In this document: piece after piece, positions 1 to 64,000 of the stretch
How positions within the stretch are numbered: position 1 is the first letter of the stretch
Layout: each line of letters begins with the position of its first letter
Source of the DNA: Anaerolineae bacterium
Lineage (GTDB): Bacteria > Chloroflexota > Anaerolineae > B4-G1 > SLSP01
Direction of reading: 5' to 3'
Assembly (NCBI GenBank): GCA_049974845.1
Contig: JBNGCP010000010.1
Coordinates: forward strand, 13,792 to 77,791
DNA: 64,000 nt
Translations under genes and position numbers: made by a program
Notes under the pieces: model-generated
Database searches by the model: none
What the model saw: the letters and a program-made list of their open reading frames with translations, nothing else
What the model was told of the DNA's origin: nothing

Positions 1-1
1 C

Positions 2-817
2 GATCCCAATGACATCTCTCCGATGGCGCAGGACAAGCCGGGACTCACCCTGGTGGTGTTGGGCGCTGAGAGCCCCAGCCGACTGGTGGTCAAGGCGCGC
101 TATCTTCCGGAGGATACGTTGCCGCCAGGGCAGCAGCAGGCCGATGGGCTCACCGTTGAGGTGCGGCGTGCCCATATCGTCGAGGGGGTCACACCCAGCG
201 AGGCAAACTCCTGGTTCTTTGTGGTCGAGTATCAGATCACGAACACGACACCGACAGATGTCGACCCCAGCTTCTTTGACATGCGGCTTGAGGACGGTCG
301 GGGTCAGAGCTATGCGCTCAGCAGCGAGGCGACCCGACGGGGCGAATACGGGGCGCTGGAGGCGTCCATTGGCGCGGGTGCGGTCGTCAATGGGAGCGCG
401 GGGTACGTGATCCCTCGCGACGCGCGCCCACCGCTCGTCTGGATCTTCCGGGCAGATGCAACCTCAACGGATTCGATCCGCTTTGTGACGGACTTCGAGC
501 CCCCGGCGCCCGCACCGGCGCAGCCCGATGTGGAGCTCTACGAAGCATTCCTGGACGCCAATCGGGACGTCATTGTGGTATCGGGTACCGTGTACAATGA
601 TGGTGAGTCGGGGCTGTCAGTAGGTCCTGGTGAGATCGCGCTGACGTCGAGCGTTGGCGAAGGTGATCTGGTGGCGTCATCCCCCACGCTGCCCTGGACC
701 GTGCCGGCGGGTGACTATCAGGACTTTGAGCTTCAGTTTGCGGCACCTGAAGGTGCGGAGTCGGTTCTTCTCAATGTGCTCGGATTTGCATTTGAGATTG
801 AGGGTCTGGGTCCGTGA
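2..817 (+). CDS. hypothetical protein with repeated beta-rich modules (DUF4352-like); probably 5'-truncated by the window edge
   Basis: ORF 23..817. The same frame has no stop back to nt 2. The composition is typical of a secreted or cell-surface beta-sandwich (VVEYQITNTT, VSGTVYNDG). No catalytic motif recognised. Confidence 0.5.
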   Translation, partial: DPNDISPMAQDKPGLTLVVLGAESPSRLVVKARYLPEDTLPPGQQQADGLTVEVRRAHIVEGVTPSEANSWFFVVEYQITNTTPTDVDPSFFDMRLEDGRGQSYALSSEATRRGEYGALEASIGAGAVVNGSAGYVIPRDARPPLVWIFRADATSTDSIRFVTDFEPPAPAPAQPDVELYEAFLDANRDVIVVSGTVYNDGESGLSVGPGEIALTSSVGEGDLVASSPTLPWTVPAGDYQDFELQFAAPEGAESVLLNVLGFAFEIEGLGP

Positions 818-872
818 GGACCTAGGAGAGAGCCCGCGGACCTTATGGCGCCCCTGACAGGGCGCCGTTTTT

Positions 873-1673
873 CTAGGTCAACATCGCCAGGACACCAAAG
901 CGCCCTGTCTTGCCGTTTTCGGCGCGGTGAGAATACCACTCGTCGGTGTGACAGGCTGTGCACATATTGGCGTTGCTCACAGTCTCCACGCCAAGCTGGC
1001 GCAACTGGGCGCAAACGGCGCCCGGTAGATCGAGATAGTGACGACCGCCGCGCGTAGTCGCCACCGGCGTGCCGGTTGGCAGCGCCGCTGTAACCGCGGC
1101 GACGACCTCCTCGCCAACCTGGTAATGGTCCGGGCCAATGGCCGGACCGATGCCGGCCCAGAGATCCTCGGGCAGCGCCCCAAAGTGCTCTGTGAGGGCA
1201 GAGATCGTCGCGGGCACGACGCCGGCTGCGATTCCGCGCCACCCGGCATGGGCCAGGCCGGCGGTGTGATGGACAGGATCATACAGAAGGACCGGTACGC
1301 AATCTGCAAAGCGCAGCAGCAGCGCCAGGCCGGGTTGGTCGGTGATAAGAGCGTCCGACCCAGGAATCGTGCTTCCGCCGTCCTCGGTCTTCACGACGGC
1401 GACGTGAGTGCCATGGACCTGGTGTGGGCTCACCACCTGCTGAGGAGCCAACCCAAGGGCCGCAAAGAGGCGCCGGTGATTCTCCTCGACGGCGCGCGAC
1501 GCGTCGCCGACGGTGCCACCGAGGTTCAGGGCTGCGAAAGGACCTGCGCTGATGCCGCCGAGGCGGGTCACCATCGCATGGTGAAGCCCTGGTTCGTGCT
1601 CCGGCGAATCGGGTCGAGAGAACCGGTACCAGACAAGGCCGGACGCAGTTTCCTCGACCCGTTCGAGTGTCAT
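873..1673 (-). CDS. pgeF: peptidoglycan editing factor PgeF / YfiH (DUF152, Cu-oxidase_4) family
   Basis: 266 aa with the hallmark motifs HQVHGTHV, ADCVPVLL, HAGWRG and C-terminal CTACHTDEWYSHR. Confidence 0.85.
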   Translation of the reverse strand: MTLERVEETASGLVWYRFSRPDSPEHEPGLHHAMVTRLGGISAGPFAALNLGGTVGDASRAVEENHRRLFAALGLAPQQVVSPHQVHGTHVAVVKTEDGGSTIPGSDALITDQPGLALLLRFADCVPVLLYDPVHHTAGLAHAGWRGIAAGVVPATISALTEHFGALPEDLWAGIGPAIGPDHYQVGEEVVAAVTAALPTGTPVATTRGGRHYLDLPGAVCAQLRQLGVETVSNANMCTACHTDEWYSHRAENGKTGRFGVLAMLT

Positions 1674-1713
1674 TGACCGTCGTTGAGGCCTTTGCCGTTA
1701 GGCGCGTGACGTG

Positions 1714-2139
1714 CTAGGAACGGCGGGTAAAGATGGTCTTCAAGACCAAGCCCAGCCACCCCACCGTCCACGCTCCCAACAGAATGCCCGCGAGCGCGAT
1801 TTTCTGCTCGTCCATAATCGGCTTCACGTGGGTGCCCTCGGGACCCAGTTCGATATAGGCGATGGGGCGAGCTCGCGCGCCGGCGCCGCCGCCGGCCCCT
1901 GCAGGAAGCTCCTTCTCAGCTGTCTCAGCCTCGTCGCTTCCCGAAGTGTCCGCGCCGGCTTCCTCCTCACATCGTCCCTGGGGCGCCGAGCCCATGCCCA
2001 TTCCAAAGCCGTATGAGATTTCGGCGATCGGGATCACTATCCGGTCGCCGGCGATCTCCGGCTTTCCGAACACCGCATCGACGTTAACTTCCTCAGGAAC
2101 CTTCTCCAGCCGCGCCAAGAGTGCCTTGATCTCTTCCAT
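1714..2139 (-). CDS. GerW/YtfJ-family (sporulation protein YtfJ-like) protein with C-terminal TM helix
   Basis: 141 aa. Contains VFGKPEIAGDRIVIPIAEISYGFGMGMG followed by a Gly-rich segment and PIAYIELGPEG, which is the typical YtfJ/GerW layout. Hydrophobic C-terminus. Confidence 0.7.
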   Translation of the reverse strand: MEEIKALLARLEKVPEEVNVDAVFGKPEIAGDRIVIPIAEISYGFGMGMGSAPQGRCEEEAGADTSGSDEAETAEKELPAGAGGGAGARARPIAYIELGPEGTHVKPIMDEQKIALAGILLGAWTVGWLGLVLKTIFTRRS

Positions 2140-2192
2140 TGACGTAAACGCTCCTTTCTACGCGCACGACAGGCTCCGTCGCGCACTCTCCT

Positions 2193-2495
2193 CTAGTCAC
2201 GCTTGATAATCGCAGCAATGGCGATCAGCCCGATGCTGATGGCTGCAATGACGCTAGCAGCCACGGCCATCATACTCAGGGTATTGGCGGTCACGTTCGG
2301 GATCTCATGCCACTTGACCCCTTCCGCGTCCTCAACCACGATCGAGACGGGGCGCATGCGTACGACGTGAAACAAGCCACGTCCGTCTCCGCGGTGCGAT
2401 ACGGTGTTGACCAACACTGAGGGCAGGATCCGCTTCTTCCCGGCCTCGATCGGGGTCGCTGCGACGATTCGAATGCGCTGCTCAGGCAGTTTCAT
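2193..2495 (-). CDS. hypothetical small membrane-anchored protein
   Basis: An ATG at 2495 is preceded by AAGGAGG plus a 6-nt spacer, and this SD overlaps the stop of the upstream gene. 100 aa with a C-terminal TM helix (MMAVAASVIAAISIGLIAIAAII). Confidence 0.55.
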   Translation of the reverse strand: MKLPEQRIRIVAATPIEAGKKRILPSVLVNTVSHRGDGRGLFHVVRMRPVSIVVEDAEGVKWHEIPNVTANTLSMMAVAASVIAAISIGLIAIAAIIKRD

Positions 2496-2506
2496 CCGCT
2501 GCCTCC

Positions 2507-2824
2507 TTATCTGATGACTTCTTTGTCGCAGTAACTCGGCCAACCGTGAGGGAGATCCATATCACAGACGTCGGTATCGGCCGGATAGCGTGTCAATTCC
2601 ATGGCCATCTCCAGGCCGCTCGCGATATCGTCCAGCGTTTGGGCCAATTCCTCGTTCTTGGCGCGGATCTCGGGAACCTGACCGTGCATCCATCCTGCGG
2701 CCTCAACCCGCTGCTCATCAGGTACCTTGAGAAGGATCAGCTCGCCGCGGCCGATGGCCTCCAGCGTGGCGTCGATGCTCTCATAGCCCATCATCTTCGC
2801 AATCTCACGTGCTCGCTCAATCAT
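2507..2824 (-). CDS. hypothetical protein (105 aa)
   Basis: ORF with an AAGGAG SD upstream of the ATG at 2824. Translationally coupled to the downstream 100-aa gene. No family recognised. Confidence 0.5.
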   Translation of the reverse strand: MIERAREIAKMMGYESIDATLEAIGRGELILLKVPDEQRVEAAGWMHGQVPEIRAKNEELAQTLDDIASGLEMAMELTRYPADTDVCDMDLPHGWPSYCDKEVIR

Positions 2825-2967
2825 ATGTGTTTGCTCCTTTCGTAGTCTGGCCGGCGTCTAGCCGGCCTTATTAGGCTTGGTCGTCTTACGTCGTCACGCA
2901 GGCGGAGGGTGCCCAGGAAAGCCTGGCCTGATCTCATCACCTGCTCCAGCCCTCAGTATACTCATGT

Positions 2968-4848
2968 TCATCCCGTCAAGTCAACCTGCGGGATCAGCAT
3001 TGCGTAATCGCGGACCGATCCGTTATCGAGGCAGCACTCGATGATTCTCCGCCCGAGAGGATCCAGGTCGTCCACCAAGTAGAGGTTGAGTTGTTCGCGG
3101 AAGAAGTCGTAGAGCATCTGCGCGCCAGCGTCGTAGCCGCCATTGCCAACCTCGGGTTGCGTGTTGACCTGCAGGAACCAACGAGAGACAAAGCGTCCCT
3201 CCACCTGTAGCTGGTGCAGGGCGTAGCCCAGAAGCGGTGACCGCGCCGGGCGGATTTGATCGGCCTTAAACTTAGCGACACCCCGGCGGGCCAGGTACTC
3301 GCGCATGATCCATTCTGCCATAAAACCCACACGCCAGACACCGATATACTGGTTGGGACAGAGGATATACCGGGTGTTGGGGTTGTCGCGGAACTGGGCG
3401 AGCAGCAGGTTGGCCTGGTCAACCCGCCGTCCCGTCGCGAAGGGCCAGTAGGAGCCCACGCCCTCGCTGCTCATGCCCTGCGTATCGATGATGCTGGGGC
3501 TGGCGTGTCCGCGGGGCGCCGCCAGCCGCCAGAGCCATGCCAGAGCGGGAGGCAGCAGATGAAAGAGACCGATGATGCCGTACGAGGGGTTCTCCTCTGT
3601 ACAAGGCGGCGTCCGGACGCCGAAGCTGCGGACATCGACCTGGACGGGCTCATGGACCACATCGGGAACAATCTGACGTGGCAAGATGACCCGCGGGTTG
3701 GGGCAGGGTTTGCCCGGCGCGTCCTCGATATGCTCCCAGATCAGGGCCCGGCTTCCGGGCACGGCATAGAGGTTCATAAATAGCAGCGGCTCCGGCGGCT
3801 CGGCCGTCATGCGCTCCAGGTGCACGTCTGTGCCGTAATGGTCGATGTGATTTACGCGCAGGAACCACGCATCCTCTGCGTCAGTGACCGTGAGCTTACC
3901 CGAATCATCCTGCAAGGAGGGGTGGCATAGCGCCATATCGTCGGCCACGGGATGCAGGTCGCACGAGCGTGGGATCTCGAGATAGCGACGCTCGCCGGTG
4001 AGCATGTTCTCACCGAGGAGCAACCGACCGTCGTCCTCACGGTGGGCGTGCTCCAGGAGCTCGCTCTTACCGCCCCCGCTGGCAGCCTCGTGCATGATTG
4101 TGGTGACGTTATCGTATGGCGTCACCACCCTTACCGTGGAGCAGTGTGCGGTGACCCATCCCTCGCGCTCACCCTGGGTGAGCAGCATCCCGTAGACGCC
4201 CTTCTTGGCGCTGGGTCCGGGATAGAGGTTGTAGGAAAAGACCTCGTGGAGATCCGGCAGGCGATTATGGACGACGACCTGCTTGCCGTTGTAGTGCGTG
4301 TGACGGAATATCGGCGCGACGTAGATGATGGATCGCGGATGAAAGTCCTCGGGGATCTCGGACTCGGGGATGATACCCTGTAGCATTGCCAGGCTGAGGG
4401 CGAAGAACCCCGCGTTCGCCGGGGCGATCACCGCAGAGTCCATACCCATGCCGCGTTGGCCGGCGATATAGCCAAACATGGCTAAGGACTGAGAGGAGAG
4501 CCACTCAAAGGTGGCCTGCCGAATCGACTCAAAGTCCTCACCGAAGCGGCCTCGATAGGTAGGCTTATCGGTTGGACCGTCATCCGCGACGACCAGGCAA
4601 TCGGGGTCGCGGCGTCGCATATAGGGCTCCGGGTAGTTCACGGACACACCATTGCGCACGCGCGCAACGATGGCCTCGACCGTCTCGCCCCGGTCGGGCA
4701 CCTCATAGGTGACTTCGAAGTGGTTGCTGCCAAGCCCTCCACATGCCAGGTGGACCAGCTCGTCGATAGAGCTGGCTATGGTGAGGCTCGGACAGGCCAG
4801 GACGACCTCAGCTGCTTCCTTCGGTAGATGATACTTCTCCCAATCCAT
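2968..4848 (-). CDS. DUF4914-like protein with HprK/PEPCK-type P-loop
   Basis: 626 aa counted from the ATG at 4848, which follows a GGAAGGAAG SD; the track start at 4878 is a TTG. The P-loop-like AASGGGKSE resembles the GxSGxGKSE motif of HPr kinase and the PEPCK fold. The family assignment is from memory of the size and motif. Confidence 0.6.
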   Translation of the reverse strand: MDWEKYHLPKEAAEVVLACPSLTIASSIDELVHLACGGLGSNHFEVTYEVPDRGETVEAIVARVRNGVSVNYPEPYMRRRDPDCLVVADDGPTDKPTYRGRFGEDFESIRQATFEWLSSQSLAMFGYIAGQRGMGMDSAVIAPANAGFFALSLAMLQGIIPESEIPEDFHPRSIIYVAPIFRHTHYNGKQVVVHNRLPDLHEVFSYNLYPGPSAKKGVYGMLLTQGEREGWVTAHCSTVRVVTPYDNVTTIMHEAASGGGKSELLEHAHREDDGRLLLGENMLTGERRYLEIPRSCDLHPVADDMALCHPSLQDDSGKLTVTDAEDAWFLRVNHIDHYGTDVHLERMTAEPPEPLLFMNLYAVPGSRALIWEHIEDAPGKPCPNPRVILPRQIVPDVVHEPVQVDVRSFGVRTPPCTEENPSYGIIGLFHLLPPALAWLWRLAAPRGHASPSIIDTQGMSSEGVGSYWPFATGRRVDQANLLLAQFRDNPNTRYILCPNQYIGVWRVGFMAEWIMREYLARRGVAKFKADQIRPARSPLLGYALHQLQVEGRFVSRWFLQVNTQPEVGNGGYDAGAQMLYDFFREQLNLYLVDDLDPLGRRIIECCLDNGSVRDYAMLIPQVDLTG

Positions 4849-4950
4849 CGTTCTCTTCCTTCCTTCTGTGATGATCAATCCGGGCCAACGCGATCTGTGC
4901 CCCGGTCCCCCTCAGGATGAAGCTCTTAAGGTGATGCCTCTAGATGTCTC

Positions 4951-4983
4951 AAACGAAAAGCGGCGCTTTGGTCTCGCGCCGCC
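4951..4983 (-). terminator. intrinsic terminator downstream of the 1000-aa molybdoenzyme gene
   Basis: The minus strand reads GCGGCGC-gagaccaaa-GCGCCGC followed by TTTTCGTTT, immediately after the stop at 5007. Confidence 0.6.
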
Positions 4984-5006
4984 TTTGGTCTCTCTGCGAT
5001 CTGCCG

Positions 5007-8000
5007 TTAACCATTCCCCTCCGGCGGCGCCTGGCCCTTGAGGGCCTTCCACAATCGCTCGGGTGTCACCGGCGTTCGCTGGATCATGACGCCGGTGGCA
5101 TCATAGATGGCATTGATCACCGCCGGGGCCACGCCGTTGACAACAATCTCGGCAACCGACTTCACACCCATCGGGTGTGAGGGCTCAAAGGTCTCGACGA
5201 AGAGCGTCTGCATCGGGGGGCTCTCGTCGGCTCGGAAAACCCGGTAATCGTCCAGGCGTGGATTGACCGTGCGTCCCTCAGTATCATAGATCAGCTCCTC
5301 GGTGAGGGCGTAGCCGAGCGCCTGGTGCATTCCCCCTTCGGCCTGACCGCTGGCTGTGAGCGGGTTGATGATCTGGCCCGAGTCCAGGGCGATGAGCAGG
5401 TTGTCGACGGTCGTCTGACCTGTCTCCATATCCACCGTCACCTCGGCAAACTGGGCCGCGAAGGGGGGCGGGCTGACAGGGCTCACGAAGGAACCGTGCC
5501 CCATAATCTGGTGCTGATTCTGCGTGTGCAATGCGTGCGTCGCGATTTCCCGGAAACTAAGGCTAAGGCGATCATCGCGCCACGCCCGTCCGCCGCTTAG
5601 GGTGAAGGCCTCGGGCTCGCCGCCTAGCATCTCCGCCGCGACGTCCTTGATCTGGCGCGCGACCTCCTCGGCAGCGCGCGCGACGGCCCCACCACTGACA
5701 TACGTGGTACTCGACGCATACGCGCCTTTGTCGAAGGGCGTGAGGTCCGTGTCGGACGAGCGGATGATCAGGTCGTCGAGGTCGCAGCCCAGCACCTCGG
5801 CTGCGATCTGTCCAAGCACCGTATCGGAGCCCGTCCCGAGATCCGTGGCGCCGACCATCAGATTGAACGTGCCATCATCGTTCATTTTGATGCTGGCTGC
5901 GCCCATGTCCAGGTTGGCGATGCCGGATCCCTGCATCAGGAACGCGACGCCAATACCCCGCCGCAGGTATGGCTTGCCGGGGACGAGGTGCCAGTCGGGG
6001 TGACCGAACTTCTGATGCCAATCGACGGCGGCAGCACCCTGAATCGCCGCCTCACGGAGCGCGTTGGTCTCGATGATCTCGCCATGCGCTTCGCGCCCCT
6101 CACTCCAGGCCTTACTCATGATGTTCTCGGTGTGTGGTGCGATAATGTTCTGGAGCCGGAACTCCAAGGGATCCCAGCCCAGCTCGCACGCGGCGCGGGT
6201 GATGAGGGTCTCGGTGGCAACGACGCCTTGGGTGACGCCGTAGCCGCGATAGGCCCCGGCTCGGGGGCGGTTCGTGTAGTAGGTCTCGCCGCGAAACCGC
6301 ACGTTGGGCGTGTTGTAGAGGGGCAGCGTCTTGTGCCCGGTGTTGCCCAGCACGGTCAGCCCATGGCCGCCGTAGGCGCCGGTGTCGCTGAGGACGTCGA
6401 TATCCTGTGCCAACATCTTGCCCTCGTCGTCGACCGCCAGCCGATAGCTAACGCGCATCGGATGGCGGGTGGTGGTATAGATGAACTGCTCCTCGCGCGT
6501 CAACTCGAGCAGGACCGGGCGACCGGTCGCGATGGTCAGATGCGCAGGGATGTCCTCGTAAATCTCCTGTTTGTTGCCGAATCCGGCCCCGATACGAGGC
6601 TTGATCACGCGAATTTCGCCTTCGGAGAGGCCCAAAACCGGCGCGAGGATCCGCCGCACGTGGAAGGGCACCTGGGTCGACGTGAGGATCACCAAGCGGT
6701 CATCCTCATCCCAGTAGGTGAGGGTCACCCAGGGCTCCAGAGGAACGTGCTTCATCTTCTGCGTCTCGACGGTCGTCTCGAAGACCGCTGCGGCGTCATC
6801 GAAAGCGGTATCGACATCGCCGACATCAATCGACACTCTTGCGACTAGGTTGCGACTCGGGTCGCTCTCCCCGAAGTTGACGTAGTCCTCCTGATCGTGG
6901 ATCACCGGCGCGCCCTCGGCCCTCGCTGCGTCCAGATCCAAGACCGGGGGCAAAACCTCGTAGTCCACGTGAATCAGGGAGAGTGCTTCTTCCGCGATCT
7001 CAGGGCTCTCCGCAGCCACGGCGGCGACGCGATCCCCGACGTAACGCACCTTGTCATCGAAGCTCACGTAATCGAGGGGTCCCGGGATCGGGTACGACTG
7101 CCCGGCCGTCGAGTAGACGACGCGCGGCACGTTCTTGTAGGTGAGGACCGCGTGGACGCCAGGCAGGGCCTCGGCCTCCTGTGTGTCGATGTCTTTGATG
7201 CGGGCATGGGCGTGAGGACTGTGCAAGATCTTGGCATAGAGCATCCCGGGGCGCTCAAAGTCGGCGACAAAAGCCGCGTGGCCCTGCGCCAGTTTCGGCG
7301 CGTCGACCTTGGGCAAGGGTTGGCCGACGACGGAGAAACGCTGCGCCTCAGCGGTGACGAAGACCTTGGGCTGCATTTTCACCCGAGTCTGAGTTGCAGC
7401 GCCGCCCCCACCCCCGGTCTCCAGCGGCTCAGGGCCCTCGCCTGGGCGGCCATCAGGCCCCAACAGCTCCTCTGGCATCAAAAAAAGATCGGCCCCGGAC
7501 TCACCGCCGACCGGCCCCGGATCCTCGCCCCGCAGATAGGCTGCGGCCCGGAGAATTGCCTCCACGGGCTTGACGTAGCCCGTTTCGCGGGAGACGATCC
7601 CGCTGATGGCATCACGGACCTCGGCCTCCGTGGGGCTTGGGTTGCGGTTGAGCAGCGCCAATCCGGCGAGGATGAGCGCGGGCGTGTCATAGCCGCTTTG
7701 GATCGCGCCCGTTTCGACGAAGGCCCGTTGCAGGGGGTGCCACGTGCCCGCCCGGTCCCACCCGAGACGTTGGCGCTCGCCGAGCCCCTCGATCGTGGTG
7801 ATCTTCGCGCCGTCGACCTGAGCGGCAAGGGTCACAACGCTGTTCTGCGGGCGTCCGTCCACCAGGACGGTGCTGTAGCCATCCGCGCCGTCCTCACTCC
7901 CGAACTTGACGCCGTAGAAGCCTTCGCGCCGCAGAAGCTGGAAGAGCGTTTCGCGTGGCGTGACGTCAAATTGACGCTGATCCCCATTCAAAACGATTGT

Positions 8001-8009
8001 GATCTGCAT
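5007..8009 (-). CDS. xanthine dehydrogenase/aldehyde oxidoreductase family molybdopterin-binding protein fused to an N-terminal (degenerate) 2x[2Fe-2S]-type domain (MOP/XdhD architecture)
   Basis: 1000 aa. The N-terminal 160 aa align with the in-window CoxS but lack all Cys ligands. This is followed by an a/b-hammerhead (LYAKILHSPHAHARIKDID) and Moco domains (GAGFGNKQE; C-terminal GVKSVAEI with the conserved Glu). Confidence 0.85.
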   Translation of the reverse strand: MQITIVLNGDQRQFDVTPRETLFQLLRREGFYGVKFGSEDGADGYSTVLVDGRPQNSVVTLAAQVDGAKITTIEGLGERQRLGWDRAGTWHPLQRAFVETGAIQSGYDTPALILAGLALLNRNPSPTEAEVRDAISGIVSRETGYVKPVEAILRAAAYLRGEDPGPVGGESGADLFLMPEELLGPDGRPGEGPEPLETGGGGGAATQTRVKMQPKVFVTAEAQRFSVVGQPLPKVDAPKLAQGHAAFVADFERPGMLYAKILHSPHAHARIKDIDTQEAEALPGVHAVLTYKNVPRVVYSTAGQSYPIPGPLDYVSFDDKVRYVGDRVAAVAAESPEIAEEALSLIHVDYEVLPPVLDLDAARAEGAPVIHDQEDYVNFGESDPSRNLVARVSIDVGDVDTAFDDAAAVFETTVETQKMKHVPLEPWVTLTYWDEDDRLVILTSTQVPFHVRRILAPVLGLSEGEIRVIKPRIGAGFGNKQEIYEDIPAHLTIATGRPVLLELTREEQFIYTTTRHPMRVSYRLAVDDEGKMLAQDIDVLSDTGAYGGHGLTVLGNTGHKTLPLYNTPNVRFRGETYYTNRPRAGAYRGYGVTQGVVATETLITRAACELGWDPLEFRLQNIIAPHTENIMSKAWSEGREAHGEIIETNALREAAIQGAAAVDWHQKFGHPDWHLVPGKPYLRRGIGVAFLMQGSGIANLDMGAASIKMNDDGTFNLMVGATDLGTGSDTVLGQIAAEVLGCDLDDLIIRSSDTDLTPFDKGAYASSTTYVSGGAVARAAEEVARQIKDVAAEMLGGEPEAFTLSGGRAWRDDRLSLSFREIATHALHTQNQHQIMGHGSFVSPVSPPPFAAQFAEVTVDMETGQTTVDNLLIALDSGQIINPLTASGQAEGGMHQALGYALTEELIYDTEGRTVNPRLDDYRVFRADESPPMQTLFVETFEPSHPMGVKSVAEIVVNGVAPAVINAIYDATGVMIQRTPVTPERLWKALKGQAPPEGNG

Positions 8010-8044
8010 AGACCCTCACCGGTTGTGCTATGCCTACCCGCTTG

Positions 8045-8072
8045 ATTGTACCGGGATCTACATCCGTGTCAA
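8045..8072 (-). promoter_or_regulatory. putative sigma70-type promoter of the 1000-aa molybdoenzyme gene
   Basis: The minus strand reads TTGACA (8072..8067), a 16-nt spacer, then TACAAT (8050..8045), about 35 nt upstream of the ATG at 8009. A GGTGAGGG SD follows. Confidence 0.4.
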
Positions 8073-8077
8073 AGGTT

Positions 8078-8210
8078 AGGGCAATCACAATCGGCGTGGG
8101 ACAAAGTGCAACGCACCTAGGCTTGGCGGTGAGCGATGCCTTTGACATCGGGTCGTGGTTGACGAAGCCCAGGGGCGTTGCACTTGTTCTAGCCAACTGC
8201 GATTACCTTA
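8078..8210. mobile_element. MITE-like hairpin repeat element, copy 1 (about 133 bp) flanked by a perfect 11-bp direct repeat
   Basis: About 85% identical to 47331..47462. 16-bp imperfect terminal inverted repeats (8080..8095 against 8192..8207). An inner 15-bp stem (8101..8116 against 8173..8187). A central hairpin CGATGCC-ttt-GACATCG. The direct repeat TGTCAAAGGTT lies at 8067..8077 and 8211..8221. Confidence 0.65.
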
Positions 8211-8229
8211 TGTCAAAGGTTCTGCACGG

Positions 8230-8257
8230 TTGACAAAGCGGTCCCCCATGCTAACAT
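8230..8257 (+). promoter_or_regulatory. putative promoter of the rfbF operon
   Basis: TTGACA (8230..8235), a 16-nt spacer, then TAACAT (8252..8257), about 185 nt upstream of rfbF. Confidence 0.3.
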
Positions 8258-8264
8258 TGGCTGA

Positions 8265-8307
8265 GCGCCCACCGAGGCGGTGATACACCGCTTAAGACGG
8301 TGGGCGC
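8265..8307 (+). other. perfect 10-bp inverted repeat / leader stem-loop upstream of rfbF
   Basis: GCGCCCACCG (8265..8274) pairs with CGGTGGGCGC (8298..8307), and inner GGCGGTG/CACCGC pairing is possible. No U-tract follows. Confidence 0.4.
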
Positions 8308-8443
8308 ACTAGGGTAGACGATCAGGCTCACGGCCCAAATGGAATCGCGGCGCTCCCCAACTCGCCCCACTATGGAACCGCGGAAGCTTCTGGGATGGCG
8401 ACTTTGGGCGTGGCAAAACGGATGCTGGTAAGGGAGATGGACC

Positions 8444-9223
8444 ATGGCTGACGACAGCGTTCCCGTGATCATTCTCTGTGGCGGTAAGGGAACGCGGATG
8501 GGCGACCTCACGGTGCCCAAGCCGCTCGTCGAAATCGGCGACCGACCGGTTCTATGGCACGTCATGAAGATCTACGCTGTGCAGGGATTTAAGGACTTCA
8601 TCCTGGCGTTGGGATATGGTGGGGATTTGATCAAGCGGTATTTCCTCGAATATGACTGGCGGAGCCGCGATTTCGTGCTGGCGTTCGATGACGGCGGTAT
8701 CCGTTACCGGACGCCCAACGACATCTCGGGATGGCGCATCACGTTCGCGGAGACCGGCCTGGAGACGATGACGGGTGCTCGCGTGCGTAAGGCATCCGCG
8801 TATGTTGAGGGCGACCGCTATTTCGTGACCTATGCCGACGGCGTCGCCGATATCGACTTGCATGGGCTGCTACGGTACCACCGGCAACAAGGTCTCCTCG
8901 CCACCGTGACGGGTGTAAAAGCATTCTCGCGCTTTGGGGTTATGGAGACGGATGACGCCGGTCGGGTGACGGGGTTCCAGGAAAAGCCACTGGTCGGCTC
9001 GCTTATCAACGGCGGCTTCATGGTCTTTGAGCGTGGCGTCGCGCCCTATATCGAGGGCGACGACGGTCTGGTGCTCGAGCAGGAGCCGCTGCGTTCGCTG
9101 GCGCGCGACCGGGAGCTGGCAGTCTATCAGCATCAAGGATTCTGGCGTGCGATGGACACGTTCAAGGAGGCGCAGGAGCTGAACGCCCTATGGGAGCAAA
9201 GCGCGCCGTGGCGGAGCTGGTGA
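8444..9223 (+). CDS. rfbF: glucose-1-phosphate cytidylyltransferase
   Basis: 259 aa. The N-terminal [37 protein letters not shown] and the overall length are typical of RfbF/DdhA. Confidence 0.9.
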
Positions 9224-9239
9224 GCGCAGCCGAGACGGC

Positions 9240-10256
9240 ATGGGAAGGGCATTGACGGATCCGGCTTTCTGGTACGAGCGCCCGGTGTTGGTCACGGGGT
9301 GCACCGGCCTCCTAGGCTCGTGGCTCGGCGAGGCACTGGTCGCCGCCGGCGCTTTGGTGGTGGGGCTGATCCGCGACGAGGTGCCCCAATCTCACTTGGT
9401 GCGGTCCGGCACAATCCGGCGGATCAAAGTCGTCCACGGAGATGTGACCGATTATGCTACGGTCGAGCGTGCGCTTAATGAATACGAGATCGAGACGGTC
9501 TTTCACCTCGCCGCCCAGACCATCGTGGGCATCGCCAATCGCGCTCCGCTCTCCACTTTCGAATCGAATATCCGTGGCACCTGGGTCACGCTGGAAGCCG
9601 CACGACGCTCCCCTACCGTGCGCCGGATTGTGGTCGCCTCGAGCGACAAGGCCTATGGGACGCAGCCGGTCCTGCCCTACACGGAGGATATGCCGCTCTG
9701 CGGTCAGCATCCCTACGATGTTTCCAAGAGCGCTGCGGATCTGATCGCGCAGGCCTATGCCGTCACGTACCGGCTGCCAGTCGCGATCACCCGCTGCGCC
9801 AACCTCTACGGCGGCGGCGACCTCAACTGGAATCGGCTGATCCCCGGCACGATCCGCAGTGCTCTCCAGGGGCAGGCGCCGATCATACGCTCCGATGGGA
9901 CCTTTATGCGCGACTATTTGTACGTGCGGGATGCTGTGCGGGCCTATATGATACTAGCGCGGGCTCTGGATGATCCCGCTCTCTATGGCGAGGCCTTCAA
10001 CTGTGGCACGGATGAGCCCATGAGCGTCCTGGAGATGACGCGCTTGATTCTTTCCCTTTCCCCGCATCCGGAGCTCGCGCCGGTGATCCTCGATGAGGTG
10101 CGGAACGAGATCAAGGACCAGTATCTGGATAGCGCCAAGATTCGAGATGCGGTGGGTTGGGCGCCCGTCTACTCCCGGGAGGAGGCCCTTCAGGAGACGA
10201 TGACTTGGTATGCAGCGCACCTAGATGGGAGCGCAAACCGAGGCGCGGATGGCTGA
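9240..10256 (+). CDS. rfbG: CDP-glucose 4,6-dehydratase
   Basis: 338 aa extended SDR. Contains [20 protein letters not shown] and the [10 protein letters not shown] (YxxxK) motif. Lies directly after rfbF. Confidence 0.8.
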
Positions 10257-11211
10257 TGGCGTGAAGCGCACGAAGAACGTGTCCGCTCGCGGGCTGCCAG
10301 CCTCGGCCTTTGTGACCGGGGCGACGGGGTTCATCGGACACCGACTCATCACGGCCCTGCTGGAGGCCGGTTGTGAGGTCTCTGCCCTGGTGCTGCCGGC
10401 CGAGCGCGGGCGGCTACCGGGGTCGGTGCGAACCTTTGCCGGCGACATCACCGACGCCGACGCGGTCGCTGGTGCCCTGACGGCGGCAAGGCCGGCGCTC
10501 GTCTTCCATCTCGCTGCTATCGGCATCACCAATCCCGGCCTGCCGATGGCGGAAGCGTGCCGCATCAATGTAGGAGGGCTCATCAACCTCATCGATGGGG
10601 TGCGCGCCATTGACACCGTCACTCGCGTGGTAATCGCGGGCACCTCGTATGAGTACGGCGCCCGCCGTAGCGACGACGGACTCGACCCTTTCAATCCCTA
10701 CAGCGCCTCCAAAGCGGCAGCCTGGGCGTTTGCCCGGGCGGCCTACAACGCCTGGGGCATGCCCGGCGTCTGCGTTCGCCCATTCCAGGTCTACGGTCCT
10801 GGGCAGCGCGCCCGCGCGCTCATTCCTGCCGCCGCGACGGCCGCGCTGCGCGGCGAGGATTTCCGCATGACCAAAGGCGAACAGCAGCGAGATTTCGTCT
10901 TTGTCGAGGACGTTGTCCAGGGTTTTATCGCGGCAGGGGCGGCGGCGGACATCGAGGGGCGTGTGCTGGACCTGGGCACGGGGGAGCTGCACGCCGTGAA
11001 GGACGTGGTGGCGCGCATCTGGGATATTGCGGAGGCGCCGGGCCGCATCATTGCCGGCGCACTGCCCTATCGCGCCGGTGAGGTGCCGGCGATTCCTGCG
11101 GATGTGCAGCGCACGCGCCTGTTGACGGGCTGGGAAGCCGCTACGGATCTGGATCGGGGACTGAGCCTGACGATTGAGGCGCTAGGAGAGGAGATAGTGA
11201 ATGTCAACTGA
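10249..11211 (+). CDS. NAD-dependent epimerase/dehydratase family protein (candidate CDP-4-keto-3,6-dideoxyhexose reductase or epimerase)
   Basis: Contains [14 protein letters not shown] and YSASKAAAW. The ATG at 10249 overlaps the rfbG stop (ATGGCTGA); the track start at 10225 is less likely. The exact activity cannot be inferred. Confidence 0.75.
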
Positions 11212-12529
11212 GGCGGAAATCTCCAGATTGAGGCGCGAGATCCTCGCGAAGGTGGGCAAGTTCACGCGGCTGGCGCATCAGGACCGGCCCTTTATCCCGG
11301 GTGAGACCTTCGTCAACTACGGCGGACGCGTCTATGACGAGCGCGAGCTGCAGAGCGCGGTCGACGCGGTTCTCGACTTCTGGCTCACCGATGGCCCCCG
11401 GGTGGAGACCTTCTCCGACCGGTTGGCCGAATATCTCGGTGTGAAACACGTCCTCACGGTTAACTCCGGCTCGTCGGCAAACCTGGTAGCGGTGAGCGCC
11501 CTGCGATCCCAGCAGCTCGACTGGCCTCTGATGGACGGCGATGAAGTGATCACGCCGGCAGCAACCTTCCCGACGACGGTGGCCCCCATCGTTCAGAATC
11601 AGCTCGTCCCGGTCTTCATCGATTGTGAGTTGGGCACCTACAACGTTGACGTATCGCTGTTGGAGGCTGGGCTTTCGGAGAGAACCAGGGCTGTCTTCGT
11701 CCCCCATATTCTGGGGAATCCGGTGGAGATGGATGTGGTGATGGCTTTCGCGGCGGAGCACGATCTCATCGTGATCGAAGACACGTGTGATGCGCTGGGG
11801 AGCACCTATGATGGCAGACCCTGTGGCGCGTTTGGGGATCTTGCTACCTTCAGCTTCTATCCCGCGCACCATATTACTACGGGCGAGGGCGGCGCTGTGG
11901 CCACAAACAGCGACAAGCTCCATCATCTGGTCCACACGATCCGCGATTGGGGCCGGGATTGCTGGTGCACCCACAAGAGTGGGCGAGACGGCGAATGTGG
12001 GCGTCGATTCGAATGGGAGATTCCGGGCCTTGGCGAGCCCTACGACCATCGCTATACCTTTACGGAGATTGGCTACAATCTGAAGATGACGGATATCCAG
12101 GCCGCCATCGGCATCCCCCAACTGGCGAAGCTTCCGGCGTTTATCGAGGCGCGAAAGCGCAATTTCCGCGTCCTCTACGAGGGTTTGCGTCCCTATGAGG
12201 ACGTCCTCATCCTGCCTACCTGGAGCTCGAAGGCCGACCCTGCGTGGTTCGCGTTCACCCTTGCCGTACGAGAGGACGCGCCGTTTACCCGGAGGGAGCT
12301 CAACGAATACCTGCGCGAACGCCAGGTCGAGACGCGTTACCTCTTTGCTGGCAATATCCTTCAGCAGCCCGGCTATCGCGACATCCGGCATCGCGTGGCC
12401 ACACCTTTGTCGCAGACCGATCGAGTCCTCAAGTCCGCACTGTTTGTGGGCGTCTATCCCGGCCTCGACGATGCACGTCTTGGCTACATGCTGCAGGCTT
12501 TCGAGGACTTCTTCAAGGGCCGCGTCTAG
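11201..12529 (+). CDS. rfbH: CDP-6-deoxy-D-xylo-4-hexulose-3-dehydrase (E1, RfbH/DdhC-type PMP enzyme, DegT family)
   Basis: 442 aa. In FSFYPAHHITTGEGG, His occupies the position of the usual Schiff-base Lys. Cys pattern C-x57-C-x-C-x9-C (DTC...DCWC...EC). Overlaps the upstream SDR gene by 11 nt. Confidence 0.85.
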   Translation: MSTEAEISRLRREILAKVGKFTRLAHQDRPFIPGETFVNYGGRVYDERELQSAVDAVLDFWLTDGPRVETFSDRLAEYLGVKHVLTVNSGSSANLVAVSALRSQQLDWPLMDGDEVITPAATFPTTVAPIVQNQLVPVFIDCELGTYNVDVSLLEAGLSERTRAVFVPHILGNPVEMDVVMAFAAEHDLIVIEDTCDALGSTYDGRPCGAFGDLATFSFYPAHHITTGEGGAVATNSDKLHHLVHTIRDWGRDCWCTHKSGRDGECGRRFEWEIPGLGEPYDHRYTFTEIGYNLKMTDIQAAIGIPQLAKLPAFIEARKRNFRVLYEGLRPYEDVLILPTWSSKADPAWFAFTLAVREDAPFTRRELNEYLRERQVETRYLFAGNILQQPGYRDIRHRVATPLSQTDRVLKSALFVGVYPGLDDARLGYMLQAFEDFFKGRV

Positions 12530-13267
12530 ATGCAGCTTTCGATCATCATCTGTGCGTATAACGAACGGGAGACCATCCTCCCGGTCTTGGAGCGCGTCCA
12601 TCAGGCCCCACTGCGTCCGGGTTGGGAGCGCGAGATCATCGTCATCGATAACGCCTCGACGGATGGGACGCGGGAGTTGTTGGAGGGCGTTATCTCTCAG
12701 AATACGGGGTATTCTGAGACGCAGGTCATCTTCCAGTCGCGCAACATGGGCAAGGGGACCTCGATCCGGACGGCGATCCCGCATTGCAGCGGGGATTACG
12801 TCTTCATCCAGGACGCCGATTTCGAATACGATCCGCGGGACTACCCTCTTTTTTTGGAGCTTGCGGAGCGAGATCGACCCGCCGCGATCTTCGGCTCGCG
12901 GACGCTGGGCGGTCGAGCGATCTACAAGTACGTCGCCAATTACTGGGGCGTTCGCTTTCTGACGGCCCTTACCAACGTGCTCTATGGCGCCCGGCTGACC
13001 GATGTGGCTACCGCGTCGAAGATGGTGCGGAGAGACGTGCTCAATCGGCTTCACCTGACGGGGAGCGGCTTTGATCTGGATTTTGAGCTGCCCGACAAAT
13101 TGCTGCGTGCCGGCTATGAGATTCTCGAGGTACCGATTAGCTACACGCCGCGAACGGTTGAGGAAGGCAAGAAGATCCGACCGTGGGACGGTCTGTGGGC
13201 CCTGCGGGTGATCATCCGCGACAGGCTTCTGCCCATGGACCAGGTCGTCGAGAAAAGGAGCAGCTGA
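12530..13267 (+). CDS. family 2 glycosyltransferase (polyprenyl-phosphate sugar synthase-like)
   Basis: 245 aa with MQLSIIICAYNERETI, IVIDNASTDGT and IQDADFEYDP (a DxD-like motif). The start directly abuts the rfbH stop (TAGATG). Confidence 0.85.
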   Translation: MQLSIIICAYNERETILPVLERVHQAPLRPGWEREIIVIDNASTDGTRELLEGVISQNTGYSETQVIFQSRNMGKGTSIRTAIPHCSGDYVFIQDADFEYDPRDYPLFLELAERDRPAAIFGSRTLGGRAIYKYVANYWGVRFLTALTNVLYGARLTDVATASKMVRRDVLNRLHLTGSGFDLDFELPDKLLRAGYEILEVPISYTPRTVEEGKKIRPWDGLWALRVIIRDRLLPMDQVVEKRSS

Positions 13268-14241
13268 TGAACATTGTCGTGACGGGATCGATCGCATATG
13301 ACTACCTGATGAGCTTTCCCGGGGACTTCCTGGATCACGTGAAGCCAGACCGCATCCAGAAGCTCAGCCTCAGCTTCCTGGTCGACGATATGGTGAAGCA
13401 CCGTGGTGGCTGTGCGCCCAATATCGCCTACAGCCTGGCGCTGCTCGGCGAGCGCCCGACTGTGATGGGGACGGCAGGTGAGGATTTCGAGGAATACCGT
13501 GTCTGGCTGGAGTCTCAGGGCGTGGACACGTCGGCCATCCAGGTAATTCCGAACGTCTTCACGGCTTCGTTCTTTGCGACGACGGATCAGGCGCTGAACC
13601 AGATCGCCAGCTTCTACACGGGAGCGATGGCCTACGCGCGCACACTGTCCTTTCACGACTTCGATACGCCGGTGGATCTTACGATTATCTCACCCAACGA
13701 TCCCGAAGCGATGGCCAAGTATCCTAAGGAGTGCCGTGAGCTGGGAATTCCCTATATCTATGATCCCAGCCAGCAGGTCGTCCGCGCGAGCCCCGAGTCG
13801 CTCTGTGATGGTGTCGTCGGGGCGGACATCCTGGTGGTCAATGACTATGAGTACGAGCTGCTCAAGGATCGCACCAATATGACCGATGCAGCGATCCGGC
13901 GCGTCGTCAAGCGCGCCGTCGTCGTGACGCAGGGCGCCGAAGGCGCCGTCATCTGGGCCGGCCCCGACCGGGCCAAGAAGATCCAGATCCCGCCCGCGCC
14001 GCCGCGTGAGATCGCGGATCCCACCGGCGTCGGCGACGCCTTCCGCGCCGGTTTGATCAAAGGCATAATCCTGGGCCTCCCCTGGGCGGCTGCGGGGCGT
14101 ATCGGCAGCCTGGCCGCCACTTACGTCCTGGAAGCACAGGGCCCTCAGGCCCATCACTATACCCTGACAGGCTTTCTCACGCGCTATCGCTCCATCTTCG
14201 GTGACGACGAAGCAACTGCTGCCCTGAGCCGGGAGCTCTAG
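13267..14241 (+). CDS. PfkB-family carbohydrate/adenosine kinase
   Basis: The ATG at 13267 overlaps the GT2 stop (TGATG). Contains MNIVVTGSIAYDYL and DPTGVGDAFRAGLI. Its position next to ahcY suggests adenosine kinase. Confidence 0.75.
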   Translation: MNIVVTGSIAYDYLMSFPGDFLDHVKPDRIQKLSLSFLVDDMVKHRGGCAPNIAYSLALLGERPTVMGTAGEDFEEYRVWLESQGVDTSAIQVIPNVFTASFFATTDQALNQIASFYTGAMAYARTLSFHDFDTPVDLTIISPNDPEAMAKYPKECRELGIPYIYDPSQQVVRASPESLCDGVVGADILVVNDYEYELLKDRTNMTDAAIRRVVKRAVVVTQGAEGAVIWAGPDRAKKIQIPPAPPREIADPTGVGDAFRAGLIKGIILGLPWAAAGRIGSLAATYVLEAQGPQAHHYTLTGFLTRYRSIFGDDEATAALSREL

Positions 14242-14309
14242 GATTGTAGCGTGGGTGATTTGAGGTACGCTTATCGCGACACTAACAAAGCGAAAAAGGA
14301 GCTTTCTGA

Positions 14310-15569
<1,260 letters not shown>

Positions 15570-15594
15570 CGAACTTCTGGGTTGGGCTTCATTT

Positions 15595-15631
15595 GGGGAA
15601 AGGCCTTGAAGCACAGGGTCTTTCCCCTTTT
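15595..15631 (+). terminator. intrinsic terminator after ahcY
   Basis: GGGGAAAG (15595..15602) pairs with CTTTCCCC (15620..15627), extendable by 3 bp, and is followed by TTTT. Confidence 0.65.
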
Positions 15632-15869
15632 CCTCGGTGGCCTAGCCTCGGCTGGTCATCATAGGCTGGTCGCCACCTCTGTTTCTCACACGTGCTCCCG
15701 GACTCCCGGCATCGGACTGGTAGAATTTGGATTCCGGGCTAGACTTGAGTCGTAAAGTCCCGTTCTCGTGAGTGATGCGCGGTTGCGACGCAGCCGTGGC
15801 GCGGAGTTCGTAGCGCGAGTTTCGCGGGACGAGCTCCGCGGTGTGCAGGTTTGATCAAGGAGACAGCAG

Positions 15870-18722
15870 ATGAGGGGAAGAGCCACCACGTGGGGTGATC
15901 TTCTCGAGCGCCGGAACGGACGCCGCTTCATTGGGCGTCAGGAAGAGGTGGAGCGGTTTCGGCTCAACTATCTCTACGATGTTCCCCGGACGCTCCTCTT
16001 CGTGATTCAAGGTCCCCGTGGCATCGGCAAGAGCGCGTTGATGGCGCAGTATCGCGCGATCGCGCAGGAGCACGGCGCTGTGACCGCGCTGGTCGGCCGG
16101 TGGGACGTCAGGCTGTCTCAGGAGTTCGCCGTTCTGCAAGCGATGTCGGCGTTCGCCGATGAGTTGGCGAAAGTTGGCTTGCCCCTGACCACCTTCAAGG
16201 AGATCCACCGAGAGTACCTCGATGCGCTTCAAACTCTTGAGCGCGACCCCCATGCTCCCGGTGCGCCTCTGGATCTCGTTGGGGGTGTCAGCGACGAGGA
16301 TGAGTGGGCGACGCGCGCTTGGGACGATTACCTCACGCGGACGTTTCCTATGCGTCGCGCCTCGCTGCTTAGGGACCCGGTTCGTATCCTGACCGAGCGC
16401 TTCGTCCAGGATCTCAACGCCTGGGCGACGGTGCGGCGGATTATCCTGTGCTTTGATGATTGGCAGGCTCTAGCACCTGAGACCACCGGTGAGCCGGCAG
16501 GCGGCTATAGCTTCGATCGTTGGCTCTTCGAACTGCTCGCGAGCGGGGAGCTGAGCACCGATATCTGGTTCATCCTGGCGACGCGCGTGCCGATGCGGGA
16601 GCCATGGGCGGCGTTGTCCGCGGTCATGGAGACTTATGAGCTGATGCCGTTCTCTCATCAGGAGGGGCTGGCTCTGCTCAAGGAGTACGGCATCGCCGAC
16701 GAAGCCATCGCGCGGGAGCTGACCGCAGCCGGTGAGGCGCAGCCCTTCTGGCTCACGCTGTTGGCAGAGGCTGAGGCGTCGGGCGCCTCGCCTCTGGAGG
16801 CGTATATGAGCGGCCTGGCACCGCTCCTGCGCGCAGCCGTGCTGAAGAGCGCTGCCGCGCGTTGGTTGGACGAGGACGTGATGGCTGCGCTTTTCGGAAG
16901 GGACGAGATGGCGCAGTTACGCCGGTGGCTGTCGACCTCTCCCCTGGTCACCCGCGTCGGAGAAGCGTGGCAGTTTCATCCTGCGATACACGCGGAGCTT
17001 ACGGGGGTGGCGCAGCGTCTGCTCGGTCCCGCCTGGGATGCGGCGCACCAGACCCTCCTTGCTTACTATCGGCAGCGCTCGGAATTGTACGGAGAGGCGC
17101 CCCGTTACCTTGATCCGGCGTGGCAGCGCGATGAACGGGAGTATGTGTATCACAATCTCGTTACTGGAGAGGTTGGCGAAGCCGTCAATGCCGCGATGCT
17201 CAGCTTCTTGCAGGGAGTCCGCCGGTTCTATCCGTGGGCCGGCACCGTCGTCAACGTTTGGTCCGCAGCGGTGGAGGCAAGCGCTGTGGATCGCGGTATC
17301 CAAGAGAGGGGGAGGGCGGCGCAGCAGCTCTGGATTGCTCTCCTCGATCGGGATTGGAGGACCGTCCAGGATGTTGCCGGATCCCTTCTCGCTTCGGAGG
17401 TCTGGGAGACGGCTGTGCGGGAAGCGCTGCGTGCGCTGAGCCAGTTGGCGGGCGCGCGACTGGTGCTCCTGCCGCAAGCCAAGGTTGCGGCGGAGACGGA
17501 GCTCGCACCGGTAGCAGGATCTGCGCCTGAAGCAGGATCTGCGCCTGAGGCTGAGGTCGCGGAGGGGGATGTAGAGGAAGACGTCTCGCCTCCGGAGACT
17601 GAGGCGCAGGAGGCCGAGGTCGCGCCCGATGTCGCAGTCGAACGGTCGCCCTCGGGAGTATCCTCCGAAAGGGAGGCCGCTCCTATGGGCGCGACACAGA
17701 AGGAGACGCCACGGAAGCAGGAGGTCGAGGAAACACCTGCGCCCGAGCAAGTAGAGGCTGAGCGGGGCCGTCTAGAGCCGCACGGCGTTCCTCGGCTAGG
17801 GAGCGTTGGCGTGAGCGAGGCTGTTGAGCAGTGCCGCTATGCCAACGCCCGGCTCTCAGAGGGAGCCTATGAGGAGGCCATACGCGCTTACGACCGTGCC
17901 CTGGTGCTGGATCCTGACTATGTCGCAGCCTGCTACAATCGCGCCGTAGCCTACTCACGCATCGGTGCGCTGGATGGCGCTATCGCGGACTTCACGCGGG
18001 TGATCGAGCTGGATCCAAACCATGCTTCGGCCTATCGCCAACGGGCGCTTCTCTACACCCGCAAGGGTGAGCTAGAGCGAGCCATCGCCGACTATGACGC
18101 CGCACTGGCTTTGCGCCCTGACATGGCTGCCCTCTACTACGATCGAGCCAATGCTCATTTCCGAAAAGGAGACTACAATCGGGCCATCGCGGACTATGGT
18201 CGTGCGCTCGAGCTAAGGCCCGATCACGTCGAGACTTATCTGAACCGAGGGCAGGCTTACGCTGCGTCTGGGGACCTGCCAGAGGCACTACGGGACTACA
18301 ACAAAGCGGTCGCGCTCGACCCGGAGCGGGCGATCTCCTACAACTACCGGGGGTTGGCTTACGCAAGCTTGGAGCGATATACGGAGGCGCTGGCGGACTA
18401 CGATCGGGCTATCAGCCTCGATCCCCGATATGCGATCGCGCACAACAACCGCGGCCTGCTCTATGTTCGCATTGAGGCGTACCAGGAAGCGTTGGAGGCC
18501 TACCAACGGGCGATGGCCATTGAGCCCGATTGGGCGACGCCGTACTACAATGCAGCGTGTGCCGCCGCCTTGATGGAGGACGTCGAGCACGCGTGTGTCT
18601 GGCTGTCAAGGGCCATCGCTCTCAGAGAGCGATACCGTGCCATGGCGTTGAGGGACTCCGACTTTGCCGCCATCAGGGAGACCCCGCAGTTCCAGTCCCT
18701 TGTCGAGAGGGTCGGGGCCTGA
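15870..18722 (+). CDS. STAND-like P-loop ATPase with acidic low-complexity linker and C-terminal TPR array
   Basis: 950 aa. Walker A GPRGIGKSAL and Walker B IILCFDDW. About 9 TPR units with the repeated (A)IADY(D/G)RAL.LDP motif in the last roughly 300 aa. Confidence 0.8.
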   Translation: MRGRATTWGDLLERRNGRRFIGRQEEVERFRLNYLYDVPRTLLFVIQGPRGIGKSALMAQYRAIAQEHGAVTALVGRWDVRLSQEFAVLQAMSAFADELAKVGLPLTTFKEIHREYLDALQTLERDPHAPGAPLDLVGGVSDEDEWATRAWDDYLTRTFPMRRASLLRDPVRILTERFVQDLNAWATVRRIILCFDDWQALAPETTGEPAGGYSFDRWLFELLASGELSTDIWFILATRVPMREPWAALSAVMETYELMPFSHQEGLALLKEYGIADEAIARELTAAGEAQPFWLTLLAEAEASGASPLEAYMSGLAPLLRAAVLKSAAARWLDEDVMAALFGRDEMAQLRRWLSTSPLVTRVGEAWQFHPAIHAELTGVAQRLLGPAWDAAHQTLLAYYRQRSELYGEAPRYLDPAWQRDEREYVYHNLVTGEVGEAVNAAMLSFLQGVRRFYPWAGTVVNVWSAAVEASAVDRGIQERGRAAQQLWIALLDRDWRTVQDVAGSLLASEVWETAVREALRALSQLAGARLVLLPQAKVAAETELAPVAGSAPEAGSAPEAEVAEGDVEEDVSPPETEAQEAEVAPDVAVERSPSGVSSEREAAPMGATQKETPRKQEVEETPAPEQVEAERGRLEPHGVPRLGSVGVSEAVEQCRYANARLSEGAYEEAIRAYDRALVLDPDYVAACYNRAVAYSRIGALDGAIADFTRVIELDPNHASAYRQRALLYTRKGELERAIADYDAALALRPDMAALYYDRANAHFRKGDYNRAIADYGRALELRPDHVETYLNRGQAYAASGDLPEALRDYNKAVALDPERAISYNYRGLAYASLERYTEALADYDRAISLDPRYAIAHNNRGLLYVRIEAYQEALEAYQRAMAIEPDWATPYYNAACAAALMEDVEHACVWLSRAIALRERYRAMALRDSDFAAIRETPQFQSLVERVGA
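17513..17548 (+). repeat. perfect 18-bp tandem duplication inside the STAND-TPR gene
   Basis: AGCAGGATCTGCGCCTGA occurs twice (17513..17530 and 17531..17548), encoding AGSAPE twice in the acidic linker. Confidence 0.9.
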
Positions 18723-18755
18723 GCCCGCGAATTCGTCTCTTCCAGTTAAGCTGTT

Positions 18756-20879
18756 CTATCCCACCGGAATCTCGACACAGTCCTGGCGCATATACGTCTC
18801 GAACCCGCTCTCCAGCGGTAGCCGCTGCTCGGGCGTGTAGAGGCCCACGTGCAGTAGGCACCCGGGGCAGCCATCAGAACCCACATTGAGGAAAAAGCGA
18901 TCCCGAAGGCGTGTTCCGGGCTGCCATCGACTGGTGGGATAGGCGTCCGCTCCTGCGATGTGGTCGTGTTGGGCTATCCGTGTGCCGTCGGGCCGTATCA
19001 GGTGGACGAAGACGGTGTAGTCCGCGACGAGATCACCCTCGGACTCCCACCACAGATCCACCTCCCAGGTCTCGGCACTCTTGATCACACCATAGCCGCG
19101 CAGCTTGATCGGCGCCTGAAACCGGACCTCGATCGGGACCGGAGGACGGGCCAGACGATCCAGCGGACGGCAGCTCTCCAGGTCGAAGCGTAGCAGCCAG
19201 ACATTGGTGAACTCTGCTGCGACGGGGAGACGCTGACAGGCCTCAATCAACACGCTCTGAATCAGGTTCGTGGGATCCGCAAGATGATGCTGCCAAAGGA
19301 CAAGCCACAGCCGCGGTCGCCCTTGCGTCTCTCGCTCCAAAACGTCCAGCGCGTGGAGGTCGACCACGCGTCCGGTATCGAGCACCCGGGTCCCATACGG
19401 GAGGCCGAAGAGGTGGGCCGGCCCCTCATAGTAGTAGTCCAGTGTCGACGCGGCGTAACCACCGACAACGACGATAGCCTCGTCGCCCTCGCCATGGGCC
19501 TCGATATACCGCGCGACGCCGCGGAAGTCGGGTCGTGGGTGCCATTCATCCCGTAGCGCCAGCGCCCAAGTGCCCTGGGCCTGGCGCGCGTCGGCGATGA
19601 GCGTGAGCGTGACCCAGATGAGGGCAAGGCCCAACCCGACAGCGCGATGTACACTCCCTTTGACGGCTTCGTGCTGTTTCGGTGAGGTTCGCTCTTTGCC
19701 AATTCGCGTCCTCAGCAGCAACTCCCACCCGACGCCGACGGTTACGACAACCGCGATCCCCCAGGAGGGCAACAGGTAGCGCTCTGCCCACTTCGCTTTG
19801 ACGAGGGATAAGCTGTAGAGCCCGGCAATCGGGACGGTCAGTGCCAGGATTTGCCACAGCCCGCCGCGATAGTGGCGCGTGGCGAAGCTGATCGCGATTG
19901 CAGCGGCCAACGAGAGACCGGCGACGGCAACGAAGAGCGTCGTCCACGGCGCGGTGAAGTACTGGCCCACTCCAAAGAGTATGGGGATCCATCGGAGAAC
20001 ATCCGTCGGGATCGCAGAGACCGCGGTCGCATCTAGAGCGGCGCGTTTTGCAGCCCAACCGAAGATGGGTAACGCCAGGGCCGCCAGGAGCAGGTTGGCC
20101 CGCCACCAGCGAACCCGCTCGCGGTGCGTGTGCGGCGCATCGGCTCTGCGGCTGGCGCCGCCCTCGTGAATTGCGTACAGGCTGAGCCAGCCCCAGAGCC
20201 CGACCGTCACCCACGCGAGCGCTGTGTAGAGATGGGCCAGGAGCATCAGCACACCCAGGCTGACGTAAGCGATTTCGTAGCCTGGGCCCGGACGCCGACG
20301 CGCCAACAACTCCCAGCTGGCCCAGGCGAAGCCGGCTACCAAAGGGACCGCAAGGGCATACATGCGGACCTCCTGGCTGTAGTAGACGAAGATCGGCAGG
20401 GTGGCGCAGGCCAGCGCACTGCCCAACCCGGTTGCCCGCTCTCGGGATATCGAGCGGCTCAGCCGCTGGGCGAGTGGTATCGCTGCCGTGCCCAGCAAGA
20501 CGGAGAGATATCGCGCGGCAAACTCCCCACTTCCCGCAACTTGGACCCAGAGCGCCAAGATGGCGCCATGGAGGGGGAGTGCGTTATCCTCGCGAATGAG
20601 CCCCTGGACAGCGCGCAGGAGGCCCTGTTGTGCGTGGAACAGGACAAAGGTCTCGTCGTACCACAGCGACGTCGCGTTGAGCCCCCATACTCTCAGGGCG
20701 AAGGCCAGCAAGACGATGGCGCTGCCGCCAACGACTGACCACTTGGGCGCGTGAATCGGGCTTTGCTTAAGCGTGCGACAAGAGCGAGGTGGTGGAGCGG
20801 CGTTATCGGCCTGAGATGGCACAGGTGCGCTGGTCTTCGAATCATCGTGGGTCGTCACACTCGCATTATACATAGACAT
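18756..20879 (-). CDS. GT-C fold membrane glycosyltransferase (family 39 / PMT_2 / ArnT-like) with C-terminal soluble domain
   Basis: Multiple TM helices and a WYDETF motif after the first TM. I chose the start at Met91 (20879), because the 797-aa track ORF would overlap the divergent dihydropyrimidinase gene. Confidence 0.7.
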   Translation of the reverse strand: MSMYNASVTTHDDSKTSAPVPSQADNAAPPPRSCRTLKQSPIHAPKWSVVGGSAIVLLAFALRVWGLNATSLWYDETFVLFHAQQGLLRAVQGLIREDNALPLHGAILALWVQVAGSGEFAARYLSVLLGTAAIPLAQRLSRSISRERATGLGSALACATLPIFVYYSQEVRMYALAVPLVAGFAWASWELLARRRPGPGYEIAYVSLGVLMLLAHLYTALAWVTVGLWGWLSLYAIHEGGASRRADAPHTHRERVRWWRANLLLAALALPIFGWAAKRAALDATAVSAIPTDVLRWIPILFGVGQYFTAPWTTLFVAVAGLSLAAAIAISFATRHYRGGLWQILALTVPIAGLYSLSLVKAKWAERYLLPSWGIAVVVTVGVGWELLLRTRIGKERTSPKQHEAVKGSVHRAVGLGLALIWVTLTLIADARQAQGTWALALRDEWHPRPDFRGVARYIEAHGEGDEAIVVVGGYAASTLDYYYEGPAHLFGLPYGTRVLDTGRVVDLHALDVLERETQGRPRLWLVLWQHHLADPTNLIQSVLIEACQRLPVAAEFTNVWLLRFDLESCRPLDRLARPPVPIEVRFQAPIKLRGYGVIKSAETWEVDLWWESEGDLVADYTVFVHLIRPDGTRIAQHDHIAGADAYPTSRWQPGTRLRDRFFLNVGSDGCPGCLLHVGLYTPEQRLPLESGFETYMRQDCVEIPVG

Positions 20880-20906
20880 GGCCCTACTCAAAGGCGTGAA
20901 TTGCCA

Positions 20907-20912
20907 TATAAT
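20907..20912 (+). promoter_or_regulatory. putative -10 box (TATAAT) for the dihydropyrimidinase gene
   Basis: A consensus TATAAT lies 43 nt upstream of the ATG at 20955 in a locally AT-rich spacer. An AGGAGG SD sits at 20945..20950. The -35 is weak. Confidence 0.3.
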
Positions 20913-20954
20913 CTTAGTCATTATGGTGAGACCTAATGCTGACCAGGAGGCGCT

Positions 20955-22337
20955 ATGGCGGCCGAGGGACAGTTGCTGATCCGTGGAGGAACCGTCGTAA
21001 CCGCTGAAACCAAGGTGACAGCGGATGTTCTGGTTGAAGGGGAGATCATCCGGGCTATCGGCCTTGACCTTCCGGTTCCTGAGCACGGTGAGGTCGTGGA
21101 CGCCGACGGGTTGCTCGTTCTCCCCGGCGTCATCGATGCCCACACGCACATCCAGCTCGATACGGGGGTGTACAAGACCGCCGATACATGGCTGGAGGGG
21201 AGTCGCGCGGCTGCCTACGGGGGGATCACAACTGTGGTCGACTTCGCGACGCAGTTCGAGGGGCAGAGCTTCGAGGAGGCGCTGAGCGCGCGCCTATCCG
21301 AGACCGATTCCTCGGTCATTGATTACGCTTTGCATATGATGGTCACCGATCTGCCGCCCGGTCGGGAGGAGGAGCTCGGCGTCCTGCCTGAGCTGGGCAT
21401 TCAGAGCATCAAGCTCTACACGACCTACCGCCCGAACTACTATGCAGATGACGCTACGCTCCTGCGCCTCATGGAGGTCGCGGCGCGCTACAGCCTGATC
21501 ACCCTCGTTCACTGTGAAAACGACGCGCTCGTCGCGGCCCAGACGGAGGCCTTGGTGAAGTCCGGGCGTATTGGCTGGCGTTATCACGGGGCTTCGCGTC
21601 CGCTCCTGGCCGAGCAGGAGGCCGCTGCCCGGGTGCTCTTCCTGGCCGAGGCGGCCGGAGCGCCCGTCGTCATCGTGCATGCCTCGACAGGCCTTACGTC
21701 CTCGATGGTCGCCGAGGCAAGGGAGCGCGGGCAGGTCGCGTTCTCCGAGACGACGCCGCAATACCTGCTCCTGGATAGCTCTCTCTACGAAGGTAACGAG
21801 CCCTGGCGCTACATCCTGCAGCCCCCGTTGCGTCCTAGCGCCGAAACGGAAGCGCTCTGGTCGTTGGTCGCCGACGGCCAGGTGGAGATGTTTGTCACCG
21901 ACCACTGCGACTACAAGAAGGCTCAGAAATTGGCTGTGAACAACTTCACGAAGACGCCAGGCGGCTTACCCGGGATGGAGACGCTCCTTCCGTTGATTGC
22001 GACTTATGGCGTCGCTGCCGGTTGGATCGACTGGCCCGATCTCGTGCGGATGATGGCCGCCAACCCAGCGCAGATCTACAATCTGTGGCCGCGGAAAGGC
22101 GCCCTGCTGCCGGGCTCGGACGCGGATCTTGTGCTCTTTGATCCGGCCTATGAGAGTGTGGTCTCGGCCGAGGAGCTGCATATGGTCGCCGGCTACAGCC
22201 CGTACGAGGGGATGCGAATCAAGGGCCGGGTCGTTAGTACCCTGCGACGCGGGGCGTTCCTGGTCCGTGACGGGACATTTGTGGACGAGCCCTCCAGCGG
22301 CGTCTTCCTCAAGCGCGAAGCTCGCTTCTGGAGCTGA
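20955..22337 (+). CDS. dihydropyrimidinase / D-hydantoinase (cyclic amidohydrolase)
   Basis: 460 aa with VLPGVIDAHTHIQLD (HxH), SIKLYTTY (candidate carbamylated Lys), VHCEND and FVTDHC. Confidence 0.85.
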   Translation: MAAEGQLLIRGGTVVTAETKVTADVLVEGEIIRAIGLDLPVPEHGEVVDADGLLVLPGVIDAHTHIQLDTGVYKTADTWLEGSRAAAYGGITTVVDFATQFEGQSFEEALSARLSETDSSVIDYALHMMVTDLPPGREEELGVLPELGIQSIKLYTTYRPNYYADDATLLRLMEVAARYSLITLVHCENDALVAAQTEALVKSGRIGWRYHGASRPLLAEQEAAARVLFLAEAAGAPVVIVHASTGLTSSMVAEARERGQVAFSETTPQYLLLDSSLYEGNEPWRYILQPPLRPSAETEALWSLVADGQVEMFVTDHCDYKKAQKLAVNNFTKTPGGLPGMETLLPLIATYGVAAGWIDWPDLVRMMAANPAQIYNLWPRKGALLPGSDADLVLFDPAYESVVSAEELHMVAGYSPYEGMRIKGRVVSTLRRGAFLVRDGTFVDEPSSGVFLKREARFWS

Positions 22338-22344
22338 CCGAGCT

Positions 22345-22938
22345 ATGGACATCCTACTGGTTCTCGTTGGGATCGTAATCGGTGTGCTCATCTCGGCGTG
22401 GCTCTCGCGGCATCGGGAAGCCGTTGATCGGGAGGATCTCAGGGATGAGATCTCTGAGACCTTTGCTGCACGGACGGATGCCGAGCGTGCGCGCGTCGTG
22501 CAAGCCTATGAGGCGCGGATTCGTCAGCTGAAGGATCAGCACCGCGCGGAGGCCAGGCAGATTCGGCGCAGCAGTGTGAACCAGAGTCGCGCCGTGTTGA
22601 AGGGAAAGATGGCAGAGCAGATCGCCCCCCTGCTTCCGGGCTTCACGTATTGGCCGGCGGATGCTAGGTTCCTGGGCGATCCCGTCGACTACGTCGTGTT
22701 TGACGGCTATAGTGCGTGCAAGGACAATCACACCGACGGTCGCGACCTGGAGGTCGTGATCTTAGATATCAAGCAAGGTAAATCCGATTTGACGCGCGAG
22801 CAGCGCCGCATTGCTGATGCCGTCGCTGCAGGACGCGTTCGGTTTGAGGTGGTCAGGATCCTCGGTGATGGATCCGTCCGCTCGCGCACGTGGCCAGCAC
22901 AGTTGCAGCTAGACTTTCGGGGTCCAGACGAAGGTTAG
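22345..22938 (+). CDS. membrane-anchored PD-(D/E)xK nuclease related to archaeal Holliday-junction resolvase (Endonuc_Holl-like)
   Basis: The ATG at 22345 gives an N-terminal TM helix (MDILLVLVGIVIGVLISAWL), a coiled-coil-like region, then DYVVFDG...EVVILDIKQGKSDLTREQRRI. The track ORF from 22129 overlaps the preceding gene. Confidence 0.6.
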   Translation: MDILLVLVGIVIGVLISAWLSRHREAVDREDLRDEISETFAARTDAERARVVQAYEARIRQLKDQHRAEARQIRRSSVNQSRAVLKGKMAEQIAPLLPGFTYWPADARFLGDPVDYVVFDGYSACKDNHTDGRDLEVVILDIKQGKSDLTREQRRIADAVAAGRVRFEVVRILGDGSVRSRTWPAQLQLDFRGPDEG

Positions 22939-23015
22939 GCAAGCCCTGAGCTGTTCGACCCCGCACGGTCTGAGGGGGCGCGACAGGTCTTGCAACAACG
23001 TCGAGGAGCAGATCT

Positions 23016-24062
23016 ATGAGGGACATCATTCCGGACATCAAGCGGTGGCAGGAAGCCGGAAAGACTGATATCGCGGTGGCGACGATTCTGGAGACGAAGG
23101 GGTCGTCTCTGCGACCGGCCGGCACGCGTATGGCGATCACCGCCGAAGGGGATGTGACCGGGTCGGTGAGCAGCGGCTGCGTCGATGGCGACGTCATCGC
23201 GGAGATGGAGCAGGTGTTGGGCGGATCCATCAATATCCGCCGTCCTGCCTATGGTATCAGCGATGAGGAGGCTTGGGGGGTCGGGCTCTCCTGTGGTGGG
23301 TCCATCGATGTCATGGTCGAGCGTTGGAGCGACCTGTACGATGCGCTGGTGGAAGAGATTGAGGCCAAGCGTCCGGTCGCTTTTGCCTCGCGAACCGAGC
23401 GTCCCGTCCATCTGCTGCACAGAGCCGACGGTGAGACGTTAGGTACTTTGGGCAATCCGGATCTCGACGGTCAGGTGCTGATGGATATTGCGTCCGTCTG
23501 GCCCGGTCCCTATGCTAAGAAGCATAGCTATTCACAGGGCGAGATTTTCATCGAGGTGATCCCGCCACCGCCGGTGCTGCTGATCTTTGGGGCTACCGAC
23601 ATCGCGATTCCGTTGGCGAAGATCGCGGAGGTTGTCGGGTTCGATGTGGTCGTCAGCGATGCCCGGCGCACCTTCCTGCAAGAGGAGCGTTTCCCTGATA
23701 TGGATCTACGCTTCGGCTGGCCTCAAGATGTCTTCGAGTCCGAGGACTTTGGGCCGGGCTGGGCCATCGTCGTGCTCTTCCACGATCCCAAGTTTGATAT
23801 CCCTGCGCTGACGCTCGCCTTGAAGAGCGAGGCTTTCTACATCGGATTCCTGGGCAGCCGGAAGACCCAGGAGGATCGACGGGAGGAGCTTCTGGAGGCT
23901 GGCTTCAAGGAGAGCGATCTGGCCCGAATTCACGGTCCCGTCGGCCTGGACATCGGTGGGAAAGAGCCGGCGCTGATCGCCCTGTCGATCATATCCGAAA
24001 TCGTCGCTGTGCGGCACCGACGTCCCGGCGGGATGCTGAGCCGCCGTCGCGAGAGCTCTTGA
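23016..24062 (+). CDS. xdhC: XdhC/CoxI-family molybdoenzyme maturation protein
   Basis: 348 aa. Contains ATILETKGSSLRPAGTRMAITAEGDVTGSVSSGCVDGDV and a C-terminal Rossmann-like module (LLIFGATDIAIPLA). Confidence 0.8.
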   Translation: MRDIIPDIKRWQEAGKTDIAVATILETKGSSLRPAGTRMAITAEGDVTGSVSSGCVDGDVIAEMEQVLGGSINIRRPAYGISDEEAWGVGLSCGGSIDVMVERWSDLYDALVEEIEAKRPVAFASRTERPVHLLHRADGETLGTLGNPDLDGQVLMDIASVWPGPYAKKHSYSQGEIFIEVIPPPPVLLIFGATDIAIPLAKIAEVVGFDVVVSDARRTFLQEERFPDMDLRFGWPQDVFESEDFGPGWAIVVLFHDPKFDIPALTLALKSEAFYIGFLGSRKTQEDRREELLEAGFKESDLARIHGPVGLDIGGKEPALIALSIISEIVAVRHRRPGGMLSRRRESS

Positions 24063-24102
24063 GCGGGTCGTGGTGCGCCGATAGACGAGCAGGAGATGCT
24101 TC

Positions 24103-24669
24103 ATGAGCGATGACGAGCATCCGTGGGAGCCCGAACCTATCGATGTCGAGGCTTTTCACAGCTCCGAGGGTTGGTCCAACATCAATCGAGCGCCGCACGA
24201 CCGCGTCTCGGGTGTCGTCTACAAGCGCGGGATGGCCATCAAGCGCGTGCGTTACGAGCCAGCCGATCCCGCTCCCGATATGCCAGACCCCTGGCAGGGC
24301 GATGGACCAACGATCATTCGCTGGCTGTTCAGTGAGGATCCTGCTACCGCGGAGCATCTCCTCGAGGGCCGCCGCTTTAGCTGGCTCCAGGATCTGGAGT
24401 TGGCGCCTGGAGCGACGACCGGACAGAAAGCGCATCCGGGCGTTGATACGATCGTCTACGTGATCGATGGGGAGGGTCTGCTCTACCATCGCCCGACCGC
24501 AGGAAGCCCCATTGTGACCCGGCCGTTGCGGCGTAATGACGCCGTGCTGATCGAGGAGAGCGAGCTTTATAGCTTGGCTAACCCCAGTGAGGGAGAGCCT
24601 CTGAGGCTCATCCGATTGGGACTGACGCGGGCTCCGCAACCATCGGGATCACCAGAACACGATGCCTGA
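24103..24669 (+). CDS. cupin domain protein
   Basis: 188 aa. HPGVDTIVYVIDGEGLLYH is the typical cupin motif 1. Overlaps the downstream gene by 8 nt. Confidence 0.6.
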   Translation: MSDDEHPWEPEPIDVEAFHSSEGWSNINRAPHDRVSGVVYKRGMAIKRVRYEPADPAPDMPDPWQGDGPTIIRWLFSEDPATAEHLLEGRRFSWLQDLELAPGATTGQKAHPGVDTIVYVIDGEGLLYHRPTAGSPIVTRPLRRNDAVLIEESELYSLANPSEGEPLRLIRLGLTRAPQPSGSPEHDA

Positions 24670-25954
24670 TTCCGTCATCGTCGTGGGCGCCGGTGCCGCC
24701 GGACTGATGGCGGCCGGTCGCGCTGCCGAGCTCGACGCCGATGTCCTGCTGCTTGAGAAGATGGAGGAAGCTGGGAAGAAGATCCTCATCAGCGGAAAAT
24801 CCAGATGTAACATCACCAATTCCGCCCCGCTTCGCGAGTTTCTCTCCTATTACGGACCCAACGGTCGCTTTTTGCGGAATGCGTTTCATCGTTACTTTCG
24901 AAACGATCTCCTGCGCCTCTTGAGGCGTTATGGTGTGGAGACTCAGGTCGAGCGTGGGGGGCGCGTTTTCCCCACGTCCGGGGAGGCCGCGGAAGTCCGC
25001 GACGCGCTCCTGCGCTATGCCACCGAGCACGGCGCACGGGTGCGATACCGAATGGAGGTGCGTGGGATCACGACTGCGGGAAATCGCGTCACCGGCGTTG
25101 AGCTCTGGGACAGGACGCGTCTGCCTGCCCGAGCCGTCATCCTGGCGACGGGAGGGGCATCCTGGCCCGCGACCGGATCGACGGGGCAGGGTTATGTCAT
25201 GGCCCAGGATCTCGGTCACACCATTGAACCTCTGCAGCCGGCACTGGTACCGCTGACGGTGGTCGAGCGCACGATGGCGAAACGGTTGCAGGGCATCAGC
25301 CTCCGCAACGTGAGCTGTACATTTTGGGCTAAGGATGCGAAGGGCCGCGAGCGGGAGATCGACATGCCGTATCCGATGCCGGAGACCGGGGAGATGCTGT
25401 TTACCCACTTCGGCGTCTCCGGACCGCTTATCTTAACCGCCTCCACGGCGGTTGTCGATGCGCTGCGTGCAGGCCACGAGGTGACGCTGCTGATCGATCT
25501 GAAGCCGGGTATGAGCGAGCAGGAGGTGCACACTCGGCTGCAGAGGGAATTCGAGACGCATCCTCATCGCCATCTGCGGAGCCTACTCCGCGGGTGGGTG
25601 CCGGGCACCCTCGCCGACGTACTCGCGGAGCTGAGCTCCGTCGCTGACGACCGGGAGATTCACACGATCCGCGCCGAGGAGCGCGCGGAGTTGGCGCGCA
25701 TGATCAAGGCGTTCCGCTGGACAATCTCCGGCTCGCTGCCTCTGGCGGCAGGGATGGTCACCGCCGGAGGGGTCGCCCTCGACGAGATCGACCCGGTCAC
25801 TTTTGCCTCAAAGAAGGTCGAGGGCCTGTATATTGTGGGCGAGCTGCTCGACCTTGCCGCCGACACAGGGGGTTTTAACCTTCAGGCGGCTTTCAGCAGT
25901 GGCTACCTTGCGGGGGAGGCGGCGGCTGAGGCCGTCGGGATGGGGCGCCAATAG
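24662..25954 (+). CDS. NAD(P)/FAD-dependent oxidoreductase, BaiN/HI0933 family
   Basis: 430 aa with VIVVGAGAAGLMAAGRAAE (dinucleotide-binding motif), ISGKSRCNITN and C-terminal GGFNLQAAFSSGYLAG. Confidence 0.8.
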   Translation: MPDSVIVVGAGAAGLMAAGRAAELDADVLLLEKMEEAGKKILISGKSRCNITNSAPLREFLSYYGPNGRFLRNAFHRYFRNDLLRLLRRYGVETQVERGGRVFPTSGEAAEVRDALLRYATEHGARVRYRMEVRGITTAGNRVTGVELWDRTRLPARAVILATGGASWPATGSTGQGYVMAQDLGHTIEPLQPALVPLTVVERTMAKRLQGISLRNVSCTFWAKDAKGREREIDMPYPMPETGEMLFTHFGVSGPLILTASTAVVDALRAGHEVTLLIDLKPGMSEQEVHTRLQREFETHPHRHLRSLLRGWVPGTLADVLAELSSVADDREIHTIRAEERAELARMIKAFRWTISGSLPLAAGMVTAGGVALDEIDPVTFASKKVEGLYIVGELLDLAADTGGFNLQAAFSSGYLAGEAAAEAVGMGRQ

Positions 25955-25982
25955 AAGCTGGCGGCATTCTGGCCCCGTGAAG

Positions 25983-26010
25983 TTGACATTTGCCCGCCCG
26001 AGAGTATGCT
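25983..26010 (+). promoter_or_regulatory. putative promoter upstream of the deoxynucleoside kinase pair
   Basis: TTGACA (25983..25988), a 16-nt spacer, then TATGCT (26005..26010). Confidence 0.3.
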
Positions 26011-26154
26011 CAAGTGGCGTCGGGCTCACAGTTCGCGCCGGCTCGGTACCCAACATTGAGATACATTGTCAGGATCCCCGTATCCCGCCTGTGATCGCTG
26101 CGCACGGTGGAGCCCAGAGGGCCGGATTCTGTACGCACAGCATAGACAGTTAGA

Positions 26155-27087
26155 ATGGTTTCGCCGTTGAGCAGGGGGCATTTGTTGATCGGACCGTCCA
26201 CCCATCCATATATCGCTATAGAGGGCGTCATCGGTGTTGGGAAGACGACCCTGGCCCGTCTGCTCCAGCCGCGTTTCCAGGCCGACACGATCCTCGAGGC
26301 CTTTGACGAGAATCCTTTCCTTTCTGACTTCTATACAGACCGGGCTCGCTATGCATTTCAGACCCAGCTCTTTTTCCTGCTGAGCCGGTACCGCCAGCAA
26401 CAGGTGGCGGCAGACAAGATTCGGCAGGGCTCGCTCCTGGCCGACTATTTCTTCGAAAAGGATCGACTGTTTGCGCACCTCAATATCCAGAGCCCTGATG
26501 AGCTTGAGATGTACGATCGCCTCTACGAGGCGCTAGCCGAGAGGGTGCGCAGCCCAGATCTCGTCGTCTATCTTCGCGCTCAAGTTGACACGCTGATGGC
26601 CCGTATCGCGATGCGCGATCGCACCTATGAGCGGCAGATGGACCGCGACTATATTGCGGCGCTGCGACAGGGATATGAGCGACTCTTCGCCGACTACGAC
26701 TCAATGCCGGTGCTCATCATCGAGACCGACGAGCTCGACTTCGTGCGGAACCCCGAAGACCTTGATGTCGTGGAGCAGCGGATACACTCGGCTTTGGCAG
26801 GCGTTCGGCAGCCGACCCTGCCCAAGATCTCCTTCCCAACGCCCGCCCGACCTGCTTGGAAGCTCGTCTCGGCGCCGGCCCCTGAGCCACGAACCGAGCT
26901 GAACTGGCAGGCGTTGGGGGATTTCCTCGCGTTGGCGGAGGCGGTGGGGCGTATCGGTGGCTCACTCTCGCAGCAGGCGCCGGTGGGGCCCGAGGGCGCG
27001 CCCGAAGCGATTCGGGACGCTATCAGGGAAGCCAATCGAGCTCTGTTGGTTTTGGCCCAGCGCACCGGCATACAGCTAGAGCGGTAG
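26155..27087 (+). CDS. deoxynucleoside kinase family protein with roughly 100-aa C-terminal extension
   Basis: P-loop IAIEGVIGVGKTTLARLL, FEKDRLFA and RIAMRDRTYER (a LID-like motif). The extension after about residue 210 is Pro/Ala-rich and then helical. The exact start is uncertain. Confidence 0.75.
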   Translation: MVSPLSRGHLLIGPSTHPYIAIEGVIGVGKTTLARLLQPRFQADTILEAFDENPFLSDFYTDRARYAFQTQLFFLLSRYRQQQVAADKIRQGSLLADYFFEKDRLFAHLNIQSPDELEMYDRLYEALAERVRSPDLVVYLRAQVDTLMARIAMRDRTYERQMDRDYIAALRQGYERLFADYDSMPVLIIETDELDFVRNPEDLDVVEQRIHSALAGVRQPTLPKISFPTPARPAWKLVSAPAPEPRTELNWQALGDFLALAEAVGRIGGSLSQQAPVGPEGAPEAIRDAIREANRALLVLAQRTGIQLER

Positions 27088-27139
27088 GATCATTTGGATC
27101 TGATTCGGCGGGGCTAACTCAAAGAGGATCGGAGCAGCG

Positions 27140-27787
27140 GTGACCAAGTACTTTATCGCGGTGGCAGGCAACATTGGCGTGGGGAAGTCGACGTTGACGT
27201 CGCTGCTGAGCGAGCGGCTGGCGTGGGAGCCCTTCCTAGAAGGAGTTACCGACAACCCTTATCTCGCCGACTTCTATGACGATATGGAGAGGTGGAGCTT
27301 TCATTCCCAGGTTTTCTTCCTGGCCCGGCGGCTGCTCCATCACCGTCAGCTTCTGGCACGTCCCAACTCCGTTATTCAGGACAGGACCGTCTACGAGGAC
27401 GCCGAGATCTTCGCCCGCAATCTCTATGACCAAGGCCTGATGTCCGAACGGGACTACGCTACCTACAGTGAGCTCTACCGCGCCGTGACGACAATCCTTC
27501 CACCTCCGAACCTGGTCATCTATCTCCGAGCATCCGTGCCGACGCTGCGGGCTCGCATCCGCGCCCGGGGCCGGACGTACGAGCGTCAGATCAGCGAGAG
27601 CTACTTAAAGCAGCTCAACGGGCTCTACGAGGAATGGCTAGAGCACTTCTCGCTTTGCCCCGTGTTGACCATCCCCGCCGACCGTCTCGATTTTGTCGCG
27701 CACGAGGATCACTTGGCGATGATCACCGACCGGATTTTGGAGCGACTCCGTGGCAAGGAGGTCGTCTTCTTGGACGAAGACGCGTGA
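27140..27787 (+). CDS. deoxynucleoside kinase (dAK/dGK-like)
   Basis: 215 aa with a GTG start after a GGAG SD. P-loop IAVAGNIGVGKSTLTSLL, DRTVYED and RIRARGRTYERQI. Confidence 0.85.
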   Translation: MTKYFIAVAGNIGVGKSTLTSLLSERLAWEPFLEGVTDNPYLADFYDDMERWSFHSQVFFLARRLLHHRQLLARPNSVIQDRTVYEDAEIFARNLYDQGLMSERDYATYSELYRAVTTILPPPNLVIYLRASVPTLRARIRARGRTYERQISESYLKQLNGLYEEWLEHFSLCPVLTIPADRLDFVAHEDHLAMITDRILERLRGKEVVFLDEDA

Positions 27788-27790
27788 TCT

Positions 27791-29371
27791 ATGACTTTAT
27801 TTGACCGAGACTCCGGTTTTCAGTTCCTCCTCGAAGCGGCGGACGAGATCAACGCGCAGTTGACGGCGGACGGTGTCCTGCAGACCTTGGCCGAGCTCAT
27901 CCAGCGTCACTTTAAGCCCGAGGCCGTCTCCGTCGCTCACGTCGAACCCGGTGGTGCTGTCGTCTTTCGCGCGGCAGCCGGCGCGCGTGCCAGTGAGATG
28001 GTCGGGCTTCGCATGGGGCAAGGATTGGGGATTGTGGGCTGGGTGGCGACACACGGCGAGCGGCTCTGGATTCCGGATGTCGAAGAGGACGAACGGTTTT
28101 ACCAGGCGGTGGATCGGCGACTTGATTTTCAGACGAGGGCGATCCTCGCCATTCCGATGACGGTCCGGGGTGAGACGTTGGCGGTTCTCGAGCTCATCAA
28201 CCCCGCTCCTGGCACAGATATCGAGGTGCTTGATGAGATCGCGACGGCGTTAGCGCTTCTCGCCGCACCGGCTATCGAGAATGTGCGCCTCTTCGAACGG
28301 GCTTACCAGGCCGAAACGCGATACGAACGCCTCTTCGAACTCAATCCAGATCCCATTATCATCATCGGTACCACCGGGAGAATCCGTGAGGTGAATCGCG
28401 CTGCGTGCGCATCGCTGGGCGTCTGTCCGGAGAACCTAAGCACTTTGGGCCTTGGTCGGTTAGGATTGGATGCCGCTTCGTTCCCCGTCCGTTCCCGTGA
28501 GGCACGGGAGCATGGGGTTGCTATGTGGGAGTTCGAGCTCGCGGAGACGGGCAGGATCCTCGAGGCGCGCCTGGCCCATCTGCATGACTATCCTGCGGAA
28601 GAGGGCGCTTACCTGTGGATTGGGCACGATATCACCGATCGCGTCCATCTGGAACGGACACGGCAGGAGTTGGTGAACATGGTGGTGCACGACCTGCGTG
28701 TGCCCTTGGGTAACATCCTCAACAGCCTCGACCTCGTGCTGACGGCCTGGCGTGAGCAGGACATCACCCTGCCCATTGAACAGGTTCTGGAGATTGGGCT
28801 GCGGAGCGCCCATCGGATGGAAGAACTGATCAATGATATCCTGGATTCCGCGCGGCCGCAGGCCAGCGAGCAGACTCTTATGGTTGCCGAGATCGATGTG
28901 GGGGAGCTCGTCGAGGAGGCAGTTGAGGCCCTGATGCCCTCGGCACGCCGCCGTGGTCAGTCCCTAGACGTGTCCATCGAGCCGGAGTTGCCCCGTCTGG
29001 AGGGGGACCTCGACCTGCTACGGCGCGTGCTAACGAATCTAGTGGGCAACGCCGTCAAGTATACACAGGAGGGTGGGGAGATCCGGGTGAGCGTGACGGT
29101 GGACGAGGATCATTTCCGGTTCAGCGTCGCCGATAATGGTCCCGGTATCCCGCTTGCACAGCAAGCACACATCTTCGAGCTCTTTTTCCGTGGTAATGTC
29201 CCGCACACCAAGGGGGCGGGTATCGGTCTCGCATTCTGCAAACTCGCTGTCGAGGCTCACGGCGGGCGCATCTGGCTCGAAAGTGCGGTTGGTAAGGGAT
29301 CGACCTTCACGTTCACCATCCCCCGCACCTTGCCGAGCGACGCCCTCTGGTATCAGGAGGGATCGGTATGA
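27791..29371 (+). CDS. sensor histidine kinase (GAF-PAS-HisKA-HATPase_c), cytoplasmic
   Basis: 526 aa with a GAF-like N-terminus, H-box VHDLRVPLGNI, N-box LTNLVGNAVKYT, and G-boxes DNGPGIP and GAGIGLAFC. No TM segment and no adjacent response regulator. Confidence 0.85.
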   Translation: MTLFDRDSGFQFLLEAADEINAQLTADGVLQTLAELIQRHFKPEAVSVAHVEPGGAVVFRAAAGARASEMVGLRMGQGLGIVGWVATHGERLWIPDVEEDERFYQAVDRRLDFQTRAILAIPMTVRGETLAVLELINPAPGTDIEVLDEIATALALLAAPAIENVRLFERAYQAETRYERLFELNPDPIIIIGTTGRIREVNRAACASLGVCPENLSTLGLGRLGLDAASFPVRSREAREHGVAMWEFELAETGRILEARLAHLHDYPAEEGAYLWIGHDITDRVHLERTRQELVNMVVHDLRVPLGNILNSLDLVLTAWREQDITLPIEQVLEIGLRSAHRMEELINDILDSARPQASEQTLMVAEIDVGELVEEAVEALMPSARRRGQSLDVSIEPELPRLEGDLDLLRRVLTNLVGNAVKYTQEGGEIRVSVTVDEDHFRFSVADNGPGIPLAQQAHIFELFFRGNVPHTKGAGIGLAFCKLAVEAHGGRIWLESAVGKGSTFTFTIPRTLPSDALWYQEGSV

Positions 29372-30597
29372 CACTGAGACTCTACTATCACGATGCGACC
29401 CTACGCGAGTTCACGGCACGCGTCGTTGAGCGGAGCACGGTCTCACGAGATGACGGCACAGAGGCGCCGGCTGTCCGGCTGGATCAGACGGCTTTTTACC
29501 CGACGTCAGGCGGTCAGCCGCACGATATGGGGACGCTTGCTGGCATACCAGTCGTTGAGGTGCAAGAGGATGAAGCCGGCGAGATTTGGCATCTGCTGAC
29601 TGCTCCGCTCTCTTCAGAGCAGGAGGTCGTGCGGGGACAGATCGATTGGGAGCGGCGATTCGACCATATGCAGCAGCACACCGGTCAGCATCTCCTCTCG
29701 GCTGCCTTTCAAGATATGGTGTCCGCCGCGACCGTGGGTTTTCACCTCGGGAGCAACGCCAGCACCATCGATCTCGCTATCTCGGATCTTGACTGGGAGA
29801 TGGTCTTCGCCGTAGAGCAGGCGGTCAACGCGGTGATATGGCAGAATCGGCCGGTCGTCATCCGAATCGTCGACGAAAGCGAGATCGCCGATGTGCCGCT
29901 TCGCAAGCCGCCGGCTGTCTCGGGCAAGATTCGCGTCGTCTGGGTCGAGGGATTCGATGCCTCGGCCTGCGGCGGCACCCACGTGGGGGCCACCGGCGAA
30001 ATCGGGCTGGTGAAGGTCACGGGACTCGAACGATACAAGGGCGGCGTTCGGGTCAGCTTTCTCTGCGGCAAGCGTGCACTGGATGACTATCAGCGCGTTC
30101 TGAACCTTCTTCAGGTCTCCAGCGCGGCGCTGTCGGTGGGCACGGATGAACTACCCGAGGCAATCGCCCGGCTCGAGGAGGAAATCCGGACCCTTCGACA
30201 TGACCTGCGCCAAGTGCGTGCCGAGCTCTTGGACTACGAAACGGAGAGACTCTGGCAGCAAGCTCCCACGGTCGACGGCAAACACGTCATTGTCGCCTAT
30301 TGGGAGGACCACGCGTTCGCCGACGCCCGCTCCGTGGCGGCGCAACTTCGCGAGCGCCCGGCGACGGTGGTGTTGATGGCTGTCACCGAGGATGCGGGTG
30401 TCCGCGTTGTCTGCGCCGTGAGCGACGATCTTCCCGAGCCGGATGCCCGGACGCTCCTGCGAGATGCGCTTGCCGCGCTCGATGGTCGTGGGGGTGGCAC
30501 ACCCAAGCTTGCTCAAGGGGGCGCTGCAGGTCAAGCGGTTGACGACGTGTCGGCGGTGCTTTCGGACGCGTTGGCCCGCCATAACCTCTCAACTTGA
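29368..30597 (+). CDS. alaX: alanyl-tRNA editing protein AlaX-L type (tRNA_SAD + DHHA1)
   Basis: 409 aa with the HTGQHLLS and CGGTHV zinc motifs of the AlaRS editing domain and a C-terminal GGGTPKLAQGG (DHHA1-like). The ATGA start overlaps the kinase stop. Confidence 0.85.
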   Translation: MTLRLYYHDATLREFTARVVERSTVSRDDGTEAPAVRLDQTAFYPTSGGQPHDMGTLAGIPVVEVQEDEAGEIWHLLTAPLSSEQEVVRGQIDWERRFDHMQQHTGQHLLSAAFQDMVSAATVGFHLGSNASTIDLAISDLDWEMVFAVEQAVNAVIWQNRPVVIRIVDESEIADVPLRKPPAVSGKIRVVWVEGFDASACGGTHVGATGEIGLVKVTGLERYKGGVRVSFLCGKRALDDYQRVLNLLQVSSAALSVGTDELPEAIARLEEEIRTLRHDLRQVRAELLDYETERLWQQAPTVDGKHVIVAYWEDHAFADARSVAAQLRERPATVVLMAVTEDAGVRVVCAVSDDLPEPDARTLLRDALAALDGRGGGTPKLAQGGAAGQAVDDVSAVLSDALARHNLST

Positions 30598-30780
30598 GTG
30601 CTTACACAATCACCGAAGAACTTTGTGGGAACGCTGAGGGGCCTCGGCGCCGGGATGGCCCTCTCGAGGCAAAAGAGCCTGAGCTTTTCACATAGGTCTG
30701 ACGGCGCACTTACCCATTGCTGGCCTGAAGAGCTTGCCAGCGAGCGCGGATGACCTAAGATAGAAGATATGGAGGTGCCC

Positions 30781-31653
30781 ATGAAAGAAGTCGCGACCGA
30801 CCTTTTCGTCGAGTCCTCCTATCCGCCCTACAATTTGGTCTTGATCAAGACCGCTAAGGGAGGCATCGTCGTTGATCTGCCTCCCAACCCTGTGCATGCG
30901 ATGAATTGGCTTGAGGAGGCGCGGGCCAAGGCGGGGAAGCTTCGTTATGTCGTTCTCACCGATGCGCAGCGCGAGCGCCAATTGGCCACGGCGGTCTGCG
31001 ACGTGCCCATCATCGCCGCGGAACGCACGCTTCGGATCATGGAGGCCTACGACGAGGAACGACCTTGTCGCGATTTCATAGAGGATCTTGCCGCCCGCTA
31101 TCCCGAGGAAAGCGAAGCCTTCGACGATTGGAGACCGCGGAAACCCTCAATAGCCTTCAACGAGCGCTTCACCCTTTACTTAGAGGAGTGTACGCTCTAT
31201 TTTGAGAGAGTGGAGGGCGCAGGCGAGGGCAGCATCTGGATCCTGATCTCGCCCCAAGAGATCCTCATCGCCGGGGACACGGTGGCAGCCGGTGCGGTTC
31301 CGGCGATGGCGGAGACACCGGACTCAAAGGCCTGGCTCAACACAATGACCGCGCTGGCCCGTCGGTCGGACGTGAAGTCCATTGTGCCGGGGCGCGGGGA
31401 GAGCTTTATCTCGCTCGGGGACATTGAGCCCCAAAGGGAGTTTATGCGCGTGATGCGGCGAGCCGCCCGCACGCTGGCCCGTAAGGGGACCAATGATCTC
31501 AGCCGCGCTCAGACGGCTCAGGAGCTGGCCCAGACCTTCTTCAACCGGCACGGACAGAAGGCCGTGAAAGAGATCAAGGCGGGGCTCGAACGCCTTGTCG
31601 TCGAGGTCGAGGCGGCGAAAGGCACCGACGAGGAAGCGGAAGAGGAGGATTGA
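30781..31653 (+). CDS. MBL-fold-like protein lacking the metal-binding histidines; acidic C-terminal tail
   Basis: The ATG at 30781 follows a GGAGGTG SD. The layout resembles a metallo-beta-lactamase fold (IVVDLPP, YVVLTDAQRERQ in place of THxHxDH, IAGDT, PGRGES in place of PGHG). The tail is GTDEEAEEED. Confidence 0.55.
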   Translation: MKEVATDLFVESSYPPYNLVLIKTAKGGIVVDLPPNPVHAMNWLEEARAKAGKLRYVVLTDAQRERQLATAVCDVPIIAAERTLRIMEAYDEERPCRDFIEDLAARYPEESEAFDDWRPRKPSIAFNERFTLYLEECTLYFERVEGAGEGSIWILISPQEILIAGDTVAAGAVPAMAETPDSKAWLNTMTALARRSDVKSIVPGRGESFISLGDIEPQREFMRVMRRAARTLARKGTNDLSRAQTAQELAQTFFNRHGQKAVKEIKAGLERLVVEVEAAKGTDEEAEEED

Positions 31654-31663
31654 CCCGCCGCTT

Positions 31664-32137
31664 CTAGCCTTCCAGGTAGGCGAGCAAGTGCTCCAGCGCC
31701 ATCTGCGCGGCACGGTGGTTGTTCTCGTGCCGGTCACCGGTGAAATGGTGCCGCCAACTCCAGGCCTCGCCGGGCACGGCCAGGCCGATGTAGTAGAGAC
31801 CCAGCGGCTTCTGCGCCGTCGCACCGGTGGGGCCGGCAATCCCTGTGACGCTCAGCCCGACTTCCGTGCCCATTGACAGACGTGCGCCCTTCGCCATCTC
31901 CGAGGCCACCTCAGCACTGACGGCGCCCCATCTTGACAAACTCTCTTCGCTCACGCCTAGGAGCTTCATTTTGACGTCATTGGCATAGGCGATGACGCCG
32001 CCCCAGAAGTAGGCTGAGCTACCGGCTACGGCTGTGATCTGGTGGCCCAGCAAGCCCCCGGTAGCCGACTCCGCGATGGCGAGATGCCATTGTCTCTGTG
32101 TTAGCTGCTTCGCCAAGCGTTCAACCAGCATATGCAA
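31664..32137 (-). CDS. CinA-family nicotinamide-nucleotide amidohydrolase domain protein (PncC-like)
   Basis: 157 aa with AIAESATGGLLGHQIT and GLSVTGIAGPTG, typical of the CinA C-terminal domain. Confidence 0.85.
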   Translation of the reverse strand: MHMLVERLAKQLTQRQWHLAIAESATGGLLGHQITAVAGSSAYFWGGVIAYANDVKMKLLGVSEESLSRWGAVSAEVASEMAKGARLSMGTEVGLSVTGIAGPTGATAQKPLGLYYIGLAVPGEAWSWRHHFTGDRHENNHRAAQMALEHLLAYLEG

Positions 32138-32191
32138 ATCTCTCCAAGTGTGTTGTTGATCAAAGGTCCAGGATCGAAGTGATCGGCAGGG

Positions 32192-33172
32192 CTAGACCGC
32201 GAGTTGATTGCGCACCATCGCCAAGAGCGACTGCGCCCGCAAGGATGCAAGGTTGTAGCACACGCCTTCGAGGTGATCCGCGAGGGACTGGGCCAGGCCC
32301 TTGTCGTAGTCCGCGCTTTCCATGTTGATCACGATAGCCTTAATGCCCTCCTCTCGAATCTGCTCGGCGACGTGGTAGGCCTCGACCTGCGGGGGCATAT
32401 CGCCCATTGAGACATTGCCGGCGCCATCGGTCAGGATCACCATGAGCGGCACAAGCTCGGGGTATCGGCGCACCTCCTTCTGGATCGTCTCGTAGGCAAG
32501 CCAGAGCCCGGCCGCCAGGGGCGTCTTCCCACCGATGGGGAGGTTGGCAAGCATTCTCTTCGCCAGCTCCACGCTATTCGTCGGCGGGAGCACGAGGGTG
32601 GCACGATCCTTCTGAAAGACGATCATACTGACCCGGTCGCGTCGTTGATACGCATCGGTGAGCAGGGAAAGAACAGCTCCTTTCGTGGCCTCCATTCGCT
32701 CCGAGACCGCCATCGACCAGGACGCATCCACGACGAAGACCACCAGGTTTGCGGCCCGCCGCACACGGATTTTCTTCTGATAGTCTTGGGGGCGCAGCAG
32801 CAAAGCGGGCTCCTCGTCGTCACCGCTGTCCCGCTCACGCTGGAACGGCGCTGCTGCCCGCAGCGTCGCGTCAAAGGCCAGGTCTGACACATCGCGCGGA
32901 GATGATTCGAATCCTGCATAGCGACCCCGCTTGCGCGTCGTACGGGTTCGGCTGCGCCGCCCGGCGGTAGAGCGGACGGTGCGATCCGGCGGCGTCTCCA
33001 GCCGTCGGGGCTCGAAGATCTCACCGGGCTGTATGAACTTCCCGCCCTCCCACCATTTGCCATCGGTGGGCCAGTTCGGGGTCTCTTGTTCGAAGGCTTG
33101 CGGTTGAGACGATTCGGAGGGCTCTGCGCCTTCCTCACCCGCCTCAACCTCTACACTTTTTTTTCGCGGTCC
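32192..33172 (-). CDS. ChlD/BchD-type linker + VWA (MIDAS) domain reading frame; it has no canonical start until the GTG at 32890 and is probably reached by a -1 frameshift from the upstream ChlI-like gene
   Basis: The frame is open for 326 codons from just after the TGA at 33173..33175. The upstream 94 codons (acidic/Pro linker, then [17 protein letters not shown]...[15 protein letters not shown]) resemble the conserved ChlD segment and lie before the first possible start. MIDAS motif VVDASWSM. Confidence 0.7.
33102..33164 (-). promoter_or_regulatory. candidate recoding signal: A_AAA_AAA slippery run plus downstream stem-loop
   Basis: An A8 run on the minus strand (33164..33157) is phased as GAA AAA AAA in the ChlI frame. 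After a 7-nt spacer, GGTTGAG (33149..33143) pairs with CTCAACC (33108..33102), with additional inner GGAAGG/CCCTCC pairing. The 0-frame TAG stop is at 33153..33151. Confidence 0.55.
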
Positions 33173-34272
33173 TCACCCGAGATCTGACTCTCATATTCGG
33201 TCTGGGTTTCCTCGGGCAGGGTATCTTTAGCCTGCTCCCTGGCTGTCGCCACGATCTGATCGAGCTGCTCGATCGACGTCTGCACCTCGTCGAAGGGGCG
33301 GCGCTTGAGCCGATGCGGCAGGGCCAATTCTGCAGCGACGAGTATGTCACGATCGACAAGGTGGCGGCGGCCCTCCCAGGCCGCATGGGCGACGGCCGTC
33401 TTGAGGATCACCAGATCTGCACGGTGGCCGTCCACGCCCAGTCCTGCCATCATCTCGGCGATAGTGAACATATCGGCCCGGGTGTACCGTACCTCGGGCA
33501 AGAGGCATCGTGCTTCTTCGATCCGCTCGGCGAGCCGCCTCTCCTGGGGGGCCATCTCTTCGAAGAATGACTCACCATCCTGCTCGAAGGCCAAGTTGCG
33601 CTCCATGATCGCCATCCGGGCCTGTGTGTTCTGAACGCCGGCCACATCCACACAGAGCGCGAAGCGATCCAGTAGCTGGGGGCGGAGGTCACCTTCCTCC
33701 GGATTCATGGTCCCGACGAGGATGAACCGTGCGGGGTGTTGAAATGAGATGCCTTCACGTTCGACCGTATTGACTCCCATCGCAGCGGCATCCAACAGCA
33801 CATCCACGATGTGGTCGTCGAGCAGGTTGACCTCATCGACATACAGGATGCCGCGGTTTGCGGCGGCCAGCACGCCTGGCTCAAACCGGCGCTCGCCCTT
33901 CTGAATTGCTCGCTCGATGTCCAGCGTCCCGACGACGCGATCCTCCGTTGCACCAACGGGCAGCTCGACGAAGGGCACCTTCCGTGATGCGGAAGGCAGC
34001 GTCTCTCCGCGCTCCACCCGGCTCCGGCAGTTCGTACACCAGGTCGCAGGCTGGTCGGGGTCGCAGTTGAAGGCCCCGTCGGCGACCACCTTGATCTCCG
34101 GCAGCAACGCCGCGAGCCCCCGAGCGGCGGTGGACTTAGCCGTGCCGCGCTCACCACGGATCAACACACCGCCGATACGGAAGTTAATGGCATTGAGGAT
34201 GAGCGCACGCTTCATCCTCTCCTGATTTACGATGGCGGTAAAGGGAAAAACCAAACGCCCGTTCTCAGCCAC
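33151..34272 (-). CDS. ChlI/BchI-family AAA+ ATPase (chelatase small-subunit-like), 0-frame product
   Basis: Contains [21 protein letters not shown], Walker [10 protein letters not shown], Walker [14 protein letters not shown], and [23 protein letters not shown] prefer the GTG at 34272 because it is preceded by AAGGAGG plus 4 nt; the track start at 34302 is also a GTG. Confidence 0.85.
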
Positions 34273-34567
34273 ACTGCCTCCTTGCCGATCCTCAGACCCC
34301 ACCCTATTCGAAGCCGCAGCCGGCCCCAGTCATGAAGAGGGCCGTCGCACTCGAGGGATCCAGCTACCTTTGGTCTCGGCGCCCTGGGACGGACACGACC
34401 CGCATCACGCGCCGGGCGCCGCAGTAGATGAGTTCCTGGCCTTATTATACCGTAAATCAACGCGCAGGAAGGGATGGCCCCTATCAGGCATTTGCCGCCT
34501 CTTTCGGCTCAGAGTACACTAGCCCGCAGCAAGGCTTAATAGCCTCAATCTTCGCGGAGATTCCTTT

Positions 34568-36244
34568 ATGCGTGATGAGAGATACTCAGTTGGCATAGAC
34601 TATGGCACTGAGTCGGGTCGGGCTGTTCTGGTGGACGTCACGGATGGGCATATCGTGGCCACGGCCGTGCACCCATACGCTAACGGTGTGATCGACGAAG
34701 TGCTCCCAGGCACCGATGTCTACCTCGAACCGGATTGGGCGCTTCAGGATCCGAACGACTATCTGGAGGTACTGAAGCGGACAGTCCCGGCCGTGCTCGA
34801 AGAGAGCGGGGTGGAACCAGAGAGGGTGATTGGCATCGGTATCGACTTCACCGCCTGCACCGTCGTGGCGACGAAGGCGGATGGCACACCGCTGTGTTTC
34901 CTCCCCAAATGGCGCGAGCATCCTCATGCCTGGGTCAAGCTATGGAAACACCATGCCGCCCAGCCAGAGGCGAACAAGCTAAATGAGATCGCACGGGAGA
35001 TGGCCCAGACGTGGCTCGATCGGTATGGTGGCAAGATCAGCTCCGAATGGTTCTTCCCCAAGGTGTGGCAGACGCTGAATGAGGCGCCAGAGATCTACCA
35101 GGCCGCGGACCGCTTTATCGAGGGCGCGGACTGGATCGTCTGGCAGCTGACGGGCAACGAGACGCGCAATAACTGCGCGGCGGGCTACAAGGCGCTCTGG
35201 TCTAGGGCGGAGGGCTTTCCCCCGAAGGCGTTCTTCAGAGCGCTCGATCCCCGGCTGGAGAACGTCGTGGATGAGAAGGTGTCGCGCGATATCCGATTCC
35301 TCGGTGAGCGGGCCGGCGGTCTCACCGGGGCCGCTGCACGATGGACAGGCCTGAAAGAAGGGACGGCGGTCGCGGTGGGCAATGTAGATGCGCACGTGTC
35401 GGTGCCGGCGGGCACCGTCACAGAACCCGGGCGCATGGTGATTATCATGGGCACATCGAACTGCCACATGGTCCTCAGCAAGGAGGCGTCTCGGGTCCCA
35501 GGCATCTGCGGATACGTCGATGGCGGCATTATCCCCGGTTACTTTGGCTACGAGGCGGGCCAATCATGCGTGGGCGATCATTTCGCGTGGTTTGTTGAGA
35601 ACTGCGCACCAGCCGACTATCAAGAGGAGGCTGAGGCGGAGGACCTGACGATTCACGAGTTGCTGGAGGCGAAAGCGGCGCGCCAACGGCCCGGCGAGCA
35701 CGGCCTGGTGGCGCTCGACTGGTGGAACGGCAACCGTAGCGTGCTCGTGGATGTGGACCTCACCGGCCTTCTCGTTGGAGCGACGCTGGCGACCAAGCCG
35801 GAGGACATCTACCGAGCGCTCATCGAAGCGACCGCTTACGGCACGCGGATGATCATTGAGACGTTCGAGGAGCATGGTGTCGCGGTCGACGAGATTGTCG
35901 CCACAGGGGGGCTGCCCGATCGCAATAGACTGCTTATGCAGATCTACTCAGATGTCACCGGGCGTGAGATCAAGATCGCTGCGGCGCCTCAAACCTCCGC
36001 CCTGGGCTCGGCAATGTTTGGCGCCGTGGCGGCGGGAAAGGAGGCCGGCGGATATGACACGATCGAGGAGGCGAGCGCCGCGATGTCGGGCTTGCGTGAC
36101 GAACGCTATGTGCCGATTCCCGAGCACACTGCGGTGTATGACAAGCTTTATGATGAGTACGTCCTCCTTCACGACTACTTCGGCCGCGGCGCGAACGACG
36201 TAATGAAGCGGCTCAAACGCCTCCGAGCTGAGCAGTTGGATTGA
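34568..36244 (+). CDS. araB: L-ribulokinase (FGGY family)
   Basis: 558 aa. [16 protein letters not shown], the length, and conserved blocks ([29 protein letters not shown]) match AraB. Confidence 0.85.
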
Positions 36245-36297
36245 AGGGTGTTGACGCCGAGACGGCGGTTAAGGCCACGGTGGTGATCGAGGATGTC

Positions 36298-37275
36298 ATG
36301 TCTAGCGTGGTATCTTGGCAGGGAGGCAGCGTGAAGCAGAGAGCTAGGGTGGCGGTGGTCGGCAGTGCGAATATCGATCTGGTGGTACGGACGCCGCGCA
36401 TGCCCGCAAAGGGCGAGACGATTCTCGGTGGCCCCTTCTTCTCCGGTCAAGGCGGCAAGGGCGCTAACCAGGCCGTAAGTGCGGCGCGGCTGGGCGCTGC
36501 CGTCGAGATGGTTGCCCGGCTGGGCCGGGATGAGTTCGGGGAGATGGTAGCTGCCAACCTGGCAGGAGAGGGCATCGGTCTGGACTCGGTCCTCCGCTCG
36601 GCCGACGTGCACACCGGTGTGGCCTTCATTATCGTCGATGCTGAAGGCGAGAACATGATCGTGGTCGCCTCCGGGGCCAACGCCGAGCTGAGCCCCGACG
36701 ACGTCGCTGCCGCGCGTGAGGCCGTGCTGGACGCTCAGCTTGTGGTTCTCCAGCTCGAGTCGCCTATGGAGACGGTCCGGTATACGGCGGGCCTCGCTCA
36801 CAACGCAGGGGTGAAGGTGTTGCTCAATCCGGCGCCGGGCCGCGCGCTCGATGAGGCGCTGCTGCGAGATATCGACGTGCTGACGCCCAATCAGACGGAG
36901 GCACGCCTCATCACCGGCGTCGACGCGGCGACGCCCGAACAGGCGGAGCGCGCGGCCCGCCGGCTCTTGCAGAAGGGGGTCGGTACCGTGATCGTGACTC
37001 TGGGCGCCGACGGCGCTCTGGCGGTCTCGAAAGCGGCCTCGGGGGAGGCCTGGGCACACCACGTCCCCGGCTATCAGGTCGACGTCGTCGATACGACCGG
37101 TGCGGGCGACGCCTTCAACGGCGCGCTCGCCGTGGCATTAGCCGAGGATCAACCGCTGCTCGAGGCCGTGCGCTTCGCCAACGCTGCCGCAGCGTTGCAG
37201 GTCACCCGGCAGGGCGCCGCCCCTGCCATGCCGACCCGGGAAGAGGTCGAAACTTTTTTGGCCGCTCAGGACTAA
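36298..37275 (+). CDS. rbsK: ribokinase (PfkB family)
   Basis: Contains VAVVGSANIDLVV, GGKGANQAV and VDTTGAGDAFNGALA. I chose the start at the internal ATG 36298; the track start at 36241 overlaps the araB stop and cannot be excluded. Confidence 0.8.
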   Translation: MSSVVSWQGGSVKQRARVAVVGSANIDLVVRTPRMPAKGETILGGPFFSGQGGKGANQAVSAARLGAAVEMVARLGRDEFGEMVAANLAGEGIGLDSVLRSADVHTGVAFIIVDAEGENMIVVASGANAELSPDDVAAAREAVLDAQLVVLQLESPMETVRYTAGLAHNAGVKVLLNPAPGRALDEALLRDIDVLTPNQTEARLITGVDAATPEQAERAARRLLQKGVGTVIVTLGADGALAVSKAASGEAWAHHVPGYQVDVVDTTGAGDAFNGALAVALAEDQPLLEAVRFANAAAALQVTRQGAAPAMPTREEVETFLAAQD

Positions 37276-37387
37276 ACAGGGCGTCAGGGGATTCCGCTCA
37301 CCACGGGGCGAAGCGGAAGGTGCGTCCTGACCCCGAAACCCGTCACGTACTGGGCACAACGAATCGCATCATAAGATAGGGGGCTCT

Positions 37388-39406
37388 ATGTCTACCCTCA
37401 GCATTGAAGTTCTCACGATGCCGGCTGCGGACCTCGGTCCCGAGAATCCGCTCCCGCCCCTGAAATCGGGGCTTGATTTGCATCGGATAGAGGATCCGAT
37501 CCCCGGCGTACCCGATGAGATGCTCCAGAACATGGTCTACGGTCGCATTGCTAACATCCTCCCCTACACGATGCAGGACGGATACGATCGGCACCGCGAA
37601 CTTTCTTCTTTCCGTGTGGCCATCCTGGAAAACGAGATTCTAAGGGCGACCTTCCTGCTCGAGCTTGGTGGGCGGCTCTGGTCTCTGGTCCACAAGCCAT
37701 CGGGGCGTGAGCTGCTGGACGTCAACCCGGTCTTTCAGCCGGCGAATCTCGCGCTGCGCAATGCATGGTTCAGCGGCGGCGTGGAATGGAACATTGGGAC
37801 CATCGGGCATTCGCCTTTTACCTGTTCGCCCCTGTTCGCGGCGGAGGTCCATACGCCGGACTCCACACCGGTGCTGCGCCTCTACGAATGGGAACGCATC
37901 CGCCAGGTTCCGTTTCAGATCGACGCCTATCTACCCGATGGCTCGCCCGTGTTGTTCATCCGCGTCCAGATCACGAATCTCCATCGCATGACGGTGCCGA
38001 TGTATTGGTGGTCCAACATCGCCGTGCCAGAGACACCCGAAACGCGGGTCCTCATCCCGGCTGACTCGGCCTATAGCTTTGGGTACGGGGGCGGGGAACT
38101 TGCCCGTGTCCCGATCCCTGAGGTTGGGGATGTGGACATCACGTACCCAACGCGCATCAAACGCTCCGCGGATTTCTTCTTCGATATCCCGGGGGACGAG
38201 CGCCCTTGGATCACGGCGTTGGATGAGACCGGGCGGGGCTTGTTTCAGGCATCGACGGCGCGCCTCAAGGGACGGAAGCTCTTTCTATGGGGCACCGGCG
38301 AAGGGGGACGCCGCTGGCAGACGTTCCTTGCGGAACCTGGTCACGCTTATATCGAGATCCAGGCAGGCTTGGCCAGAACGCAGCTAGAACACCTCCCGAT
38401 GCCGGCTCTATCCAGGTGGACCTGGCTGGAGGCCTACGGACTGATGGAGGCCGACCCTGCCGCAGTTCACGGCGCTGATTGGTCGCAGGCAGTCGGTGCC
38501 GTGCGCGCGCGGGTTGACGAGCTGATCCCTGCCACAACCCTGGATCGGGAGCTGGCGAAAACCGCGGCGTGGGCCGATCAACCGCCGGAGACGCTCATCC
38601 AGCGCGGATCGGGGTGGGGAGCCCTGGAACGACTGCGCCGCGAAGAGGCGGGTGAGTCGCTTTTTTGCACGGCGAGCCTCGTCTTCGATGATGCCTCGCT
38701 GGGAGCGCCGCAAGCTCCATGGCGGAGCTTACTCACCTCCGGTCGTATGCCGTCGCCTGACCCCCTCGGGGCGCCAGCGGGCTATATGACGCAGAGCGCT
38801 TGGCGGGAGCGACTTGAACGGTCTGTGCTGACCGACTCTGAGAATTGGTTTGCCTGGATGCACCTAGGTGTCATGCGGTACGCTGCCGTCGAGCGTCAAG
38901 GAGCGAAGGAGGCCTGGCAGGCGTCCGTTGCAGCAGCGCCGAATCCCTGGGCCTACCGCAATCTCGGGTTGATGGCCTGGGAGGACGGTGCTTTTGACGA
39001 CGCCAAAACATTCTATCTGCAGGCGCTGGCGATGTTGCCTTCATTGCTCCCGCTGGCGATTGAGGTGGGCCAGAAACTGATCGCGATGGGGCACGCTCAA
39101 GCCTGGCTGGATATCGTGGAGGAGTTGCCGGCTCCCATCCGAGCATCCGGTCGGATCCGTCTGTTGGAGGGGCAAGCGGCGCTTGACGTGGGCGATCTGG
39201 AGCGCGTTGCCCCGCTCTTCGATGGCACACTCGTGGTCAACGATCTACGAGAAGGAGAACGCTCGCTGTCGCAACTCTGGTACGCGTATCACGAAAAGCG
39301 TGTGAGCCGGGAAGAAGGATGCACCATCGATGAGGAGCTCAAAGCTCGGGTCCGCCGGGACTATCCTGTCCCACCTTCCTTGGATTTCAGGATGTCGTCT
39401 ACCTGA
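37388..39406 (+). CDS. DUF5107-like protein with C-terminal TPR-like helical region
   Basis: 672 aa. The N-terminal beta-rich region (LPYTMQDGYDR, NAWFSGGVEWNIG) resembles DUF5107 or an aldose-epimerase-like fold from memory. Lies next to sugar kinases. Confidence 0.55.
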   Translation: MSTLSIEVLTMPAADLGPENPLPPLKSGLDLHRIEDPIPGVPDEMLQNMVYGRIANILPYTMQDGYDRHRELSSFRVAILENEILRATFLLELGGRLWSLVHKPSGRELLDVNPVFQPANLALRNAWFSGGVEWNIGTIGHSPFTCSPLFAAEVHTPDSTPVLRLYEWERIRQVPFQIDAYLPDGSPVLFIRVQITNLHRMTVPMYWWSNIAVPETPETRVLIPADSAYSFGYGGGELARVPIPEVGDVDITYPTRIKRSADFFFDIPGDERPWITALDETGRGLFQASTARLKGRKLFLWGTGEGGRRWQTFLAEPGHAYIEIQAGLARTQLEHLPMPALSRWTWLEAYGLMEADPAAVHGADWSQAVGAVRARVDELIPATTLDRELAKTAAWADQPPETLIQRGSGWGALERLRREEAGESLFCTASLVFDDASLGAPQAPWRSLLTSGRMPSPDPLGAPAGYMTQSAWRERLERSVLTDSENWFAWMHLGVMRYAAVERQGAKEAWQASVAAAPNPWAYRNLGLMAWEDGAFDDAKTFYLQALAMLPSLLPLAIEVGQKLIAMGHAQAWLDIVEELPAPIRASGRIRLLEGQAALDVGDLERVAPLFDGTLVVNDLREGERSLSQLWYAYHEKRVSREEGCTIDEELKARVRRDYPVPPSLDFRMSST

Positions 39407-39411
39407 GCCGA

Positions 39412-40842
39412 TCAGGGGGTCCTGGCCACGGCGGCGGCTCGTGTGTCGAGGTCGACCGCGATCTGGTAGTGCGTTCCCCCCCTATCGGATAGGTCTGCCA
39501 GTAACCCGTTCTGCGTCTCCTGGATGAGGGCTCTGACGTGCTCGGCCGGCTGTTCGGGCCATCCGATGGAGTTCCAAAGGCTGTTTTCACACCACACCTT
39601 GCCGATGCCCTGGACCGGGAAGATGTAGCCGGAGGGGGGCACGAGTGCGGCACATGCCTCGGGCCTTGAGGGCATTGTGGGAGTCCAATTGTCGTCGTAA
39701 GCTCTCACGTCGGCGACGTAGGTGTTGGGGTCCTTGCCGTCCAGCACATAGACCCTGCTTGTCGCGTCGCGCAGAAGCACGAGGCTTTGAAGTCGTAGGG
39801 GGGGCTCGGACTGCGTGATATCCTGCCAGAAGAGCTGGAGCGTCCCTTCCTCCTCGACCAGCGGCCCGGTGACACAGGGTGGCTCTATCCCCACGGAGAG
39901 GGCCTGGCTCACCACGGGCTCGAAGCGAGGATCCGGTTCAGCGCACGTGCCTCCCAGCGCGCTGGGCGCTGTTGAGACTGCGGTGGGCGTAGCGGTGGGC
40001 ATGGGTGTCGCTGTCGGCGCCACCGTTGGCGGGCTCGTCGGCGACGGGGGTATCGGGGTGGGGGGCGCGGTCGCTGGCGGCTTGGTCGCCGAAGGCAAGG
40101 GGGTCGGAGCCGTCGTCGGGCGCGCCGTTGGTGATGGGAGGGGCATGACCGTAGGTGTGGGATAGGGCGTGGGCGGCGCGATTGGCTGGATCGCCGCAGC
40201 GTTCGGGTCAACGACAAATCGCATGAAGATCACGGCTCCGAAGAGATGCCCGCCGGATGCCTGAAGCCGCCAGTAGCTTTCATACGTGCCAGGCTTGGAA
40301 GGCGCCGTGAAGTCCGCCACAATGTCCACCTCGCTGTCCGGAGCCGCTGGGGTGACCGGGATTCTCTGAGGTCCATCAAGTACGGTCCCGGCGACGAAGA
40401 CGAGGGATGTGTCCTCTAACCACGCGCAATCGCCGGTGTTGCGCACCCGCCAGATCTTTCTCAGATTTGATCCCGGTGGTACCCGCGATCCATCCGGCAA
40501 GTTTACATCGGCAACGAAAGTGGCGGTCAGTTGCCCCAAATCCTGACAGGGGGGGGCCGGAGAGGCTGTGGGCTCCGTCACCTCCAGACCGAAGGAAGGG
40601 ATCTCAACGGTCGACAAAGGGGAAGGGGAAGGAATGGGTTCTGTCGTAGCAGACATCACCGTGGGCGACGGGGTCGGTTCCAGGGTTGCCCCAATCTGCA
40701 CGGGTGTGAGGAGACAGGGCGTCACGATTGCGAGCGATTCTGACACACCGGGCGTCTGTGCTGGTGTGCATGCGACGATCCATACCAGCAACAGAAGGGA
40801 CCAGATGATGCTTCCAACCCGCGGGCAGTGTCGTTTTGCCAT
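39412..40842 (-). CDS. lipoprotein with Nbr1-FW/Ig-like domain and Pro/Thr-rich linker
   Basis: Signal peptide with lipobox LVWIVAC. Contains KIWRVRNTGDCAW...PGTYESYWRLQ (the Nbr1 FW-type motif) and a long PTP-rich linker. Confidence 0.65.
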   Translation of the reverse strand: MAKRHCPRVGSIIWSLLLLVWIVACTPAQTPGVSESLAIVTPCLLTPVQIGATLEPTPSPTVMSATTEPIPSPSPLSTVEIPSFGLEVTEPTASPAPPCQDLGQLTATFVADVNLPDGSRVPPGSNLRKIWRVRNTGDCAWLEDTSLVFVAGTVLDGPQRIPVTPAAPDSEVDIVADFTAPSKPGTYESYWRLQASGGHLFGAVIFMRFVVDPNAAAIQPIAPPTPYPTPTVMPLPSPTARPTTAPTPLPSATKPPATAPPTPIPPSPTSPPTVAPTATPMPTATPTAVSTAPSALGGTCAEPDPRFEPVVSQALSVGIEPPCVTGPLVEEEGTLQLFWQDITQSEPPLRLQSLVLLRDATSRVYVLDGKDPNTYVADVRAYDDNWTPTMPSRPEACAALVPPSGYIFPVQGIGKVWCENSLWNSIGWPEQPAEHVRALIQETQNGLLADLSDRGGTHYQIAVDLDTRAAAVARTP

Positions 40843-41108
40843 ATTAGCAGAGCCCCGTCGGCAACCCGAAGCGTAGATGAGGCTAGTATACTCGTGCTGG
40901 GGGTTTTGTCTATTGTCGGGCCCACAGGCGATCCAGGGTTGCGATCATGGCGCGCGAGACGTGCCTGGGTCTCCGGCATTAGCATTTCTGCAACACCCTC
41001 GATCGTGGTACAATCGCGAATGTGACCTTTCGGTTGGTTGATGACCTCTCGCCTGTTTGAACGGCCAGCGTGGCTGGCCAGAACCCCGATGTTCTCCGGA
41101 GGTGCGTG

Positions 41109-42260
41109 ATGAAGTTTGGGATTGATAGTGGGATTCCCTACGGTAACGTCTGTGATGTGACCCTCACACCCGACGGTGACACCCTTGAAGTCGCTTTCGC
41201 GCCGGATCCTCACGGCGGGCCGGAGACGCTCTGGTTCTACTTCCGTGTGCACCGGTCTCAGGGCCCAGGGCCCGATGTGAGCCGCCTCAGACTCCGGCTC
41301 AAGCACAGCTACAACATGCTTGGTGGGCAGGGGCCAGAGACGATGCGACCGGTCGTCCGCTATGAGGAAGGCCCCTGGCGCCGGCTTCCGCAGGGTGAGC
41401 TTCTCACGTACGCCGATGGCCGTGTTGACGTTCACTGGTCTGTCGCCGTGCCGAACCAGTCCCTGGACGTAGCGTATTGTTACCCGTATGGGAGGGATGA
41501 CCTCACGACGCTTCTTGCAGAGACGCACGGGTATTGGCGTCTGGATACGATCGGTGTAAGCCAAGCTGCGCGGCCGCTGGTTCGTCTGAGCAACGACTAT
41601 GGTGAGGAGGACAGCACGCGGCCGGGCCTCTATCTAATGGCGCGACAGCACGCCGGTGAGACACCCGGATCGTGGGTCCTCGATGGATTCCTGCGAGCGT
41701 TAGCGGACCTGGGAGACGACGCGCCGTTGACCTGGGCCGTGCCACTGGCCAACATCGACGGGGTCGAGAGCGGCGACTATGGGAAGGATAACTTCCCCTA
41801 TGACCTCAACCGCGCTTGGGGGCGCCCCCCTATGCGCCACGAGGTGTCGGTCTTTCAGCGCGATATGGCACGGTGGCGCCATCGATGCCAGCCTATGTTA
41901 GGTATCGACTTCCACGCGCCCGTGGCCTGCGAGACGTGTGGGGTCTACGTCTATCTGCCTGACCCGGACACCGACCGCGGCGTGCATGATATCATGCGGC
42001 GGTGGGCCGCTTGGACGCTGGACGAGCTGGGATCGACCTATGCGGCGGACCCTTTTGACCGAGTGGCACGGTATCCCTCACGATGGGAGACCCCCCGTTT
42101 CCGTGACTATGGCTGGCTTCAGTTAGGCCTGCCCTGCATCACCTTCGAAACGCCGTATGCGATGGCGGGCGAGAAGGTGTTGACGCAAGAGGATTACCGG
42201 GAGATCGGTCGGCGCCTCGTCGCCGGTACGATGCGGGGTATTGAGGCCATACTCGAGTAG
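41109..42260 (+). CDS. M14-family zinc carboxypeptidase-like protein with N-terminal beta domain
   Basis: ATG at 41109 (MKFGIDSG). HAGETPGS (HxxE zinc motif) and a later DFHAP (third ligand region). The layout resembles cytosolic carboxypeptidase-like members. Confidence 0.7.
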   Translation: MKFGIDSGIPYGNVCDVTLTPDGDTLEVAFAPDPHGGPETLWFYFRVHRSQGPGPDVSRLRLRLKHSYNMLGGQGPETMRPVVRYEEGPWRRLPQGELLTYADGRVDVHWSVAVPNQSLDVAYCYPYGRDDLTTLLAETHGYWRLDTIGVSQAARPLVRLSNDYGEEDSTRPGLYLMARQHAGETPGSWVLDGFLRALADLGDDAPLTWAVPLANIDGVESGDYGKDNFPYDLNRAWGRPPMRHEVSVFQRDMARWRHRCQPMLGIDFHAPVACETCGVYVYLPDPDTDRGVHDIMRRWAAWTLDELGSTYAADPFDRVARYPSRWETPRFRDYGWLQLGLPCITFETPYAMAGEKVLTQEDYREIGRRLVAGTMRGIEAILE

Positions 42261-42332
42261 AACAAAGCGGGGCCTGGGCGTCTTCGCTCGTTCGGCCTCG
42301 CCCAAGGCCCGATCCGGGAGCCTGGAGGCTCT

Positions 42333-43385
42333 ATGTCTGATGTAACTGAAAGGCCGTTAGTGGCTATCACGATGGGCGACCCTGCAGGAATCGGCCCAGA
42401 GATTGTGCTGAAGGCCCTGTCCCATGCAGATCTCTACCGCCGCTGTCGTCCATGGGTCATTGGGGACCGCCGCATTCTTTCCCGGGCGATGGGCTGGGAT
42501 GGTATTCCCCACCTCGAGATCGAGACGGCGGGCTCAAGCGATCAGGGCCGGTATCTGCCAGGAAAGGTTACCCTTATGGACATGAGGAACGCCGATCCTG
42601 CCCACTGTCCCGTCAGTGTGGTCAGCGCGCCCAGCGGCAAGGCGGCGGTCGAGTACGTCCAGCAAGCTTGTGATCTCTGTCTGGAGGGCGCGGCGGAGGC
42701 CATGGTGACGGCGCCGCTCAACAAGGATGCCATCAACCGAGCCGGTTTCACCTATGCCGGTCACACCGAGTTGTTGGCAGAACGGACGGGGGCCGAGAGG
42801 GTGACGATGCTGCTCACCGGGCCCGCCTTGCGCGTCGTGCACGTGAGTACCCACGTCGCTTTGGAGGAGGCCATCCGGCGCGTGCAGCGTGATCGCGTGT
42901 TGGAGGTCATCGCCCTGGCCTATCGGGGTTGTCGCGCGCTCGGCATTGAAGCTCCGCGGATCGCCGTCGCCGGATTGAACCCTCACGCCGGAGAGCATGG
43001 TCTCTTCGGCGACCAGGAGTCGCGCGAGATCAAGCCCGCGGTGGAGGCCGCTCGGGCCCGTGGATGGGACGTCTCGGATCCCCAACCGCCGGACACCGTT
43101 TTTCTCCGCGCCAAACAGGGCGCCTACGATATCGTTGTGGCGATGTACCACGATCAGGGCCACATCCCGATGAAGCTCCTGGCGTTTGACGAAGGTGTCA
43201 ACGTCAGCCTGGGGTTGCCCATCATCCGGACTTCCGTCGATCACGGTACCGCTTTCGATATTGCGGGTACGGGCGTCGCTCGCGAGACCAGTCTCCTGGC
43301 GGCGATCGACGTGGCGCTCCAGATGATTGCGGCACGGGATCGTGGCCTCGTCCAGGTCTCAACGGGGCCCGTTGGGGTAGGATGA
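42333..43385 (+). CDS. PdxA-family 4-phospho-hydroxyacid dehydrogenase (PdxA2-like)
   Basis: 350 aa with ITMGDPAGIGPEI, YAGHTELL, GLNPHAGE and SVDHGTAFDIAG. Paired with a DUF1537 kinase, which favours PdxA2 over pyridoxal-biosynthesis PdxA. Confidence 0.85.
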   Translation: MSDVTERPLVAITMGDPAGIGPEIVLKALSHADLYRRCRPWVIGDRRILSRAMGWDGIPHLEIETAGSSDQGRYLPGKVTLMDMRNADPAHCPVSVVSAPSGKAAVEYVQQACDLCLEGAAEAMVTAPLNKDAINRAGFTYAGHTELLAERTGAERVTMLLTGPALRVVHVSTHVALEEAIRRVQRDRVLEVIALAYRGCRALGIEAPRIAVAGLNPHAGEHGLFGDQESREIKPAVEAARARGWDVSDPQPPDTVFLRAKQGAYDIVVAMYHDQGHIPMKLLAFDEGVNVSLGLPIIRTSVDHGTAFDIAGTGVARETSLLAAIDVALQMIAARDRGLVQVSTGPVGVG

Positions 43386-44620
43386 CTGGACCTTACGTCG
43401 TCGTCATCGCCGACGATCTGACGGGCGCCGCCGATAGCGGGGTGGCCTTCGCCTCGCTGGGACTCAGGACACTTGTTGTCTGGTGCAGCGAAGCGATGCC
43501 CGAGGCCGAGGTGCTGGTTCTCACCACGGAGAGCCGTCACCGAGAGCAGGCAGAGGCCGTGCGCCGCGTCCAGAGCGGGGTCAAGGCTGTGGTGGCCGTG
43601 CCGGGGGTTCGAGATGGGGCTTGGCTCTACAAGAAGATTGACTCTACTCTGCGGGGCCATCCCGGCCCTGAGCTGAAGGCGGTGATGGCGGAGTTCGGCC
43701 TGTCTAGGGCTTTGGTCGCGCCGGCATTTCCGGCGCAGGGCCGAACGACGGTTGGCGGGCTCCATCTCGTCGACGGTATCCCGCTCACCGAGACCGTCTT
43801 CGGTCAGGCGGTGTCCTCCGCACGTGTGGCGGAGCGAATCGCTGACGCCGTCGGGGTAGAGGCTGTGCACGAGCTTCCCCTCAAGCTGGTGCGTCAAGGG
43901 CCTGCCGCCGTCGCAGCCACGATTCAGAGGATGCCCGCGCGCATTTTCATCGGTGACGCCGAGCGAGAGGCGGACCTGGAAACGTTAGCCTCAGCCGCGC
44001 TCCGGTCGGGCATTCGTCTCCTCTGTGGCTCCGCGGGACTCGCGGCGGCTCTGGCGGGAGCGTTGCCGACGCACGATCCGGGGTTGGTGGCATGGCGCTC
44101 GCCGGAGACGGCGCACCCGCCAAAACCGCGCGAGGGTCACGTCCTGGTCATCGCCGCAAGCCGGCATCCTCAGACCGCGCGTCAGATCCGCTTTCTAGAG
44201 GCCGCCGGCATAGCGGTGGTGCGTCCGGAGGCGGGTTGGTTCACCGATGACGCGTCGCCTGGCGGCGACATAGAACGCTGGGTAGAGCAGCTCCGGCAGG
44301 GCCCTCTCGTCTTGACGAGTCAGGGTCTTCCCGACCTCCCTGGAGCGGGCGAGAGGATCGTTGCCCGGTTGGCCGGTGCCGCCCGGACGCTCTGCCAACG
44401 GGTGCCAGTCGCCGGTCTGATTCTGACGGGCGGTGATGCCGCTATTGCGGCCGGCCGAGCCTTGGAGGCGGAGGCGATGTGGCTTCGGGGTGAGGTGCAC
44501 CGTGGGATGCCCTGGTCCACCTTTGTCGGCGGGATCGCGCCCGCTCTCACCGTCATTACCAAAGCCGGGGGCTTTGGCGGGGAGGATGGACTGCTGGCGG
44601 CGATTGAGGCTTTGAGCTAG
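43382..44620 (+). CDS. four-carbon acid-sugar kinase family protein (DUF1537; OtnK/DtnK/DenK-like)
   Basis: 412 aa with VVIADDLTGAADSG at the N-terminus and C-terminal ILTGGDAA...ITKAGGFG. The ATGA start overlaps the PdxA2 stop. Confidence 0.85.
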   Translation: MTGPYVVVIADDLTGAADSGVAFASLGLRTLVVWCSEAMPEAEVLVLTTESRHREQAEAVRRVQSGVKAVVAVPGVRDGAWLYKKIDSTLRGHPGPELKAVMAEFGLSRALVAPAFPAQGRTTVGGLHLVDGIPLTETVFGQAVSSARVAERIADAVGVEAVHELPLKLVRQGPAAVAATIQRMPARIFIGDAEREADLETLASAALRSGIRLLCGSAGLAAALAGALPTHDPGLVAWRSPETAHPPKPREGHVLVIAASRHPQTARQIRFLEAAGIAVVRPEAGWFTDDASPGGDIERWVEQLRQGPLVLTSQGLPDLPGAGERIVARLAGAARTLCQRVPVAGLILTGGDAAIAAGRALEAEAMWLRGEVHRGMPWSTFVGGIAPALTVITKAGGFGGEDGLLAAIEALS

Positions 44621-44635
44621 GTAAAAAGGAGAGAC

Positions 44636-45925
44636 ATGAGAGGGACCGCGGATTGTTATGATGAACTACGGGCTTACTGCGAGACAGTGCCGATCGTCGA
44701 TTGCCACGACCATTCTTATGAGTGCGGGCCGGAGTACGAGGATCCTCTCGAGATGGTCACCTCTGGCTACTTTTTGAGCGATGTCCACAGCGCTTCCTCG
44801 GATGCCGACATCGCCGCGATTCAAGACAAAGTGCGCCCGCTCGAGGAACGATGGCCCATCTTCGAGCGCGCTTGGAAGCGTACGTGCCACACAGGGTATG
44901 CGCAGGTGACGCGCCGTGTGCTTAAGGAGTTCTACGGTGAGGATGCACTTACGCTGGAGGCACTGCATCGGGTGAAGGAGAAGATGGTGGATCTCACCGA
45001 CCGGTGGACTTTCGAGGGGATTCTGGAGAAGGCCAAGATCGCCGGGCGGATCATCGACGCCTTTCCTGACGTCCGCAAAGTGTTGGACGGCACCCTCGAG
45101 ATGACGCCCCGCGGCTACCTAGCCATCTCGCTTCCCCAATACCACGATATCCGCAGCTACGATAACGTCATGCAACGGATGAAACCCCTGGGGCGGAGGG
45201 TCACGTCGCTCGATGAATACCTGGCAGGTTGTCGGGAGATCTTTGAGGGCCATAAGGCGTACGGCGCGGTGACCTTCAAGGATCAATCCGCCTACACGCG
45301 CCCCATCGACTATGGTAACCCGACGCGATCCGAGGCCGAAGCGATCTTTAATTCGTTCATGGAGGATCCACGGCGAAGCGCGTCCTATCCCGACGGCGTC
45401 AAGCCGCTGGATGACTATCTCTTCCATGCGTTTATGCGCATGGCACGGGATATGGATCTGCCGGTGCAAATCCACACCGGTCACATGGCAGGAATCCGCA
45501 ATGAGATTACCAAGACGAACGCCGTTGGGTTGACCCGTGTGATCGAGTTGCACCGGGACGTGCGTTTCGATCTCCTCCATGCCAACTGGCCCTACGGGGG
45601 CGAACTGCTGTTCCTGGGCAAGAACTACCCGAACGTGTCCCTGGACTTCTGCTGGGCCAACATCATCGATCCCGTCTATTGCCAGAATCTCTTCAAGCAG
45701 GTACTGTCAGCGGTGCCGCACGGCAAGGTTCACGGCTATGGATCGGACTTCGGCGGCCATGCGGATCGGGCGTGGGCTCATGCCTCGATCGCGCGAGACA
45801 ATATCGCTATCGCGCTGTCGGATATGGTTCAGATGTCCTATCTGACGCTCGACGAGGCCAAGGACGTCGCCTATGCCTGGTTGTTCGGCAACGCCAACGA
45901 GTTCTTCCGACTTGACCTTGGCTGA
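44636..45925 (+). CDS. amidohydrolase-superfamily (TIM-barrel metal hydrolase) protein
   Basis: 429 aa with VPIVDCHDHSYE (HxH), VQIHTGH and a late HANWPY/GYGSDF. AAAGGAG SD. Substrate unknown. Confidence 0.7.
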   Translation: MRGTADCYDELRAYCETVPIVDCHDHSYECGPEYEDPLEMVTSGYFLSDVHSASSDADIAAIQDKVRPLEERWPIFERAWKRTCHTGYAQVTRRVLKEFYGEDALTLEALHRVKEKMVDLTDRWTFEGILEKAKIAGRIIDAFPDVRKVLDGTLEMTPRGYLAISLPQYHDIRSYDNVMQRMKPLGRRVTSLDEYLAGCREIFEGHKAYGAVTFKDQSAYTRPIDYGNPTRSEAEAIFNSFMEDPRRSASYPDGVKPLDDYLFHAFMRMARDMDLPVQIHTGHMAGIRNEITKTNAVGLTRVIELHRDVRFDLLHANWPYGGELLFLGKNYPNVSLDFCWANIIDPVYCQNLFKQVLSAVPHGKVHGYGSDFGGHADRAWAHASIARDNIAIALSDMVQMSYLTLDEAKDVAYAWLFGNANEFFRLDLG

Positions 45926-45928
45926 GGA

Positions 45929-47242
45929 TCACCCGCGCTGGGGGCGGAGCCGCGCCACCAGGCCTCTGAGATCGAAGGGCTTGAGCAGTGCGAAAAACAT
46001 GATCGCGGCGATGGCTCGGCCAAAGCCGGAGAGGGCGAAGGTCCAGCGGTAACCCAGCATCTGTATGACCTGCCCCCCGGCCAGCGGCCCCAGGATATTG
46101 GCCATCGCCAGCAGCGTGTTGTAGCTGGCGATGGCCTCTGTCTGACGCTCCTCATCCGCTAGCCGCAGCAGCAAGTTGAAGTTCGCAATCTCCCGTCCCG
46201 CCCACAGAAAGCCACTGGGCACGTTGATGAAGATGATCTGCCAGGGGGCCGTCAACGGCAGCCATATAAAGGGCAGGATCGGGATGAAAATGAGGCACAT
46301 CACGAAGACCCAGGAAGCCCCACGACGGTCGACGGCGCGCCCCCAGATTTGCTGACCGATCATGCGCATAAACGATGAGGCCATACTCAGCCATCCGATG
46401 ATGCGCGACGTCGCGCCCAGCACCTCTACCTGGTAGACCCCAAAGTAAGGGCCGCCGAACTGCCAGGCGAAGTTGAAGAAGACGCTGATGAGCGTAAAAC
46501 GCCAGAAGGTCGGATCTGCCTTGAGGACCCGCCAGAAGGCGAGAGTAAACCGTCGCTTGATGGCGCGCTCGGTCGGCTCCGGCCTCGGTATTCGCGCAAA
46601 TAGATAGAGGGCAAAGGCGCCCCAGACGATCGCGATGACAAAGGACATCTGGTAGCCGGTAGGCTCAGGAAATAGGCCGATGAGCTGGCCCGCCAGGGGC
46701 ACAAAGATCAGGGAGGCCAAGGCCATGGCCGCCTTGCGAGAGGAGAAATATCGCCCCCGCCGGTTCGGTGGGACGAGGTCACCGGCAAATGACGTCCAAG
46801 GGGAGTTGCCCAGGTGAAGGAACGCCGTTCGCAGCGCGAAGAGCCCGATGACGACGAGGATCAACGCAGGCCCGGACCTCATTAGGGGCAGCAGGAGCGC
46901 TCCCAGGAGGGCCACGTAGCGCAACCCGTAGGAGATCAGGATGACCGGCTTGCGCTTGCCCCAATGGGCAGCCCACTGTGCGCCCGGCAATGGCATCAGC
47001 ATCGCGAAGAAACTGGCTAGCGACGACAGCGATCCCACCTGCAAGCTGGTCGCGCCCAACGAGAGGATGTAGAGGGTGATGTAGGAATCGACGAAAGCGG
47101 AGGACATCGAGATGAATACGCCATACCACCAGAAGAGCGCCATCCCCTTGCGGAAACGCCTGGACACGTCTCGGACTACGTAAGGATCCGCACGTGACCA
47201 CCAGCTCACCACTTTCATCTTCAACTGTGAGACCATCGACAT
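45929..47242 (-). CDS. MFS transporter
   Basis: 437 aa with about 12 predicted TM helices and typical MFS loop motifs (PNRRGRYFSSRKA). Confidence 0.85.
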   Translation of the reverse strand: MSMVSQLKMKVVSWWSRADPYVVRDVSRRFRKGMALFWWYGVFISMSSAFVDSYITLYILSLGATSLQVGSLSSLASFFAMLMPLPGAQWAAHWGKRKPVILISYGLRYVALLGALLLPLMRSGPALILVVIGLFALRTAFLHLGNSPWTSFAGDLVPPNRRGRYFSSRKAAMALASLIFVPLAGQLIGLFPEPTGYQMSFVIAIVWGAFALYLFARIPRPEPTERAIKRRFTLAFWRVLKADPTFWRFTLISVFFNFAWQFGGPYFGVYQVEVLGATSRIIGWLSMASSFMRMIGQQIWGRAVDRRGASWVFVMCLIFIPILPFIWLPLTAPWQIIFINVPSGFLWAGREIANFNLLLRLADEERQTEAIASYNTLLAMANILGPLAGGQVIQMLGYRWTFALSGFGRAIAAIMFFALLKPFDLRGLVARLRPQRG

Positions 47243-47330
47243 ACTATCTGCTCCGGAGTCTTAGCCAAGGACGGCCCAGAGGAGTATAGCCAAACGAGGA
47301 GCTGCGGCAAGAACGCGGAGGAGCGCGCGC

Positions 47331-47462
47331 AGGGCAATCGCAATTGGCATGGACAAAGTGCAACGCACGTAGGCTCGACGGTGAGCGATGCCTTTGGCAT
47401 CGGGTCGTGGTTGACGAATTCCAGGTGCGTTGCACTTGTTCTGGCCAACTGGAATTACCCCA
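47331..47462. mobile_element. MITE-like hairpin repeat element, copy 2, with degenerate 11-bp flanking repeat
   Basis: Same orientation as copy 1 and about 85% identical. TIRs at 47333..47348 against 47444..47459. Perfect central hairpin CGATGCC-ttt-GGCATCG. The flanks at the homologous offsets, GGAGCGCGCGC (47320..47330) and GGAGCCTGCGG (47463..47473), match at 8 of 11 positions. Confidence 0.6.
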
Positions 47463-47522
47463 GGAGCCTGCGGAGGCTCTCGTAGGCGGTGGTCTGCGCG
47501 AAACCCACAGCTCGGACAGAAC

Positions 47523-47562
47523 AAAAAGAACAGGGACCGTGTCTACATTCGGTCTCTGTCCC
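47523..47562 (-). terminator. intrinsic terminator after the 434-aa MFS gene
   Basis: The minus strand reads GGACAGAGACCG-aatgtagaca-CGGTCCCTGTTC (an imperfect stem) followed by TTTTT, about 25 nt after the stop at 47585. Confidence 0.5.
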
Positions 47563-47584
47563 GCGCCGTTGGCGGCGCCGTAGA

Positions 47585-48889
47585 CTAGGCGATCTCTGCC
47601 CGGGAGGTCAGAGAGGCTGCGTCGAGCCCACAAGGCTCCTCGGCCCGGCCTCGATAGTTGTCCTCGATCTGCATCACAGCGGGCGTGAGAAGCCCAATGA
47701 TGCTCATAACAATACAGACGACACCGCCGGCGACAAACCAGCTCGTGACCCCAAAGCGTTCGGCGACCGGGCCGGCGATGGCCATACCGAGGGGTGACAT
47801 CGCGCCAGCAGCGCTGCCGATCAGGGTGAACACTCGCCCCTGCATCTCCGGAGGGATCACCGACTGGAAGATCGCGTTAAGGGGTCCGTTGGTGATGGGA
47901 TTGGCGGCGCCGGACAGGAACAGCGCACCGAGCGCCAGCGCAAAGGCCGTCGGCGGTGCGATGCCGGCGACGATGGCGGCTATCCCCATCACGAAAAGGC
48001 CCATCTGCGTTGTTATGATCTTCCGCTTGAAGCCGCCCCATGCACTGAGAACCAGGCCGCCAACGACGAGGCCAATCCCCCAGGCCGAATTCATCCAGCC
48101 CAGCTCCAATGCGCCCTTGCCAAAGTGCTCTGTGACGAAGAGCGGTAGCAGGGAAAAGGCCGGATTGAGCATCAGGTTCACGACTGACGCCAGGATCATC
48201 AGGACCATGAGCCCGGGCCATCCCCACACGTACGTGAGGCCCTCTCGCATATCGCGCAAGATCGCGCCGAAGCCCTTGGCTGTTTCTGTGTCAATGTCGC
48301 GACGGACAGGCTGGGGGATGACGACAAAGAAAAGTGGACCGATGGCGAGCATGGCTGTGATTACGTCCATCAGCATCACGTCGTGTAACGGCAAGGCCGC
48401 GATCAACAGCGCGCCCAGCGGTGGTGAGATGATGTTCCAGATGCCGTGCACGGACTGGTTCATCCCTGCCACGCGCGCCAACTGGTCCTTCGGCACCATC
48501 AGGGAGGTGGAGGCCGACATCGCCGACCAGTGGAAGGTACCACCGAGGGCGCGCACCACCATGATGAGATAGACGTGCCCCATCTGGAGAGCGTTCGTCC
48601 AGAAAAGATAGGCCAGCCAGCCGGAAAAGATCGCGACGATCGTGTCCGCGACGAGCATCACGGTGCGGCGATGCCAACGGTCGATCAGCGCACCGACAAA
48701 GGGGCCTAGGACGATGCTGGGTAGCATCTGCAGCAGCGACAACGTGGCAAGTTTGGTCGCCGACCCTGTGGTCTCTGTCACCCACCAGATCAACGCAAAC
48801 CCGGCTAACATGCTGCCGAGCAGCGAAATCTGCTGCCCCACCCAAATTGTGAAGAATGGTCTCTTCCAGTTGTTGTCCTCGTTTACCAT
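47585..48889 (-). CDS. MFS transporter (DHA3/EntS-like efflux type)
   Basis: 434 aa with 12 TM helices and GALIDRWHRR, a motif typical of this MFS subfamily. GAGGAG SD. Confidence 0.85.
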   Translation of the reverse strand: MVNEDNNWKRPFFTIWVGQQISLLGSMLAGFALIWWVTETTGSATKLATLSLLQMLPSIVLGPFVGALIDRWHRRTVMLVADTIVAIFSGWLAYLFWTNALQMGHVYLIMVVRALGGTFHWSAMSASTSLMVPKDQLARVAGMNQSVHGIWNIISPPLGALLIAALPLHDVMLMDVITAMLAIGPLFFVVIPQPVRRDIDTETAKGFGAILRDMREGLTYVWGWPGLMVLMILASVVNLMLNPAFSLLPLFVTEHFGKGALELGWMNSAWGIGLVVGGLVLSAWGGFKRKIITTQMGLFVMGIAAIVAGIAPPTAFALALGALFLSGAANPITNGPLNAIFQSVIPPEMQGRVFTLIGSAAGAMSPLGMAIAGPVAERFGVTSWFVAGGVVCIVMSIIGLLTPAVMQIEDNYRGRAEEPCGLDAASLTSRAEIA

Positions 48890-48955
48890 ATCTCACTCCT
48901 CATGTCCAGACTGGCGAGTGTTTGTCCCACGGTCAAGAGCGCCAGTACCCTTTAG

Positions 48956-48984
48956 ATTATTAAACATAACTTTAAAATTGTCAA
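48956..48984 (-). promoter_or_regulatory. putative sigma70 promoter of the MFS efflux gene, in an AT-rich island
   Basis: The minus strand reads TTGACA (48984..48979), a 17-nt spacer, then AATAAT (48961..48956), about 65 nt upstream of the ATG at 48889. The local sequence is strongly AT-rich relative to the window. Confidence 0.45.
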
Positions 48985-49100
48985 GGGCTAGTTTAGATAA
49001 TACAAAAGGAAGAGACTGGTCGGCGAGGATCGGTTCTGAATTGGGGGGCAAAACTAGGGAGCGTCGGATCGCTCGGGACGAGGGGTGGGCGCGAACTCCC

Positions 49101-49643
49101 CTAAGGGTGATTGCTCAGGTCTATCCAATAGCGTGACACCGGTTTGCCCGAGGTGTCGGAGATCACCTCATCCTGAAACTCGCCCCCGTTCTTCTGGATG
49201 ACCCGTGCGGAGGCGATATTGTCGGTGTCGCAGGTGACGAGCACGCGATCCAGCCCCAACTCCCGAGCCTTCTCCAGGCCCAGGGCCAGCTGGCGCGTGC
49301 CGTAGCCTTGCCCACGACGCGAGGGCGTGATGCTATATCCGATGTGTCCCCCCTCCCGCTCAAGGGCAGGCGTCAGCCAGTGGCGCAGCTGGAGGGTGCC
49401 GATGATCAATGGCGCACCGGGCTCGACCAACCAAAAGGAGGTTTGGGGGACCCATCCGGGCCGCAGACCAATGCCCTTCGCCACCTCCCGGAGACGCCGG
49501 ACGTATGGCTTGAAGTCGGCCTTCGTCGTGATGTCCAGATAGTCGTAGCGCGCCTCGCCCGCCTGCCGGTAATCCTTCAGCATGGCCAAGAAGCGCTCAT
49601 AGTAACGATAGGCAGGTTCCTCAAGTCGCAGGTTAGAGTTCAT
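49101..49643 (-). CDS. GNAT-family N-acetyltransferase
   Basis: 180 aa with the acetyl-CoA motif RRGQGYGTRQL. Confidence 0.8.
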   Translation of the reverse strand: MNSNLRLEEPAYRYYERFLAMLKDYRQAGEARYDYLDITTKADFKPYVRRLREVAKGIGLRPGWVPQTSFWLVEPGAPLIIGTLQLRHWLTPALEREGGHIGYSITPSRRGQGYGTRQLALGLEKARELGLDRVLVTCDTDNIASARVIQKNGGEFQDEVISDTSGKPVSRYWIDLSNHP

Positions 49644-49687
49644 CGGTTACCTCAAGCGATAGGGTGTGCGGTGCACCTCAATCGAGC

Positions 49688-50827
49688 CTACTTCGCATCG
49701 GGCCAAGCGTTACCGCCCGTGTACCGCGCCACGGCCTCGAGGTCCAACTCGATACCAAGCCCGGGTGCGTCGGGCACCGGCAGCATGCCGTCCTCGTCGA
49801 CCTGCCATCCGCCCGTCACCAGCTCGTCGACGTAAGGCGAGCCGGTCAGGTATTCGACGAGATCGGTCTCGGGCAGGGCCGAGGCCAGGTGCAGATCCGC
49901 GGCAAGCCCAATCGCGGTGTTCCAACCGTGGGGAATGAGCCGCACGCCATAGTCCGATGCCATCCAGCCAATCCGCCGTGACTCTGAGAGCCCGCCGACC
50001 TTCGTCGCATCGGGCTGCACGATGTCAAAGGCCCCTGCCCGCAGCCACGGCAGAAAGGTCTGTCGTCGCGTCAACACCTCACCCCCGGCGATCGGCACCG
50101 ACGCGTGCTGTCGCAGCAGGACGTAGTCGTCCTGCGCATCGGGCTTGAGGGGCTCCTCAAACCAGGTGACGTCGTAATCGGCGAGCATCCGGGCCGTCCG
50201 CAGCGCCCACTTATAGCCGTGAGGCCAGAAGGCATCGCTCCCACCGGCGTCGACCATCAGGAGCGCGTCTGGCCCGATGGCGTCACGTGCAGCGCGCACG
50301 ATCTTTTCGTCCATTATGTGAGAGGCCCTGCCAAAGGGCCCCCAGCCCATTTTGAAGGCCCGAAAACCCTGGGCCTCCAGCATCAGAAGATGGTCGACGA
50401 GAGGATCTGGCTCCTCCATCAGCAGCGAAGCATACGGCCTGACCCGCGTCCGGTAGCGTCCTCCGAGCAGGCGTCCCACCGGTTGCCCAGTGGCCTTCCC
50501 GAGAATATCCCACAGCGCGATGTCGATGCCACTGATGGTGTGGGTGAGAGTGCCACCGCGCCCCATCCAGAACATATGCTGACGCAGCTTCTCGGTGACC
50601 CGCTCGGGCTCGAGGGCGTTCTCGCTGACGTAGAGGGGCTCCAAGACTTGCAGGGCGCCCTGCACCAGCGCGTCGTTGGTATAGACGCTGCCGTAGCCGA
50701 CGACGTCCTCGTCGGTGAGGACGGCGACTAACGTGTAGACGCAGTCCTCCTCCTTGATCTCATCGGACCACCCACCCTCCGGTGTCTGGCCCCGCAGCCC
50801 AACGGCGCGGATCTCACGGATCTTCAT
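49688..50827 (-). CDS. enolase-superfamily (mandelate racemase/muconate lactonizing enzyme family) acid-sugar dehydratase-like protein
   Basis: 379 aa. N-terminal capping domain, FKMGWGP, MVDAGGS, FEEPL, and D/E metal ligands at the expected spacing. Confidence 0.85.
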   Translation of the reverse strand: MKIREIRAVGLRGQTPEGGWSDEIKEEDCVYTLVAVLTDEDVVGYGSVYTNDALVQGALQVLEPLYVSENALEPERVTEKLRQHMFWMGRGGTLTHTISGIDIALWDILGKATGQPVGRLLGGRYRTRVRPYASLLMEEPDPLVDHLLMLEAQGFRAFKMGWGPFGRASHIMDEKIVRAARDAIGPDALLMVDAGGSDAFWPHGYKWALRTARMLADYDVTWFEEPLKPDAQDDYVLLRQHASVPIAGGEVLTRRQTFLPWLRAGAFDIVQPDATKVGGLSESRRIGWMASDYGVRLIPHGWNTAIGLAADLHLASALPETDLVEYLTGSPYVDELVTGGWQVDEDGMLPVPDAPGLGIELDLEAVARYTGGNAWPDAK

Positions 50828-50872
50828 AGCTTCACGCGTCTATCCAAGCCCTCAGCACGCCCATCCATACGC

Positions 50873-51139
50873 CTATCCACCCTCGATCGCCGGCAGGAAG
50901 CGGATCACGCTCTTCTCCCCCACTGGCTGAAAGAGCCCAAGGCGCGACAGCTTACCATCGACCGAGACGACAATTGTCGAGGCGAGCTCGTCGCCCTCAC
51001 AGAGCCGCTCCTCAATCCCCGGATAGCGCCTCTCCAACGCTTCCAGCAGGTCCCGGACCGTCCGCCCCGGCACCTCGACCTGCGCACGACCTCCGGTCAG
51101 ATCCCGCATCAGAGACGGCACCACCACCGTGGCCATCAT
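50873..51139 (-). CDS. MoaD/ThiS-family ubiquitin-like small protein ending in Gly-Gly
   Basis: 88 aa with a beta-grasp-like sequence and a C-terminal AIEGG. Confidence 0.7.
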   Translation of the reverse strand: MMATVVVPSLMRDLTGGRAQVEVPGRTVRDLLEALERRYPGIEERLCEGDELASTIVVSVDGKLSRLGLFQPVGEKSVIRFLPAIEGG

Positions 51140-51161
51140 TCACCCCTCAGCCACTCAGCAC

Positions 51162-53426
51162 CTATATAACCCCCAGCGCCTCCAGAATCCGCGCTGGCGT
51201 CATGGGCAGGTCATCGACGCGGGCCCCTACCGCTTGGTAGATCGCCGCGGCGATTGCCGCGGGCGGCGGCATGATCGGGGTCTCCCCTACGCCGCGCGCC
51301 CCGAAGGGGTGGCCCGGATATGGGACCTCCACGATCACCGTCTCGATTGCGGGCACATCCAACGCCGTAGGGATCTTGTAGTCCAAGAGGTTGGGGTTGC
51401 GCAATTGCCCGTTCGTGTCGTAGTCATAGCCCTCGTAGAGCGCCCAACCAATCCCCTGGGTTGCACCGCCCTGCATCTGCCCCTCGACCTGCGTCGGGTT
51501 GATCGCTTTGCCGACATCCTGAACGACAGTATACCGCAGGAGGGTCACCTTGCCGGTCTCGGGATCGACCTCCACGTCGATGATGTGCGTCCCGAAGGAG
51601 GTGCCCCAATCGCCCACGTCCACGTTCGCCACGCCGATCACGGTGTTGCCGGTCTGCGGCAGGAGGGCAGCGAGCTCCTCAAAGCCCAGCGCCTTCTCGG
51701 GATCTTCGGAGGTGCGGAAGGTCCCTTTCTCGAAGACAACGGATGCCGCGGGCACCTCCCAGATCTGCGCGGCGCGCCTGGCCATCTTGTCGATCACGTC
51801 CCGAGCTGCCTCGACCGCCGCAAGGCCGGTTGCCACGGTCGTCCGGCTGCCGGCGCTGACGTCCGAATAGCCGATGGTGTCGGTGTCGCCTACGCTTGCC
51901 TTGACCTTCTCGAGCGGGAGTCCCAGCGCCTCTGCCGCTTGCATCGCGATGCTGGTCCGCGTCCCGGTGATGTCCACAGATCCCATGACCAGCGCAACGG
52001 TGCCATCGGGGTTGACGGTGATGGTGACGCTCGACCGCGCACCCCAGTTGCCCCAAAATGCGTGCGCGACGCCACGTCCGCAGTACGGCTTGTCGAGGGG
52101 CGCTTTGTAGTGAGCGCTCGCCCGGGCTGCCTTCAGCACCTCGAGGGCCCCGATGTCGTGATGCACCGACCCGTCGATCGTCTCCGATCCCTCTCTGACA
52201 CTGTTACGCAGCCGGAAGTCGAGGGGATCGATGCCTAGCCGCTCCGCCAGATCGTTGACGACCTGCTCGGCTGCGAAGCAGGCCGGCGTCGCCCCCGGCG
52301 CGCGATAGGAGTCGACCTTGGGCTTGTTGACCACGACGTCGTATCCCTCGATCCGACCATGGGGGATATCGTAAGGCGCGAACATCACGTGCGCGCCAGA
52401 GCCCACCGGGGACGTTGGATACGCCCCCGCTTCATAGATCAGCGTGGCATCAGCGACTGTGATGCGCCCCTCCCGCGTGGCGCCCATCTTCACGCGGATA
52501 TACGTCCCGGGCGTCGGTCCGGTGCCGACGAACGTCTCCGGGCGACTCATCACGACCTTTACCGGTCTACGTGCTTTCCTCGCCAGTAGCGCCGCCACGC
52601 CGTCGACGAAGCTGCTGTTCTTGCCCCCGAAGGCGCCGCCGACCTCCATCGGGATGACCCGGATCTTGGACATCGGCAGCTTCAGCAGGCGTGCAAGATG
52701 ATCGCGCACGGCAAATGAGCCTTGGGTCGTGGCATAGACTGTCAGCGCACCGCCCTCCGTCCAGACCGCCGTCGAGGCGTGGGGCTCGAGGTATCCTTGA
52801 TGCACCATTCGGCTGGTGAACTGCCGCTCCACGATCACATCGGCCTGCGCAAAGCCCGCCTGTGGATCGCCTTTGACCTGCTCGAAGTGCCAGGAGACGT
52901 TGGTGGAGCCCTCGCCGGAGCCGGCCAGGGAGCGCGTGCGGAGGCAGGGATGCAGCACCGGTGCATCGGCGCTCATCGCTTCCCGTGCGTCAATCACCGG
53001 GGGCAGAATCTCATACTCGACGTCGATCAGGGCCAGGGCCTGCTCAGCGATGGCCTCTGTGCGAGCCGCCACGGCCGCGAGGGGATGGCCTACAAAGAGG
53101 ACCTTGTCACTGGCCAGGACGTGATCGCGAAAGTACTTCTCGTCCATGGCTTCCTCGCCCGAGCCATTGGGCTCGGGCAGATCCGCGGCGGTCACCAGCG
53201 CATAGACGCCCGGCAGCGACGCCGCACGGCTCGTGTCCAGCGACCGGATGCGGGCGTGGGCGTGTGGACTGCGCAACACCTTCCCAATAAGCAGGCCGGG
53301 CAGATGGACGTCGGTCGCGTACTGTGCCCGCCCAACCACCTTTTCCGCTGCATCGACGCGAGACTCGCGAGCGCCCACGACGGAGAGGGTTTCGAGTAGG
53401 CCCTCGGTCTTCTTCTCACTGCTCAT
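51162..53426 (-). CDS. xanthine dehydrogenase family molybdopterin-binding large subunit (CoxL-like, non-CODH type)
   Basis: 754 aa with GKVLRSPHAHARIRSLD, GGAFGGKNS and GARGVGETPI. The CODH-specific VAYRCSFR loop is absent. Confidence 0.9.
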   Translation of the reverse strand: MSSEKKTEGLLETLSVVGARESRVDAAEKVVGRAQYATDVHLPGLLIGKVLRSPHAHARIRSLDTSRAASLPGVYALVTAADLPEPNGSGEEAMDEKYFRDHVLASDKVLFVGHPLAAVAARTEAIAEQALALIDVEYEILPPVIDAREAMSADAPVLHPCLRTRSLAGSGEGSTNVSWHFEQVKGDPQAGFAQADVIVERQFTSRMVHQGYLEPHASTAVWTEGGALTVYATTQGSFAVRDHLARLLKLPMSKIRVIPMEVGGAFGGKNSSFVDGVAALLARKARRPVKVVMSRPETFVGTGPTPGTYIRVKMGATREGRITVADATLIYEAGAYPTSPVGSGAHVMFAPYDIPHGRIEGYDVVVNKPKVDSYRAPGATPACFAAEQVVNDLAERLGIDPLDFRLRNSVREGSETIDGSVHHDIGALEVLKAARASAHYKAPLDKPYCGRGVAHAFWGNWGARSSVTITVNPDGTVALVMGSVDITGTRTSIAMQAAEALGLPLEKVKASVGDTDTIGYSDVSAGSRTTVATGLAAVEAARDVIDKMARRAAQIWEVPAASVVFEKGTFRTSEDPEKALGFEELAALLPQTGNTVIGVANVDVGDWGTSFGTHIIDVEVDPETGKVTLLRYTVVQDVGKAINPTQVEGQMQGGATQGIGWALYEGYDYDTNGQLRNPNLLDYKIPTALDVPAIETVIVEVPYPGHPFGARGVGETPIMPPPAAIAAAIYQAVGARVDDLPMTPARILEALGVI

Positions 53427-53435
53427 TGCGCCCTC

Positions 53436-53912
53436 CTATTCAACCATCCGTCGCGCCGCAGCCTGAACGGCGCGCACGATCTTGTCATAGCCAGTACAGC
53501 GGCAGAGATTCCCAGCCAACCAATCCCGGATCTCCATCTCGGTCGGATCGGGATTCACGTCGAGCAGCGCCTTGGCGGCGATCAGCATCCCGGGCGTGCA
53601 ATAACCGCACTGCAGCGCATCCTCGGCGATAAAGGCCTTCTGCAGTGGGTGCAGTCCATTCCAATCGGCCAATCCCTCGACGGTGGTGACCTCGCGACCG
53701 TCGATTTCCACACCCAGCACGAGGCAGGAGTTTACCAACCGCCCATCCAGCAACACGCTGCACGCCCCACAGTTCCCGTCGTTGCAGCCCTCCTTGGCGC
53801 CGGTGAGCCCCAAGATATCGCGCAGGCACGTCAACAGGCTCTCGTACGGCTCGCACAGGAACTCGACCGGCTCTCCGTTCACCGTCGCAGAGACAAACTG
53901 CTTCTCCGCCAT
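53436..53912 (-). CDS. (2Fe-2S)-binding small subunit (CoxS-like)
   Basis: The ATG at 53912 follows GGAGGAGG plus 7 nt. All eight Cys ligands are present (CNDGNCGAC...C; CGYC...CRC). Confidence 0.9.
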   Translation of the reverse strand: MAEKQFVSATVNGEPVEFLCEPYESLLTCLRDILGLTGAKEGCNDGNCGACSVLLDGRLVNSCLVLGVEIDGREVTTVEGLADWNGLHPLQKAFIAEDALQCGYCTPGMLIAAKALLDVNPDPTEMEIRDWLAGNLCRCTGYDKIVRAVQAAARRMVE

Positions 53913-53914
53913 CT

Positions 53915-54805
53915 CTAGACCTCCTCCATTTCCCACGCCCGGGCGCGCTCGACGGCCCCAGCAAGCGCGCGTTTGACCAGCACTTCCACCAGGTGGCGCC
54001 GCTGGGCGGCGGTCCCCCGCGTGTCATCGATGGGCCTGGCTGCCTCCCGCGCCGCTTGCGCCGCCGCGGCGAACAGGGCCTCCGTTAAGGGCTGTCCCAC
54101 GAGCACCTCCCGCGCCCCATCCACAAGCAGCGGCGTCGGGGCGACCGCGCCGAGGGCGATGCGGGCATCTACGACGGTCTCACCACTGGAATCGAGGGCG
54201 ATCCAGGCGCCCGCACCGGCTACGGCAATGTCCATCTCTCCGCGCGGGATGAAACGCAGATACCGAGCACCCGTTGCGGGCGTTGGCGGCGGGAAGTGGA
54301 AAGCGACGATGAGCTCGCCGCGTTGCTGCACCGTCTCTCCCGGCCCGGTGCAGAACTCCGATACCGGGACGCGCCGCCGACCACTGGGACCGGCAAGGAT
54401 CGCATCCGCTCCCAGCACCATCATTGCCACAATCGCGTCGCCGCTCGGTGCGGCGTTTCCAAGGTTGCCGCCCAGGGTCGCGCGTCCCTGTATCGCGGTG
54501 CCGCCGATGATCGAGGCGCCGTCCAGCAGCCCGGGATAGAGACGACGGACCACGGGCTGCTCGGACAGGACCGCGCACGTCACCGCGGCGCCGACCGTCA
54601 GCCCTTCCGCCGGGGCGTAGTCGATCAGTAGCATCTCCGGAATGCGTTTCACGTCGACGAGCAGATCGAGGTCGTGGCGCCCCCGCCGCAACTGCACAAG
54701 GATATCCGTGCCTCCCGCCAGCGGGCGGGCCTGCGGACCGTACTCGTCAAGAAGCGCGACCGCCTCCTCGACAGAGGTCGGGGCTTGGTATGTGAAAGGT
54801 TTCAT
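53915..54805 (-). CDS. FAD-binding medium subunit (CoxM-like)
   Basis: Starts at 54805 with MKPFTYQAPTSVEEAVALL...AGGTDILVQL. The 414-aa track ORF has an Arg-rich, non-homologous N-terminal extension. Confidence 0.85.
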   Translation of the reverse strand: MKPFTYQAPTSVEEAVALLDEYGPQARPLAGGTDILVQLRRGRHDLDLLVDVKRIPEMLLIDYAPAEGLTVGAAVTCAVLSEQPVVRRLYPGLLDGASIIGGTAIQGRATLGGNLGNAAPSGDAIVAMMVLGADAILAGPSGRRRVPVSEFCTGPGETVQQRGELIVAFHFPPPTPATGARYLRFIPRGEMDIAVAGAGAWIALDSSGETVVDARIALGAVAPTPLLVDGAREVLVGQPLTEALFAAAAQAAREAARPIDDTRGTAAQRRHLVEVLVKRALAGAVERARAWEMEEV

Positions 54806-54900
54806 ACGATGATAGCTCCCTTCATCATCACGTTGTCCAGAACATCTCAGTAAGTTGCCAGATGTGCTCAGCAGCAAATGGCGGGTTCCAGAAGGCGCTA

Positions 54901-55239
54901 CTATCCTATACCGAGAAGGTATCGTGCGCCAGCTACGACTCCCATCCCAACCAGCACCGATCCAAAGAGGCCGCGGGTTCTCCACGCGACGACAAAGGTG
55001 GGGAGGGCTGCAAGCAGAAAGAGATTGTCGGGCGCAAGGACGAGTTCCCCTTCGGTCAGGACCAAAGAGGGGAGAAGCATCGCGGCGAGGACGGCCACCG
55101 GCACATACCGGAGCCAGGCGACGACGATTCGTGGCAGCGACCGCGAGGCGAAGAGCCAAAGCGGTAACACCCGGGGGAGATAGGTCACCACTGCCATGCC
55201 AACCATTGTGAGCAGTATCCGACGTTGATCTATCATCAT
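54901..55239 (-). CDS. azlD: AzlD-family branched-chain amino acid transport protein
   Basis: About 112 aa with 3-4 TM helices. The ATG at 55239 overlaps the azlC stop (ATGA). Confidence 0.75.
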   Translation of the reverse strand: MMIDQRRILLTMVGMAVVTYLPRVLPLWLFASRSLPRIVVAWLRYVPVAVLAAMLLPSLVLTEGELVLAPDNLFLLAALPTFVVAWRTRGLFGSVLVGMGVVAGARYLLGIG

Positions 55240-56042
55240 CCGGCGCGCTCCGTGGAAGGGTCGCCCTCGACCGATGGTCCGGGAGCCGCTGTGGCCTGTG
55301 GACGCTCGAGGGATTCCGAGGACCGACCGATCCAGCTTTCCAGCACGACGCCCAATGTGGCCCCCGCCACTGTCGCGACGATCACGCTCCAGCGTCCGAT
55401 GCCCCACATCGTCAGGCCGACGGCGAGCAGGCCGCTCAGCACGGCGAGCACGACCTCGATCCAGTCGTGGATCTGGATCACAAGCAGAGCGATGAACATG
55501 GCCGGTAGCGTGTAGTCCAACGCCAGCGGTTTCACATCGGCGATCAACCCACCGACGAGGGCGCCCAACAAAGAGCCTGCCACCCAGGAGACCTGCGCCG
55601 TCGCGTTTAGCGCGAGGACCTCCGCTTTGGGCGGGACACCTTGCGCGAACGTCGCGCTGTGCACGGCAAAGGACTCGTCGGTGAGCTCGTAGGCGAAAGC
55701 CGCCAGCTCAGGTTTTCGCCATCGTTTCAGGTAAGGGGAGAGGGCGGCCGAGAAGAGAAGATGACGGAGGTTCACCACAAAGGTGGTGATGATGATGGAA
55801 AGCGGGGGCGCAGCCGCGGCGAAGAGGCCTGTCGCGATGAGCTGCGCCGAGCCTGCATAGACGAGGACCGACATCGCCAGGGTGTTGAAGAGGCTGAGGC
55901 CCGCCTGCTTCGCCAGCACGCCGTAGGCGAAGCCGATGGGGATATAGCCCATGACGATAGGCGCGGCCCGAGTCACGCCCTGAAGCCACGCCGGTCGGTC
56001 TGCCGCAGAGGTCGCTAGAGAGGGTTTGCCCATAGCATCCAA
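55236..56042 (-). CDS. azlC: AzlC-family branched-chain amino acid permease
   Basis: Contains PIVMGYIPIGFAYGVLA and VYAGSAQL, which are typical AzlC. It has an unusual roughly 35-aa hydrophilic C-terminal tail. The start could be the ATG at 56033. Confidence 0.8.
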   Translation of the reverse strand: MDAMGKPSLATSAADRPAWLQGVTRAAPIVMGYIPIGFAYGVLAKQAGLSLFNTLAMSVLVYAGSAQLIATGLFAAAAPPLSIIITTFVVNLRHLLFSAALSPYLKRWRKPELAAFAYELTDESFAVHSATFAQGVPPKAEVLALNATAQVSWVAGSLLGALVGGLIADVKPLALDYTLPAMFIALLVIQIHDWIEVVLAVLSGLLAVGLTMWGIGRWSVIVATVAGATLGVVLESWIGRSSESLERPQATAAPGPSVEGDPSTERAG

Positions 56043-56110
56043 GTCTATCCCATTGCCGGGAGTAGTGAAGATTTAGCCCCTGTCGTATGGCGGCCCCGAG
56101 ATCTGCGCAT

Positions 56111-57727
56111 TCACGTCGTTGCGCTGGTGAGAAGCTGGCGCCGCGCCGCCTCGCGCCATACGGCTGTCTTGGGGAAGTCGGCAAAGCTTTGCAGCGGGGC
56201 CAGCAGCGGATCCTCGCGCGAGACGTCTAGCGTCTGAAGGAGTTGATAGTCGCGGAGGCCCTCGGCAAAGACCTCCCAGCGCAGCGAATCCACCGGACCA
56301 GCAGGGCCGGGATAGACCATAAAGGGATCGCCGTAGGCCCATCCGCGCCACCACGCCCTGCCATCCTGGACGGTGTAGGGGTCGATCAGGCTGCGCATCT
56401 GCGATTCGTACCAGTAGTTGTAGCCCCAGTGCAGGAAGCCCTGGAACGGCCAACGATAGAACAGGAAGCCGTGCATCGCGATCTTGGGCAAAGGCGTGTC
56501 CATCAGGCGGTTCAGATAGAGGCCGCGAGGTCCGCAGCAGTAATAGCACCAGGCGGGGATCTCCTCTGCCACGAAGTCCAACGCCGTGCGGATGCTGGGG
56601 ATGGGCATATCGGTCAGGCCCTGTCGTGCAAAGTCGATGTCGCTGAGCGCGTCCATCACCTCTATCCACGGCGCCAACTCCCGGAGCAATGCGCGATCCG
56701 CCTGATACTGTGCGAGATGCTCGACGTGGGGTTCGTCAGAGACGTGGAAAAAGGAGCGGTCGAGGATCTGCTCCTGCTCGAGGAAGCGCCGCAGCTCGGG
56801 CAGGAATTGAGAAAGGAACGTCCGATAGGTGTCTGACGTCGCGCGCGTCTCCGGCGACCAGAGCAGCCGTTCCTCGCGACCCTGCCCCTCGTAGATGCGA
56901 ATGGCGTTCTCAGCGCCCCATTGGGTGAAGAAGTGACACCACTCAAAGTGCGTGATGCCGCTCTGCTTGGCAAGGTCCACATACCGCTTGACGTCGCACC
57001 AGTTGAAGCGGTACGTGTCAGGCCCGGTCGGCGTGACGTGGAGCAGCTGGCTGGGCCGCTTGACGCCGTCCAGAGGCGGCGTGAAGACCGGGACGTAGAG
57101 GGTGTCCTGACCGTGCGCGACCACATCGTGCAAATAGGGGGAAAGAATCCTCCAGAAACGGCGATCGAAGAGGTTAGTCTTGTACCAGTCGATCAGGGCG
57201 TCGACGTAGAACCAGTGCGTGACGCGGAAGTCTTCTCGTGGCTGCAGCACGATATCATAGAGCCGAATCGTCACCGTTCGACTTACGGTGATCCCGCCCT
57301 CGGTCTCGGCCCGGACGTTTATGCTGTAATCGCCGGGCGTTGCAGGTCCCGACTGCGTCGACCCGGGTTGCACCGTGATCCAGAAAGCATGTGTCTCTCC
57401 GGCGGGCAGCAGCATCTCGTCCTCGTCGAAGAGCGGGTCGGGCACGTAGCCGGGGATCTGATCCAACGCCGCGGTGTCCTCATCCACCGGCGTGTTATGG
57501 TGACGAACGGGCACGTAGCCTACGCGCCGCACGCGCACGAGCCAACCGGAAGGGCCGTCGGCGAAGATTCGTATGCCCTGGCGCTCCTCATCCTCAAGCC
57601 GCACGACGAACTGAAAGCTCTTCTGCTCGTTGGCTGCTGCGTGCAGCACCAGCGGTTGGTCCTCCGCCGGCGGCGTCTGTGAGAAGTGGCGGATCAAAGG
57701 CGAGCTTGTCCAAGCGCTTAGCGTCAT
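56111..57727 (-). CDS. DUF4091 domain protein (GH123-like putative glycoside hydrolase)
   Basis: About 538 aa. I prefer the second ATG (57727), which lies 6 nt after AAGGAGG. The family call is from memory of the architecture (N-terminal beta-sandwich then TIM-like region, WCHFFTQWG). Confidence 0.6.
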   Translation of the reverse strand: MTLSAWTSSPLIRHFSQTPPAEDQPLVLHAAANEQKSFQFVVRLEDEERQGIRIFADGPSGWLVRVRRVGYVPVRHHNTPVDEDTAALDQIPGYVPDPLFDEDEMLLPAGETHAFWITVQPGSTQSGPATPGDYSINVRAETEGGITVSRTVTIRLYDIVLQPREDFRVTHWFYVDALIDWYKTNLFDRRFWRILSPYLHDVVAHGQDTLYVPVFTPPLDGVKRPSQLLHVTPTGPDTYRFNWCDVKRYVDLAKQSGITHFEWCHFFTQWGAENAIRIYEGQGREERLLWSPETRATSDTYRTFLSQFLPELRRFLEQEQILDRSFFHVSDEPHVEHLAQYQADRALLRELAPWIEVMDALSDIDFARQGLTDMPIPSIRTALDFVAEEIPAWCYYCCGPRGLYLNRLMDTPLPKIAMHGFLFYRWPFQGFLHWGYNYWYESQMRSLIDPYTVQDGRAWWRGWAYGDPFMVYPGPAGPVDSLRWEVFAEGLRDYQLLQTLDVSREDPLLAPLQSFADFPKTAVWREAARRQLLTSATT

Positions 57728-57758
57728 CCCCATCCTCCTTATCTAGTGGCCCTCAACT

Positions 57759-59342
57759 TCAATAGCCGACCGCTTGTCCGTCCTTGCGCCAGTCGGTGCC
57801 GGTGCAGTAGCCGTCTGCCAGTCGGTAGATCAACTGCGCGCCGCCAAAGCGCCCGGGACGTTGGTCGGCGTGGACCGTGTGGCCACGCCGCCGCAGCGCG
57901 TCGACCACGTCGGAGGCAAATCCCGGCTCCAACCAGAGGCTGTAGTCGCGATCCACAAACCACCGCGGGCCATCGGACGCAGCCTGAGGGTTCTGGCCAT
58001 AGTCGAAAATGCGCACCATCATTTGCACGTGGCCCTGAGGCTGCATCGGGCCGCCCATCACGCCGAAGCTCATCACCGGCGCACCGTCCTCGGTCACAAA
58101 GGCGGGGATGATCGTGTGGAAGGGGCGCTTGCCGCCCGCGACCTGATTCGGATGTCCCGCCGCCAGTTCGAAACACGCGCCGCGGTTCTGCATCGAGATT
58201 CCCGTTCCCGGGATGACGATGCCGGAGCCAAAGCCCATATAGTTAGACTGTATGAACGAGACCATCATGCCGTCGACGTCGGCAGCGGTCAGGTAGACGG
58301 TCCCGTGATCGACCGGCAGGGCCGACTCCGGGAACCTGGCCCGGTCCATATCGATCTCCTGCGCTCGTTGGGTGAGAAAAGCGTCCTCAATCAGTGCTTC
58401 TGGGGGTACCTCCATCCAGGCCGGATCGGCGATGTGCCGGTAGGCCTCGGCCCACGCTAACTTCATCGCCTCGACCTGCACGTGGATGCTGTCGGCAGAG
58501 TCAACGGCATACTGGCTGACGTCGAAATGCGCCAGAAGCCCCAAGGCGATCAGGGCCGCGAGACCCTGACCGTTAGGCGGAATCTCGTGAAGATGGTAAC
58601 CACGGTATGCTTGCGCCATAGGGGAGACCCAGACGGGCTCGTGAGACGTCAGGTCCTCCAGCGTCATCAGGCCGCCCGTCTCGCGGGCATGCTCCACGAT
58701 ACGCTCGGCCAGCTCGCCCCGATAGAAGGCCTGCCCTTTCGTCCTGGCGATGGTCTCCAGGGTCGCAGCCTGGTCGGGACACGCGAAGCGCTCCCCGGGT
58801 CGCGGCGCCCGTCCCTTGGGCAGGAACGTTTCGGCAAAGGCGGGATAGGCGCGGTAGCGTCGCTCGGCGTAGGCCCATACCGTCGCCGTGATGGGTGAGA
58901 CCGGATAGCCGTCGCGGGCGTAATGCACGGCTGCCTCAAAGAGTGCCTCGAAGGGCAGCCGACCAAAGCGCTTGGAGAGCTCCGCCCACGCGCTCACGCA
59001 GCCCGGCACGGTCACCGGATCCCAGCCGGTGGTCGGCATCTCATCCAAGCCCTCAAACCGATCGGGCGTGAGCGCCTGCGGCGAGCGGCCCGAAGCGTTG
59101 AGGCCATGGAGCCCCTCCCCGTCCCACACGATGGCGAAAGCATCGCTGCCGATTCCGTTGCTCGTCGGCTCGACGACGGTCAGGGTGATGGCCGTCGCCA
59201 CCGCCGCGTCGACGGCGTTGCCTCCCTGATGAAGGGCCTGCAACCCGGCCTCGGCTGCCAGTGGCTGCGAGGTCGCGACGACGTTCTCGGCCAACACCGG
59301 CATGCGTTGTGAGCGGTATGGAAGCTTCCAGCTAAAGGACAT
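57759..59342 (-). CDS. ggt: gamma-glutamyltransferase
   Basis: 527 aa with VATSQPLAAEAGLQALHQGGNAVDAAVA, the autoprocessing site DHGTVYLTAAD, and the GGPMQPQ motif. Confidence 0.9.
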   Translation of the reverse strand: MSFSWKLPYRSQRMPVLAENVVATSQPLAAEAGLQALHQGGNAVDAAVATAITLTVVEPTSNGIGSDAFAIVWDGEGLHGLNASGRSPQALTPDRFEGLDEMPTTGWDPVTVPGCVSAWAELSKRFGRLPFEALFEAAVHYARDGYPVSPITATVWAYAERRYRAYPAFAETFLPKGRAPRPGERFACPDQAATLETIARTKGQAFYRGELAERIVEHARETGGLMTLEDLTSHEPVWVSPMAQAYRGYHLHEIPPNGQGLAALIALGLLAHFDVSQYAVDSADSIHVQVEAMKLAWAEAYRHIADPAWMEVPPEALIEDAFLTQRAQEIDMDRARFPESALPVDHGTVYLTAADVDGMMVSFIQSNYMGFGSGIVIPGTGISMQNRGACFELAAGHPNQVAGGKRPFHTIIPAFVTEDGAPVMSFGVMGGPMQPQGHVQMMVRIFDYGQNPQAASDGPRWFVDRDYSLWLEPGFASDVVDALRRRGHTVHADQRPGRFGGAQLIYRLADGYCTGTDWRKDGQAVGY

Positions 59343-59431
59343 TCTCGTCTCCTGATTGGATTGTGTGGCGGAATAACTCAGATACGCATCGCAGAGCCAA
59401 TCTCACAGCACCACTGCGCTGTGATGCTGTG

Positions 59432-61504
59432 TCAACTGATGACTACCTGTCCGTAAGCACGCAAGCGGGGCACCGTCACCTTGAGGTGGTCCTCTTTCAG
59501 CTCGCAGTCCAGGTTCTGTATAGGCTCACCGGGCGCGATCCATCTGACACGGCAAGGGGTGTCCACCGGCATCGGCTCATCGAGCCGGATTCTAAGCGTG
59601 ATAGGCCCTACCGGCACCTCGTCGACCAGGGGCGTGGATCCGGCCGCATTGACAAGATGGATTACCCAATCCTCCTGCCACTGCGCCAACACGACGTCGA
59701 CACAGGCAGGGGCGTCGGTCTCCAACAGCGGCGCAATTCGGCCATCGCCGAATACGAGCGCCGACAGAAGCTTCAGGTGGTCAAGGTGGCCCAATGCCAT
59801 CACGGTCTCGCCGAGACCTGTCGCGAGATAGATCAGGTCCCCGGTCCCGACCGGAACACGCACCGACAGGGCGTCCTCGGAGGACGTGAGGGGGTCAGCA
59901 TCCTCGGGCACGCGCATCTCCTCCCCATAGGCCGTCCAGAACCAGACCTCCGTGCCGGACGCCGGCACAAAGCGCCGGTAAGGGCACAGGAGAGGCAGGG
60001 GAGCTTCCGCGGTGAGCGATGACGGCAAGGCAGCGCCGGGAAGGGCGTATGGGGCTTCGGCAGATTGCCGGGTGAAGACACGGCCCAGGCGGTTCGCCAG
60101 TGAGATCGGTATAGGCCTGAAGCCCTCCTCGCCGGCAACCGGGGCGTCCAGTAGAATGACGCGCCCTCCACGTTCCGCGACGCTAAGCACCGCCTGTGCC
60201 TGTTTGTCGTCCAACCAGGAGGCGGTGGGCAAGATCACGGCATCCAGATCTGCAAGGCGTTTCTCGGACAGAGCCTCGTCATAGATCAGCCGGAACTGAA
60301 CGTGGGTGGCCTTCAGCGCCGTGTAAAGACCGGCGAACTCTCGCTCGAGCCGCTCGGCGGCTACGACGTCGGGCAGGTCCCTATGGCTCAGGGCCCGGCT
60401 CGGCCAGACCAGGCCGACCTGGTCGGCCATCGCCATCGAATCGAGCAAGGCCCCTTGCTGCTCCATAAACGCAAGCACGTCGGAAATAGCTGGTATCGCC
60501 CGTGCGTCTGCCAAGGTTGCAGGTATGCCGAAGGTAGGAAGCTTCAGACCGGCGCCATGGGCTATCGCCTGATACGCCAGGAACGCAAACTCTCGGGGCG
60601 GCATCACCGTCGCGTTGACGTTGAGGTCGCGCATGTGAATCTTGATATTCACGATAGGTCGCTGACCGGCGGCCCGCACCCGATCGGCGGACATTCCCAC
60701 CCACCAGCGCGAATCGCAAGCGTGTGCCAAGCCGCCAGAGCTGACCAGTATCTGACTGAAGGCCCCCTTCAAGGTGGGCAGGTGGAAGCCCTTGCTATGC
60801 TCCCACTCGGGGTACTCCTGCCCGGCAAGCTCGCCCATGAAAAAGACGTCGGGTTTGATCGCCTGCGCTGTCTTATAGATGCCGGCGAGCTGATCGGCCA
60901 GGGCCTCCCGGCGCCATCGGATGTAACGCTCCCAGACCCGTGCGTCTGCCTCGGGACGTTTCGGGATGGGTTCGCCAAAGGACGCACGGCACGCTGCACA
61001 ATGGCAGACACCGGGAAAACCGGTGGCGTTGATGTGAAATCCCGCCACCGGATAGCGCGTCAGGACTTCCTCGATCACCTGGTGCGCGAAGGCCTCGTTC
61101 TGATATCCTGCGACCGGACAGGTCAGATAGTATTTGCCGCTTCGCTTCACCGCTCCATCGGCGTCACGGGCGAACCACGACGGGTGTGCCTCAAGCACGT
61201 CCTCCCGCGCCTTGGAGAAGTCAACGCGCGCGATGATCCGCAGCCCTGTCGGCTCTGCCGCCTCGATGATCTCCTGAAGCAGATCGCGGTCACCGATGAC
61301 GGGGCTCACGTAGTGATGGGGAAGCTCACTGGGGTAGAAGGCGTAGATCCCACCGGCGCTTACCACGACCGCTTCAGCATGGGTCGCGAGGCAGTCCTCC
61401 ACGAAGTGGCGCACGTCGAGGTCCTGTAACTCTGCCTCGCCCGGATTGGGGTGATAGATGCGAAGCGCGCGTCCCTTCCACCACGGCGTCATCGCTTCGG
61501 CCAT
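59432..61504 (-). CDS. putative glycoside hydrolase (GHL6-like TIM barrel + GH42-type trimerisation-like domain)
   Basis: 690 aa. The N-terminus (ALRIYHPNP...FVEDCLATHAEAVVVSAGGIYAFYPS) resembles the hypothetical glycosyl hydrolase 6 family. The assignment is tentative. Confidence 0.5.
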   Translation of the reverse strand: MAEAMTPWWKGRALRIYHPNPGEAELQDLDVRHFVEDCLATHAEAVVVSAGGIYAFYPSELPHHYVSPVIGDRDLLQEIIEAAEPTGLRIIARVDFSKAREDVLEAHPSWFARDADGAVKRSGKYYLTCPVAGYQNEAFAHQVIEEVLTRYPVAGFHINATGFPGVCHCAACRASFGEPIPKRPEADARVWERYIRWRREALADQLAGIYKTAQAIKPDVFFMGELAGQEYPEWEHSKGFHLPTLKGAFSQILVSSGGLAHACDSRWWVGMSADRVRAAGQRPIVNIKIHMRDLNVNATVMPPREFAFLAYQAIAHGAGLKLPTFGIPATLADARAIPAISDVLAFMEQQGALLDSMAMADQVGLVWPSRALSHRDLPDVVAAERLEREFAGLYTALKATHVQFRLIYDEALSEKRLADLDAVILPTASWLDDKQAQAVLSVAERGGRVILLDAPVAGEEGFRPIPISLANRLGRVFTRQSAEAPYALPGAALPSSLTAEAPLPLLCPYRRFVPASGTEVWFWTAYGEEMRVPEDADPLTSSEDALSVRVPVGTGDLIYLATGLGETVMALGHLDHLKLLSALVFGDGRIAPLLETDAPACVDVVLAQWQEDWVIHLVNAAGSTPLVDEVPVGPITLRIRLDEPMPVDTPCRVRWIAPGEPIQNLDCELKEDHLKVTVPRLRAYGQVVIS

Positions 61505-61511
61505 ATCGCGC

Positions 61512-62564
61512 TCATTGTCGTCTACTCTGGCTCAAGAGGGCTTCAGCGATGGCGGTCTCCTCGCCATCCTCGTCGACGATACCGAAGGCGCCCTTATAGT
61601 CCCAATTGGCCCACGCGATGTCGTACTCATCGAAGACCGACAGCATATCCCGGTACCAGGCCAGGCGTAACTCTCGCGGCGTGCGCCTGTGAAGTGCACA
61701 GGCATTGTAGCAGCCGAACTCACCGCAGTAGAGCGGCAGTCCAGTGTCCTCACGGACAGCCAGGGGCTGAGCCAGGTCCTGCACGATGGTATCGCGGTTG
61801 AAGGGGCGGTTCCACTCATCCATCTTCTCGAGCAGCTCGTCGCCCAGGCCTTCGAGATCCTCGTCGGCGAGGGGGCGTCCCGGATAATGGATTGGCCCTG
61901 TGTAGGTCCCACCCACCGCCCACCACGGCGCCGTGTAGTGCGTGACAAACATCGGCTCGTAGTAGTGGAAGGTGAGAATGGTATCGTCGTCCTCTGGCAC
62001 ATACAGCTCCATAAAGGTGTGGCACTGGTTGAACCAATTGGAGCCAAGGACGATGGTGCGCTCGGGCTCGCGTTCGCGGATCGCGTGGTAGGCCGCGTTG
62101 GCGACGCGGTTCCAGTCGTCGGGGTCGCGGGCGATGGGCTCGTTGAGCAGCTCATAGGCCACGAGGTTCGTAGGACGTTCAGCCATATGCTCCGAGAGCT
62201 CCTGCCACAGCTCGATGAACTGCTCCTCCCCCCGCGGATCGGCGAAGAGGAGGGGCTCCTCCGTGTCGAGGAAATGGTGCGCGCGCAGCAGGTGTAGATC
62301 GACGACCACCTTCAGACCCGTGCGCTCGCACCAGTCGAGCGCCGAATCCAGCAGATCGAACGCCTCCCGTTGTTGGTCACCTGTCTCGTCCCACATCTGC
62401 TCCTCATCGATGGGCAGGCGGATATGGTCGAAGGTGCCGTCGCCCATCTCCGCAATGCGTTGGACGTCGGCCTCAGTGAAGAAGGCGCGCCGCTCCGCAC
62501 CCCGGCGTTGACTCTGGCTTAACCAGTGGGAGATGTTCGTCCCCCGGTGAATCGAAAAAGGCAT
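61512..62564 (-). CDS. glycoside hydrolase family 5 (cellulase/mannanase-like)
   Basis: The ATG at 62564 (MPFSIHRGTNISHWL) follows an AAGGAG SD. LLNEP contains the acid/base Glu and YCGEFG the nucleophile Glu. Confidence 0.8.
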   Translation of the reverse strand: MPFSIHRGTNISHWLSQSQRRGAERRAFFTEADVQRIAEMGDGTFDHIRLPIDEEQMWDETGDQQREAFDLLDSALDWCERTGLKVVVDLHLLRAHHFLDTEEPLLFADPRGEEQFIELWQELSEHMAERPTNLVAYELLNEPIARDPDDWNRVANAAYHAIREREPERTIVLGSNWFNQCHTFMELYVPEDDDTILTFHYYEPMFVTHYTAPWWAVGGTYTGPIHYPGRPLADEDLEGLGDELLEKMDEWNRPFNRDTIVQDLAQPLAVREDTGLPLYCGEFGCYNACALHRRTPRELRLAWYRDMLSVFDEYDIAWANWDYKGAFGIVDEDGEETAIAEALLSQSRRQ

Positions 62565-62663
62565 GACCTTCACACTCCTTGCAAGCAACTTGAGTTACTG
62601 GCTGAAATCAACCGGGGCAGGGCGATCGATACTCCTGCGGTCGCCCTGCCCCTCGTATTGCAT

Positions 62664-64000
62664 CTAGTCTGTGATCTTCCTGGGCACGACGACCGGCTCG
62701 ATATCCAAGAACTTGCAGACCTGCAGGAGAGGTTGTGTGAGGTCGCCGTGGATCATGCTGGCGTGGTGGACGAAGCCCTCCTCGACGAGCGTCCGGTAGA
62801 GCCGGTCGTGATCCTCGACCTCTACCCACGACCAGGTCCCTGACAGCGTCTCGTCGCTGGGGATGATCTCGCCGGTTGCGATGAGCATCTTCCATTTATC
62901 GTCATACTCCGCAAGCCGGACGAAGGTCACCGGCCCGGGTTTGATCTGGAACTGGCTTAGGCCCGCTTGCACATCCTCCTCTTCGACAGGCAGCTTGCCG
63001 GTCATATCGTGGCGCGAACGCAGCGCCGTTTTCTGAGGGTCACGGGCCAGGCATGCCGGTGCGTTACCGCAGTGCCACGCCAGCAGCTGATTGGGATTCT
63101 CTCGATGGCGTATGGTCCAGTCGACGAAGTGCGGCACCGTCTGCCCCAGGGCCGCGCGATGGCAGATCAGCATCGACAAGGCCCCGAGCACATCGGTCTC
63201 GCAGGCCGTCAGCATCCCCTTTCCCGTCAGCCGGCCATAGGTCGTGCAGACCGAGATGCCCATCAGACGCTGGATGGAGGGCCAGCACTGCATCGCCATC
63301 GCCGAGAGGCGATTATCCTCCCAGAAACCGGTCAACGCTACCTCCAGTTTTGCGGCGTTGACGAGATATTTGTCGGAGACGGTGATCTCCGCGAACATCG
63401 CACGGAAGTCGGCTATCACCGCCTGGACCTCGGGATCGTCGTCCGCGTAAGCGGTCGCGCGATCCACGATGTCGGAGAGGTTGGCATAGATCACGTTCTG
63501 GCCGAACTTGCCGATCATCGCCACTTCGTCGTAGCCTACGGTCTCGAAGGTCGCCGGGCGCACGCCCACCTGTCCGATGCGCGCGTCCTTGAGCCCCTTG
63601 GTCACCGCCACGGCGCGCACGAAGTCCTGGACTTCCGGCAGAAACGCCGGTTCGTCGGGAAAGAAGAGCCCGGCATAGCGGAAGGGAATCTTCCGTCGGT
63701 AGAGCCCCGAGGCCATGGAGAGGTTTCCGCAGTAGGAATCCGACACGCGGGTCATCCCGGCGTCGTCGCGAGCGGGTGGTTCCTTAGTGGCGTAGAGCAG
63801 CACCGGCACGTCCAGTAACTCGGCGACCTTGACGGCGGAGCGCTCATCGCCGAAGTCGAGGGGGCAGAGGATCAGGCCATCGACCTGCTGTCGTCGGAAA
63901 TACTGGGCCACGACCTCGGCCTCATCCAGCTTGGACACGGTGCCGTGTGGGGTCAGCCCTTTCTCGGCGTCCAGGGTCTTGCCGTCGGGCGAGGGCTGAG
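62664..64000 (-). CDS. L-fucose/L-arabinose isomerase-family protein, 5' end beyond window
   Basis: The frame stays open upstream of the track start (a GTG at 63938) to the window edge. Contains ACETDVLGALSM, WHCGNAP and the typical C-terminal HHASMIHGD. Confidence 0.7.
   Translation of the reverse strand, partial: QPSPDGKTLDAEKGLTPHGTVSKLDEAEVVAQYFRRQQVDGLILCPLDFGDERSAVKVAELLDVPVLLYATKEPPARDDAGMTRVSDSYCGNLSMASGLYRRKIPFRYAGLFFPDEPAFLPEVQDFVRAVAVTKGLKDARIGQVGVRPATFETVGYDEVAMIGKFGQNVIYANLSDIVDRATAYADDDPEVQAVIADFRAMFAEITVSDKYLVNAAKLEVALTGFWEDNRLSAMAMQCWPSIQRLMGISVCTTYGRLTGKGMLTACETDVLGALSMLICHRAALGQTVPHFVDWTIRHRENPNQLLAWHCGNAPACLARDPQKTALRSRHDMTGKLPVEEEDVQAGLSQFQIKPGPVTFVRLAEYDDKWKMLIATGEIIPSDETLSGTWSWVEVEDHDRLYRTLVEEGFVHHASMIHGDLTQPLLQVCKFLDIEPVVVPRKITD

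Follow-up and report, generated by a model that had tools for sequence, protein, structure and literature searches.

The locus described here raises the question of how a VWA-encoding frame with no start codon in its first 94 codons comes to be translated, and whether this frame and the ChlI-like ATPase gene that it overlaps are two genes or one. It lies in a 64-kb window (the whole stretch of DNA analyzed), and all coordinates and reading frames given below are those of the minus strand. Our sequence comparisons indicate that programmed −1 ribosomal frameshifting is the likely answer, with one fs-chlD-type gene rather than two and possibly some contribution from transcriptional slippage.

The 0-frame ORF (ORF1, 33151..34272) encodes a ChlI/BchI-like AAA+ ATPase of 373 aa, a short product resembling a small subunit. 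Its start is probably the GTG at 34272, 4 nt downstream of a putative Shine–Dalgarno (SD) sequence, AAGGAGG (34277..34283); the longest possible ORF1 would begin at the GTG at 34302. Pfam assigns Mg_chelatase, AAA_5, and AAA_lid_2 to ORF1, and its PDB relatives are the ChlI/BchI structures 8osf, 6l8d, and 1g8p (E-values of 1e-90 to 1e-103). The Walker A (GERGTAKS) and Walker B (LYVDEVNLL) motifs can be read in the sequence and are both intact, as had been claimed for the AAA+ module. The 3′ end of ORF1 reads GAC CGC GAA AAA AAA GTG TAG and thus contains an A8 run (33157..33164), a candidate slippery site with its heptamer A_AAA_AAA (33163..33157) in register with the 0 frame, followed one codon later by the TAG stop (33151..33153).

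The −1 frame opens after a TGA at 33175..33173 and runs for 326 codons to a stop at 32194..32192. It overlaps ORF1 by 22 nt, and the A8 run lies inside the overlap. The first ATG, GTG, or TTG in this frame is the GTG at 32890, which leaves the preceding 94 codons without a start. Further downstream, the frame (ORF2) encodes a VWA/integrin-I-like domain (32237..32743; Pfam VWA, aa 144–312 of ORF2) that contains the MIDAS motif DASWS at 32728..32714 and is related to the BchD VWA domain in the PDB (2x31_A). On all of these points (the end of ORF1, the position of the A8 run and of the TAG, the phase of the heptamer, the 326-codon frame lacking a start until 32890, and the MIDAS motif), the re-read sequence, ORFs, translations, and Pfam matches agree with the sequence-only reading that preceded this work. 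Rfam and tRNA scans of the window gave no matches. Within 31500..34700, a promoter scan found no promoter-like site, and a terminator scan found one terminator-like site, which is on the opposite strand and not above chance.

The two frames behave as parts of one protein in profile comparisons. When the −1-frame continuation past the run (32192..33157; 321 codons plus stop) is joined to ORF1, the resulting 693-aa product, which reads GEDREKK up to the junction, scores 791 bits against NCBIfam TIGR02442 ("putative cobaltochelatase"; cutoff 779.45) and covers profile positions 1–640 of 641. The halves alone fail this cutoff, ORF1 with 503 bits over positions 1–343 and ORF2 with 276 bits over positions 361–640. 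The full-length match thus appears only on joining, in line with the earlier prediction of a fusion of about 693 aa with D-subunit architecture. The best 120 homologues of the fusion are single-ORF proteins of ~688 aa that share 63–67% identity over 97–99% coverage; within the variable linker of the single-ORF homologues, nothing is conserved except the KK at the junction. Matches to the magnesium chelatase profiles remain below their equivalog cutoffs, both for TIGR02030 (BchI-ChlI; 413–416 bits over profile positions 1–332 of 337, cutoff 466.95) and for TIGR02031 (BchD/ChlD; 452 bits, cutoff 499.55).

Were these simply two neighboring genes, translation of the VWA protein would need its own initiation, whether from the GTG at 32890, from a non-canonical start codon, or through termination–reinitiation. 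Annotation pipelines do call such loci as two genes, and some internal initiation was seen in reporters (Antonov et al. 2013, PMC3711429). One orthologue (L012) has a −1-frame ATG that overlaps the 0-frame stop (ATGA). Against this stands the stretch without an ATG, GTG, or TTG in the window, of which the final 61 codons before the first possible start (32891..33073; including SSPRD) form a conserved part. The start-less stretch is rich in invariant residues in the alignment and matches TIGR02442 from profile position 361 onward. It shows dN/dS of 0.06–0.18 against nine orthologues, similar to the rest of ORF2, and of 0.40 against the most divergent one, L104. We take the abundance of invariant residues in these 61 codons, together with the low dN/dS, to mean that they are translated. 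In the six closest orthologues (L005, L103, L007, L101, L102, and L008), too, no start precedes the conserved motif. The argument from the missing start is valid for the window's own subgroup and not for all loci. The sequence-only reading had held that the 94 codons are "not junk", and conservation, purifying selection, and the profile match all bear this out; initiation of a separate VWA gene therefore appears very improbable here. In the A9 group, the conserved motif takes the form NWWEGG, and several A9 loci have an incidental ATG ~22 codons past the run.

We compared the junction across 160 related loci, of which 158 could be scored. The nearest relatives share 75–87% identity with the N-terminal half, and the best species-representative match, an Anaerolineae MAG (L005), shares 86–87%. 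The C-terminal half lies in the −1 frame at 36 of the 158 scored loci (35 from Chloroflexota plus the window), and every one of the 36 has an A7–A10 run at the junction. The run is A7 or A8 in 13 of them, the window included, and A9 or A10 in the other 23; at 11 of the 13 A7/A8 loci, a 0-frame stop follows 3 nt past the run. In-frame Chloroflexota relatives also keep runs, mostly A9–A11, with a −1-frame stop 0–31 nt downstream. In the window itself, which has a GC content of 62.8%, this is the only A8/T8 run, and 0.12 would be expected from shuffles.

This distribution also bears on whether the apparent frameshift could be an artefact, that is, a homopolymer sequencing error concealing a true A9, or else a recent inactivating mutation in a single ORF. 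Sequencing errors are common in homopolymers, and many of the relatives have a single ORF, as either explanation would have it. We nevertheless count both out as extremely improbable, because 35 independent Chloroflexota assemblies share the same −1 arrangement, all with A7–A10 runs and 12 of them with A7 or A8. Moreover, the downstream frame is intact over 321 codons, with dN/dS of ~0.05–0.13 against the closer orthologues.

A stem-loop at 33102..33149 is a candidate frameshift stimulator. Its 11-bp outer stem pairs GGUUGAGGCGG (33149..33139) with UCGUCUCAACC (33112..33102) and encloses an inner helix; the predicted free energy is −28.9 kcal/mol (z = −2.7). The stem begins 7 nt past the run, where the earlier reading had placed it, and this spacing fits the range of ~5–9 nt for the putative stimulator of a dnaX-type signal. 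A hairpin starts 5–8 nt past the run at every one of the 13 A7/A8 loci (z from −2.2 to −5.5). Across the orthologues, the A run, the hairpin, and the neighboring 0-frame stop all recur. The hairpin alignment is paired in 95.5% of its cells, with compensatory changes at 3 of 11 pairs, a result matched by none of 500 shuffles. At L016, L104, and L076, unrelated stems occupy the same position. Across the stem-loop, dS is lower than in the remainder of ORF2. The 23 A9/A10 loci, in contrast, have no such hairpin (z from −1.8 to +1.4; Mann–Whitney p = 5e-7 versus A7/A8), although the 13 hairpin loci belong mostly to one clade, so that the association of the hairpin with short runs lacks phylogenetic independence.

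Upstream of the run, an internal SD-like element, GGGUGAGGA (33170..33178), may be a further stimulator, with 7 nt between its GAGG and the heptamer. Anti-SD complementarity among the 13 A7/A8 loci has a positional peak at −14..−12 (mean −7.3 kcal/mol). GGGGAGG occurs at six of these loci, whereas the window's GGUGAGGA is weaker (−6.0, spacing 7 nt). The optimal SD-like spacing for −1 shifting in E. coli is 10–14 nt, and the window's element is closer than that. We regard this evidence as suggestive only, because the loci share ancestry and the motif doubles as the codons for Gly-Glu-Asp.

The same protein could arise if RNA polymerase stutters on the A8/T8 tract and unshifted ribosomes translate the A9 mRNAs, which would encode the fusion with an identical junction peptide. 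Homopolymeric A runs are classic slippage sites, and the A9–A11 relatives without a hairpin occur both in frame and out of frame, which would fit slippage that yields both products from either arrangement. In E. coli reporters carrying homologous cassettes, the frameshift product rose with run length, from 10% (A7) to 40% (A9) and 63% (A11) (Antonov et al. 2013, PMC3711429); as these assays measured protein, they cannot distinguish slippage from frameshifting. The codon phase of the A run, considered as a possible discriminator, proved uninformative, because A8 gives a valid heptamer in any phase and A7 in two-thirds of them. Efficient RNA polymerase slippage usually needs at least nine residues, as known from IS elements and Thermus dnaX, but the run in the window is only A8. 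The covarying hairpin lies 5–8 nt downstream exactly where runs are short, which is the geometry of a ribosomal stimulator, whereas slippage is known to be stimulated by a nascent-RNA hairpin on the upstream side; none was seen there, and no run-length class shows a consistent one. The downstream hairpin thus favors the ribosomal over the transcriptional route, and although sequence alone cannot separate the two, we consider slippage unlikely to be the main route.

Under programmed −1 frameshifting, normal decoding would end at the TAG at 33153..33151 and yield the 373-aa ChlI-like AAA+ ATPase. A fraction of ribosomes would slip back one base on A_AAA_AAA (33163..33157) and continue in the −1 frame, producing a 693-aa protein with an identical AAA+ module, an acidic/Pro linker, and a VWA domain with MIDAS, the architecture of a chelatase D (medium) subunit. 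The stem-loop at 33149..33102 probably promotes the slip, and the TAG one codon past the run may help; the SD-like GGGUGAGGA 7 nt upstream may also contribute. If RNA polymerase inserted one extra A at the A8 tract, an identical protein would result, and some of the yield may come from this route. Because both outcomes would derive from one mRNA, a single message would supply the I-like and D-like partners of an AAA+/VWA motor complex, and slip efficiency would set their ratio. The comparisons show how the locus is built, that its arrangement and its A run are conserved, that the hairpin covaries, that selection acts on the start-less codons, and to which family the gene belongs; from them we infer slippage in the host, its efficiency, the ribosomal rather than the transcriptional route, and the biochemical role of the complex.

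That role is best considered alongside the surrounding genes. Pfam and tblastn searches of the 64-kb window found no CobN/ChlH homologue, as the sequence-only reading had concluded, and the 3–10 kb around each of the 35 −1-arranged orthologous loci contain no cobN or cobalamin genes. When large ORFs of the window and of the orthologous loci were scanned for CobN with Pfam, only an archaeal locus (L020) had one. Many more distant relatives, from Streptomyces, Dehalococcoidia, and archaea, adjoin cobN, and the conserved neighbors of the −1-arranged loci are an FGGY kinase and cinA/pncC. With no large subunit encoded nearby, the "chelatase" role is putative. One tentative proposal, which we put forward with low confidence, is that Anaerolineae fs-chlD encodes an I/D-type AAA+/VWA motor that works without CobN/ChlH in a role other than metal insertion into tetrapyrroles, and that lineages have switched between two recoding solutions, a short run aided by a hairpin and a long run. 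The first (A7/A8 plus downstream hairpin) may correspond to ribosomal −1 frameshifting and the second (A9–A11 without structure) largely to transcriptional slippage. If so, a long run would make in-frame and out-of-frame arrangements interchangeable.

The locus is a well-conserved and clean case of a gene that would, by itself, set the stoichiometry of two subunits with a common AAA+ module. For annotation, where pipelines report such a locus as a "magnesium chelatase" gene next to a "VWA protein" or pseudogene that has no start, recognizing the recoding would also give the correct two-product model. The role of I/D complexes in Anaerolineae showing no large subunit was raised as a question by Kuznetsov et al. 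2022 (PMC9227772), and the locus described here, which has an FGGY kinase and cinA as conserved neighbors, offers another place to address it. We regard the difference in hairpins between short and long runs, and the coexistence of in-frame and out-of-frame genes with A9+ runs, as modest additions that may already be contained in Antonov 2020 (MBE msaa081), which reportedly gives a further account of the fs-chlD family.

Among known systems, the locus belongs to the fs-chlD, or "magnesium chelatase", recoding family, published since 2013 and already reported in Anaerolineae. It has the AAA+ ORF followed by an overlapping −1 VWA ORF, the conserved A-rich heptamer, and the homology across the junction that mark members of this family. 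The earlier statement that frameshift-dependent expression had been proposed for chlD-type genes was right, and reporter data support it for homologues (PMC3711429, PMC5009743, PMC9227772). In family members, a VWA ORF at −1 overlaps an upstream ChlI-like AAA+ ORF, and the overlap holds an A_AAA_AAR or A-run shift site closely followed by a stop. Purifying selection has been described for the A_AAA_AAR site, and downstream stems are not conserved (Atkins et al. 2016, PMC5009743); in the window's subgroup as in the family, stems are kept as structures and not as sequences, and single-ORF fused homologues exist. The family is known in Chloroflexi/Anaerolineae (Kuznetsov et al. 2022, PMC9227772), in genomes with or without a large subunit. 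Nothing essential sets the window apart from it: the window and its nearest relatives make up a subgroup in which a short A7/A8 run is combined with a strong hairpin and possibly an SD-like element.

TIGR02442 describes a ChlID-type partner of CobN in B12 producers without CobS/CobT. The fusion matches it above cutoff over the full profile but differs in context, as neither the window nor the flanks of the 35 −1-arranged orthologues hold cobN or cobalamin genes. With the BchI/ChlI plus BchD/ChlD Mg-chelatase (1g8p, 6l8d, 8osf; 2x31), the locus shares the AAA+ and VWA/MIDAS domains and the I-plus-D logic, although the window proteins fall below the TIGR02030 and TIGR02031 cutoffs and lie outside any chlorophyll-pathway context, and here the I-like and D-like products share one gene and an identical AAA+ module. 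The −1 signal of E. coli dnaX combines an SD-like element, A_AAA_AAG, and a downstream hairpin. The window locus resembles it in its A-rich heptamer, a hairpin a few nucleotides downstream, a possible SD-like element, and two products with a common N-terminal AAA+ module. The two differ in SD-like spacing, which is ~10 nt in dnaX and 7 nt at the window's candidate element, and in outcome, as the shift leads to the shorter product in dnaX and would lead to the longer one here.

Re-reading of the minus strand returned every coordinate of the sequence-only reading. ORF1, the 0-frame ChlI/BchI-like AAA+ ORF, has alternative GTG starts at 34272 and 34302 (-), of which the former, with AAGGAGG 4 nt upstream, is more probable, and ends ...GAC CGC GAA AAA AAA GTG TAG with its stop at 33153..33151. 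ORF2, in the -1 frame, is open from a TGA at 33175..33173 to a stop at 32194..32192 (-), spanning 326 codons in which the earliest ATG, GTG, or TTG is the GTG at 32890. The A8 run (33164..33157, -) is placed within the 22 nt that both frames share and is the only A8/T8 run in the window (62.8% GC), compared with 0.12 expected from shuffles. Pfam assigns Mg_chelatase/AAA_5/AAA_lid_2 to ORF1 and VWA to ORF2, and the motifs named at first reading, intact Walker A (GERGTAKS) and Walker B (LYVDEVNLL) in ORF1 and the MIDAS motif DASWS (32728..32714, -) in ORF2, are all legible in the sequence.

A -1 slip would join ...GEDREKK to SVEVEAG... in a product of 693 aa, counted from GTG 34272. This D-type fusion, whose approximate length had been predicted from the sequence, matches the NCBIfam profile TIGR02442 ("putative cobaltochelatase") end to end, with 791 bits over positions 1-640 of 641 against a cutoff of 779.45 bits. 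Each ORF alone falls under that cutoff (ORF1, 503 bits, positions 1-343; ORF2, 276 bits, positions 361-640). Among database homologues of the fusion, the best 120 each consist of a single ORF (~688 aa; 63-67% identity, 97-99% coverage), and those with a name are mostly Anaerolineae/Chloroflexota. In an alignment of 19 of these homologues, the linker is variable except for a KK exactly at the position of the window A-run.

The codons of ORF2 upstream of GTG 32890, which the sequence-only reading had held not to be junk, are rich in residues invariant in the same alignment (Q396, P399, P402, G405, W408, G411, G438-R-R-S441, G450, Y452, S458, and P459). Over the conserved part of this stretch (33073..32891, -), dN/dS is 0.06-0.18 in nine of ten orthologues and 0.40 against L104, the most divergent of the ten. 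These values equal those of the remainder of ORF2. The stretch is thus translated, and a start codon of its own is lacking. On these sequence grounds, ORF1 and ORF2 are one gene, not two.

Scans of species-representative genomes and metagenomes yielded 160 related loci (numbered with the prefix L), and tblastn placed the N and C halves in 158 of 161 sequences, window counted. The C half lies in the -1 frame at 36 of the 158, and the named organisms among these are Chloroflexota. An A7-A10 run is present at the junction in all 36, followed within 2-4 nt by a 0-frame stop in most. With the -1 arrangement and the run recurring in this way, sequencing error and recent pseudogene formation are both ruled out. 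The junction of L012 (2415-2430) reads AAAAAAAAGTATGAGC; here, a -1-frame ATG overlaps the 0-frame TGA (ATGA), a classic termination-reinitiation arrangement, and the locus retains both an A8 run and a hairpin. L143 (metagenome contig Ga0315274_10001745) is the sole locus with its C half in the +1 frame relative to the N half. Its junction combines an A7 run with a strong hairpin downstream (z = -3.8), and either misassembly or another form of recoding could account for this arrangement.

The stem-loop proposed 7 nt past the heptamer was recovered by folding as an 11-bp stem with an inner helix (33149..33139 pairing with 33112..33102, -; -28.9 kcal/mol, z = -2.7) that begins 7 nt 3' of the A8 run. 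Strong hairpins 5-8 nt past the run occur in 13 of 13 A7/A8 loci, window counted (z -2.2 to -5.5), and in none of the 23 A9/A10 loci (z -1.8 to +1.4), with no overlap between the classes (Mann-Whitney p = 5e-7, for loci that are not phylogenetically independent). GUUGAG/CUCAAC, the core of the stem, does not vary among the ten closest loci; compensatory changes occur at three flanking pairs, and 95.5% of cells are paired, values matched by 0 of 500 shuffles. Unrelated stems occupy the same position in L016, L104, and L076. Against the closest orthologues, dS over the hairpin region (33073..33157, -; the first 28 codons past the run) is 0.57-0.65, about half the 1.2-1.8 of the remaining ORF2, which is consistent with an overlapping constraint from RNA structure.

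We consider -1 ribosomal frameshifting the likeliest route at the window locus, because the short run, the covarying hairpin 7 nt downstream, and the stop one codon later fit its geometry. Normal decoding would yield the short I-like ATPase and a -1 slip the D-like ATPase-VWA protein, so that slip efficiency would set the I:D ratio. Transcriptional slippage on the A8 tract may contribute, and the protein would be identical to that from a ribosomal shift. Slippage is a stronger candidate in relatives with A9-A11 and no hairpin. In-frame, single-ORF Chloroflexota relatives (L081-L097, L001-L006) retain linker runs at the same place, mostly A9-A11, and a stop in the -1 frame follows after 0-31 nt; a slip in these would give a short product instead. 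In-frame and out-of-frame arrangements are about equally common among A9+ genes (20 vs 23), and their coexistence would fit a process giving both products either way. In-frame relatives farther from the window locus (Streptomyces, Dehalococcoidia, and most archaeal loci) lack the run. Codon phase of the A-run was rejected as a mechanism test, as it does not discriminate between ribosomal and transcriptional routes.

A scan upstream of the run detected no hairpin in any class of loci. Six of the 13 A7/A8 loci, several close orthologues included, carry a Shine-Dalgarno-like GGGGAGG 7 nt 5' of the heptamer, and anti-SD complementarity shows a positional peak on that side of it. At the same spacing, the window carries a weaker version, GGUGAGG (GGGUGAGGA, 33170..33178, -), and the TGA opening the -1 frame falls within it. 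We treat this putative upstream signal as a lead only, since the same motif encodes Gly-Glu-Asp.

Fusion score, selection, and conserved junction together support the initial reading of a recoded ATPase/VWA gene, and the prior proposals it mentioned can be identified. Antonov et al. 2013 described a 23-member "magnesium chelatase" -1 frameshift cluster in Pseudomonas, Burkholderia, Delftia, Herpetosiphon, Methanocaldococcus, and Methanococcus, remarked on fused single-ORF homologues, and measured 10% (A7), 40% (A9), and 63% (A11) frameshift product with E. coli reporters (PMC3711429). Atkins et al. 2016 described the A_AAA_AAR shift site as subject to purifying selection and the stems after it as not conserved in sequence (PMC5009743). 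With reference to Antonov 2020, Kuznetsov et al. 2022 place such frameshifted chlD genes (fs-chlD) in every major phylum, with Brevefilum fermentans and several further Anaerolineae among the examples; they note that cobN/chlH and both pathways are missing from some fs-chlD genomes, which leaves the I/D pair without an assigned function (PMC9227772). The window locus belongs to this family, which is already published, as is its presence in Anaerolineae.

As first noted, the 64-kb window contains no cobN/chlH; it likewise lacks a further chlI or VWA paralogue, any cob/bch gene, and a cobalamin riboswitch. The locus is flanked by a divergent FGGY kinase gene (34568..36244, +) and, downstream, by cinA/pncC (31664..32137, -). 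One or both neighbours recur in nine close relatives, with both retained in L098, L005, L103, and L007 and cinA in L100, L016, L012, and L104. Elsewhere, the window carries two tandem deoxynucleoside kinase genes (26155..27087 and 27140..27787, +) followed by a GAF/PAS histidine kinase (27791..29371) and an AlaX-like tRNA_SAD/DHHA1 protein (29368..30597), and two molybdenum hydroxylase (xanthine dehydrogenase/aldehyde oxidase family) large subunits (5007..8009, -, with a fused [2Fe-2S] domain; 51162..53426, -). ORFs at 18756..21149 (-, 797 aa), 41070..42260 (+, 396 aa), and 30769..31653 (+, 294 aa) have no Pfam match at E <= 1e-5.

With the L020 CobN as tblastn probe, cobN was found adjoining ~45 loci, all in-frame and nearly all without an A-run, and beside none of 35 -1-arranged orthologous loci within 3-10 kb flanks, a span that allows for a distant cobN. 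By score, the fusion is a TIGR02442 member, and that family's contextual hallmark is absent from the window. In L014, L019, L022, L025, L029, and L075 (mostly Dormibacterota-type), the ChlD-like gene has the best ChlI-like match on its downstream side; this separate chlI beside an in-frame chlD without an A-run solves the same problem by gene duplication. Among solved structures, ChlI (8osf, 6l8d), BchI (1g8p), and the BchD VWA domain (2x31) are closest to the product of the window locus, which scores under the equivalog cutoffs of both BchI/ChlI and BchD/ChlD.
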